64,000 bases of DNA from Schmidtea polychroa. Its lineage: Eukaryota. The notes under the pieces are model-generated. The model worked only from the letters and a program-made list of their open reading frames with translations. It was not told where the DNA came from and searched no databases. Where the stretch lies: NCBI GenBank assembly GCA_044892525.1, contig CM097885.1:33606001-33670000 (forward strand), read 5' to 3'. Of the stretch, positions 1-64,000 are shown piece after piece. The translations under genes were made by a program, and so were the position numbers. Numbering within the stretch: position 1 is the stretch's first letter; each line of letters begins with the position of its first letter.

Positions 1-362
1 CTTTTCTTTTTAGAAGTATAAGATAGTGAAACTATTTCAGTTAGGAAACCATCAGCTACAGAAATACTTCCAAGTATTACTGGCGCAAGTGTTAAAACTG
101 GTAAAGTTATAGGTAAAATAACTGTTAATATTGCAGATGCAAATCCTAAAGAATAACCTATAACTTTTAAAACTGTATTCCCTTTATTCCATCTATTTTT
201 AATTTTTTTATAATGCTTTAATAAATCTTGTAAATGTAAGGTTTCTGATTTAAATTCTTTTACTCTCATAATTTCAAGTTCTGTGGGAGCCGAGGCCTTG
301 GAAGAATAATATCCTGATGATCTCAATTCTGGATAAATTTTTTCTTCTCTTACTTCTTCCAT
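1..362 (-). CDS. Polinton membrane protein (partial, runs off window start)
   Basis: Own translation from ATG 362: MEEVREEKIYPELRSSGYYSSKASAPTELEIMRV..., then hydrophobic VIGYSLGFASAILTVILPITLPVLTLAPVILG. Open to the window edge. Confidence 0.7.
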   Translation of the reverse strand, partial: MEEVREEKIYPELRSSGYYSSKASAPTELEIMRVKEFKSETLHLQDLLKHYKKIKNRWNKGNTVLKVIGYSLGFASAILTVILPITLPVLTLAPVILGSISVADGFLTEIVSLSYTSKKK

Positions 363-370
363 TTTAATAA

Positions 371-1381
371 TTAAAAAAATAAGACTTTATTCTTCTGAGC
401 ACCATCTGGCACCAATACTCGGATATCAAAAGAAACTGTTGTTGAGAGAATATCTTTATACAATTCCATCAATGCTTTACGAACTTCATCAACATCAACC
501 TTTTTTTCATAAAATATTAAATCTATATATTGTACAAGTGTGCTTTTAAAAATAATATTCTTACTTTTAACTTTATGTGTTTTATGTGAATCAGTTTTAT
601 CATGCCAATATCCATGTGTTAAATCATAACCACTTATTATAACATCACCCTTTTCAAACTTACTATTATAATCACATTTCACAAATCATTTCATTCTTTC
701 ATTATCATCATCAAATAAAAAGAAATAAGGATCAATAATTTTTACAACCATAAAAACACTCCATTCTTTACTATTTGTTGTTATTAAACTTGGTTCTATA
801 AAATGTTTATATGTATGGGGTAATAATGTTTTATTCTGTTCTAATTCAGCAGCTCTTTTTCTAATACTATGTGTGGTGTTAATGTGTGTTGTATGAGATT
901 CTAAATTTGAAAGTCTTTTATTAAATGATGTAATCATCTCATTTATTATATTATATATTGTATTAAATTTAGTATTCATAATTTGTTTATCTTTAGAATT
1001 TAATATACTAGTATTTAACTTTACAACTTGTTCAGTTAACAGACTTTGTAACTTGTCAAATTTATCATTAAATCGTTGTTCGATATTATTAAGCTTTGAT
1101 TCCATTGAATCAATTTTTGTTGTTAATGAACTTTCAATTCTTGTTGTTGTTAAATCAGTATAATTTTTAACACCATCAACATATTTTTTATTAACTGCAT
1201 CAGCTTCATCAGTTGGTAAAGATAAATCTTTTATCTTGTGTCCATTTAAATTTAAATCTCCTTTCATTGAATCACCTCTTTCATTAATATATTTATTTTC
1301 TGTTAAAGTTAATATTTCTTCTGTATTAAACCCTGTTTTTATTGTTCCACCACCTCTATTACAAGGAATATAAGAACTCAT
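371..1381 (-). pseudogene. Fibre/spike-like protein interrupted by one in-frame TGA (686-688)
   Basis: GDLNLNGHKIKDLSLPTDEADAVNKKYVD resembles the phage-fibre/adhesin stalk motif and is followed by coiled coil. ORF 371-682 is in the same frame directly after the stop (MK*FVKCDY). Confidence 0.6.
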
Positions 1382-1405
1382 TTATTAATAATTTAAAATG
1401 AATCT

Positions 1406-2176
1406 TCAAACCTGTTTCAGATGTAAATACATTGAAATCTCTTCTCCATTAAAATCAATCAATTCTCCTTCTTGGTTAAGAATTTTAAAATTAATATCCA
1501 TTATATATTTTCTACATAAAGGTAAATAATTTGGAGGATTCATTCTTTCAACTATTTTATATCCCATAGGAACTGTGTTTGAGGGAAAGGAATATAAAAC
1601 ATTTGTTTGTTTACCATTATTATAAGAACCTGTTATACAATCACAATGAATATTTATTGTGTTTGTATTTATTATTTTTATAATATTTTCTGATGTTATA
1701 TTCTCAACTATAGGTGTGATATAATGGTTTCGTGTAAATCCTAAAATTGTTCTAAAGAAACTATTATTTTGAAAATGAATTCCTATATTCTCTAAAGTCA
1801 TTATACATTTTGAAGTTGGTAAATCCATTTTAATTTTAATGGCTCCATTTGTTTTTTTAGAAAGTATATTATTTAAATCTTTTATCTCATAAGCTCCAGG
1901 TTCGATTGTTATTATAATCTTATCTGTAGATTTTGGGCTTATATAATAAAATATGTTATTATCTTTAGTTATATTAAAAATAGTATTATAAGCACAAAAC
2001 CATAATAGACCTAATTCATAATTTAAATCTTGATCTAATTTTATTGAATCTTGAAAGTTTATAGTAAAGTCTGATTCTTTTGAATTTATAGATAAAGTTC
2101 TTGAATATTTATCTGACATTATGTTTACCATTTTTTTTAAATTATCTTCCAGAAGGTTGCGAAGCTCCATTTTCAT
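1406..2176 (-). CDS. Minor capsid protein (penton)
   Basis: N-terminal FTINFQDSIKLD..YELGL and C-terminal INIHCDCITGSY..NVLYSF..P.YLPL..INFKILNQEGELIDFNGE, the pattern of Polinton pentons. Confidence 0.8.
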   Translation of the reverse strand: MKMELRNLLEDNLKKMVNIMSDKYSRTLSINSKESDFTINFQDSIKLDQDLNYELGLLWFCAYNTIFNITKDNNIFYYISPKSTDKIIITIEPGAYEIKDLNNILSKKTNGAIKIKMDLPTSKCIMTLENIGIHFQNNSFFRTILGFTRNHYITPIVENITSENIIKIINTNTINIHCDCITGSYNNGKQTNVLYSFPSNTVPMGYKIVERMNPPNYLPLCRKYIMDINFKILNQEGELIDFNGEEISMYLHLKQV

Positions 2177-2634
2177 AATAGAGATTTTAAATCATTATAA
2201 ATTTCTTGGATTAAGGAAGTGAAACCTTCTCCTTTGGATTTATTCAATCTATACAAAACATATAAACTTATAATACCACATATTTTAGTATTATTAGGTT
2301 GAACTTGTAAAGAATTAAAAGTGTAGTCCGAGAGATAGTCTTCAACTTCTTTAGTAGGTTTAATCCCAAAAGAATCAAAGTATATAGATTTATTATATAT
2401 ACAAACCCAATGAGATCCTTTTTCATTTGAATTTTGATAATTGATTATTATATTCAGGGGACTTCGTTTCTTTTGAGTGTCTTCTTTCAGAATATCTTTC
2501 AGACTTGATAATTCATCATTCATTAATATTTTTATTTTTAAATTTAAATAATTTGCATAATCTTTTAAATCAAAATTTGTTTTTGCATTTATTCCAAATG
2601 TTTTTAAAAAATCTAATATTGAAGGACAAGTCAT
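2173..2634 (-). CDS. Adenain-like cysteine maturation protease
   Basis: Catalytic motifs GSHWV (His), YFDSFG (Asp), QVQP (Gln), ICG (Cys). Confidence 0.9.
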   Translation of the reverse strand: MTCPSILDFLKTFGINAKTNFDLKDYANYLNLKIKILMNDELSSLKDILKEDTQKKRSPLNIIINYQNSNEKGSHWVCIYNKSIYFDSFGIKPTKEVEDYLSDYTFNSLQVQPNNTKICGIISLYVLYRLNKSKGEGFTSLIQEIYNDLKSLL

Positions 2635-2642
2635 TTTGTATT

Positions 2643-3505
2643 TTATAACTTCGTATATTTATTAAATTTATCTTTTGAAATTATTCCTTGTTTTAACAAA
2701 TCTTTAGAAATCTTTAAAATATCAGAATCTAAATTATTATGACCTGCTTTTTTAGCTGCTAATAGTTTTCTTAATTCAATAAAAAGGTTGATTGGGTTTG
2801 GTTTAACCCTTATACCATCACCTTCTTTAACAATATAACCCTTTTCATTTCTATCTAAATATTTCTTTAAATCTTGAATGTGTTTTGCTTTTGAACTAGC
2901 TTTTATTGATCTTATAAAATTTAAATATTTTTTAATTTCTTCAACATCATCTGAGGATATCCACAAAGTAATCTATAAAAATCATCTGTAAATTCAAAGT
3001 CTAAATATTCATTATTATAAACATTTTGTGAATGAATATGTGATTTATTTTCTGGAGTTGTATATAAAGTAAAGTTTTGTTTATTGATTGTTATTATTGA
3101 ATATCCTTCAGAATTAATATGAAATGTGGGTTTAATTGAATCACTTAAACCTTCTCTAATTTTAGGATTAACTTTAAGAGGTTTTGTTTTTAAAAACATT
3201 TCTTCTTCCACATTAGAGGCTCTTCTACGTTTTCTTTGATTTCTTTCAGAATGACTTTCAGGATGATTTTCAGTGGATTCTTTCTCCCACTCCAATTCTT
3301 TTATATTTTGTTTTTTATCTTCCAACTCTTTAAATTTTGCTTGCTCATTTAATCCTTTTATAGCTTTAATTGTTGGTCCTTGTTGTTTTTGGATTACTTC
3401 ATTTAATATTATAGATTCAGCATGTTGAGTTGTATCTTTTTTATTATACTTGTTTTGTTCTGATTGTAATTTTTTTAAAAGTGCTAATCTTTCTTCATAT
3501 ACCAT
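2643..3505 (-). pseudogene. Conserved Polinton virion protein split by a frameshift near 2960
   Basis: ORFs 2921-3505 and 2643-2966 overlap. The C-terminal part has GDG..NPINLFIELRKLLAAKKAGHN...L...GII, a recurrent Polinton protein motif, and has no ATG of its own. Confidence 0.55.
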
Positions 3506-3527
3506 TTTAATGGTATCAAAAATGGTA

Positions 3528-4136
3528 TCATGGTTCCTTCCAAGGTTTTAAATATAATCCTTTACCATTTTTAGTTTTACAAAGGCATCCATTCTTTAAA
3601 GATTTACACATTTTTTTAAAATCATCTTTATCTTTTGAAGATAAAGATTCAGATGTAGAAATTTGATTTTTTAAAAAATCATTTAAACCTCTACCTTTAT
3701 AAGGATCAATATAGAGACCCTTTCCCTTGGACAGAGTCCCCTGAGACTTTTGACCTTCAGACAGAGTCCCCTCATATGGATTAAGATAGAGGCCTTTTCC
3801 CTTAGCTTGCCCTAACTTCTTCATTGAATCGATTTCAGTTTGTAGTTTTTCTTTTTCTAGGTCTGTCTTTTGAGATTCTTTAGCTTTTTGAACTGTAGTT
3901 GCAATTCCTCCAGCCATTCCAGCAGCACCTGATAAACCAGCAATGATTGCAGGTATTAAAGCAGCTAATGGAAGAATGCCGCCTTCTTTAGTCGAAGAGC
4001 CCTTCAGCTTCGCTCTAACTTGTTCTTTTACATGTTTTCCAATAAAATATTTTTTACCATCAATTACTACTGATTTATTTTTATTTGAATTTATTAATTC
4101 TTGAAAAGATTCTTCCGAAGGTTCCCACGTTGTCAT
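3528..4136 (-). CDS. Core / membrane-active virion precursor protein
   Basis: EGG|ILPLAALIPAIIAGLSGAAGMAGGIA hydrophobic segment after a GG site, plus three GKGLY repeats (candidate protease sites). Confidence 0.7.
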   Translation of the reverse strand: MTTWEPSEESFQELINSNKNKSVVIDGKKYFIGKHVKEQVRAKLKGSSTKEGGILPLAALIPAIIAGLSGAAGMAGGIATTVQKAKESQKTDLEKEKLQTEIDSMKKLGQAKGKGLYLNPYEGTLSEGQKSQGTLSKGKGLYIDPYKGRGLNDFLKNQISTSESLSSKDKDDFKKMCKSLKNGCLCKTKNGKGLYLKPWKEP

Positions 4137-4151
4137 TTTATAATAAATAAA

Positions 4152-4943
4152 ATGGATATTTGGAAACCAATTTTAAATAGACACAAGAGTAAATTTAATA
4201 ATAAAGTATTTCCTGATAATTTTAGATTATTAATTGTTGGTTCTTCTGGTTGTGGAAAGAATGTACTTGTTTTGAAAATGTTGCTTGAAGATGGTTTTTT
4301 AGATTATAATAATTTAATCTTTTACTCTACAACTATAAATCAACCAGAATTACAACTTTTGAAATGTGGATTTGAAAATAAATTAACTAAAAAAGCAATA
4401 ATTGATATTTTTAAAAATCAACATAGATGTCCTGAAGAAGTTTTTCAACCTTGTGATATGGTTGATTGGTATAAGGAAAAGATTTTAGAATCAGATATTA
4501 GTAATAAAAATGATTACATCTGTGAAGAAGGGCAGGAGGCAATTCAAGTTTTATTCTCTAATAAACCTGAAGATGTTTTACATTGTGATTTACTTCCTAA
4601 AGATAAAAAGAATCTAGTTATATTTGATGATGTTGTTAATATGAAAAATCAAGAGATTCAAAAGAGTTACTTTACACGAGGTCGACATAATAATTGTAAT
4701 GTTATTTATATATCTCAAACATATTATGCTTTAGATAAAAATTCAATAAGAAATAATTCCAATTGTTTTATATTTTTTAAATTAGATCGCCGTGATAAGA
4801 ATATGATTTATAATGATTTATTTTCAAATGTTGAACCTGATAAGAATATGTTTGATATGTTTGTTGATAATCATTGGAAAGAAAAATATAATTATATTTA
4901 TTTGGATAGAGAAGAAGCTGAAATATGGAAAAGTTTGTTTTAG
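4152..4943 (+). CDS. A32/FtsK-like DNA packaging ATPase
   Basis: Walker A GSSGCGKN, Walker B LVIFDD, TRGRH, YISQ and IRNN motifs. ATG 4152 is preferred over TTG 4101. Confidence 0.93.
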   Translation: MDIWKPILNRHKSKFNNKVFPDNFRLLIVGSSGCGKNVLVLKMLLEDGFLDYNNLIFYSTTINQPELQLLKCGFENKLTKKAIIDIFKNQHRCPEEVFQPCDMVDWYKEKILESDISNKNDYICEEGQEAIQVLFSNKPEDVLHCDLLPKDKKNLVIFDDVVNMKNQEIQKSYFTRGRHNNCNVIYISQTYYALDKNSIRNNSNCFIFFKLDRRDKNMIYNDLFSNVEPDKNMFDMFVDNHWKEKYNYIYLDREEAEIWKSLF

Positions 4944-4954
4944 GGCTTGTCGAC

Positions 4955-6334
4955 TTAAAAATCTGTTTTCTGTAGTTCATTATTATAAAATCTACCTAAT
5001 ATTTTTTCATTATTTAAATCAAAGATGCTATATGTTATTGGAGTTGTATAATTTATTTTATTTATAATAAAAATTTCATTTGTCCATTTTGCTGTGAATC
5101 CTTTTTCAAATTTATTTTTATATTTAAATATTCTTACTCGGTCACCAATTTTAAACTTTGGTTTTTCAATAACATCATTTTCAATATTTACCACTTTAAT
5201 GGTTTCAGGCTTCATGGAAGCATTTAAAGGTGTTAATTTTATAGAACTATGTACATCATTATTATATTCATTTACAATCTTTTGTAACAATTCATTGTTC
5301 CATTTTTGTTTTCCAATAGCAGTAAAATATTTCCACATTTTATTTTTTAATGTTCTATTTAATCTTTCAACTACGACTGCTTTTCCTTCGTTTTCTGTTG
5401 AATATAATTTAATATCATTTTCATTTAAAAACTTTGTAAAAACTTTGTTATAAAATTCTGTTCCTTTATCACACCATAAATATTTTGGGATTCTTTGATT
5501 TTCTTCAAATATATTTTCAAATGCTTCTGTAATAGAATATCCTGTTTTATTTTCTAAACACCTTGCAAAAGCAAATCTTGTATATAAATCTATTACAGTT
5601 AAAATTATTTTATATTTTTCAGGGTCTGATGATTTGGTTGGCATAAAGACTAAATCTGCAGACCATGTTTGATCTTTTTCATGTACTTGAACTTTTAAAT
5701 ATTTTTTATTTTTTCTAAATTCATGGTGTAATTCGTTGGCATATTTTATTTGTGATTCTGTTGGGGTTTGTAAACTAGTCTTGGATATATTCTCGAGGGA
5801 TCTTTCAGCGTCTGCTTGTTCAATAATCTTTTTATTAGCAACATCTTTTGCCATCCTTGGTAAACTAGCACCTATGAAAATCTTACCTTTCATTGCTAAT
5901 TTAACTAGAGCTCTTTGAATCTTTTCTTGGGTTGATGGATTTTGGATACTATTTAAATCATGTATTAAATTAACATCTGCAACATGTCTCTCTCTAAGAT
6001 CTTCTGAATTGTAAGCAATATCATGTTTTAAAGCTGCTTGGTCGATTCTATTTATTGGTTCTTCTCCTTGTTTGGGATTATTATTTTCATCTAATCTAAT
6101 ATCTAATCTTGTTCCTGGTCCGGTATAGTTGTGTTTAAATAAATGTCTTTTACCTGGATATTTTTCTGTAGTAAAAGGTTTTAATATTGAAGATGTCACT
6201 TTTGAAGATTGTAGGTCGCCTCCGGCTCGTGGAATCATGTCGCCTCCTATATGTTTTTTAGTTTTTAGATGACTTGCTTTATGATGTCTTGTAACTTGAC
6301 AATTACAACTTTCACATCTCCAATAGAGAGACAT
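4955..6334 (-). CDS. Zinc finger + parvovirus-type phospholipase A2 + retroviral-type DDE integrase fusion
   Basis: CESC..H..H finger. PLA2 Ca-loop YTGPGT and DQAALKHDIAY. Integrase WSADL, WCDKGTEF, VERLNRTLK. No chromodomain. Confidence 0.92.
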   Translation of the reverse strand: MSLYWRCESCNCQVTRHHKASHLKTKKHIGGDMIPRAGGDLQSSKVTSSILKPFTTEKYPGKRHLFKHNYTGPGTRLDIRLDENNNPKQGEEPINRIDQAALKHDIAYNSEDLRERHVADVNLIHDLNSIQNPSTQEKIQRALVKLAMKGKIFIGASLPRMAKDVANKKIIEQADAERSLENISKTSLQTPTESQIKYANELHHEFRKNKKYLKVQVHEKDQTWSADLVFMPTKSSDPEKYKIILTVIDLYTRFAFARCLENKTGYSITEAFENIFEENQRIPKYLWCDKGTEFYNKVFTKFLNENDIKLYSTENEGKAVVVERLNRTLKNKMWKYFTAIGKQKWNNELLQKIVNEYNNDVHSSIKLTPLNASMKPETIKVVNIENDVIEKPKFKIGDRVRIFKYKNKFEKGFTAKWTNEIFIINKINYTTPITYSIFDLNNEKILGRFYNNELQKTDF

Positions 6335-6363
6335 TTTAAAATGTTAAAATATCAGGGATTATA

Positions 6364-7656
6364 TCAAGAATCTCCCCTAACATTTTCGATTATTGAAATC
6401 TTTCCACCATACAATTTCATTTCTATTTTCTTTTCTTCTAATATTAATGTATATACTTTAACTTTAAAATTAGAATCCTTTGTTACATGAAGTGTAACAT
6501 CAACATTATTTATGGCTAGGCGATCATCTTGGTCTGAAACATTTATACAAAATATAGAATATAAATTTTTGAAATCTTCTAAACTTAATTGCGGTTCAAC
6601 TTTGAAATCATAACATGTTTCAATATAATTTAGATATGGTAATATGTTTTCATTATTTTCAATATTAAATTCCATTCTATTTATTGGATAATAAGAACTA
6701 TTTAATTGAATTTGGATTGTTTTTAAATTATCAACTCCAATCTTTTGAATAAACAAGTTGTTATTTTTTTGGAAAGATGAATCTACTTCTTTGAATCCAA
6801 TCAAGATATATCTTGGTCGGTATGCTAAATTTGCTAGCTTTATAGAATATGTTGAACCCTCTGTCATACTAAATTCACTACAGATTCTATTTAAATAATT
6901 TACATTTATAGACTTGTTGGAATTTAATCTTTCAAGGAGTTTGATTTCAGAATGTGGATTTAATGTCCATTCAGGTATATGCAATTCAAGTGTTGATATT
7001 TTTAATTTAGCTGTTGTATCCTTATCTCCATAGAACAATCTTTTATCACCTTCTACTCTATTACAAACTAATTCTATAAAAACATTATGAAGTATACGAT
7101 TATAGTTTTGAAGGAATCCAAACAAGTGTTTTAATTCAAAATAACCTTCAAATTTTTTAGATTTATAAAGTTCAGCTCTTTTATAGTAACCATAATTTAT
7201 ATCTAAACCATCTTTATTTAAATCTCCTTTATTAACATCAGGAATCCAGCCTGTTAATTCACCATATTCATTTTTATAATCACAACCAGTCAAAATAAAA
7301 TTTAACATTGTAGAATATACTCCCGGATGCAAAACAGTTTCAATTTCTGATGATCCTAGTTTTAATCTCATGTTGGAGAATAAATTTGGAAAGAAATTAT
7401 TTTCTAGGGTTATATCTTTGTTTGCTTCAATTTCTAATTCGATTTTATAATATAATTTGGCATTACAAATATCTATAGGGTTTGATGTTTGAAGAGATTG
7501 AAAAACTATATCACCCCTACGATTTAAGTTTGCAATAGATCCTGAAGTTGGGGAGATTTTAAGTACATCGTTTTTCTTGATTTCATGAGTAAATTCTTTA
7601 TTATAATCAAGATTTAATTTATTTTTTTCTTGAATTTTAAGATTTATATTATTCAT
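6364..7656 (-). CDS. Major capsid protein (double jelly-roll)
   Basis: 430 aa in a virion cassette, with NNFFPNLFSNMRLKLGSSEIE, LKHLFGFLQNYNRIL, RPRYILIGF, LNSSYYP and IFCINVS motifs. Confidence 0.85.
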   Translation of the reverse strand: MNNINLKIQEKNKLNLDYNKEFTHEIKKNDVLKISPTSGSIANLNRRGDIVFQSLQTSNPIDICNAKLYYKIELEIEANKDITLENNFFPNLFSNMRLKLGSSEIETVLHPGVYSTMLNFILTGCDYKNEYGELTGWIPDVNKGDLNKDGLDINYGYYKRAELYKSKKFEGYFELKHLFGFLQNYNRILHNVFIELVCNRVEGDKRLFYGDKDTTAKLKISTLELHIPEWTLNPHSEIKLLERLNSNKSINVNYLNRICSEFSMTEGSTYSIKLANLAYRPRYILIGFKEVDSSFQKNNNLFIQKIGVDNLKTIQIQLNSSYYPINRMEFNIENNENILPYLNYIETCYDFKVEPQLSLEDFKNLYSIFCINVSDQDDRLAINNVDVTLHVTKDSNFKVKVYTLILEEKKIEMKLYGGKISIIENVRGDS

Positions 7657-7693
7657 TTTTATAATAAAAATTTAAAAAATGACAAAAATCTGA

Positions 7694-7776
7694 AACCTGA
7701 TAGCGCAGTGTGAATAGACTAGCACAGTGGTTCAAATAGATAGCGGTTCAAATCCTAACTACGGTTAGTTTTTTTT
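7694..7776 (+). ncRNA. Candidate tRNA-derived Pol III unit
   Basis: A-box-like TAGCGCAGTGT (7701) and TAGCACAGTGG (7720), B-box GGTTCAAATCC (7745-7755), T8 terminator (7769-7776). No full cloverleaf. Confidence 0.45.
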
Positions 7777-7926
7777 CAACATAAAATAATATTAAAAATT
7801 TGAAAATAATAGTGTGGGTATCTTAGATTTATAAAGTAGTTGTATATTTTATTTATTTTTATTTTATTTTATTTATTTTATTTTATTTTATTTTTTAAAC
7901 ATAAATATGAAAAAAAATTATTGAAA

Positions 7927-8220
7927 CGGGTGATGGTGGCGAACCGGTAATTATCGCCACCTGTCTTTCGAATACCCCCGGATCGATTCTTTAATGTGCA
8001 CATTTATTTCTCAGTTGTTTTCGGACCTCTTTCGAATTCACTTTCGAATTCATTTGTACTTTCGAGCAGCACGCTTAAAACGCCGATGAAATCGTATTCG
8101 ATCGAGAAGCGAATAATAAGGTGTGCTGCTATTATCGAATTGATTCTGATGTATGAGTCTGGCCAGCTTGTATATTAGAAGAGATTTGATAAACGAAAGA
8201 GGTTGAAATGATCCGGATCA
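7927..8220. ncRNA. Candidate structured RNA/DNA element
   Basis: CpG-rich island with nested complementary segments 7978-7984/8210-8216, 8025-8034/8194-8203 and 8065-8072/8123-8130, plus hairpin 7935-7942/7954-7961. Confidence 0.4.
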
Positions 8221-8628
8221 AAAAAACTGTTGAGGGGACAGTGAAAAAAAATTTAATTTATATAATTTAAAATCAATAATCTGATAAAGATCAAATAGCC
8301 CTCTAACTTTTTCATAATGCCATTTTCTTTTCTATTCTCTTTTTAGTTTGAAGCTTTTGAGTTTGAGGCTTTAAAGATTAAGGGTGGTTGTTGTTTAAAA
8401 TATGGGGTTAAAATACTATAAAAGTATAGGTTTTATGTTGTTTTTCTAATGGTTTAAGCATAATGGAGGTATGTTTTAGTTGGGAGGGTTGTGTTGGTTG
8501 GGTATATATGAATGCATCTACTTTATATGGCTTACTTTTGATGTATGTGTTTGTTAAATTAATTTAATACAAACTTAGTCGCAATTCTCGGAAGAATGTG
8601 AATAATATTTAGACTAAAATTAACTATG

Positions 8629-9639
8629 AGTAGGTAGTTAGTAGCTCCCTGGAGCAAGGGGGTCTGCTCCAGTAATTATTTTCTGCTTTTTGATTACGTA
8701 ATTGCTCCAGGGAGCTACGCTTATCCTTTTCAATATAATTAGATAGGCCCTATAGAAAAACGGCCATTGCTCCCTTATTTACATATTTAACCAATAATTT
8801 AATGTAGTGAATGATTAATTGATAGAGAAAAATATTTCATAAAAACTCTCATCTTAAATAGACTTTAAAATTAATTAATAAAAATTTCCATTTAAAATTG
8901 ACTCTGAAAATTATTCCATTTAAATTTCCATTAAAAATTATCTTAAAAAATTATTCCATAAAAATTAACATTAAAAATTTTAATTCTCAAACACCGACTA
9001 TTATTCTAACTTTTTGTTAATAAATTTAAAAATCTTACTTTAATTTAATTATTTAAAAATTATTACTTTAATTTACTTATTTAACTTTAATTTAAAATTT
9101 TTGGCCATTGATTACTTAATTTAAAAATTTAGAACTTAATTTACTTTTATTTTAAATTTTAGACCATAATTTACTTTAATTCAATTTTTAGACCCATAAT
9201 TTATTTATTTGAACCTTAATTTACTTTAATTTTAAATATTAGACCATAATTTACTTTACTTTACTTAATTGAGCCCATTGATTACTTTAATTTAAAATTT
9301 TAGACCATAGTTTACTTTACTTAATTGAGCTCATTAATTACTGTAATTCAAAAATAAAGCCCTTAATTTACCATGCTTTTTTATTGAAGACCATCTTTTT
9401 CTATTGAAAATATCCTGAGACCTTAAATTACCATGCTTTTTTAGTGATAATCGGATTTTGTATTGAAAATCCTAGGACCAAGAAGACCTCCTCACTATAG
9501 TCTAAAAAAATCCTGGCATTTTTTCTATAGGGCCTATCTAATTGTATTGAAAAAAATAAGCGTAGCTCCCTGGATTACTGGAGCAGACCCTTCCCTCCGG
9601 GGGGCCCCCTTTGCTTCAGGCAGCTACTAACTACCTACT
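8629..9639. mobile_element. Non-autonomous Polinton-TIR-derived MITE (family of element D)
   Basis: Ends AGTAGGTAGTTAGTAGCT / AGCTACTAACTACCTACT with a ~130-bp TIR. Flanks ACTATG/ATTATG are a 6-bp TSD with 1 mismatch. The interior is homologous to 46950-48371. Confidence 0.85.
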
Positions 9640-9649
9640 ATTATGGTAT

Positions 9650-10700
9650 TAAGAAATAGGATATTATCTTTGCAACTGGGTAATTCTTGGATAAATCGTT
9701 TATTGAAGTTAGTTGAGTTTGTAAAAAGATCAAATTGAAAAGAGTCGTGAAGACAATCCTATTTCAAAAGAAAAACTTAATTTTCAACTCTTAAATGTTA
9801 ATATAGAAGATAAAGAAAATGGGTAAAAGAATCCATAGGAATTACAGAAATTCAATAAAACACCAAAAGTACTAATTTTCAATCTACAACCTTTATTCTA
9901 CTCTTGAATATTATACTCATTCCATTAGGATAGCAATGTCCTTGGACTTGAGGAGAGAGAAGACGACTAATTGAAGTAATCTATGTGTCAATACACTAAT
10001 TTCATGAAAATTGATAAGCAAGATCAGAACTGGAGTACGAGATTTATTATCAAGCACATTACAGTTGCCTCTTTATCACTTCCCATTAAAGACCCACATA
10101 TTAGTGCCATAAAATTTCACTGGAACATTTTTATAATAATAAATTTATTTTTCCCTTCAGTAAGTGGCATCTTTCTTGTTTTGGGACGAAATAGTTTTAA
10201 GTATTTCATATTCATCTCCTTGTAGAAATTCAATCGGCGGAACATCGTCTGACGTAGGTGGTATTATGTCTTTATTGCCAAATAGTGTATTTTCGTCGAT
10301 TTTTTTCCTACGATAGATACGAATCAACTCCCAAAGCTTGTTCATTGAACGTTCTTAATCTATGTATTCAATTTCATTTTGGGTTTTTTTAATATTAAAT
10401 AAAAAAAACAAAACCTAATGACAATCTTTTATTTTCTTCAGAATTTTCTCAAAAGCACAGTAAGCACTTCTCATTAAGGGATGCTTTACTCCAAGAAAAA
10501 GCGAAAAGATTTGATATATCTCTTACTCTTTTGAATTTCAAAGCAATTTTAAAAGAATAATTAAAAATAATAAAGTCGTAGAGCAATCAACACCGATGAA
10601 ATAGAACGCAAACAAATAATTCTATGACAGACTTTGAATAAATATCTGTTCAGTTAATATGGTAGAATAGAGCTTATAATTCAACACCTCATGTTTTCCT
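9650..10700 (-). pseudogene. Heavily degraded non-LTR retrotransposon RT region
   Basis: Fragments such as DVPPIEFLQGDEYEILK...KDAT and VFY*ISVIPMDSFTH resemble LINE RT N-terminal motifs. Many stops; boundaries approximate. Confidence 0.3.
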
Positions 10701-11162
10701 TCAGAATAAGAAACTTAACACAATATGTTTTAGTTTTATCAAAAAATTCGCAATTGCTCCAAATTTTACTGATAAAATATAAACTTTTTGCTTGATATTA
10801 ATGGCAGGTAAACGACAGGGGAGTGACAAGCTGAACGAATCTGATTTAGTCTATGAAGAAACTTCCTCTTTAATTTTCGCTTTTCTCTTTGACCTTTATG
10901 GCATGCCTCTATAGGGAGTTCTCTTCGATATTCATTTACAAATTAAATTACATCCATCCAAAAGAAGTTAAAAGTTCTAAATAAAATAAAATAATTTTAA
11001 TTAAGCTTGACATTTAGCGTACCTGTCAAGTTCGGGGATTTTGTTGGTTAATTAAATTCTGTTGAACAATTAGCAATATTATACAAACCTTCTGAACACA
11101 AAAATCGCACTAATAAACTCTAATTTTTACAAATTGTTGACAGAATTTTAAATGTTACGTTA

Positions 11163-11274
<112 letters not shown>

Positions 11275-11531
11275 TTATATAACTCGATATATAAAGAAGA
11301 CAAATTTCTCTGAAATTTTATTAAGTTACAGCTGTTAGAATAATTACATATGTTAACATTCTTTATAGAAATTTTCACATTTCTTTCGGAAATTTTCTTT
11401 TTTGGCAATACTTGAAAACAATAATAAGAAAAAGATTTCAACAAAACAATTATCGTACGTTTATAATGATTTAAGTTTTTTATGGAATAAATATATCAGA
11501 AATTCCTCAAACATTATTTCATACAAATCTT

Positions 11532-12614
11532 TTATTGTGATGTTTGCATCAGAAGCAGCTCATGACAGCTTCGTGAAGGGCTGCCTTTTATAATAGTTGT
11601 TTCTATTTTCTTATTTTTATTTCCTTTACTCAAACACGTATTTTGATTACAATAAATGTAGATTAAAACATGCCTAAATTTCCTTCCAATGAAGCAGTAA
11701 AGTAGGAAATTAACTGCTGAATTTAAAACGACAAATAAAGTAGAAATCGTGTAGAAAACATAATATTCCAATGTATGAGGGTAGCCATAATAGTGAGTTA
11801 TAATGTTATCAATCATTGGTAAAAATTGACATATTAAAAACGTAAAAACCACACCAACGATCATTACGTTAAGGTTTGTTTCTTTGCTAGTCTGTATTGT
11901 GACTCTGCGGTTCGGTTGAGAGGATGAAGTCGACAAATTACTATTAATTCCTTTCGTATTATGAAAGTGATTTTTCCATGACTTTTTTATTGTATGTAAT
12001 AAACATGAATTTAGGATTAATAGAACAATAAATGGCAAAATAAACATCACTACAGGATAGAGATATGTGAAATAGATTGTTTTGAATAAAATGTGATCTT
12101 TCAATAAAATTTTTCTTGATGTCATGTTGATACATATTTCAATTTCTACTTGTTCAATCATTCGAGGAATATTGTATATAATAGAGCAGGTAACGATAAT
12201 TATGACAATTCTGACAGATTTTTTTACTGACATGGAAAGATTTTTCAAAGGATACCTAATGACAATAAACCGTTCTATAGTGAATCCGACTATAATATAA
12301 ATCGCTGAGGTCTGTGACACAAGACATAAAGGATATATCAAATAATCGTTTAGCTCCTGCTTTCGGAAATCCGGTTTCAACATTGGAAAGGTGAATGTTA
12401 GGAAAAATCCAATTAAGATCAGGATATCACAAATTGCCAAAGCAATAAGGTAGATTGAAGAATTCAGACGTCTCATTGCGGAATTACCGAGTACGGTTAG
12501 CGTTAAAATGTTTCCAATGAATCCCAGAATGCAAATCAAACATCCCATTATTCCAAAAACTGCAAATTGAAATTTTGCTAAAATCATTTCGTTTGAATCA
12601 GTATAATTTGACAT
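11532..12614 (-). CDS. Rhodopsin-family GPCR, FMRFamide/peptide-receptor-like (host gene, single coding exon)
   Basis: Seven hydrophobic segments with GN (TM1), LAICD (TM2), IERF..IRYP (TM3), NIPR (TM4), ILPF (TM5), FLICQFLP (TM6) and NSAVNFLLYC (TM7). Confidence 0.93.
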   Translation of the reverse strand: MSNYTDSNEMILAKFQFAVFGIMGCLICILGFIGNILTLTVLGNSAMRRLNSSIYLIALAICDILILIGFFLTFTFPMLKPDFRKQELNDYLIYPLCLVSQTSAIYIIVGFTIERFIVIRYPLKNLSMSVKKSVRIVIIIVTCSIIYNIPRMIEQVEIEICINMTSRKILLKDHILFKTIYFTYLYPVVMFILPFIVLLILNSCLLHTIKKSWKNHFHNTKGINSNLSTSSSQPNRRVTIQTSKETNLNVMIVGVVFTFLICQFLPMIDNIITHYYGYPHTLEYYVFYTISTLFVVLNSAVNFLLYCFIGRKFRHVLIYIYCNQNTCLSKGNKNKKIETTIIKGSPSRSCHELLLMQTSQ

Positions 12615-12817
12615 GATTCAGTTGAATTTGGCTTGAAACTGAATTTACACAGTTAAATTAAATTTTAAATTTTAATTTTAATTCTTTTATTTTCATAAAA
12701 AATACTAATATCTCGTTACGGTGCAGCTGTATGAAATATTGAATTTTGAAATAATGAGTTGCTTTAGGCCCTAGAAATGACTACTTTTCCAGGAGGCAAC
12801 AAACAGCACTGTAGCAA

Positions 12818-12819
<2 letters not shown>

Positions 12820-12900
<81 letters not shown>

Positions 12901-12913
12901 ATGTGTGTGTGTG
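12820..12913. repeat. (TA)n-(TG)n compound microsatellite
   Basis: Dinucleotide runs upstream of the GPCR. Confidence 0.97.
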
Positions 12914-13499
12914 TTACATTGAATCCATGGCATTACGTGAAATCGGCAAATAAATACCTAATTCATGAAAAACGCAAGTCCATTGTCGATTTGATATATT
13001 CGTCAATATGTTTTATCCATTAACTATCAAAGTGAACATTGAATAAGAAATTTATTTTGGTATTTTAATATATTTTCATCAATGGTCAATATTTTATATT
13101 AAATATTTTATTTACGATGTATATTAACAATTTTTGTCAAGAAAATTTAAACAATAAATTATTTGTTTAACTGGAAATACAAAGCAAAATACAGGGGAAA
13201 CAATAATATGTACCCCGTAGAATTTTCAGATTTCGCGTATTCGGCAATTTCATAGATTTGCGAATAATAATAAATAATTTTGCAAATAACCTCAGATTTA
13301 AAAAAAAATAATTTTAAAATTCGAATAAACACAATTAATGAAATAAACAATGATAACATAAAAATTCAAACATAGCATAAATCATTCATTGTTTTCCGCG
13401 TTGCATAAATGAATTCTTCGTTTGGACTTTCTACATTTATTATACAATTTCCAAAATGAAACTACTATAAGAAGACAATTTGTACGTCACACTCACGTG

Positions 13500-14775
13500 A
13501 TATTTTGTCATCTTCTTGGGACATAATATGGCAGCCCATTTTCTTCAGCTCTTCATTAGTTAAGGATTCACCGTGTGACTTTAACAAAATTTGAATATCA
13601 TCTACATCAACAAGTTCGATGTCTCAAGAAATGGCTCTAAACCTTATCACTTCGATGATATTTTGAATATAATTTTTTTTATTGATGCAATTTTCAAAGA
13701 TTTCTCTGAGCAACCTTTCCAAATACTCTTTTCATGATTAAATGACTTCATTCAAAGCTTCGTCGATGTTTCTAATAAATTTCGTAAAATTAAATTGTTT
13801 CCATCAAATTGGCGTGGTATTTATATCACCTCCATCAATATCTTTAATGAGATATCACATTATTTTTCTTAAATAATAGGCTTTGAATGATGCTGTTAGG
13901 CCTTGATTTATAGGCTGTAAGATGGAAGTGGTATTTGGAGGTAGTAATACAACTTCAACAAGAAAATTAGTGCACAGTCAAAAGTTTCATAGGATGTCCC
14001 GGCGCGAGGTTCAATTCCAATATTGTCGTAATAATCTTTTTATTATTGGATAGAACTAAGTTTTAAACCTGTCCGGTAAATAAATTTTGTGTCCACCAAA
14101 CCTTTAAAATTATTTCGCCAACAAATTGGTAAATTATTTTTAGAATAACTTTTCACTTGGAGTTTCTGATTGATAAATGAACAATGGTTTCAATTTTAAT
14201 TCTCCGAATACACTTTCGCCGAGAAGAAAAGTAAGGCAATTCTTGACTTCTTTAAATCCAGAATCAGTGTTCCCTTCTATAGCAATAAACGTACGTTTTA
14301 ACATTCTTTTCCAATAAAGTCCCGTCTCATCTATATAAAAATTAAATTTGGTAGATAATTTCCCTTTTGCATAATTTCACAGAACTTCAATTGATATGTT
14401 TCTAACCCGATCAAAAATACCTTCGGTTACTTTAAAAACGTCTTCTTCTCCATGTTGAGATTGTAATTGATCCCAAAGACTAATTGATTTATTCATTATG
14501 ATTTGGGTGCAAAAACCTCATCAAAAAGCTTCGTGAAATTTTCGCTTCTTTCATTGAAGTAAAACTTTCGTCAGCCTTTTTAATTTTGTATATTTTTTAC
14601 ACAATTTATCCCACTGTAGATTCAGACAATTTGAAATTCTTTCCTACAATACATACAATACCTTTCCTATATTTATCACCATTTTCTATCATTCTGATCA
14701 TTTTTAGTTTCTTTTCTAAAGTCACTGAGTTGCGAATTTCCTTAACTGATGTCTTACTTTACCGTTTGATATTTT
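13500..14775 (-). pseudogene. Tigger/pogo transposase remnant
   Basis: Minus-strand fragments SVTLEKKLKMIRMIENG..LSESTVG (CENP-B-type HTH), DETGLYWKRM and LLPPNTTSILQPINQG..FKAYY. The probable far terminus is near 30761-30774, beyond the piggyBac. Confidence 0.8.
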
Positions 14776-16064
14776 AAAAATTATGAAGAAAAAATTTGTC
14801 AATTTAATTTACAAGTTAACACGTTGACTGCCACGGCAATTCTCAGGTTCCGGTCTAAAAAGCCAATTTTGTTTAATCGTATTATATTATTAAAAGGTCT
14901 AAGTATAGTACATAGTTATCATCAAAAACCATAAGAAATGTATTTTTTTTTAAAAAAAAAGGTCTTACGAATTATCTCGTAGTTGGCGTATGTAACAGAA
15001 ATCTGATCACGGAAGCCAACTACGAGTTAATTCGTACACAGACACGCTAAAACCTTTCGCTCCACTAAAGCTGAATCAGAGATATGCGTCCATATTTGGT
15101 CAGTAGTAAATCAGATATTGTCTAGTGCATCACAATTACATCATTCTTGAGACCACTGACTCAAAATGTACTTGAGTGCTACGCTAATCTAAATGATGAT
15201 TCAAATATTGACGAGATTTTTGGCGAGGATGGTAACAACAACAGCGATTATGAACATTCAGAGAATTCAAGTGATAGTGACGATGGAGTCATCTCTAATT
15301 AAAGAGGATGAAGTTGTTGCCGAACCTGATGATAATGACGATGATTCCCAAGTAACAACATCAAATGCGAATGATAACTTGTGGACAGAAATTCAACAAG
15401 AAAATGTTTGTGTGAATTTTTCAGTGAAAAGGCTGGTGGACTTATTTTTTTCGAAAGAGATTTTTGCATTACTGGTCGAAAAAACTAATTTATATGCTGC
15501 GCAAGAAATTGCAAAAGGCAAAGCAATAAAAAGATCTTACAGGGTACCAAAGCCGACAGACGTCAGTGCTGCAGAGATGAAAGTTTTTATGGGACTTTGG
15601 GATTATGTTCTTTTCCATCAATTGAACATTACTGGAGCAGAAACAAGCTATATAATATAATGTTTTGCCGCTCAAATATGAGTCGAAATCGATGTCAGTT
15701 GTTACTTGGTTATTTTCATCTGGTTGATACCTCAATACCACCTGCCGACAGATTATACAAGGTGAGACCAATACTAAATCATTTCAATAATATTATGCGT
15801 GAAAGCTATGTACCAGATAAAAATATTTGTGTTGCCCAATCCATGATGCTGTGGCGTGAAATATGTGAATCCGACAGTCTGGAGTAGATGGATTGGTCAC
15901 CGCTAGATCAGGTCACCGCTAGATCACCTACCCCCCCCCACCCCCCCCCCCCCCCGGCAGGAAAAATTTTTTTAAGATTTTTTTTTCAAGGTCAAATTTT
16001 TAACAAAGACAATGACTCATCAAGGTCATTGAAACAAAGAACTTTTTTTTTTGTTTTAATTATC

Positions 16065-17070
16065 GTGATCTAGCGGTGACCTACCTTTTGACTTCCCAGA
16101 ACTTTTTGAGTTTTCAAAATTATTTAAATATTTATACATCATTTTGAAGGCCAGACGAAAATCTATCTTTTAAGCCATAGAAATAATTTTTATCATCAGT
16201 GGTACAAAAGTTATTAATTTTTTAGTCAGACACTAATTTGGTTAAAATTATTATTATTTTTCAAAAATATTATTAAGTGATCTAGCGGTGACCTACCTTT
16301 TGACTTCCCAGAACTTTTTCAATTTTCAAAATTATTTAAATATTTATACATCATTTTGAAGGCCAGTCGAAAATCTATCTTTTGAGCCATTAAAATAATT
16401 TTTATCATCAGTGGTACAAAAGTTATTAATTTTTTAGTCAGACACTAATTTGGTTAAAATTATTATTATTTTTCAAAAATATTATTAAGTGATCTAGCGG
16501 TGACCAACCTTTTGACTTCCCAGAACTTTTTCAATTTTCAAAATTATTTAAATATTTATACATCATTTTGAAGGCCAGTCGAAAATCTATCTTTTGAGCC
16601 ATTAAAATAATTTTTATCATCAGTGGTACAAAAGTTATTAATTTTTTAATCAGACACTAATTTGGTTAAAATTATTATTATTTTTCAAAATATTATTATT
16701 TTCAAGGTCATATTATTATTAAGTGATCTAGCGGTGACCTACCTTTTGACTTCCCAGAACTTTTTCAATTTTCAAAATTATTTAAATATTTATACATCAT
16801 TTTGAAGGCCAGACGAAAATCTATCTTTTAAGCCATAGAAATAATTTTTATCATTAGTGGTACAAAAGTTATTAATTTTTTAGTCAGACACTAATTTGGT
16901 TAAAATTATTATTATTTTTCAAAAATATTATTAAGTGATCTAGCGGTGACCTACCTTTTGACTTCCCAGAACTTTTTGAGTTTTCAAAATTATTTAAATA
17001 TTTATACATCATTTTGAAGGCCAGACGAAAATCTATCTTTTAAGCCATAGAAATAATTTTTATCATCAGT
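16065..17070 (+). repeat. 212-bp tandem array in left TIR of element C (4 units + partial)
   Basis: Units begin GTGATCTAGCGGTGACC at 16065, 16277, 16489, 16723 and 16935. One unit has a 22-bp insertion. Confidence 0.95.
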
Positions 17071-19955
17071 GATATTTTACCAATAAGAACATTATCGATT
17101 TAAATAGAGATTTCAAACATTTCCGCCTTAACCGATCCCTCACTAAATATTTCTACCCCTTTAAATGCCACCTTTAAAAATCATATATTACCATCTTAAC
17201 TGAACCTTCACTAAATCCAACCTACTTTAATATATCAATTCTCTTAAAATCCATAGAAAATTCTTCAAAATATGAATTTATTTAATTGTTACAGACATCC
17301 TTCCATTGAAATAATTTAGTATCTAAATTCATGTAGTAAGAGCCCACTAAAAGATCAAAATTCACTAAAATCAATATTTTCTACAAATATTTCACCACAT
17401 TTACCATCAAATACCTAACTAGAGATGAAATATATTGATCATAATTCTTCATCGATTCAGCCAATTATATCAATTATATCTTTCAAAATCACAAATTTCA
17501 GTATATTTTACAATAATTTTCAAGTAGATTTCAAATATATCATCATGATAAAATTAGCTGGTTTCAACTTTAGATTTTCAATATTTAAAAGTTCATCAAT
17601 ATTCGTAGAAAATATATGAAAGAATTATTTTGTCAATATCATTACAAAGTCATCATAAAAATTAAATAATAATCACTTGATTATTGTAAAAACTCTAATT
17701 ATTAACCTAACTGTCATTAAAAATAATTTTTATTTAAAATTAAATTTAAAAACAAGTCAATAAAATATAGCAAATTATCAAGAAATTAATTAAATTTGAC
17801 TTAGAATTAACACTAAAACCTTAAATTTTAAAATATTCTTTCAATTACTCACAAAAGGGTTAGTAATAATGTTAGTAAAATCCCGCTAACTCTAAAAAAT
17901 TACCAATGAATTTAATGCTAATTAATAACCTAAAATTTGCCTAAATAAAATCATTAAAACATCCCAGTACCTTTACGACCAGTACCCTTACGAGCAGTAC
18001 CAATTGTGAACAGTACCCATAGAGGGAGAAAATATCTTGTCGGATAAACTCAGAGTATATATAATAAAACGAATTAACAATAACTCCATCAAATTGAATC
18101 AGTCAAATTAACACAAATTTTGATAAAAATCTTATTCCAAAATGGTAAGAAGCGTAAAGTCGAACGATAATTTTAATAACACAGAGATAAAATTAACAAT
18201 ATTATATTCATAAAAATTCATAAAAATGATCACTTTAATAAAAAATATTTAAAAAACAATTTTAAAAGAAATATTTGCCGGGAGGATATAAGTGATAATT
18301 GTATAATTGTAAGTGATAATAATATAAGTGATAGTGGGAAATCGAGAATCGACGGATATAAGTTATGAGGATATATAAATAAGATTATTTCTATTATAGG
18401 AGTTACTAACGAATTAAAATATTTTAATAATGTGATAAACTTTTATTTAATAAAGTATTTAATCCCCAAATGATTATTTTATTACATAAGAAACCGTGAA
18501 TGATATTTGACTGAGTAATTATGATAAATTCATATTTTAAATTTTGATTAAATCCTTTAGTATTAGCAATTTATTATTAAATTTACTATTTGACACTAAA
18601 TATTTCATTTTCAAAAACAAATATTCTAAAAGATAATTTAAGATACATTACTCTTTTCAATGAAAAGGAGCACTCAAAGTTAAAAGGGACACACGAAAAC
18701 TTACTCAAATATAACCGAAAGACATAAAACAACAAAACCAAATTCGATTAAATACTTTATAGCAATTGTTAGTTCTTATAATTTCTAACTTTAATGAAGA
18801 TTCTTACCACCTGAGAATATAATATTGTTAATTTTATCTCTGTTTTATTAAAATTATCGTTCGACTTTACGCTTCTTACCATTTTGGAATAAGATTTTTT
18901 ATCAAAATTTGTGTTAATTTGACTGATTCAATTTGATGGAGTTATTGTTAATTCGTTTTATTATATATACTCTGAGTTTATCCGACAAGATATTTTCTCC
19001 CTCTATGGGTACTGTTCACAATTGGTACTGCTCGTAAGGGTACTGGTCGTAAAGGTACTGGGATGTTTTAATGATTTTATTTAGGCAAATTTTAGGTTAT
19101 TAATTAGCATTAAATTCATTGGTAATTTTTTAGAGTTAGCGGGATTTTACTAACATTATTACTAACCCTTTTGTGAGTAATTGAAAGAATATTTTAAAAT
19201 TTAAGGTTTTAGTGTTAATTCTAAGTCAAATTTAATTAATTTCTTGATAATTTGCTATATTTTATTGACTTGTTTTTAAATTTAATTTTAAATAAAAATT
19301 ATTTTTAATGACAGTTAGGTTAATAATTAGAGTTTTTACAATAATCAAGTGATTATTATTTAATTTTTATGATGACTTTGTAATGATATTGACAAAATAA
19401 TTCTTTCATATATTTTCTACGAATATTGATGAACTTTTAAATATTGAAAATCTAAAGTTGAAACCAGCTAATTTTATCATGATGATATATTTGAAATCTA
19501 CTTGAAAATTATTGTAAAATATACTGAAATTTGTGATTTTGAAAGATATAATTGATATAATTGGCTGAATCGATGAAGAATTATGATCAATATATTTCAT
19601 CTCTAGTTAGGTATTTGATGGTAAATGTGGTGAAATATTTGTAGAAAATATTGATTTTAGTGAATTTTGATCTTTTAGTGGGCTCTTACTACATGAATTT
19701 AGATACTAAATTATTTCAATGGAAGGATGTCTGTAACAATTAAATAAATTCATATTTTGAAGAATTTTCTATGGATTTTAAGAGAATTGATATATTAAAG
19801 TAGGTTGGATTTAGTGAAGGTTCAGTTAAGATGGTAATATATGATTTTTAAAGGTGGCATTTAAAGGGGTAGAAATATTTAGTGAGGGATCGGTTAAGGC
19901 GGAAATGTTTGAAATCTCTATTTAAATCGATAATGTTCTTATTGGTAAAATATCA
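17070..19955. repeat. Giant near-perfect inverted repeat (arms ~1140 bp, spacer ~605 bp)
   Basis: 17070-18209 is the reverse complement of 18815-19955. An identical 64-aa ORF is called on both arms. Confidence 0.95.
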
Positions 19956-20224
19956 AAGGGACATATTCAGTATTTAGCTATGAATTAATAATAGTTCCTG
20001 TGAATTTATATCGTTTTAGAGGTTTATTAGGTTGTGATGAATGTTATGGCACAGTAATTTAGATTTATGTTTTAGAACCAGTTTTTATTAATTATCCACT
20101 GTTTTATTAAGTCGTTTAGGGTTAATGATCAATTTACTTGGTTTTGACAATGAAATATTTGAAATCTTTAGAATTAATTGGGATTGATATCAAAGGTTAT
20201 TGCTTTAAATTATTTTATTTAAGA

Positions 20225-23200
20225 AGTTATTTTATTCATTGTGGGGATATCTGTGACAAAACTTGAGAAATATTGTCTTAAAAGTTGGAAATCGACAACA
20301 GCTAAAGAAAATTGATCTTTATTGAAGGAATTTTATGATTTTAATTAGATTTCTAGAAATTAAATCGGTTGAATAAAGGGTAAAATCTATTGAAGGAATA
20401 TTGTTATCGGATGGATAAATCTTTCAATGATATTTTGCTAAATTACCTTTGTTAAATATTATTTTAAATGACTAAAAAAGAGAAAATTAACCAATATTCT
20501 TAAATTATTCACACAAAATATCCCTGTTTTGGTTACTCAAAAATCCCTATTTAAAAATGTTAACCATATATTTCTCACAAAGATATATTACACCCAATGA
20601 TCATCTCATTAAATTAGAAAAGAATTGTAACCCTATATTTCTAACTAATAAGCACCTTAATTGGTTAGATGATAACCAAATGATCATGTTTCTATTATGA
20701 CTCCTTTTTTTTTTTGACTCGAACAAAGACAGAAATTTACTCCAAATGATAAAGACTTTCTACCAAAATTATCAATGAATATATGTTGTTATTAATGATT
20801 ATGCATTTCTCACTAAATTACCTAAGAATGTTTAACTAATATACATATGCCTTAATTAATATACCCTTGCGACATATTGAATATGACCAGTACCCTTACG
20901 ACAAATACACATAAGGGAACAGAATATTTTGTCGGATAAATTCAGACTATATATAAAAACTTACAATATGCTATGGTTTTTATTGATTAATTTGTTGTAT
21001 ATTGCATTGATTCATCAAAATGTCAGATAATATTTATAAATTAACTAAAAAAATACACAAAAATTCTATATTACCTACGAATTCTGTTATGTTTCAAGTT
21101 AAATAATTGGTATATGTATCAACTATATAAAAATTGTTATGAATACAAGGATATTTTAATTAAATGTTACAACCAAAAACATGGATTTCTAACTAAATTG
21201 GTAAATTTATCTGGAAATATTTTACTTAAGAAATTGCTATATATTTAAAATAACCTTTCACTAAATTGCCTAAAGATTTGCTATACGGTATTGTTAAATA
21301 ATCATAATAATAAAATTAAAAATAATAATATTATGACAGGGCATGAAAAATAATATGATTGTATGACTAATAAATTTGCAATACAAGTGCATAATTAACA
21401 AAGACTTTGCAATAAATGGTCATGAATATTTTGTCGGATAAATTCAGACTATATATAAAAACTTACAATATGCTATGGTTTTTATTGATTAATTTGTTGT
21501 ATATTGCATTGATTCATCAAAATGTCAGATAATATTTATAAATTAACTAAAAAAATACACAAAAATTCTATATTACCTACGAATTCTGTTATGTTTCAAG
21601 TTAAATAATTGGTATATGTATCAACTATATAAAAATTGTTATGAATACAAGGATATTTTAATTAAATGTTACAACCAAAAACATGGATTTCTAACTAAAT
21701 TTGTAAATTTATCTGGAAATATTTTACTTAAGAAATTGCTATATATTTAAAATAACCTTTCACTAAATTGCCTAAAGATTTGCTATACGGTATTGTTAAA
21801 TAATCATAATAATAAAATTAAAAATAATAATATTATGACAGGGCATGAAAAATAATATGATTGTATGACTAATAAATTTGCAATACAAGTGCATAATTAA
21901 CAAAGACTTTGCAATAAATGGTCATGAATATTTTGTCGGATAAATTCAGACTATATATAAAAACTTACAATATGCTATGGTTTTTATTGATTAATTTGTT
22001 GTATATTGCATTGATTCATCAAAATGTCAGATAATATTTATAAATTAACTAAAAAAATACACAAAAATTCTATATTACCTACGAATTCTGTTATGTTTCA
22101 AGTTAAATAATTGGTATATGTATCAACTATATAAAAATTGTTATGAATACAAGGATATTTTAATTAAATGTTACAACCAAAAACATGGATTTCTAACTAA
22201 ATTGGTAAATTTATCTGGAAATATTTTACTTAAGAAATTGCTATATATTTAAAATAACCTTTCACTAAATTGCCTAAAGATTTGCTATACGGTATTGTTA
22301 AATAATCATAATAATAAAATTAAAAATAATAATATTATGACAGGGCATGAAAAATAATATGATTGTATGACTAATAAATTTGCAATACAAGTGCATAATT
22401 AACAAAGACTTTGCAATAAATGGTCATGATTAACAAAGACATTAGAAATATTATATTTGCATTATGTTGAAGATGATTATGGCAGTAATATCAGAGGAGA
22501 ATGAATGGACAGAGAAAAGCATCATTATGAATATTTCATGAATTGTAAATTTCCATATATATAAATATCACTATTTCAAAAATTAATACAAATATTAAAA
22601 CAAAATGAATTAATAATGAATGTTTTAATCAAAAAGTATTAGAATAAAACAATAAATTTATAAAAACAAATTAAAACATTTATTTACGAAACAGTAATAA
22701 CCAATACTACTGCAACATATAATGGCAACTTTAAAATATTGGTAGTTATTTTATTCATTGTGGGGATATCTGTGACAAAACTTGAGAAATATTGTCTTAA
22801 AAGTTGGAAATCGACAACAGCTAAAGAAAATTGATCTTTATTGAAGGAATTTTATGATTTTAATTAGATTTCTAGAAATTAAATCGGTTGAATAAAGGGT
22901 AAAATCTATTGAAGGAATATTGTTATCGGATGGATAAATCTTTCAATGATATTTTGCTAAATTACCTTTGTTAAATATTATTTTAAATGACTAAAAAAGA
23001 GAAAATTAACCAATATTCTTAAATTATTCACACAAAATATCCCTGTTTTGGTTACTCAAAAATCCCTATTTAAAAATGTTAACCATATATTTCTCACAAA
23101 GATATATTACACCCAATGATCATCTCATTAAATTAGAAAAGAATTGTAACCCTATATTTCTAACTAATAAGCACCTTAATTGGTTAGATGATAACCAAAT

Positions 23201-24772
23201 GATCATGTTTCTATTATGACTCCTTTTTTTTTTTTTTTTTTTTTTTGACTCGAACAAAGACAGAAATTTACTCCAAATGATAAAGACTTTCTACCAAAAT
23301 TATCAATGAATATATGTTGTTATTAATGATTATGCATTTCTCACTAAATTACCTAAGAATGTTTAACTAATATACATATGCCTTAATTAATATACCCTTG
23401 CGACATATTGAATATGACCAGTACCCTTACGACAAATACACATAAGGGAACAGAATATTTTGTCGGATAAATTCAGACTATATATAAAAACTTACAATAT
23501 GCTATGGTTTTTATTGATTAATTTGTTGTATATTGCATTGATTCATCAAAATGTCAGATAATATTTATAAATTAACTAAAAAAATACACAAAAATTCTAT
23601 ATTACCTACGAATTCTGTTATGTTTCAAGTTAAATAATTGGTATATGTATCAACTATATAAAAATTGTTATGAATACAAGGATATTTTAATTAAATGTTA
23701 CAACCAAAAACATGGATTTCTAACTAAATTTGTAAATTTATCTGGAAATATTTTACTTAAGAAATTGCTATATATTTAAAATAACCTTTCACTAAATTGC
23801 CTAAAGATTTGCTATACGGTATTGTTAAATAATCATAATAATAAAATTAAAAATAATAATATTATGACAGGGCATGAAAAATAATATGATTGTATGACTA
23901 ATAAATTTGCAATACAAGTGCATAATTAACAAAGACTTTGCAATAAATGGTCATGAATATTTTGTCGGATAAATTCAGACTATATATAAAAACTTACAAT
24001 ATGCTATGGTTTTTATTGATTAATTTGTTGTATATTGCATTGATTCATCAAAATGTCAGATAATATTTATAAATTAACTAAAAAAATACACAAAAATTCT
24101 ATATTACCTACGAATTCTGTTATGTTTCAAGTTAAATAATTGGTATATGTATCAACTATATAAAAATTGTTATGAATACAAGGATATTTTAATTAAATGT
24201 TACAACCAAAAACATGGATTTCTAACTAAATTGGTAAATTTATCTGGAAATATTTTACTTAAGAAATTGCTATATATTTAAAATAACCTTTCACTAAATT
24301 GCCTAAAGATTTGCTATACGGTATTGTTAAATAATCATAATAATAAAATTAAAAATAATAATATTATGACAGGGCATGAAAAATAATATGATTGTATGAC
24401 TAATAAATTTGCAATACAAGTGCATAATTAACAAAGACTTTGCAATAAATGGTCATGATTAACAAAGACATTAGAAATATTATATTTGCATTATGTTGAA
24501 GATGATTATGGCAGTAATATCAGAGGAGAATGAATGGACAGAGAAAAGCATCATTATGAATATTTCATGAATTGTAAATTTCCATATATATAAATATCAC
24601 TATTTCAAAAATTAATACAAATATTAAAACAAAATGAATTAATAATGAATGTTTTAATCAAAAAGTATTAGAATAAAACAATAAATTTATAAAAACAAAT
24701 TAAAACATTTATTTACGAAACAGTAATAACCAATACTACTGCAACATATAATGGCAACTTTAAAATATTGGT
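20225..24772 (+). repeat. Higher-order direct duplication containing 502-bp tandem units (3 + 2 copies)
   Basis: Copy A 20225-22743 has units at 20922, 21424 and 21926. Copy B 22744-24772 has units at 23453 and 23955. Confidence 0.95.
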
Positions 24773-25014
24773 TAGGGTTTCTTCTTCTTTTCGAGCATTT
24801 TGATGGTTCTTGAGAAGATCTTTTTCTCATTTTGATGAACTCATGGGTATCCCTTCATCATATCATCACCATTTGGTAGTTGCGCCCAATATATTTAATT
24901 ACCAAGATGATTTCATATTATTCAATGTTTGAAAATTTTCTACATTATAGTACCGTCATTATGGATGGTAATAATTCATTTGACTTTGATATTGTATTGA
25001 TTTGTATTGAGAAC

Positions 25015-25670
25015 TTACATGTATATAGTATGATATTCATTAATCAGTGTTGAACAGGCTTGACAATTGTGAACATTCTTCTCGTGACACTTAGAACAAA
25101 CAATTACGTGACCACACGGTAAATACAAAACCGAAACTTGATTTTCTTTACAAATTGAACAAGTTAAATACCTTTTCTTAACATCGTTTAGTTTTTCCGT
25201 TAGCTTATTTTCAATCAAATCGGCTTTTGCTATCCATTCATAAATCAATCTACTATATCCCGGTTTCAACCTTAAATACATGCAACTCCAAAAGCATTCA
25301 TTCAGTGAATCGTTGTTTACCACTGTTTTTTCTAAATACATTAAATAACTAGATAACTTTAAAATGCATTTATCATAATTAAATAAATCAATCAAATATT
25401 GAATAGAGGAATGTTTAAAAATTTTTAAAATATTTATGATTTCGTTATCAGTGTAAGTATCATGATTATTTATAAAATCTTCAACTGTGTTGAAAAATTT
25501 CAATGAACGCTTATCTTCGGAATAGGTTGGACTTAATATTTCCTTATTTCTAGTAGGATTTCCTTGCTATAAATGACATATATATAAAAATATTGACAAA
25601 ATAATAAAGTTACCAAATGTGTTTTGTGATTTATACATTCATATTCAACAGTGTTACTTGTTGAAATCAT
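25015..25670 (-). CDS. IAP-type C-terminal RING E3 ligase, predicted two exons (25670-25614, 25566-25015; 202 aa)
   Basis: CSIC..LYLPCGHVIVCSKC..CQAC..IYM at the extreme C-terminus. A 47-nt GT..AG intron (25613-25567) joins MISTSNTVEYECINHKTHL in frame to QGNPTRNK... Confidence 0.75.
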
Positions 25671-25912
25671 CAGTAATAAATAAATTTCTTAATAACTAAA
25701 TTACTTTTGTTTTTACATTTATAACGATTGAGATAGCCAATCAAATTAGAGTTTTCAAAATGTAGAAATTGTAACCATGGTTGAACCTTCAAATGTCTAA
25801 GTAACATCATATTGTATAACAATAATAATAAACATGACTAGTACCCTTGCAACCTGTTGAGTGTGAACAGTACCCATAGGGGGACAAAATATTTTGTCGG
25901 ATAGACTAGGAG

Positions 25913-25954
<42 letters not shown>

Positions 25955-26235
25955 GTAATAATAATAATAATATTGATAAAAACTTTGAAAATAATTTGAA
26001 AATAGTTTTTTGAAAATAATACTTTGAAAAATATTCGATGAAAAGTTCCTGAAATAATCATGAAAATGTTGAAAATCGTGAAAATATTGAAAATGTAGAA
26101 AATTATTAAAATAATCATACAAATGATGAAAATGTTGAAAATCATATAATTGACGTAGAAATTAAGTTTATAAATATTTAAGTAAATAATAATAATGAAA
26201 CTTCTAAATTAAAATAATAATTAGACCTTTGCAAA

Positions 26236-26266
<31 letters not shown>

Positions 26267-26486
26267 TCTTTGAAAATAATTCTTTGAAAATAATACTTTG
26301 AAAAATATTTGATGAAAAAGTTCTTGAAATAATCATGAAAATGCTGAAAATCGTGAAAATATTGAAAATGTAGAAAATTATGATAATAATGAAAATTATT
26401 CAAATATTCATGTAAATGATCAAAATGTTGAAAATCATGAAATTGACGCAGAAATTAAGTTTTATGAATATTTGCAATCATAATAG

Positions 26487-26623
<137 letters not shown>

Positions 26624-26975
26624 GTAATAATAAGAACTTTGAAAAACTGTTTGAAAATAAGCTAACGGAAATATTACTTTGAAAAATATTTGATGAAAAT
26701 GTTCATGTAACTAATGAAAATGTTCCTGAAATAATAATGAAAATATTGAAAATGTAGAAAATTATGAAAATGTTAAAAATCCATGAAAATATTAATAATT
26801 ATGAAAATCATGAAAATGTTGGAAATTATGAAAATATTGAAAATTATTAAAATATTAATACAAATGATAAAAATGCTGAAAAGCATGAAATGGACGTAGA
26901 AATTAGGTTTTATGAATATTTGCAAATTATAATTATAATAATAATAAGAAGAATTTTCAAAATAACTTTTAAATT

Positions 26976-27032
<57 letters not shown>

Positions 27033-27665
27033 TTGATTAAAACTTTGAAAATAATAATAATAATTTTAATCTTCCGCGCGGGCGTTCTTTCTCAATAATA
27101 ATGATAAATTGAATAATTACATAATCGATAATTTAAACAAACATAATCGATAATTAAAACAAAAAAAAATAATATAATCAACGATTTAAACAAAATGAAA
27201 TTATTGTGTTATAGTGACCAATAGAACAGTTATGAACTATCATTTGCATATATACAAAATATAAAAATTAAATTGATTGATCATATTGAAGTTTTCAATA
27301 ACTCTATTGTTGAAAATAAAAAGAATATGAAAATTATTGATAAGAAGCATGATTATTTGTTAAAAAAGATTGAATTATTATTAAGAGAAATTCAAACAAT
27401 CAAAGGATCAATAGAATATCTGAAAATCAATTCGACGTTACCAATTTCAAACAATATTGCTGCGAATAGTAGTACATCAATATTTAGTTTACCTTTGTTA
27501 ATTTTACATTATTTTATTGTTTAAATAAATGTATGTTTTGTTGATTTGTTTAATAATACCCTTGTGACTTGTTGAGCGTGACCAGTACCCTTGCGAGCAT
27601 TACCCATAGGGGGACAAAATATTTTGTCGGATAGACTCCGGGCAGTACCCTTGCGAGCATTACCC

Positions 27666-28058
<393 letters not shown>

Positions 28059-28139
28059 CAAAGTCGTACCTGATTGGATGATTGACAAATCACCCGCAAA
28101 TTACTTAGTAAATTTTGAACATTTTTGAAAATTTTAACC

Positions 28140-29398
28140 ATAAATCAGTCTCTGACTAAAAAATTAATAACTTTTGTACCACTGATGATAAAAATTATTT
28201 CTATGGCTTAAAAGATAGATTTTCGTCTGGCCTTCAAAATGATGTATAAATATTTAAATAATTTTGAAAACTCAAAAGGTTCTGGGAAGTCAAAAGGTAG
28301 GTCACCGCTAGATCACTTAATAATAATATGACCTTGAAAATAATAATATTTTGAAAAATAATAATAATTTTAACCAAATTAGTGTCTGATTAAAAAATTA
28401 ATAACTTTTGTACCACTGATGATAAAAATTATTTTAATGGCTCAAAAGATAGATTTTCGACTGGCCTTCAAAATGATGTATAAATATTTAAATAATTTTG
28501 AAAATTGAAAAAGTTCTGGGAAGTCAAAAGGTTGGTCACCGCTAGATCACTTAATAATATTTTTGAAAAATAATAATAATTTTAACCAAATTAGTGTCTG
28601 ACTAAAAAATTAATAACTTTTGTACCACTGATGATAAAAATTATTTTAATGGCTCAAAAGATAGATTTTCGACTGGCCTTCAAAATGATGTATAAATATT
28701 TAAATAATTTTGAAAATTGAAAAAGTTCTGGGAAGTCAAAAGGTAGGTCACCGCTAGATCACTTAATAATATTTTTGAAAAATAATAATAATTTTAACCA
28801 AATTAGTGTCTGACTAAAAAATTAATAACTTTTGTACCACTAATGATAAAAATTATTTCTATGGCTTAAAAGATAGATTTTCGTCTGGCCTTCAAAATGA
28901 TGTATAAATATTTAAATAATTTTGAAAATTGAAAAAGTTCTGGGAAGTCAAAAGGTAGGTCACCGCTAGATCACTTAATAATATTTTTGAAAAATAATAA
29001 TAATTTTAACCAAATTAGTGTCTGACTAAAAAATTAATAACTTTTGTACCACTGATGATAAAAATTATTTTAATGGCTCAAAAGATAGATTTTCGTCTGG
29101 CCTTCAAAATGATGTATAAATATTTAAATAATTTTGAAAATTGAAAAAGTTCTGGGAAGTCAAAAGGTAGGTCACCGCTAGATCACTTAATAATATTTTT
29201 GAAAAATAATAATAATTTTAACCAAATTAGTGTCTGACTAAAAAATTAATAACTTTTGTACCACTGATGATAAAAATTATTTCTATGGCTTAAAAGATAG
29301 ATTTTCGTCTGGCCTTCAAAATGATGTATAAATATTTAAATAATTTTGAAAACTCAAAAAGTTCTGGGAAGTCAAAAGGTAGGTCACCGCTAGATCAC
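28140..29398 (-). repeat. 212-bp tandem array in right TIR of element C (5 units + partial)
   Basis: Reverse-complement units end in GATCAC at 29398, 29186, 28974, 28762, 28550 and 28316. Confidence 0.95.
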
Positions 29399-30084
29399 GA
29401 TAATTAAAACAAAAAAAAAAGTTCTTTGTTTCAATGACCTTGATGAGTCATTGTCTTTGTTAAAAATTTGACCTTGAAAAAAAAATCTTAAAAAAATTTT
29501 TCCTGCCGGGGGGGGGGGTGGGGGGGGGGTAGGTGATCTAGCGGTGACCTGATCTAGCGGTGACCAATCCATCTACTGTCTGGTAATGAAAAAATAAAGA
29601 TTTACAACAGAAAAAATGGGAAACTGATTATAATTTAGATCACACTACTGATGTGGTGTTACATTTACTTGAGAACTATCTCGATAAGGAATTCACGGTT
29701 TACATGGGTAATTTTTATAATTCTGTTACTCTTACGAAACTGCTAAATACACGAAACACTTATGTGTGTTGAACCCTACGAAATAACAGAAAAGGAAACC
29801 CCAGAGATGTAGTAAAGAAACTGAAAAAAGGGGAGTGTATTTGGTCCTGTTACTGTATGCAAATGGAAAGACAAACAAGATTTCCTTACCATTTCAAACA
29901 TGCATATTGTTGAAGTGTTAGAGGTGTCCAATCCCAATGGAAAACTTTCTATAAAACCAAATATAATTCAAGATTACAAAAAATGAATTGTAATTGCATT
30001 GACCGATCAGATCAAATGCTGTCGTACTACACATCTCTAAGAAAGACTAGTATATAGCCCAAAAAGATTTCTCTACATATTATT

Positions 30085-30152
<68 letters not shown>

Positions 30153-31019
30153 GCACAAAACCTTTCAAAAAGTAACTTCTTCTAAAATAAAACTGATAAA
30201 GTTTAAAAAAGAATTCGTAGTCGCGTTGATTGGAGAAGAAATTCAACCAGTTTTGAAAAAGATTAGATTGTAAGAACTTCTATATTTAGAGAGCCTGCCA
30301 CCTACCGAAAAAAACAGCGTCCGACAAAGCCATGTCTAATATGTACCCAAGCAAAAGAACGCCGAGAAACGCGTTATTTTTGTAAGAACTGTGAAGAGAA
30401 GCCAGCCCTTTGTGTGGAAGATTGTTTTAAAAAGTTTCACAAACAATAAAAATATTTATTAACTTGATTTTTAATAAATATTTTGTAATTAAATTTTCTG
30501 TTCCTGCAAGCCAACATTGATATTTTGTTCTCTTCCCAGCAGCCATCTGTCTTTATTAGAACTGATATACTACGAGTTTAATCGTAGCGGCAAGAATATG
30601 GTAAGTAAACACAATACGAGATGACTCGTAGTTGGCGTCCTAGAAAAGAACGCAATCTACGAGTTATCTCTTAGTTGGCAGTCAACGTGCTAATCAAATA
30701 AAAAATTTTTAATTAAGATTGCGATATAATAAATATGCACTCGCAGGGATAACAATGAAAGGGGATTACTTGTATTATTATAATTTAATTTTAAAATAAT
30801 TTTAATTTAAATAATTTTGTGAGTATTTGATCACCATAATCATAATGGCTGTTATTCATTTTTTTGAATGAATTGGAAATTTAAGATTTTTAAGTTGTAT
30901 TGAATAATATGTATAATTATTGTGAAAATAATTATTGTGAAATAAATAAATATTTCAATAAATGAAAAACTGAAATACCAAATTTCATCTTAATTTTTCT
31001 TATCTAATTTGATATATAT

Positions 31020-31238
31020 AACTTTTTTTTCAATTTGACCACTGATTATTTTTTTCCATTGAATTCATTAAAAAGAGAGCTTGAAGACTATAAATCGCTA
31101 ATATATCGATGTGTTTTGATACTCACAAATTTTCGGCACTGGTTTTTATTCACTTGAAAAAGGCAATGCCGAAAATTCGTGAGTATCAAAAAACATCGAT
31201 ATATTAATGATTTATAGTCTTCAAGCTCTCTTTTTAAT
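31020..31238. mobile_element. Penelope-like inverted pseudo-LTR remnant with minimal hammerhead motif
   Basis: Fold-back 31067-31238 plus a one-sided conserved flank. TCAC-TTGAAAA-AGGCAATGCC-GAAA-ATTC-GTGA at 31150-31182. Confidence 0.6.
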
Positions 31239-32335
31239 TAATTTGATATAGCTATTGTGTAAAATTTTTATTTGTTTAATTTTAAAATTAGAAAATTATT
31301 CGCAAAAAGAAATCACAAAAATTTGAAGTTTTCAGCAGCATGGAATGTTTCATTTTTTCATAATTTAAAAAAATTTAAATGTTTTTGATAAAAAATTATA
31401 TCTCTTATCCCAAAATTATGTTAAATTTTGGTTTTTAATTAAAAAGATTTTTTTAATTATTTTTATTATAATTACATTTTTTAAAAATTAAAAATTATAG
31501 ATTGAATAAATTCTTAAAAGCAAACAAAGTAAATAATAAAATATTTAAAGTCACTTACAAGAGTTCCGACTTTCATAGTGAATGTACACCTAAACAATGA
31601 GCATTAATACTGCCATTTCTTTCATGTACTGTCCCGTAAATTTAAGACATAGAGTTTACGACTCCGTACTAGACAGTATTTCCTATAAATTTCCTATAAA
31701 TCATTTGATTATTTTTTATAAACAAAATGATGATGAAGCCTTTGTCCAATGACGTTTCAGTAAGGATTTTAATAAATACTTTAGAAAAGAATAGACATCT
31801 AAGCTATATTTTAAGAATATTATATCAAAAATTTCTTAATTATTTTTAGCATTTTTTGGCACAATTTTGTAAAAAAGCTTTTATCTAGGCTGCTTTATGT
31901 GAAATTTACTTTCTTTAGAAAGTATCCCTATCTTATAGCTGGTTATTAACTTTCGATTGCTTTATTTACATTTTTTGTGACACATCTAACATAAATTAAA
32001 TTCATATTTGTTTAAATGATAATAACAAATTAAAAAATATCAAGAAAATGAAAAATTGAAAACTGTATTTTAACCTAATTAAAACTACTTATTTTCAATT
32101 AATTGAAACAAATAATTAGATTCTTTTTTTCCGAAATCAAATTAAAACTTTTCTTGTGAGCAAATAATTAACTTGTCGTAAATATATACTGATTAATTTT
32201 CCTTGCAACCAAAATATTGAAAATTTGATTCATTGTTATTGTTTATTATTAAATTTAGCGACAAAAATTAAACACGTTCCACAGAAATAATTAAAATTCT
32301 GGTTTTTATATACAATATTTTATCTTTTACTTGTC

Positions 32336-32509
32336 TTAAAACAATAAAGTGATAATTTAAGCCTTTTGCTGCGAATAATGTATTTAATGAAAATATTTTC
32401 GACTAAAAGATACTCAAAAGATAGACAAGAACGATCTTATAGTCGAAAGCCTTTTCATTAAATACATTATTCACAGCAAAAGGCTTAAATTATCACTTTA
32501 TTGTTTTAA
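32336..32509. repeat. Fold-back (hairpin) repeat of a second family
   Basis: Arms of ~70 bp: TTAAAACAATAAAGTGATAATTTAAGCCTTTTGCTG... and its reverse complement. Confidence 0.8.
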
Positions 32510-33532
32510 ATAATAAATGTTGCTACCAAGCAATCATCACTTTATACTTAATATTCTATTTAATTATTAGATTTCTTATTAGTTTTTCACATTTATTACT
32601 GATCAATTTTAAGGTTTTAACCCATCATATATGCAATATTGTTAATATAACAAATATGATGTCTATGAGTGCAGTTTTACATTCACAATCATCACTAGTC
32701 AAATACTCAACTGGGTGACTTTGACGTTTGACAGGTTTTGTTGTTGTTGTTGTTTATTCGTTTAAGTTTTATAGAATAGCAAAACAGTAATGTAATAAAT
32801 AAGCATATAATTGACTATATGTCAGTGATTAATTTCAAATAACAATTGTTAAAATTATGTTTCGTTATTATTCTAAACTCCATTGAAATTTATTTCGTTA
32901 TATATTGACATTAAAAAAATTAAAAAATTAAAAATATTCACAATCTTTAATTTAAGATTTAATTATTTTAATTGTTTATTGTTTTATGTATAAATTATTT
33001 CTTTATAATAATAATTATTTATTTTATTGGTGAAATAGTAAATAATCAAATATATGAATAGCTTACTTGAGTAAATAAAAAATTATAAACAATCATAATG
33101 TTGTAGAATTTTCATCATCATTTATTAATATTAAAAAGGAAATGGAACAATCACATTCATTAGATTTGGTTTTCAAAGTGCACCAAGTTTTCATTGGCTA
33201 TTATTTTCATGAATTATTATTTTAAAAAAAATCTTTTTATCCTATTCGATGGAAAATATTGATTTTTCTTACACTTTTATTAATTTGAGTAGAACAATAT
33301 TTATAATAAAATAAAAAATTATTTCTAAAAATGTAAATTCAAAAAGTCCACAAATATATATATTTATTAAACAGTCGGATAATTTCGTTTTAAACGTCGT
33401 TGAAATACATATAGAGGCAATTGTAAAAGAAGTGCAAGAGATGCAAATAAATAAATAAATAAATAAAACACAGAGGGAATTAAAGATAGAGGATAAGGTT
33501 TTGGTTAAAGTTGATGTTAGATCTGTTGAGGA

Positions 33533-34264
33533 CAGTGACGTAGCCCGGATTTCATCTTTGGCGAGGGGGGGGGGGGGGGGTCAAAATAATTAATTATTGC
33601 AATTCATCGAGCAATGTTAAAAGTTGACACGGAAAAATAGACAAAAATATTTTAAGATAATTAACAAATTTATTATTAATTATAAACAATGTATATTACA
33701 TAAAATATATTACAATATAATATTAATTCGTCTGTCATTTCACTAATACAGAAAGTATTTTATCCGGACTTATTTTAATGTCTTGATGAATATACAACAA
33801 AGCCAAACCGTTTAATCTTTGGTATTTCTTAAATATGACTTCAAGTATTTAAGTGATGAAAAAGAACGCCCTGCTGCACAAGTTGATACCGGCAAATTAG
33901 CAAATATTGTGAGAAAAATATAAATATTTTTATAAAAATTTGGATCACATATTACTAATGTATCTACAGCAGTAGTCGGTTTGAGTCAATTTCTTCTAAT
34001 TTTTTGTACCACAGCTTAACCCAAGCACAGCGATACATTTAACCGTCACTCGTCTAAGTAGTTTGTTGTGCCAAAAAGACCGAAAAATTACGGGAAAAGC
34101 TAACGCGAGCATAGTTCTACTGTCTTGGATTTGAAAACACTTAACTAAAAATATACATTGTTTTTTTATTCTCATACAATTCTCATAACAAAATCAAAAT
34201 AAAGGTTTTATTAAAATATTTCATCCCTAATTTATATTCGATAATCCCCATAGCTACATCCCTG
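33533..34264 (-). mobile_element. hAT internal-deletion derivative
   Basis: Exact 8-bp TSD GTTGAGGA. TIR CAGTGACGTAGC / GCTACATCCCTG. Dimerisation-domain fragment LPVSTCAAGRSFSSLKYLKSYLRNT. Confidence 0.9.
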
Positions 34265-35888
34265 GTTGAGGATACCTTAATAATAAAATTAAATAATTAT
34301 AAAAGCGAGAAAGTTAATGGGGGCAAAAGGTATAAAATAAAGAGTATGTAGCTCCAGAATTCTGAGAAGCAGGGATGATGGGAGGAAATAGAAAAATGAA
34401 AAGGAAATGGCAAAAAGTCAATAAAACTAAACCATTAAATACGGCAAGGTCCTTCTTAATTAACAAATACAAAAAAAGAACTAAAAACAAAATCAAAATT
34501 AAATTATGATATTTCGACAACTGTCAGCGAAAATAAACAAATTATGGATGACCTAAGAAAATGAGCTGAAAGTAAAAATTATAATCTATGAGTGTTATGG
34601 GATAGCAGAAAATAAAAACAAAACAAAATTTGAATTTGGAAACGCAATGCGTAAAGAACAAAAAACCCCAAGTTTATAAAGAAGAAGAAGACAGGCAAGA
34701 AAACAGAATTAAAACGAAACGCAAAGTGATATATATTTCCAAATTATTTCTTATCTTAAAATAATTAAAATAAATATTAATAATTATCACTCGTTATCAC
34801 TGATATTTTGGATTTTGATTATTGGTCAATTATCAAATAATAGATTTTAACAAAATTAGCTATTGTACTAAATAATAAAAAATAAAGAAAAAAAAAGAGT
34901 AAAAATAAAGAATATTTTTATTTGATTGTACAATATAGAAAACATTATTTCTAAGACATTTTAGTACCTCAAAACTAAAGTAAGATAAGAACGTTTATGA
35001 AGCAAATTTTATACTGATTTAATTCTTTTTTTATATTGCATTGTAATTGTAATGAAGAATAATATTATAAATATCACAAGTATGTAGTTAGGAGCTCCCT
35101 GCAGCAATGACCCCCGGGGGGGGGCGGTTCTGCTGCAACTTACATTTTTCTGCTTTTTGATTACATAATTGCTGCAGGGACCTCCACTTTTTTTCTGTGA
35201 TTTTCAATACAAAAATTTTTTTTCAATACAAAGTAATTTTTTTCTGACTATAGTGAGGGGGTCTCCTTGGTCCTGAGAATTTCAATAGAAATGGGTTTAC
35301 ACTAAAAAAGCATGGATTTATTCAGACTATAATGAGGGGGTCTCTTTGGTCTTGGGATTTTCAATAGAAAAATGTGGTCTACACTAAAAAAGCATGATAA
35401 ATTTTGAATTAAAGCAAATTATGGATCTAAATATTTAATTACAGTAAATTGTGGGCTAAGATTTTCGAATTACAGTAAAATATGGTCTAAAAATTAAATT
35501 AAAGTAAATTAAGGTTCAAAATTTAAAATTAAAGTTAATTAGGGTCCAAATTTTTCAAATAAAGTTAATTAAGGTCCAAATTTTAAAATCAAGTAATCAA
35601 TGGTCAAAAACTTTAAAGTTAAAGTAATATTTTTAAATTAAGTAAATTAAAGTAATAATTTTTAAATAATTAAAGTAATGTAATAAGTAAATTAAAGTAA
35701 GATTTTAAAATTTATTAACAAAAAGGTTGAATAACCAACAGCTTCTGAGAAATAAAATTTTTTAAGATAATTTTTAATGAAACTTTTAATGAAATAATTT
35801 TCAAAGTCCATTTTTAATAGAAATTTTTATAGTTTAATTTTTTTAAGTCAATTTTTAATGGAATAATAAAAATAGTAATAATAATAGT

Positions 35889-37709
35889 TGTAAGGAGTTT
35901 GTAAATCTCTATATAAAATTAATATGGTTAAATGTAGAAGTGAGATCAGTTAGTAGAAATAATTATTTCTGTTAAATATTTATATTTAAATTCTATATTA
36001 AATTATATCATATTATATTAAATTATATTAAATTAAATCAATTAAATGTATGACCAGTAATTACATTAATATTAATAATTATCACGCCTCGGTGTTTAAA
36101 TATTCTAGTAAACGGCTCAATTTTTGAAGTTGTTATAAAAATAAATGCTTGAAGAAGACTTGAATTTAATTGCGTCTAACATGGCGACCACGACCACGGA
36201 TTTATTGATAAGCAGATTATTACCTGAGAAATTTCACAAAGGCGATGATTTAGAAAATTTTATCAAGGATTGTCAGGGCGATTAAAAACTAGATTGTTAA
36301 CATTGATGACCGAAAATAATGGAAATGAATGGCAAAGAGATAATGCAGAAATACAAGATATAAAAGATCAAATAAATGAAAGGAAAAATAATAAATATAT
36401 ATTAAAAGGAAATATTATCTATACCAATCAAAACAAAATATGGATACCAGAAACAAAAAGACGAGAAATGATTAAGGAAACACATTTATTATTATGCCAC
36501 GCAGAAGTAGAAAAAGTTATGAAATATATTAGGAACAATTTTGATATGGAAGATTTGCTAAATGAAGTAAAAGAGACTATTTCAATATGTGAAGTATGTC
36601 AGAAAAACAAAGTTTTAACTACAAAGTCAAAAGAAAAAACCCAAGTAATTCAAGCTTCAGAACCTATGGAGAAAATATACATGGATATTTGCGGTCCATT
36701 AAGAGAAACCTTCAGAGGAGAAAAATATATTTGTGCAATAATCGATCATTACAGTAAATACATATCTCTAACTCCTGTTAGAAAGCAAGATGAAAATACA
36801 ATAAAGGCAGTTTTGTTAAATAATTGGATATTGAAATTTGGAGTCCCTAAGGAACTACATCTTGATTGTGGAAAGAATTTCGAAGCAAATAGTATTAAAG
36901 AACTAGCAAAGGCAGGAGGAATTGAGATGATATTTTCGAGTCCGTATCATCATAATACTAATGGTGTAATTGAAAGACAATTTCGTACTATAAGAGACTA
37001 TATTAACGCGTCACTCAGAGAAGGAGTTAAAAAAAGCTGGGCAGAATTAATACCTGATATAGAATACGTTTTAAATGCGACATCTCAAAAAACTACTGGA
37101 GTGAGTCCAGCAGAAATTATATTTGGAAAAAAGATTAATAGATCGCAATGGCATAGTAATAATGAAGTGGATAGAAATGAAATCATGCGGAAATTAGAGG
37201 CTAAAAGACAGCAAACAAAAGAAATTGGCACAACTAGGAACTTAGAAGTGGGGGACAAAGTATTGGTGAAACAAGAAATTAGAAACAAAGATCACGAGAG
37301 ATATGAAGGACCATATACAGTAATAAAACGAAATTATGAACAGATTATAACAGACGAAAACGGGAGAAAAATAACGAGGAATATAGAAAAGTTAAAGCGT
37401 TTTAAAGAAGGGGGGATGTAAGGAGTTAGTAAATCTCTATATAAAATTATTATGGTTAAATGTAGAAGTGCGATCAGTTAGTAGAAATAATTATTTCTGT
37501 TAAATATTTATATTTAAATTCTATATTAAATTATATCATATTATATTAAATTATATTAAATTAAATCAATTAAATGTATGACCAGTAATTACATTAATAT
37601 TAATAATTATCACGCCTCGGTGTTTAAATATTCTAGTAAACGGCTCAATTTTTGAAGTTGTTATAAAAATAAATGCTTGAAGAAGACTTGAATTTAATTG
37701 CGTCTAACA
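35889..37709 (+). mobile_element. Internally deleted Ty3/Gypsy LTR element
   Basis: 293-bp TG..CA LTRs at 35889-36181 and 37417-37709, nearly identical. TSD ATAGT, PBS TGGCGACCACGA, PPT AAAGAAGGGGGGA. Confidence 0.95.
36270..37421 (+). CDS. Gypsy integrase (intact 3' part of pol)
   Basis: HHCC (THLLLCH..CEVC), DDE (YMDICG, HLDCG, IERQFR) and GPY motif. The true start is uncertain. Confidence 0.88.
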   Translation: MSGRLKTRLLTLMTENNGNEWQRDNAEIQDIKDQINERKNNKYILKGNIIYTNQNKIWIPETKRREMIKETHLLLCHAEVEKVMKYIRNNFDMEDLLNEVKETISICEVCQKNKVLTTKSKEKTQVIQASEPMEKIYMDICGPLRETFRGEKYICAIIDHYSKYISLTPVRKQDENTIKAVLLNNWILKFGVPKELHLDCGKNFEANSIKELAKAGGIEMIFSSPYHHNTNGVIERQFRTIRDYINASLREGVKKSWAELIPDIEYVLNATSQKTTGVSPAEIIFGKKINRSQWHSNNEVDRNEIMRKLEAKRQQTKEIGTTRNLEVGDKVLVKQEIRNKDHERYEGPYTVIKRNYEQIITDENGRKITRNIEKLKRFKEGGM

Positions 37710-37714
37710 ATAGT

Positions 37715-37864
<150 letters not shown>

Positions 37865-37871
37865 GTAATAA

Positions 37872-37912
<41 letters not shown>

Positions 37913-37989
37913 TGCTATAAAACACATAAAAATTTTCCAAACACATAAAAAGAACAAAAGTAAAGATATAAAATTTTTATTTAATACAA

Positions 37990-40690
37990 TTAATCTTCAT
38001 CTGAGAAAATAACATCATCAATGTCAACTTCTTCATTATCTTCTCTAACATCTTCTCCAACATCTTCTATATAATTTATTTGACTTAATCTTACATGGCC
38101 ATATGCAAAACTAGTATTTTTCCCCACCCAAACCCTTTTGTCATCTGCGTTAGTTAGAGCTATTTTAGTATTTTTTATTGTATAAATTTTATGGTTTTTG
38201 CTTGTTATTTTTGTTTGAGGAATCGAAAAAATTTGATTTTTATTGTAACAATCCAGGTATGACTGATGTTTTATGTCACTACCTTTCAATGTTACACCTT
38301 TAGCCTTTTTTGTTTCCTCATCACCCAACAAACTATAACATTTAGGTCTAAGAAAAACCCATTCCTTTTATTTAAGACCTTTATTCTCGTCTTTGAACTT
38401 TCCAATGACCGAATCAAGGTTCTTACTATATAAGGAATGACAAGTATCGTAATTGGACTTGTCTAACAAATTATCGCGGATCATTGCAGGTAAAAGAATC
38501 TCAAGTTTACAGTTAATAACTCCCAGGAAAAAAGAATCCGTAACACCAGCAACAATATTAATTTTACAATAAAACTCATTGCGATATTTTTCTAAATCGT
38601 TATATTCCAGTTTATACATTCTAAGTTTAGATAGATCAAGTACAGGCTGTCCAATGTAACTTGGTCTATCTAAACATATAGAATCTGGATTTAACAAAGC
38701 TGCTTTTAATTTATCGTCGATTTTAATAGATTTTTTAAACGAAGGTTTAGAAGTATATTTGACTAATTTACTGTCAGTTGTACAAAGAAGAAGATTCATT
38801 CTTCTCTTTAAATTTCTACAGTTTTACCATATAAACTGTTATTTAACAATTTGTAATAATTTTTATCTAAGCTATTTGTACTTTTTGCTCTTAATTCAGT
38901 ATTGGTGTCTATGTATTTTTTAAAAATTGGAGATTGTTTAAACCTTACAGCTCTATTTACACGTGTAACTTTAACACCAAGTGCTAACTATAATTTTAAT
39001 AATCTCCAATGAATCAAATAATTAGATTTTGGAAAATGAGTTAATAACAATTTTTCAACAACGATTCAAGATTTTAATTCATATATTCATCCATTATTAA
39101 ATCAAATCCATTAAGAACCCAACTAAATTCGCGACAAAGTAATGGTTGACTTAAAGCCCAACCGTAAAGATTATTAATATCAATATAAAGTAACTCGGTG
39201 TTTTCATCGATTTTTACATAATGTTTATTTACAAAAGTAAGACCTCCTCTTATTCCACCTTCATAAAAGCTAAACATTTCGTTTTCAGTTATCAATTCAA
39301 TCGATTCATCTAAGAACATTAAAGAAGAAGACCAAGACATACCATGAATTCCGAAATAATTCAATGGTTCTAACTTATTGTGAGCAATAGATTTCAAACG
39401 AAATTGTCGGAAGAAATCAGCCAAAAGAAAACAATCAAGTTTTAAGTATATCATCATGTAGTTACGCAGTTAGTTTCAACCCAAATCTTTTGTCCAGCGC
39501 GTGTTTATATCTAAAACCGTTCAAACACCGCTGGCACCATAATGAACGTATTCGTGTAGGACAACTAGTTTTGATAATTTATTATTATTAAATAAAGGAA
39601 AGAATTTCCATTACATAGCTATAAGCAACTTAAATAGGTTAATGAATTGTGTTAATTATAGTTCCATTTAAAACTTTGGAACGATGTATAATATACAAAT
39701 GCGGATGTTTTAATACATAATTTTCTGTTAATTGTCTATTATTGTCATAAGTAAAAACATTAATTATTAGACCTGGATTTTGGCTTCAGGTTTTCTAATA
39801 TCTTTTAGTTTCATTGGTAAATCTGACGAGTCGTATGCAAGGTCGGATAACTTATAACTCGATATCCTATTTCTAACATAACTACTAACTTTTAATTTTA
39901 AAATAGCTAAAATGCTATATAAAAAACATGAATCATCAATGTTTTTTATATTAATTAAACATTTTTTTTCAGAAAAGATGGTGTTTCAATAAAACTCATA
40001 CCACTTAACCTACTTAACCTACTTATTTTAGTTATCGTGAAATGAATTTCAGTTATATTTTTTATTAGCCAACTACTTCCTAACTCGGTTATGCTTGTTA
40101 TTTTTTCATTTAATTCCCTAATGCCTCAGTCGAAAAATGACGCAGTTAGAGGTTTCGCGTTATTAGAGATAGTATTAACTTTTATTTCCCCGTCTTTTTC
40201 AAATTCGATTTTTATTCCGAATTGAATTTTGACGGAGCCTAATTCATTAATAATATCTCTTAATTTGTTTATTAACGATTTAAATCGGTAGTATTTAAAC
40301 TCAATATCTGATGGGTACCTCTTAAATCGCGTTGAACTATTGGTACATATCTACCTTCTTGTATAGTATTTAATCCATCCCAAGAATCAAGTGAAATGTT
40401 GTCAAATCCATCATTGGATTCAAAATCATTTAATCCATCCCAAGAATCAAGGGAAATGTTGTCAAATCCATCATTGGATTCAACAACCAATCCGTCCTGG
40501 GATTCGACAAAATGCAATTCGTCCTGGGATTCAACTACGTCTAATACAACCTGGGATTCAAAAGAAGAAGTATCTAATTTAATTTTTTTATTTGTAATAT
40601 TTATTTCTACGGTTGAGGGTGTTTTAAAAACTGTTTGTACTAAATCACTTTTTTATGTTTTTCCACCCAAATACATTTCAATAGAGGAAC
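37990..40690 (-). pseudogene. Protein-primed family B DNA polymerase (pPolB), fragmented
   Basis: GIRGG, YIDINNLYGWALSQPL, KLLNNSLYGK, GVTDSFF (decayed DTDS), GKFKDE, LRPKCYS, KAKGV and DDKR. Multiple stops, frameshifts and deletions. Confidence 0.93.
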
Positions 40691-41441
40691 CAACAATAAT
40701 TGGTTCAATAATATTTGTATAGATCATCAATTGTTGATTACGTTGTAGTATTTCAGTTTCTTTAAAACCAATAACCTTCTTCTAACAATCCTAAACTATT
40801 AGCTAAAAATTTACTAAAAATTACAATTTTAACGATTTTTCCTTTTTGAATATAAACAGATTTAAATGGACGAGGATAAATTGCTGATAATTGATCATTT
40901 ATTTGTGAAAGATCTGTAATGATTTTTTCTTCAAATGTATCGGTAAACTCAACATCATAATAATACTGTATCGGATTGTATCAAACTTTATTTTTCGATT
41001 AATTGGAGGAATAGTGATTTGATTCAAGTTTTCTTTAAAATTTATTTCTTTTTCTGAAAATCCTAATTTTTGTGCTTCTTTAATACTATCAAATTCTACT
41101 TTAAAAGGAAAATATTTACAATTAATGTTCAAAGTATTTCCATCAATATATATTAAATAAAATAGCGAGTCGTGACTGATTGTATATTCATTTTTTTCTT
41201 GGTTAAAGTAAAAGTATTCATAACTTGTATGTAATACACTTTTACTGTATTTAACATTTGAATTATTGTAAAAAGGAAAAGTATTATACACAAAGGTAAA
41301 ATCCGTTTGAGTTACTTCCCATTCACCATCTAAGTAAATAGGATTTTTAATTTCAACATTAAATTTACTAGCTTCATTATTTGGATGAGTCTGAGGACAA
41401 CTATTAGAAGGCAAATTCACATAAAAATCTTTTTTAATCAT
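40690..41441 (-). pseudogene. Penton paralogue 2, 3'-truncated
   Basis: FYVNLPSNSC..NEASKF..LDGEWEV. Ends after LMIYTNIIEPIIVG at a probable deletion junction. Confidence 0.8.
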
Positions 41442-42441
41442 TTATTTTACGAAAATGTAATGTCAAGTGCGTTTTTGTATCTTTACTAAATTTTATTAAT
41501 TTTCCACTATCATCACGTATATTGATTTCAATGTTGTTTATAGAAGAATTAGAAATTGGTAGATACATTGAATTCTTCATTTCTAATTGCAGAATTTCTC
41601 CTTGTTCGTACATTTTTATCCAAATAGATTTCAATAACGGAACTCTTACATCCCCAACGGTCAATGGTTCGATAATATTTGAGTAAATAAACATTTGTTG
41701 ATAATGATTAAATAATTTTGGAATTTTTGATCCAATAATTTCTTTCTCTGTAAATGTTTGTTTCTTTAATCCCAATGTTTTTGTTAAATTTTTATCAAAG
41801 GTTATTTTAACCAATTCATTATTTTGTATTTTAAAATCTTTAAAGGGAGACGGATTAATTGTCATTAACTGACCGTGTATTTCAGATAAAGTATTGATGT
41901 ATATTGATGTATAATTCATCTTCTAAATAATGTTCAAATTTTGTTTTTTCAACAACACTTATAATTATACCAAATTGATCAATTGTTTTATCTTCTGTAA
42001 ATTTTGGTAATTTAATTCGAAAATGATCACTATCACTAATAACCGATACTGATTTTAATCCAAATTTAAAAGCATGTTCAAAATCTGGAAATGTTATTTT
42101 AAATCGAACATGTGGTCAAACAACAACTAAATTCTCACATCTTTCAATGAACATGTCAACTTCAGGAGTATTTGTAGGGTTTATTACTTCAAATGTTCGA
42201 TTTGAATTATTTATTCTAAAATATTTAATTTCTTCATCCATATTTACATTTTCATTTTGTATCAGTGAATTATTATAATAAGGAAAAGTATTATACACAA
42301 AGGTAAAATCCATGAGAGCTACTTCCCATTCACCATCCAAGTAAATAGGATTTTGAAATTCGACATTAAATTTACTTGCTTCATTTCAGGGAAAATAAGA
42401 GGACAACTATTAGAAGGTAAAATAGTATAAAAATCTTTCAT
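41434..42441 (-). pseudogene. Penton paralogue 1, frameshifted
   Basis: MKDFYTILPSNSC..LDGEWEVAL ... MFIYSNIIEPLTVGDVRVPLL ... IEINIRDDSG..LTLHFRK. Confidence 0.85.
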
Positions 42442-42446
42442 AATAT

Positions 42447-43519
42447 TTATTTAATCAATTGATTTTCGGATATCCAAGTTGGAGTTTCATATCCATGCCA
42501 TTTAACATAATATTGTTTATATTTACCATCTTTTTTGGTTTTTAAAATCTTTTGAATTCTAAATATTGTAGGAGCAGAAATAACTTGGAGTTCTTGTTCG
42601 TAGAATTTACCAGTGATTGGTTTGTTTTCATGATAAACTATCACATATATAACAGGATTCTGTTTTGTATCGATTTTCAAAATTTGATATACTTCATCAC
42701 TCCAATTATTATCAAGGTTTTTGATGAATGGCGAAGAATTGATTTTACTAATTCTTACATGATCACCAACCTTGTATTTTGGTTTATTGATGTTTTCTAT
42801 CTTTGTTTTTTAGTAAAATCAACAGGTGTCCTTTTAATCCTCTATGTGGCGAATGATTGTAACTGAAAATAATTTTTGGCAAAACATTTATCCAAGTTTT
42901 ATTACCTTGATATACAAAATATATTTCAATCTTTCTCTTAAAGTTTGATTAAATCGTTCTACGTGAGCAGCTTTGAACTGAGAAAATACTGAGTAGTGGT
43001 TTATTCCTTTGATAACCTCTTTAACTTTGCTGTTATAAAATTCTTTACCTAAATAAAATATTTAAAATTAATTTATTAAATTTAATTACCTAAATCCGTT
43101 TGTAAATTAATAGGTTTGCAATCTGCAAATATTTCTTTTATCCCATCAGCCATTTCATTTGCAGATTTAGTTTTTGTAGGAACAACACGAGCATATCTAT
43201 TAAAAACATCAATACAAGTCAGAATATATTTGTATCCCTTGTTAATTTTTGAATAAGGTATTATTTCCATCAAATTCATTTGCCATACATCATTGTTTCC
43301 AATTGTTTTGTATGGTCTTGTTGGAAATCGTTTCAACATTGGTTTATTTAAACTATATGCTAATTGATTAGATGGCCATTTCTGTGTTTCTTTCTTTGAA
43401 TTATTCACTCGTTTTGTTAATTTTCCTACACCACCAAAACCATCTGGATCTTTTGGGTTTGTCCATATTGTTTTTCTCTTTTTCTCTTTTATTTTCTCGT
43501 TTGTTTTCACCTTTTTCAC
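42447..43519 (-). pseudogene. Polinton integrase with C-terminal chromodomain and a 41-nt intron
   Basis: YILTCIDVF, LQTDLG|KEFY, VERFNQTL, GKFYEQELQ, chromodomain YYVKWHGY...WI. Frameshifts present. Confidence 0.9.
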
Positions 43520-43625
43520 TTTTTTTCATTTTTGTTTTGTGATACGTTTCCTTCATTATTACAACACGTTGTCAAAATATTAAAATCTGCAATAATTTTA
43601 TTTGGTAATGAACTCTTGATACCCA

Positions 43626-43951
43626 TTACGAACTTAATGATGAGATTGCACTAATTGCAGATAAGACTATAGGAATTAGTGCACCCAAGAACCCGCCTTT
43701 TGTTTATATATTATCTTTCTTATTAGACGACGATTCTTTGTATCAACTAGAGATAAAAGCGATCTTTTATGTCTTTGCAATACTAATCTTTTAGCTTTAG
43801 TTATATTTACATTACCACGGACAACATTTATAATAACTTCAAGCAAATCATCAATAACAAATGATGGAAAAGACTGAAAAATCGATATTCGTTTCGGATT
43901 TGATGCCTTTATTAAAACATTAAAATACGGTAAACTTCATTAAAATTTCAT
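43626..43951 (-). pseudogene. Polinton core/membrane-active precursor remnant
   Basis: LLEVIINVVRGNV...KQKGGFLGALIPIVLSAI, the recurrent QxGGFL motif. The 5' end is disrupted. Confidence 0.65.
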
Positions 43952-43980
43952 TATTATTATTAATTTACGCGACGGATTGT

Positions 43981-44115
43981 TTATAATTTGATCCACTTCT
44001 TGATTTGTTTCTTAGTTTTCGTACTTTTCTTAATTTTCTTTGAACGTTTTGTTTTCTTGTTAATTTTTTTCGAAACACTTGGAAGATTTTTAACAACTAC
44101 TTTTTTAAATGACAT
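43981..44115 (-). CDS. Small lysine-rich putative DNA-condensing protein (44 aa)
   Basis: MSFKKVVVKNLPSVSKKINKKTKRSKKIKKSTKTKKQIKKWIKL, co-oriented between the ATPase and core genes. Confidence 0.45.
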   Translation of the reverse strand: MSFKKVVVKNLPSVSKKINKKTKRSKKIKKSTKTKKQIKKWIKL

Positions 44116-44138
44116 GATTAATTAAATTTTAATTGTTT

Positions 44139-44749
44139 TCAGTTTTGTTTATAAATCGTAGCACCGTTTATATTAAAAATATCTGTTCTAATACGCATAT
44201 CATCTGGACATTGTTGTGTAAATTCAAAAAATAAATATCCATGAGGAATTTTTGTCGCATCTTGGAATGAATCTATCAAATATTTTCTATTTTTTGGATA
44301 AGCTTGTCTTGCAAGAAAATCAATTATTGTTTGATCTCTAGGATTTTTGAAAATAATTAAATATTGGACATTTAAATTACGAGTTGTATGATGAAAAAGA
44401 TTTTGTGTTATGAAAATAGCTGTAACTCCACAATGTCTACTGATTTTTGTAAATAAATTATTAAAATTTATAATTTATTTGCCTACTGGTATAGATCATC
44501 GATAATAATAACATCGCCTTGGCGTAATCTAGATGACCAATTTTTATCAAATCCTCTAATTATTGTCATTTTTAATTTACAGAAACTGCTTTGAGTTAAT
44601 CCATGTTCTTCATCTGCACCTCGATTCCAATATATTTTATTAAATTTTGATTTAAACATGTTTGATTGTAATAAATTACATACAAATAAAGTTTTCCCAC
44701 TTCCACTATGTCCTACAATTTGATATACCGCGTCATTTCTTAAGTCCAT
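44139..44749 (-). pseudogene. A32-like packaging ATPase, disrupted
   Basis: GHSGSGKT, IIIDDL, then a stop. It continues as FTKISRH..FITQNLF..IIFKNPRD..PHGYLF..RIRTDIF. Confidence 0.9.
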
Positions 44750-44801
44750 TTTAATTAAATTATTTAATTTAATTTGTTTATAATTAGAATAATTTCATAA
44801 A

Positions 44802-45277
44802 ATGATAAGCAACATTAATTATAGAGGAAGATGTTTAGTAAATGGAATGAATTTCCCATCAGGAAAACCTCAACATGTTGTGGACAGAAGCGGAAAATAT
44901 CCAATTTTGTTCTTCAAGAGCGGGAAATGCAGGGTAATGGGATGTAAGAAACCATTACAAGAAGGTGATCTCAAACATCAGATTCAAGATTTACAAATTC
45001 AATCAATTACATTAACGTTAGATATCGGTACATGCATTGATTTAAATGCATTGTCAGTGAAAACCAGTAGTTACTACGAGCCTGAAATATTTCCAGCTTT
45101 ACGTATTCTCAGTATAACCCTCTATGTGTAAATGTTTTTTCAAGCGGTAAAGTGGTTATATTAGGGATTAAAACCTTTCATTATTTTAATCAAATTCATG
45201 AAATTCAGAAATTCATTAAATCATTAACTATAAATATCACAACAAATGAAGAAATATTGGAATATTTATTAAGTTAA
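44802..45277 (+). pseudogene. Divergent TATA-binding protein homologue with a single frameshift at ~45111
   Basis: Repeat 1 ILFFKSGKCRVMGCK. Repeat 2 IDLNAL..YYEPEIFPALR, then after the frameshift CVNVFSSGKVVILGIK. Compare TBP ALIFSSGKMVCTGAK / YEPELFPGL / LIFVSGKVVLTGAK. Confidence 0.85.
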
Positions 45278-45332
45278 TTTAATTAATTGTGTTTAAATTA
45301 ACTGAATATCTACAAAAACATAAATTCAAAAA

Positions 45333-45680
45333 ATGGATGACGATAAGCAAGCATATATATTCCAAACAATATTAATAAAGATGGAAGAATTGTTCCCGAA
45401 TATAAAGAATAAACTTTCGTATTGCGCTCCAGAATTATTAGCTTATAGGATCAAGCAATTAACGGGGATCAATATAGAAGAAATTATACGAAGGCATAAC
45501 GAATCTGTTCAAGAATCAAGATTTAAATGCCTAGATGATTGCGAAGTATGTATGGATCCAATGAAATTACCATGTCCGTTTAGGTGTAGATGCTGCCAAG
45601 AATATAAGATGAAAGAAATTGTTCATATTTTACTGGCAGAATTAAGAAGAGCTTATTATAAGCAAATATTGGATGAATAA
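45333..45680 (+). CDS. Hypothetical Cys-rich protein (115 aa)
   Basis: Intact ATG ORF with CLDDCEVC..PCPFRCRCC. The stop overlaps AATAAA. Confidence 0.6.
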   Translation: MDDDKQAYIFQTILIKMEELFPNIKNKLSYCAPELLAYRIKQLTGINIEEIIRRHNESVQESRFKCLDDCEVCMDPMKLPCPFRCRCCQEYKMKEIVHILLAELRRAYYKQILDE

Positions 45681-45779
45681 ATTTTTATCTTTACTTTTGT
45701 TCTTTTTATGTGTTTAGTTATGTGTCTAGTTATTTTTTATGTGTTGTATAGTATTTGGTGGAAATAATAATAATATTAC

Positions 45780-46847
45780 TGTTGAGGTAAATAAATTAAA
45801 ATAAATTTAAATGAAATTTAAATGAAATTTAGGTTAATAATTTAAATAAAAAGAAAGTGAAAAAAAAGACAAATAAAAGCGGGATCATGCACAGAATCGA
45901 TAGTAAAGGAAAGTGTGATGGAAGCAGTATTAGAAAATGCCAAAAGCAATTACGAAAGGCAAGAATCCGGAAATCCGAGAAAAATCAATAAATGGTAAAA
46001 TAATCGAAATCGAATGGGGAAAACGGGACAGGTATAGAGTAGCTAATGGTCAACAAGATGATGATTAGGGATTTATCAGAAAATGGTTAGGAAGGGTCGA
46101 AAAGCATTCAAATGTGTAAAAACAGAAAATGTTAATTAATTAATTAATTGGCTAATAGAAAACCCGAGCTAATGGGAAACCCGAGCCAATGGAGAACCCG
46201 AGAGATGAAGGAAACCCGAGCTGGGTAAACAAGAAGAAAAGTAAAAAGAAGGAAGATTTGGGCCCATTAGCTTGACACAATGAATTATTGGAAAAAAGCA
46301 AGGAGAAGATAGTGCGTGTAGAAAGGCCGGAAGAGCCATTAATTATTTTGGCTCGTTGGACCATTGTGGGTGACAGCTGAAGCAGATATGTGGAAGCAAA
46401 TGTCAAGTGAAAGATTGGCTCGGCAATAACCATATGTTATCCCGATTTCGAGGAGTATATAAGGAAAGGGAAAATCAGAGAAAATTGGCATTTTGCCTCA
46501 GGTAGGGTAAGAAGAAACCGAGCTTAGGAAAAGGCGAAAACGAATTTAGGAGATTAGGGAAAAAGAAGAGATAGAATAAGAATAAAAAGCGAGAAAAGGA
46601 TCAAATCAAACAGAAAAAGTGGAAAACGTTGGTCAAGAGAATCTAAGAGAATAAAAGGTGAATATTATCTTTATCAAAGCTTCAACACCGAGCGGAGAAT
46701 CGGTCAAACGTAACTTTGATTATTAATTGTAAAGTGGTGAGAAAAGATTGTGAATTTGTTATTTCAATATACGTTGGGTCATTATCGTTTTGATTTAAAG
46801 GACACGAGGAGTCAGAGGGAACCGACTTAAATTAACCAAAAACCCAA

Positions 46848-46849
<2 letters not shown>
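45780..46849. mobile_element. Probable solo LTR (~1070 bp)
   Basis: TGTTG...CAACA termini and a purine-skewed non-coding interior. Interrupts the (TAA)n tract of the right TIR. Flanks TTAC/TTAT. Confidence 0.6.
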
Positions 46850-46922
<73 letters not shown>

Positions 46923-47269
46923 GATTATTATTATTATTATTACTAATATTATTCCATTAAAATTTTCATTAAAAAATTTTAATTATCAAGCACCGTCTAT
47001 TATTCCAACTTTTTGTTACTAAATTTAAAAATTATTACTTTAATTTAAAATCTTTGACCATTGATTACTCAATTTTAAATTTAGAACCTTAATTTACTTT
47101 AATTGAAAAATTTGGACCTTAATTTACTTTAATTTAAAATTTTGAACCTTAATTTACTTATTTGGCCCATTGATTACTTTAATTTAGGTATTAATTTACT
47201 TTAATTCAATTATTAGACCCACAATTTACTTTAATTGAAAAATCTGAGCCCATAATTTACTGTAATTCA

Positions 47270-48210
47270 AAAATTTACTACGCTTTTTGAGTGAAGATTC
47301 CCTTTTTGTATTGAAAATCTCAGGACCAAGGAGACCCACCTTGATTTAATGTAAACCACTTTTTGTATTGCAAATATCCTCAGACCTTAAATTACTATGG
47401 CTTTTTTAGTGATAGACAGAGTTTGTATTGAAAATATTCTGAGACCCTTAATTACCACTCTTTTTTATTGAAAACCACTTTTCCTATTGAAAATCCCAGG
47501 GCCAAGGAGAACTCCTCACTATAGTCTGAATGATTCCATGCTATTTTAGTTTAAACCCATTTTTGTATTGAAAATCCCTGGACCAAGGAGACCCACTTTA
47601 ATTTACTTGGAAAAATCCATGCTTTTTTAGTGATAGACGAATTTTCTATTGAAATTCTCAGGACCAAGGAGACCCCTTCACTATAGTCTGAATAATTCCA
47701 TGCTATTTTAGCGAGGACCCTTTTGTTTATTGAAAACTATCTTTTTGTATTAAAACTCCCAGGACCAAGGAGACCCCTCACTATAGTGTGACTAATTCCA
47801 TGCTTTTTTAGTTTAAACCCATTTTTTTATTGAAAATCCCTGGACCAAGGAGACCTCCTCACTATAGTCAGAGAAATCCTTGGCTTTTTAGCGAGGACCC
47901 TTTTTTATTGAAAACTATCTTTTTGTATTAAAACTCTCAGGACTAAGGAGACCCCTCACTATAGTGTGACTAATTCCATGCTTTTTTAGTTTAAACCCAT
48001 TTTTTATTGAAAATCCCTGGACCAAGGAGACCTCCTCACTATAGTCAGAGAAATCCTTGACTTTTTAGCGAGGACTACCTTTTTGTATTGAAAATCACAG
48101 GACCAAGGAGACCCACTTTAATTTACTTGGAAAAATCCATGCTTTTTAAGTGATAGACGGATTTTCTATTGAAATTCTCAGGACCAAGGAGACCTCTCAC
48201 TATAGTCTGA
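47270..48210 (+). repeat. Expanded ~60-bp subterminal repeat array in right TIR of element D
   Basis: Recurrent CCATGCTTTTTTAG..TATTGAAAATCCCAGGACCAAGGAGACC..CACTATAGT. Only about 2-3 copies are in the left TIR (35240-35400). Confidence 0.9.
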
Positions 48211-50402
48211 AAAAATTTATTTGTATTGAAAAATAAATTATGTATTGAAAATCCCAGAAAAAAAAGTAGAGCTCCCTGCAGCAATTGCCTAATAAAAAAG
48301 CAGAAAAATGTAAGTTGCAGCAGAATCCCCCCCGGGTCGTCATTGCTGTAGGGAGCTCCTAATTACCTACTATCACACAATGAATTAAACTAATCTATTA
48401 TATAACAATATGTCAAAATCGTAGTTTAAAGATCAGAGTTTATTTATGATGTTTGATGGTTGTTTTTTAATGTTGGAATGTATGTGTGTTTGTAGGAATT
48501 CTGTTTCAATAATATGTAAACCAATAAGCTCCCATTTTAGATATTATACAATGAAGACCTGGAGATTTGTTTACCTAAATAAGATTTGTTACAACTATGT
48601 CTCTTCTTAACACCAATAAAAATTTTTTTTAATTTTCCATGTATGTTTCTTATAATTTTTAGTTGTTTAGAATTGTGTAACTTGGAATTTTTTAATTAAA
48701 GTATTATGAATAAATAGTTAAACATACATGGCAATGATTTAATTATAAGAAAACGTCAATCAAACATTCTTTTCACGATATATTTTGACAGTTTTCCTGT
48801 CATCATCAGGTAGGATATAATAACTATTTTTTGTTCATTGTATGTATTGATTGTTGTTGTTAAATTAAATATTTAATAAAATTTTTAAATTATTAAATTA
48901 AATTCTAAATGTTAAAATTTTAAAAATTAATGTATTATTTTAATTATAATTTTTAAAAAGAATGAAATGTTTTTATTAAAAAATTTTTTTTTTATAGAAT
49001 TAATAAAATTAATAAATTTGTTTAAAATCCTTATCATGCTGTAAAGAATAATATAAACCTTTCTATACTTTTATTGTTTTTACTATTATTTTTTTTACCT
49101 CGTCATAAAATTTAAATATTTTATTTTCATCGAAGAGTATGCAAATTTTCAAACTAATTCGAAATGAAATAAACTAACAAAAAAGCGAAGTTAAATAAAA
49201 GTTTGTAAAGTATTGTCGAGTATTTATAAACTTTTTCCATTTAAACAAATTAAACATTATATATTTCTCTCTTTTTCTATATTTTTTGTTGACAATAAAT
49301 CAATTACTCTAAACTTTAGAGTCTAAAGTTTCATAAATAAACCGATAGTTCCCTTTAAAAAAATATGATATTTTTCAAAAATTAGAGTGTGGGTTATACA
49401 TGAGGTGCGGACTAGCTAATGAGAAAATTAAATTCTAATATAAAAAAACAAATAAAATAAAAACATTTTCAACGAGATAATTTATTCAATTAAAGCAATT
49501 AACATTTTTATCCGATTTGATATCAACTTTTTGTTGATTTAAGTTACTTTCATCTTCAATACTTTCTAGATCCTTACTTGTAACTGCATTATATTTGATT
49601 TCCTGAAGTCATACTTTCTGGTGTTTTAAAATCCCACGATTGTATAATTTAATGACAAACCTCAATATAAGAAGCTTTTTTTATATTCCCGCCTTTATTA
49701 TAGTTATGATATACACTATGGCTGCCCAAATTAACGATTGAAGGATTTTTAGCGATTAATTTATTTTATAACGATTAAATTTCAAACATTTTTCTTGATT
49801 ACTAACCGAAGTAATGTTGATATTAATAATATTTTATTTTTAACTATTAATTAATCATTAATTATTGGAGATTAATAGTCAAATAAGTTATTATTCGTTA
49901 AATTAAATTAAATTAAATTAAAATTTTTTTTAAATAAAATTATTTTTTTATGTTGTTTGTTTATTCAACTTGATGTTTTATTTGATAATCTAAGAGTATA
50001 TAAATTATAAATTTTGAAATAATATATGCATAACAAAAATGTAATTAAATTTTGTGTGAATAGATAATATTGATTTACAGAATATTAAATAGTGAAAATT
50101 TAGTTTCAAATCGAAATACTCTATTTCATAATCCTAATAATATTTCGTTATATTAAATTTAAATAACTAAAATTTAGGTATAATTGTTATATTTTGCATT
50201 ATTTTTTCCATTTGAATTAAAATAAATCATTTATAGACAGATAATCTGACTAATTAAATATAAAATTTGGAATACAACCTATTTTTTAAAAATTTTACTT
50301 TTATAATTCTTATTTAAATTTTAAAATCTTTATATAATTTTGTGTGCTGATTGTATTTTTAATATTTGATTTAATTATACTAATCTAAATATTTATTTTT
50401 TC

Positions 50403-50640
50403 ATTAAAAAGAGAGCTCGAATACTATAAATTCGTATATATCGATGTTCTTTTGATACTCACGAATTTTGGACACTGCCTTTTTCAAGTGAATTTTCAAA
50501 GGAATTCACTTGAAAAAGGCAGTGTCGAAAATTTGTGAGTATCAAAAAAACATTGATATATTACTGATTTATATCTTCAAGCTCTCTTTTTAATAAATTC
50601 AATGGAAAAATAATCAGTGGTGAAATTGGAAAAAAAATTC
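50403..50640. mobile_element. Penelope-like inverted pseudo-LTR remnant (same family as 31020-31238)
   Basis: Fold-back 50403-50594 with hammerhead-like motifs at 50459-50491 (-) and 50506-50538 (+), and the same one-sided flank. Confidence 0.6.
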
Positions 50641-51745
50641 TTATAATTTATTTTTTCCCTAATATAATAAATCTTTTTTAAATGATAATTGAATTGATAA
50701 TATTAAATTTATTTTATTTGATTTTATTAAAAACAATATATATTTTTATAAAATAATATCCAGAAAAATAAATTGCAATATACCAATCATTTTAAAATAT
50801 AAATTATTAATTCCATTTATAATTTATTATTACTGCAATTATAATGATTAATATTTAATAAGCATTGCAATGTGCTTTTTTTATAAATAATTTTAATAGG
50901 AATTTTGAAATTTAAATAAGTTAAGATCTGAGAATTTTCATTTAGGTTTATAAATTATTCTTATATGTTACTTTCGGGTTAATGCAGCCGGAAAATTAGT
51001 TCGATTAAGGTACAAAAGTTAAATAATTAATTTCAATTATTTTAATGCAACCAAAACCTTTTGAAAAATTACTAAATATACAGAGATTATTTTCGAAATT
51101 GAGAAAATTTCTATAATCCTAAGAAATGTTAAAAATTATGTTATATTATTTGAATTAAAAATCAAAACAATGTATAATATAAATTAATTATTTCATTTAA
51201 AAAATTTATTTTATGGAAAAATAATTTCATTATAGTATAAATTGTAAATTCTGATCATTGTCGTGTCTGTGCTAGAATATCTACTAAATTATTTTTTAAA
51301 TCAGGTTCAAAAGATAACGTCATAATTCCAAATATTCATTTAATCTCAAATATTGTATAATTTTCTAACAAATTTTCAGCCTTGAATAAAATATTTTCAA
51401 AAACCATTTATTAAAATTTCGATATTTAAAATATATTTATTTAAAAATTATTTACTAATAAAACTTCTTTTAAAAGAGTTATTTATTTAAAATTTATCTT
51501 AATAAATCATTGAAATATTTAATTCTCAGCTGTAAACACCTCACAAGCACAATTACATTTTTGATTGTGAATGTTTTGTTTTTGGGATATTTTATCTTGT
51601 TTGAAATTTGCCTGGTGGCCTTGTTTGGAGGAATTAATTGTGGTTATTTAACCCTATTAACCCTATTTTTTTTAAAGAAGTATGTGTTTTATCGTCGGAA
51701 TTTCTCTCACTTCTTGAAGATTAATTGTTTCATTTTAATATCAAA

Positions 51746-52250
51746 ATATCTGATGGTAATGCTACCGTAGTAATTGACAATGGATCTGGTATGTGTAAAA
51801 CAGATCCACGAGTAATGATGCGCCAAGAGCTTTTTTCACGTTTATTATCAGAAGACCTCGTCATCGAGGTGTCAGAGTTGAAATGAGTCAAATGGATTTA
51901 TAAGTATGTGATGAAGTTCAATCAATGATATATGGGATGATATGAAAAAGATCTGGAATCATACATTTTACAATGAATTCAGAATTGCGCCTGAAGAAAA
52001 TCCAGTTTTTCTTACAGAAGCGCCACTGAATTCTAAAGCTAACAGAGAAAGATTACTCGAATCTATTTTGAAACATTCAATGTTCCTGCTATGTATGCTG
52101 GTATCCAATCTATGCTATAAATTTATGCTTTAGGAAAACATTGTTTTAGATTAGGGAGATAGTGTACCACATACTATGCCAATTTATAAAGATTATGTGT
52201 TGCCTCATGCAATTTGCAGAATTGATTTGATTGATTATTTGATGAAAATT
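51746..52250 (+). pseudogene. Actin pseudogene (5' half)
   Basis: [69 protein letters not shown] and LPHAI, with stops and deletions. Confidence 0.93.
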
Positions 52251-52815
52251 AAACAATAAAAATTCATTAATTTTGAAAACAATTTCATTTATTTATTTTT
52301 CCAATTTAAATTATAATTCAGAAAATGTGTTTCATTTATTTTTCTGATAATCTAGACAAAATTCTTGATACTTCAAATGTAATCATACAATTTTAGTTAA
52401 ATTACCATTGGTCTCATACACAGAAAACTAATCAAATATTATTTTATGCGAGGAGCTTTAAGTACAATAAGTCAAAACTGCATTTTTAAATTGTTCGCTG
52501 AAAATATTTGAAGAATATTTTACTTTTACAAATTTCACCATGATGAATTTCGACAGGTAATACATTTCGGTTTTCTTTAAATTATGAAAATTAATAAATT
52601 TAATTAAAAGAAAAAATGTCTTTCTTTTATTTCAATAGGTCTTGCTGCTTCATTGAGTATTTTATTTTTCTTAGCTTGAAAACTTTTAAAGCCATTTTTA
52701 ACTTTTCTTTCACGATTATCCTGTTTTTAAAACTTGAAATGAATAAATATTTATTTTATTCCTAAACACATTCAATTTTGTATATTTCTATCAATTATTT
52801 TTCTAGTAATAATAA

Positions 52816-52936
<121 letters not shown>

Positions 52937-55910
52937 TGTAAGGCGTTTTTGTAATTTGTGTTAAAATAATAGTATGATGTTGTGCATGTTTGATTGCATG
53001 TTGAAATCCTTACTTATTATCATTTTTAGAAACTCCTCAAACAAATTAAAGTTATAATTTATTTTAATAATATTTGTAATATAGAATAATAAACGTGTTA
53101 GTATAATTTGTTCTTATGGATTTGATTAATATCCGTAGCTCTGTGGCTAATATGGCGACCACGATTGCAAATTCGTCAAAGCTGTTCTATCAATCAATAC
53201 AACGAAAAAATTTGAGTTGACAAATGAAACTTTACATTATACAGAAAGATTAAGAAACGCTTATCGATGATCTCAACGAAGTACTAAATTGTCGTCAAGG
53301 AAATATGGCTGCCGAAGAATTCTGCTCAAAAATTGAGAAAAATGCAAACAATATTTTGAAGCATAAACTTGATGAAGAAGAACTAAAGAACAAAGACAGA
53401 CGACAAAAATTCCATAAATCAGAGGCCGCATTCGGCGACGAGGATCCAGAGGATGATTTTGAGTACTCAAACGGGAATTTTCCTCCACACAAGGAGGTGA
53501 TCGGAGCAATAAATTAAAGGTAATTAATGATATGAGTAACGGTTGTTGATTTTGAATGATAACTGTTGTGATGGTGTTTTTGATTATAGAAATTATAGAA
53601 ATTATATACATTAATAAATTTTGTATGGATGGACATTTTAGAGACCCACCTCTAACCTCTAATGAAATACAGTTTTTAATCGTGATAAGCGGAATGATAT
53701 AATAGTATATGATAAAATGCAGGGAAGGTCCAGTGTTACCGTGATGATTAATAATTTAAAATTAGTATGTCTATTAGATACTGGAGCTAAATTAAGTGTG
53801 ATTGATTATAATATTTATAAAAAAATTGGAGATTTGAATATGACTACAAGTAATTAAAATTAAGATGCACGAATGATAGCCCGATTGAAATTTGCGGATA
53901 AACTTTATTAAATGTAAAAGTTGATAAAATTTCTGAAATTAAAAATGTAGAATTCGTTGTAGCCAAAGATATAAACCCAAAGTTAATAGGAGTTATAGAT
54001 TTTCTTGAAATATGTGGAATGCAATTGCAAAAAAACAATTTTGAAGCCGAAATAAATGCAACTATGGAAAGTCATTTTAATTTCCACATTTGACGGCATT
54101 TTTATGAAACATAAATTGGATGTTGGGAAAACCGAACTATTAAAGCATGAAATACTTACTAAGGGTTTGCCGATTGTAATAAACCCTAGACGACAACCTA
54201 TACATTTAATAGAAAAAATTGAAGAAAATATTCAGGAAATATTGAAATATGGCATTATATCAGAATGTACATCTCCTTGGACTTCTCCATTAGTATGTGT
54301 TAAAAAAAAACAGCAGTGATATAAGAATATTTTTGGACTTCCGTGTTTTAAATAATGTAACAGAAAGACCGATTTTCCCATTCCAAATACAGATGAATTA
54401 TTAGAAATTTTTGACGGAGCAAACTTTTTCTCGATAATTGATTTAGGAAATGCTTATTATCAAGTAGAACTCGATGATGCATCAAAATTGAAAACAGCAT
54501 TTTCGACAAAAGGCAAGCAATATTACTTTAACAGAATGCCATTTGGAATAGCCGCCGCACCAGCAACATTTCAAAGACTTATGAATTTTGTTCTTGAAGA
54601 TTTAAATTGGAATGGCACAATTGTATATCTGGATCATATCTTTATATTTTCAAAGACATTGAATGAACATTATAGCACCATTCAAAGGGTTTTTCAAAAT
54701 ATTAAATTAGCAAATCTTAAAATAAGTCCAACAAAATGTCTATTCATAAGGAAAGAAGTAAAGTTTTTGGGTCATATCATTAGTGAAAATGGAATAAAAG
54801 CAAGATTGAAACTATTAAAAATTTTGAAAGACCTAAATGCGTAAAAATCTTGAGAGGATTTTTAAGCTTAGCAAATTACTATCACAGATTTATAGAAAAT
54901 TATACCAAAGATTCCAAAGTATTAGAAGCGTTATGTGGAAGTAAACAAATGAAGCTTATGTGGACTGATGAGTGTGAAACTTCATTTCTATCTATTAAAA
55001 TCTATGTAGATTTTGTGGTCCATTACAACTTGCAATGAGAAGAGAAAGATATATTCTTGGGATTATAGATCATCATAGTAAGTTTATTTCTTTACATGCA
55101 GTGAAATCCCAAGATCAAAAAACAGTGGTAAGATTACCGAAAGAAGAGTGGATAATAAAGTTTGGAGCACCAAGGATAATAAACCGTAACAGAGGTAAAT
55201 CATTTGAATCAAAGCTAATGAAAGATTTTGCAGAATTCCACAATATTAAAATTAATTATTCAAGCCCATATCATAATTCAGCAAATGGACAGATTGAGAG
55301 ACAATCCTGTACAATTACAGATTCAATACAGATAACACTCAAAGATAAAAGACATAAATCATCGGTAGACGTTTTTTCCGAAATTCAGTTTATGGTGAAT
55401 TCAACTTTTCAAAAAACTATTAGGAAGACTTCAGCTGAAATGGTGTTTGGGAAAAAGATTTATAGTGAATGGTTCTCAGAGATGGTAGAAGAAGAAATCA
55501 AGCAGACGACAAATCGCGAATTTCAAATTTGAGATAGCGTATTGATCAAAGTAAATGTTCGAAATAAAGGTGATAACAGATAGATGGGTCCAGGTGTGAT
55601 TACTAAAAAGGTTCGTTATCGAAGTTATGAAATAAAATTGGAAAATGGAAGTTCCATCACGAGAAATATTGATTGGTTAAAGATTTTTAAAAAGGGGTGG
55701 GAGGTGTGAGGAGTTTTTGTAATTTGTGTTAAAATAATGTTATAATGTTGTGCATGTTTGATTTTATGTTTACATATACATTGATTATTATTTTTAAGAA
55801 CTCCTCAAACAAATTAACGTTATAATTTGTTTTAATAATATTTGTAATACAGAATAATAAACGTGTTAGTATAATTAGTTCGATTAATACCCGTAGCTCT
55901 GTGGCTAATA
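52937..55910 (+). mobile_element. Degraded Ty3/Gypsy LTR element
   Basis: LTRs 52937-53152 and 55705-55910, PBS TGGCGACCACGA, PPT. Protease LLDTGA; RT PWTSPL, MPFG, YLDH; integrase fragment; RNase H missing. TSD ATAAT within (AAT)n. Confidence 0.93.
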
Positions 55911-58135
55911 ATAATAATAATATTAATAATTAATATATTACATTACTTGTCATTTATTCAGCCAATTTATTAAAGAAGTCTGTAAATATTTATCTGCTGA
56001 TTTTTAAAATTATATTGCGTACTAATATGCCGGAGAAATTTCGAAATGATACAAATTATATAAATATTTCAAAATTATATTTAAATAAATAAAAATTATA
56101 ATTTGTCTGCTTGTTCAAATAGTTAAGACATTTATTCCATTTGAACAATTTAAGTAATATATTTGTTTACAAAAAGGTTTCTATTGTAGATTTTTTAATT
56201 TAATTCTATATTTTTTTACAAAAATTAGAAAAATTATTTATGTTTTCCAATTGTATTGGAGTCTCACTAATAATCTCAACCTCTTAATATTATACATAAA
56301 TTTTATAAATTAAAAAATTAATTACATTAAATAAATGCATTATTTTATAATATTATTTATTAAAAATGAAACACTCGGAAAACCATTGGCAAAAAATCGT
56401 GTAAAAAATGAAGCAAAATATTGCTTGATGATACAAATTATATAAATTAAATAAATAGCCTACAAATAAAATAAAGGAGATTGAAAATAGATCAATGGCG
56501 CAGAAGATAAAAGATTCTACTGATAGACTTTAAATAAACTACAAATAATATATTATATTATATATAATTATATGTTATATTAATACGCATTTTTGAAAGA
56601 ATTCAATATTAATATATGTATATGTAAAATAGTTATCAAAGTCTAGTTAATGACATAAAATGTTTTTATTCAAAAATAATTAAATATAAGTAATAAAACG
56701 GATCTTCATCTTTAGGAAATCACCAAGCTTTTAAGATTTTCATAACTGTTGTGATATTCTCTAAGTGAATTCTCAGTTGCCAAATGAGTTTCTTTTTTCT
56801 TTTTCATTTCTGGAAGATTTATTGGTCGGACTCGAGACCTGTAAATAAAAATTAATTAAAATGATTTTTATTTGAAATGGCCATTAATGTTTTAGAAGGA
56901 AATGAGTGCGAAAATGTGTGCAATCCAATATATGAGTAATAATTTGTCAGAAATTGCTTTGTTAAATTATGAAATAACAACATTTGGTTGTTTTTTATTT
57001 GGATTTTTTACAATTTGAAGTTATTATAAATTTTAACTTAAAATCTTTGTTTTTGTATTATTCGCAACATATTTTCATTTTATTTATGCATTTTGAGTAG
57101 AAGTGGTGAATATTTATAAATTGTGTTTTTAAGTTTATATATTGAATTTTTTTACGTTTTTCTCTCCAAATTTGTAAATTATAGAGCTATATGAACTTTT
57201 TAATATTTACAATAACGGTTTAAAATGAAATTCGTCCTCATCATTTACTATGTTATTTCTTCATTTACTCGACAATATTTTTTAAAAATTGTATTTGGTT
57301 CTGATTTTGGCATTGTATTCTAAATTCTACATTTTAAAAAGTTTTAACTATCTTGTAATTCTTTATAATTTCTAATTTGTTGTTTTCTAAATATATAAAT
57401 GCGCTTAATTTTTATTGTTGCATGATTTTTATTCTCATTTTGTAAGTCATGCTTCAATTATTATTTAATATATTTACTTAAAAACATGTAAGCGGATGGG
57501 TTGAAATTTTTTAGAGTATAGTGATTTTAACGACTATTGAATATTTACGGGGATGGCATATGGGAATTATCAAAACTATTAATATTGAACTCGAATTAAT
57601 TATTATTTCGTAATAAACACGCGATTTTTAATTAAAATTATATTTCTTATTATTTAGTGGTGAAAGTAATCGAGCAGTTTGTATCCGATCTGGCACAGTT
57701 TTGGTTGGAGATAAACCACCAGAAGAAAGTTGAGATACTGAAGTTATGACGCAGCAACATAGTTCAAACCCGCAAGAAACATCAATGGGTAGACCAGCTT
57801 TTCCAGAAATACCTCAGTAGAGATCAAATTGATTTGCGACATTACAAGTTAAAAACCAATGATGATGTAACTCTAATAATAAGTCGCTTTAAAAAATTGT
57901 TTTCAGATTTTTTATTTACAAAAATAAAAGATTTATTTTTATTAAAAGAAAAATATAATTCAATAATAAAAAATATAAAAAAATTTTAAAAATTGATAAT
58001 TTTATTTTATGCATATTAATTTAAACAAAAATGATTTTTTTATTATAATCACGGACACCCCCATTCGGTTGGCGCCTCTGTCGAAGGGTATAAAAAGTCA
58101 TACTAATTACTTTTCTAATTACACTTAATTTTCCA

Positions 58136-58456
58136 GTGATATTAAATGAAATTTATGACATTTTACTCTATAACACAAAGAGTCTAGTATATTTCTGTAG
58201 TAGAATGATAATAAATAAGGAAAATCATAAAAAATCAAAATCCGGTTTATATATCATAAGAAAAGAAATTGAGTTGTTTCAAGCAACAAAAAGCCAACCT
58301 GAAATGCTTTATAAACTTTTCAGGTCTTTAACAACAAATCGACCAACTTCGATGGAAGCAGAACAAGTATTTTCTGTAATGAGTCATTTCGCTAATAAAC
58401 TCAATAGTGATACGTTGAGTACAATGATGGTTGTAAAGCAGTTCCATAAAAACTGA
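58136..58456 (+). pseudogene. hAT transposase C-terminal remnant
   Basis: LTTNRPTSMEAEQVFSVM resembles the dimerisation motif PxTSxxxERxFS. Confidence 0.6.
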
Positions 58457-59520
58457 GACATTTGTTATACACATATATGCATTTTTATAAAAATTTTATA
58501 AAAATAAATATTCACCTTAGCACATCAGTTGTTTTTGGATCAGATATTTTTGAAACCAGAGATTTAAATGCTGATTCAAAGGAATTCCCTGATTCCCCAA
58601 TGCCTTTGGAATCACAGTTGTAACGTCCAGGTCCAATGAGAGTGTTCTAAGTTAAAAAACATTTTTATATAATTTAACTGAGATAGTATATTTATTTTTA
58701 CTATCTTTTTATTCAAATAATAAGTGAATTCGGAGTATATTTAGTAGTTATTACATAGTGGATAATAACATAAGTTTGAAGAAGTGAGCTATCTAGCACA
58801 CAGGATTCTGATTAATTGAATAAAAGCATAACTCATTCCAACAATGTTCTATTCGATGAATAATAAGTCGGAGGACATTTTATTATGATCTCAAAAATCG
58901 TACAATGAGCGTTCTTGGAAGTATAACAAAAGCATTGAAAATTATTTAGCGCACGATATTTTCGCCTAGTCAAAAAAATAATTTTTTCAAAGGTTTTTAA
59001 GTCAAGACATATTCACTTATCAAAATTTACCAAAAAGAGCATTTAGAATTTCTTCAAATTTTAAGGGTTCTTAAACTTTTATGGTTATTTTGTGTGCTCC
59101 TATTTAATGGTGCTACTTCGATTTTCAAGAATTCAACCATGATGTGTCAATACTTCCAAAGGGTAGAACATTTTGAATTTTGTCCAAATGAAGGTGTTTC
59201 CAATCTTTTATGGTTTCAATTTTTTGTCTGAAGATAAAGTCTTGTTTTTATTACTCAAGTATATATAATATTTACTGAAACACGTGAATATTTGTGCATT
59301 TATTATAAGTTTCTATTATTTTCAATTTTCTTTGTCTTTATTGGTTTAGGATTATAGATAAAATTTTGCTTCAAATAAATAAAATATATGGATTTTTTAA
59401 TCTGAAAATAAATGAAATAGTAAATAAAAATAGATCATTGGTGAAAATAAAAAATTATATTATAGATAATATTGTTTTTCATTGTAAATTTTTATATAAT
59501 ACTATATTTTATTATAAGAC

Positions 59521-59670
59521 TTATTAAAAAGCTTGAAGACTGCTAATAAGTAAATATATCGATGTTTTCGATATTCACGAATTTTCAGCATTGATATATT
59601 TACTGATTCATAGTCTTCAAGCTTTTTAATAAATATAATGGAAAATAAATCACTGGTGAAATTTGAAAAA
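59521..59670. mobile_element. Centre-deleted copy of the Penelope-like hairpin family
   Basis: TTATTAAAAAGCTTGAAGACT...AGTCTTCAAGCTTTTTAATAA plus flank AATGGAAAATAAATCACTGGTGAAATT. Confidence 0.6.
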
Positions 59671-60899
59671 AAAAGTTCTTATAATATAATACTTAGTAAT
59701 TATTATAAATTATTATTTTATAATTATTATTTATGTTATAATAATTTTGAAATTTATTTTAGTTGTAGAGCAATCTCAAATCAATCTTTAGTTAGATTTA
59801 AAATGCAATTTTTTTATTCTAGTTGTAAGCCTGGCTATTATGTCGTAAAATTCAGGATGTAAAGACTTTTATATATTTACATAAACGAAAAATAAATTGT
59901 TAGATTTGTAGTTAATTTAAACATATAGACTAAATTTATTATATTATATATTAAATAGTATTTGTGTGACTGTAATATATTGATATCTTTCAGAATATGA
60001 AAATTCATTATTGAATTCTCCAAGTTTTAGTTAGCAATTTGTTTAAATAATAAATACTGAGAAAATCTTTTGGATATTTAAAGTTATTATTATTATGAAT
60101 GAAAATAAAAATTTCAATAATTTTAATTCTGGATATTGTTTTTAAAAAAAATAATAAAGTTAAATAAGTTATAAATTTGAAAAATAAATAGAAAAATATT
60201 TGTTGATTTGTATTATTTTTATTCAATATCCATTGCTAATTAGGTTAATATTATATAATTGTCTCTTAATTCCATTAGAACAGTTGCTAATTCATTTGTA
60301 TAAGAGTAAAAATTATTAAATATTTATATAATTAAAATTCGAATATTTATTTATTATATTTAATACACTGGAAAATTATTAAATTGAAATAATTTTTTTA
60401 TTTTTTATAATGAAAATTGACATTTATTGATTATGTCTCCATATAAAAATAAAATTAATTGATAAAATATGCAAAATTGTCACACCTTTTCCGTTAAGAA
60501 TTTTAAAAATCAATATAAAATCGATGAAACTGTGTCAATTGTGACGAATCTCGATTTATCATGACGTTGGTGATGTCGCCATTGATTTTTAGTAAACAAA
60601 ATTATTGAAATTTTAAATATTAACAATCCTTGCATGTATTTTCTTTAATTATTTTGCCCAAGTATTAAAAAATGAAAAAAAAACTTTAATGTTTAATTAA
60701 GTTTGAATATTTATTTCTTTATCTTGTGAATATTCTTTTTAATTAAATTGGTGAATTTGCGTGTGAACCCATCCATGTTTCAGATTTCTACTTATCTTTT
60801 AAGATTACTACTGCATTAGTTGAATATTTTTCATTTAAAAGAAAACAATATGTGTAATATGTGAAATAAATTTATGAAATAAATATAATTAGATGTCTA

Positions 60900-62000
60900 T
60901 TTTTTATTTTGATTTTTTTAAAATTTATGATCAAACCTTTAGTGAACCAATAACGAATAATGTCACCATGTTACTTAAAAATCACAAAAATCCTTTCAGA
61001 TGAAATCTCTCGTATATGATGTTAGCACTCATTCCACCACCATTTCAAAATTTCTTTCTGAAATTTTCCAGATACTCTTAACTCCTGTCTCATGTCATTT
61101 TAAAAATACAACCTAATTTTATTTAGAAATTGCAAACTTACATCTTCTTCCAAGTTCCGAACTTTAATATTTCTGGACTTCTTTGCGTCTCTAATCTTTA
61201 TGGATATATTTCAATTACCGACAGCTTCTTTTATTGAAACACTTAAATCTAAAACTGATACTGCTGATTTATCTGATCCTAAGTTTATAAAGCTTTTAAA
61301 ATTTGCAATAAGATCAAATGTTATCTTAATCAATGACTTAGACAAGATTTTCCAAAGTGAGTCGTCACAAATTTTTTACTTATATTTATAAAAAAGAAAA
61401 TTCGATAATTTAAACTAAATTATTATTTGACTCAACTTTACTGATATTCAATATTTTGCATTATGCAAATAATAATTGGAATTCGCTACTATTTGCTAGC
61501 TTGCAATTAGATCATGGATGCTGTTTTATATCATATCAACAGCCAGTCAGGTAACCAAGAGAGAGATGTATGTGCATTAAATATCAGTTGAACAAATATT
61601 ATAATTATTGAACTTTAGACCGATAAACTTAAGCTGCTTAATAAATCGTATATTAAAAACACGCCCATGTCTTAACGAGGTGCTGCCTGTTGCTCTACAA
61701 AGCTGATGATGGTTTAGACTAGCTATCATAGCTCAAAATTTAAATTAATATTTTTTTTCACTATAAACAAGTCTTAATTTAGTTTAACAAAATCTAAAAT
61801 GCAACAATCCAATTTCAAAAAATCAACCTCTAAGAAAATAAGCAATTTCAAAATTTGATAAATATTTACATTTTCTCCCATAAAGTTAGCAAGAGCAAAT
61901 TTATTCATTCTGATATCTGATGAGCCAAATCCGGCTTTTGATTTTCCAATTTTGCAAAGAGATTGACAAGGATCATATGAAGCAGGACTAACTTGATTCT
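60900..62000 (-). pseudogene. Possible very old non-LTR RT remnant
   Basis: Less AT-rich stretch with weak fragments (KAGFG, LRHG, LFA*) in RT order. Boundaries approximate. Confidence 0.2.
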
Positions 62001-62304
62001 ATCATAAAATTAAAATTAATTTTTAAAATGAAATATTTAATCACTTTTAAATGTATTATTCTTTTTTCAATATTTTATTATATAAAAACATAAAAATTAT
62101 ACTTGAATATTTATTTATTATAATTAAATTATACATTTATTTAAAAACTTGACTATGAATCAGTAAAGATATCGATGTTTTTTTGGATATTCAAGAATTT
62201 TCGGCACTGTCTTTTTCAAGTGATTTTTTTATACATTTTTTTTATATTATTGTTTTTTTTATATTATTGTTATTAAATTTAATAATATTATTATTATAAT
62301 TATA

Positions 62305-62387
<83 letters not shown>

Positions 62388-62871
62388 AAAATAATTTTAA
62401 AAATGTAAAAACTCTTTCCACAAAACTGGCTGTAATTTTAAAAATTAATAATTTTAATAATTGGATCATTTTCAAGATAATCAGAGCCAAATTCTTATAA
62501 ATTTCTACAAAAAAAAATTAATAATTTCTACTTAAATTATAATTATGATGATTTTTGAAATATAAGATCGAATCAAAATTTTAAAAGATAATTGTTTCAT
62601 TTACTAAAATCATTTCGCGTTGAATTTATCAAAAAAAATTGTTTCAAAAATCTACATAAGAAAATTATAAACAAATATTTCATGAAGATAAAGTATATTA
62701 TTTTTTTTGTATAAATATAAAATAAATGAAAAAACCAAATAATACATATAATAACGAATATGGTAATAATCAAATAATAAAACGTATAAAGTGAAATAGA
62801 AAAATAAAACTTATTTTATTTAAATAAAAACATAAACTTCCGAAAGCACCTTAAAATAGTTTTAAAAAAAC

Positions 62872-63512
62872 ATGGCGACTATAATTACATATCTAAAAAA
62901 TTAAATTAAAAGTAAAATTACAAAGTAACTCAAAACAAATAAAGAAATTTATAGAAAGCTTAAACCGAAATGTTTATTATTCGTGACAGAGGATATTAAA
63001 AATATGGATACAAAATGACCAATTTTATCATAAAAAGCTATGTCACTCTGGACTCATAAAAGTTTATAAATATGTATCGAATAATTGTTCTATGAAAAGT
63101 ATGAGAAAAATGATACAAGGTGTGATTCAAGTTTGTAAAAATTGGCAAAAACGAAAAGCTCCAACAACTCAAACAAAATAGAAAATATACAAAATACCAG
63201 AAACAATATATATTGATTTTTGTGGGCCACTAAGCAAAACACAATATGGAATGAAGTTTATTTTTGGCATTATTGATAGATTGAGCAAGAATGTTTCGCT
63301 ACATGCAGTAAAATCACAAGATAAGAATACAGTTACTTCAATTTTGAAAAAAGGCTGCAAATTAAAATACAAATAACAAGGAGGATGATTAATATTTTGG
63401 GCCTGCGGAAGTCATCAAACAAGTTCACAATAGAAGTAATGATCTGCAATTAGAAAATGGGAAACAAATTAAAGGTAACATTGAATAGTTAATGCATTTT
63501 AAACGAGGGGAT
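62872..63512 (+). mobile_element. Gypsy remnant of the same group
   Basis: PBS-like TGGCGAC, integrase fragment DFCGPL..FGIIDRLSKNVSLHAVKSQD and PPT-like AAACGAGGGGGA. Confidence 0.65.
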
Positions 63513-63849
63513 ATACGTATATATTTAAAAAATTAAATATTAACTTAAAGATTAATTATATAAATTATTTTTAAAATAGTATTTTAAAATTAATATTTTA
63601 AATGTATATTTTAAAATGTTAAATGTTTATAAAAATAAAATAATAAATTTAGTATGTTGATGTGAATGAAATGTATGAAGATTGAAATATGTCATTCTGA
63701 AAATATCAATATTTGACAATAGAAAAACTCAAATATATTGTGTTTTAATAGTACGTTGCATTATCCAATACTATCAGGATTCTTCTCTTTTCTTTTAAAA
63801 GCTTCTCATTGAACTTGGTACACCATATTTAAACTAAAATTATTTTTTA

Positions 63850-63999
63850 CGAAAGGTGGTCTTAACGAGAGGGGTGGTCCTATTATGGAGGGTTATTTGT
63901 CCCAGTAAACTACTGTGTAAATTTGGTTCCGAAGAAAAAGAGGTCTTAACTAGAGGTGGTCTCTTTAGGGAGGTGGTCTTAAGTAGAGGTTTTACTGTA
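63850..63999. mobile_element. Right end of a pogo/Tigger-like DNA transposon
   Basis: Repeated GAGGTGGTCTT subterminal motifs ending GAGGTTTTACTG|TA. Confidence 0.65.
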
Positions 64000-64000
64000 T

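Follow-up and report, generated by a model that had tools for sequence, protein, structure and literature searches.

Polintons are regarded as ancestors or relatives of many DNA viruses of eukaryotes; by what means are their capsid genes activated? The question arises anew in the window analyzed here, a 64,000-nt stretch of DNA in which one Polinton copy harbors a gene for a protein resembling the TATA-binding protein (TBP; 44802..45277, plus strand). Does this gene belong to a functional lineage, and which promoters would its product read? The original prediction, made from the sequence of this locus, had proposed a private transcription system. TBP is named for this virus group in the legend of Fig. 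5 of PMC8502044 (Starrett 2021) and in the preprint 10.1101/697771. However, the accessible portion of PMC8502044 holds no analysis of the TBP gene, its spread or a promoter word, and one of its supplement files returned no match. Beyond the two Starrett versions, no study of a Polinton TBP or promoter word was retrieved from a literature search covering openly accessible article text, and a search for TBP or a TATA word yielded no match in the accessible portions of PMC11071296, PMC11071308 and 10.64898/2026.06.19.733378. Our analysis now offers one small protein and one 8-bp word as a testable pair.

A TBP-like gene in a decayed Polinton and its sister copies

The hallmarks of a Polinton, namely AGT...ACT ends, terminal inverted repeats (~312 bp at 84%) and a 6-bp target-site duplication (ATCACA at 35073..35078 and 48372..48377), delimit a copy of 13,293 bp (35079..48371) that encloses the TBP gene, as had been predicted. 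On its minus strand we mapped an A32-like packaging ATPase gene (44139..44749; the sister copy matches PF04665 at E 7.9e-7), the matched part of an adenovirus protein X-like (pX-like) gene (43691..43951; sister copy PF05829, E 2e-6), an rve integrase gene with a chromodomain, in pieces (42447..43465), two broken tandem minor-capsid (penton)-like genes (40617..42441), whose label derives from position, size and a weak match to the small capsid-module gene of the other Polinton, with no fold behind it, and remnants of a protein-primed DNA polymerase B (37990..40634; PF03175 at E 1.4e-4, under the cut-off). The integrase profile PF00665 likewise scored under the cut-off in this broken copy, and both genes are long open frames in sister copies. 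Downstream of the TBP gene lies a Cys-rich 115-aa ORF (45333..45680, plus strand) that has no Pfam match and is 28-34% identical to those of other families of this genome. The ATPase, integrase, minor-capsid-like and polymerase genes are all split in the window copy, major capsid and core-protein genes gave no match there, and an inserted LTR element (35889..37709, plus strand), whose 293-bp LTRs are 99% alike and which carries an integrase ORF of retroviral type, is foreign to the TBP system. The window copy of the TBP gene and of its Polinton is a dead relic. Elsewhere in the window, we noted a nested inverted repeat (15895-29565) with perfect arms of 1,060 bp (17070-18129 and 18896-19955) inside arrays of a 212-bp unit, a RING-domain-like ORF within this structure (25015-25566), and an intronless 361-aa ORF (11532-12617, minus strand) that by eye resembles a host peptide GPCR.

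The TBP gene itself is frameshifted, with the break between about 45100 and 45130. The peptides quoted in the original prediction are encoded within 44802-45277 on the plus strand, the first in the frame starting at 44802 and the last in another frame. When both pieces were read separately, Pfam returned PF00352 over the cut-off for 44802-45128 (E 1.2e-8) and under it for 45086-45274 (E 0.0027). In place of a mended window frame, protein analyses used a natural unbroken sister copy, P0001 (158 aa from its Met). The head-to-head arrangement of the TBP and ATPase genes was confirmed, with 52 bp between their start codons (ATG at 44802 and 44749, respectively), and this layout is not constant among relatives.

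A search of the host's own genome (781 Mb, AT-rich) returned 3,730 candidates; 136 of the best 150 matches, which were the ones scored, retain a stop-free frame of 170-177 aa, and the full TBP frame was found in 28 of 30 fetched loci. The gene set of these sisters comprises pPolB, a RING protein, a protease, a 407-aa capsid protein, a core-like protein, two penton-like proteins, an integrase with a chromodomain, a pX-like protein, the ATPase, TBP and the 115-aa ORF. It includes the Polinton capsid module, with a PF04665 ATPase, a PF00770 adenain-like protease and the 407-aa protein, which has no Pfam match and is predicted to be a double jelly-roll capsid protein (pLDDT 79; iridovirus, mavirus and PBCV-1 capsids matched at E 4e-15). 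Fold-back copies were observed in three of nine fetched regions, chosen partly for paired opposite-strand matches; these contain two inverted copies of the arm that reaches from the capsid gene to TBP and the terminal repeat, and lack the polymerase arm, an organization resembling that of snap-back defective genomes. A short GT-AG intron is predicted in the integrase gene of the window's family, which is unsplit in other families, and the protease gene of the window's family may contain a 5' intron. The split integrase frame of young copies of this family looks like this predicted intron rather than a break.

Four further families carrying a TBP gene (51-63% identical), head-to-head with the ATPase gene, were identified in the genome, making five in total. 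A protein search retrieved 123 relatives, the 120 listed being 35-68% identical, and a profile search yielded 63 cluster representatives at E<=1e-30 and 818 at 1e-10, a set whose tail includes cellular TBPs. Another Polinton gene lies beside TBP in 35 of 80 metagenome loci, including 18 of the 20 contigs of at least 4.5 kb; in these relatives, the TBP gene sits before the ATPase gene, after the capsid gene or head-to-head. The single match among viral contigs was discarded, as it is an ordinary TBP at 29% with no adjoining Polinton gene.

Structure, residues and descent of the encoded protein

The P0001 protein matches PF00352 at E 3.4e-16 over two stretches, and its predicted structure (pLDDT 95, pTM 0.84; 100-row alignment) adopts the two-lobed saddle, so that both profile and fold place it in the TBP family. 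All 44 Foldseek matches listed at E<=0.001 are TBP chains, and structural comparison reached a Z score of up to 12.7 (rmsd 2.5 over 145 aligned residues, with model residues 1-147 on yeast 66-240), the next unrelated fold scoring 6.3; absence of a TBP fold, which would have spoken against the original prediction, is thereby dismissed. That prediction had also claimed both TBP repeats. Repeat 2 is indeed complete, but repeat 1 is much reduced: in the model the C-lobe is entire, and the N-lobe consists of strands only, with both helices lost and no helix in residues 1-74. Longer N-lobe segments occur in a deeper branch of these TBPs, so that the N-lobe reduction is stepwise and helix loss is not universal.

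The anticipated set of intercalating Phe, two in repeat 2 and one in repeat 1, is present and conserved. Among 103 divergent relatives, F38 is kept in 98, F97 in 102 and F113 in 102, corresponding to yeast F116, F190 and F207. Phe is not among the five commonest residues of these relatives at the F99 position, near which F18 (91 of 100) is found, and the four-Phe set of cellular TBPs is incomplete to this extent. The C-lobe glutamates that contact TFIIB are E93 in 91 relatives (Asp in 6 more) and E95 in 102. On the DNA face, fixed changes comprise R44 (98; yeast V122), M46 (101; T124), N111 (102; L205), S/T68 (102; N159) and Thr/Ser at V161 (100). Further yeast positions considered are E186, I194 and V203. 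Yeast numbering was mapped via alignments and Table 1 of PMC12529657. In cellular TBP, C-lobe glutamates bind TFIIB and Brf, and a basic patch on the N-lobe binds TFIIA, TAF1, Mot1 and Brf (PMC7221094); the helices with this patch are missing from residues 1-74 of our model. Docking of host TFIIB via the kept glutamates is likely, judging from their conservation. No TFIIB domain was detected by Pfam in 32 element or neighbor proteins, in a scan where a host-type TFIIB-like gene did score. Separately, an intronless TFIIB-like gene gave at least 13 matches in the genome, with open frames of 301-310 aa, on contigs C3 (~38-39 Mb) and C1 (~23.8-24.2 Mb), some of them arranged as a tandem unit of 7.9 kb. 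Certain of these matches have fragments of a Polinton integrase or polymerase at a distance of 0.5-2 kb, an adjacency likely due to chance since such fragments are common.

Regarding descent, dN/dS among 70 natural frames had a median of 0.34 and a maximum of 0.50 (246 pairs with dS of 0.1-1.5, from Nei-Gojobori counts, for which saturation is likely at high dS), and the median was 0.17 in 13 pairs with dS<0.8. Identity between the element TBP and an exon of one host paralogue is 27%, and at E 1e-4 no match was obtained with the main TBP exon of the host. In a quick tree of 127 rows between 135 and 300 aa, without named giant-virus TBPs and with SH-aLRT support only, a midpoint root and no one-clade test, a branch with 99% support and a length of 0.78 changes per column sets the element TBPs apart from a side made up of six TBP-type frames of the host, four cellular TBPs and an unassigned protein. 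On the element side, those four families of this genome that were tested cluster together at 98%. Together, the spread over families and loci, dN/dS of at most 0.5 and the long branch argue that the gene is old in this lineage and not a host retrocopy. The host genome also contains, besides its intron-containing TBP, several divergent TBP paralogues, two of them with open frames of 212-215 aa.

The putative promoter word ATAAACR

We compared the 110 nt upstream of each core gene, merging near-identical regions before counting. Of 73 upstream regions, 70 carried the word ATAAACR in sense orientation (4.5 expected from dinucleotide shuffles) and none carried it on the antisense strand, counts that were made in the regions where the word was found and that are not independent, since these regions are related by descent. 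Their top 6-mer is that of the same word (70). By gene, ATAAACR precedes ATPase in 23/23 regions, pX in 9/10, integrase in 11/13, penton-like in 9/9, core in 8/8 and capsid in 10/10. The distance is 31-49 nt in all 23 ATPase regions and never below 31 nt from the ATG for any gene, a floor that fits the TATA-to-start spacing of ~30 nt. The preceding base is T in 50 cases, C in 15 and G in 5. Where one gene directly follows another, the word falls within the coding part of the preceding gene and biases its codon use: Ile-Asn is spelled ATA-AAC in 32 of 52 instances within the last 130 nt of genes, as opposed to 7 of 124 in gene bodies.

The decayed window copy still keeps the word on the minus strand at 44782, 44172, 44153, 43985, 43708, 42521 and 41542. 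As TATAAACA, it occurs 32 nt upstream of the ATPase start (44775..44782; a candidate late promoter), ~33 nt upstream of the pX-like gene (43978..43985), at the 3' end of pX ahead of the integrase region (43701..43708), within the 3' end of the integrase gene ahead of the first minor-capsid-like gene (42514..42521) and inside the first penton-like gene upstream of the second (41535..41542); two ATAAACR words also lie in the ATPase 3' end (44146..44172).

TBP genes have a different upstream signature. ATAAACR was found at 2 of 47 (2.0 expected). A canonical TATAWAWR precedes 25 of 47 (7.5 expected), in most cases by 31-49 nt, and equally many, 25 of 47, have an initiator-like TCABT close to the ATG (4.9 expected). 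The canonical TATA is missing from the 110 nt upstream of the other 22, and none is evident in the 52-bp gap of the window's family. We found no p53 half-sites upstream of the 47 TBP genes (0.6 expected), and CCAAT showed a weak excess (14/47; 8.2 expected). Among held-out genes, ATAAACR precedes 10 of 13 copies of a gene that we labeled exonuclease-like and 3 of 5 protease genes. Two ORFs without annotation carry it in 0/4 and 1/9 cases and canonical TATA in 4/4 and 6/9, and the remaining held-out genes are mixed or blank for the word (4/20, 3/17, 1/8 and 0/6). The polymerase promoter lacked it in all three cases scored, with unsure gene starts. Among four sequence runs inspected for expression, all of them contigs and three presumed to be RNA, one covers non-coding parts as well, and another has poly-T ends that possibly reflect internal priming.

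For comparison, we inspected elements devoid of TBP. A second, unrelated Polinton of the window (371-9400; PLA2-integrase, PF21738 capsid and A32 ATPase), in which no TBP gene was seen, has ATAAACR upstream of none of its eight genes (window 1-9 kb), and the word was not found upstream of capsid or integrase genes at 30 further loci of this type (one region masked, some starts unsure), a negative control that consists of one distant family only. In this TBP-less family, several capsid and integrase genes have a TATAAAAATG-like or TTTAAAATG-like word immediately before the ATG. In the quest for close TBP-less relatives, scans of viral contigs and prokaryote genomes with capsid or ATPase proteins or alignments retrieved no relative, and a search of the host genome with a distant capsid protein returned only the TBP lineage, including the fifth family, which carries TBP. 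These searches yielded no Polinton of this lineage that lacks TBP, so the word may be a marker of the lineage rather than of TBP. Collectively, these sequence comparisons support the reading of a private transcription system, which gains an apparently matching promoter word upstream of the putative late genes. The word ATAAACR also aids in locating gene starts in these elements.

A putative private promoter system, its rivals and its known counterparts

We consider it probable that the reduced TBP serves as a switch from early to late expression by binding (T/C)ATAAACA and recruiting RNA polymerase II and TFIIB of the host. The TBP gene would be read early by the host machinery, as suggested by its upstream region, in which the word is missing and a canonical TATA box and an initiator-like word are frequent. 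Its product, through the changed DNA face, would recognize a box in which position 7 is C and position 1 is relaxed, and would dock host TFIIB by the kept C-lobe glutamates; without the N-lobe helices, it would be released from TAF1, Mot1/BTAF1 and TFIIA. The N-lobe reads the 3' half of the TATA box, and at this half departures from the norm coincide in the word (C at position 7) and in the protein (F99 lost, Arg at V122). Recognition of TATA by TBP entails two kinks and Phe pairs (PMC10005294). If this reading is true, the element TBP would favor ATAAACR over TATAAAAG, with C favored at position 7 and position 1 tolerated (words TATAAACA, CATAAACA and TATAAAAG). We also lean, if only slightly, toward the broader view that this widespread lineage has the smallest private Pol II promoter system, made up of a ~150-aa TBP without host-control surfaces, (T/C)ATAAACA and host TFIIB, by which all virion and integration genes would be turned on.

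A match between protein and word would imply an early-late cascade as in lytic viruses, which would argue that Polintons act as autonomous nuclear viruses, and it would explain the timing of late genes in these Polintons without an RNA polymerase of their own or a helper virus. It would further represent a third, independent viral-TBP solution beside those of herpesviruses and giant viruses, and provide a natural TBP with altered specificity, useful for studies of TBP-DNA recognition and for orthogonal promoters.

Alternatively, a factor of the host, whether its TBP, one of its TBP paralogues or a Forkhead protein, might read the word, and the element TBP would then act as a decoy or repressor by sequestering TFIIB or occluding promoters. 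ATAAACA fits the Forkhead consensus, but GTAAACA, the other common Forkhead word, appears in 1 of 73 regions and ATAAACG in 5 of them, and ATAAACR is confined to the sense strand and observes its 31-nt floor. The loss of one intercalating Phe and of the N-lobe helices would suit a decoy, which, on the other hand, needs no invariant new DNA-face residues. The host does possess several divergent TBP paralogues, and a TATAAACG box kept 27% activity with a plant host TBP (PMC10005294), which indicates that host TBP can use such a word; however, C at position 7 is kept, and canonical TATAAAA (3/73) and TATAAAT (5/73) are rare despite the AT-rich DNA. We regard this explanation as rather unlikely. 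It is also unlikely, in our judgment, that the protein reads the word with other partners, be they element cofactors, a captured TFIIB-like gene, Brf and Pol III, or the polymerase of a helper giant virus. Such partnerships have precedents, since giant-virus TBPs are accompanied by their own TFIIB, Brf1/2 contact the same glutamate (PMC7221094) and herpesvirus ORF24 requires five viral partners (PMC12529657). The genome offers candidates as well, in the multi-copy intronless TFIIB-like genes, some near Polinton fragments, and in several unannotated ORFs that accompany the TBP gene. Nonetheless, both glutamates are near-invariant here, compared with ~40% for one of them in giant-virus TBPs (PMC7221094), the 32 scanned element or neighbor proteins contain no TFIIB domain, no single unannotated ORF occurs in more than 27 of 93 loci (many contigs being short), and a GT-AG intron, predicted for the integrase of one family, is suggestive of nuclear Pol II.

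A role other than transcription, such as tethering the integrase to its targets or binding genome ends in replication or packaging, would be in keeping with the proximity of TBP to the ATPase gene in the families of this genome and with a retrotransposon integrase that targets via TBP/Brf1 (PMC8632968). We deem it very unlikely, given that the position of the TBP gene varies among relatives and that the word lies upstream of genes, with only 1 of the 13 sites of the window copy in a terminal repeat region. Finally, the frameshift and the intronless structure of the window copy are what a recently captured host TBP retrocopy decaying neutrally would display, a scenario to which we grant next to no probability. 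The mostly unbroken sister frames, the occurrence in five families and in distant Polintons, the purifying selection, the 27% identity to the host paralogue exon and the placement beyond the long branch, outside the cellular TBP group, refute a recent neutral host pseudogene for the family; that description is true only in that the window copy is dead.

The favored reading, a reduced TBP that would recruit host TFIIB to its own word, can be set against known systems. The element resembles Polintons/Mavericks and adintoviruses in its terminal inverted repeats, 6-bp duplication, pPolB, rve integrase, A32 ATPase, double jelly-roll capsid, adenain-like protease and pX-like gene (PMC8502044). With cellular TBP and its paralogues (PF00352), its TBP shares the saddle fold, F116, F190 and F207, P191, N69 and the E-P-E of the C-lobe stirrup, but it is only ~27% identical, lacks F99 and, in this branch, the N-lobe helices, and has invariant R, M, N and S/T on the DNA face. 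Nucleocytoviricota likewise encode a TBP fold in which the host-regulator surface of the N-lobe is not conserved (PMC7221094). The best match in a viral structure library is the TBP of Heterosigma akashiwo virus (E 3e-8, 18% identity), and the structural matches show 9-19% identity. However, these viruses mostly have their own TFIIB and vary at the TFIIB glutamates (PMC7221094), whereas these Polintons keep both glutamates and have no TFIIB gene in the scanned proteins. The late system of beta- and gammaherpesviruses, represented by KSHV ORF24 and TATT late promoters, has in common with the Polinton a virus-encoded TBP fold with a polar DNA face, changes at several shared positions (yeast V122, T124, V161 and L205), a variant TATA word upstream of virion genes and the use of host Pol II, the latter being proposed for the Polinton (PMC12529657). 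ORF24, however, is a 752-aa protein with four Phe that lacks the TFIIB glutamates, binds Pol II directly and acts with five viral partners (PMC12529657), whereas Polinton TBPs span 145-170 aa and have three Phe and both glutamates. The 158-aa protein, with its TBP fold at 1-147, has no Pol II-binding N-terminal domain as in the herpesvirus-type pre-initiation complex, and a Pfam screen of element proteins revealed no partner activators of herpesvirus type. By analogy, the Polinton TBP would work most like the herpesvirus late system, yet it is not a member of it.
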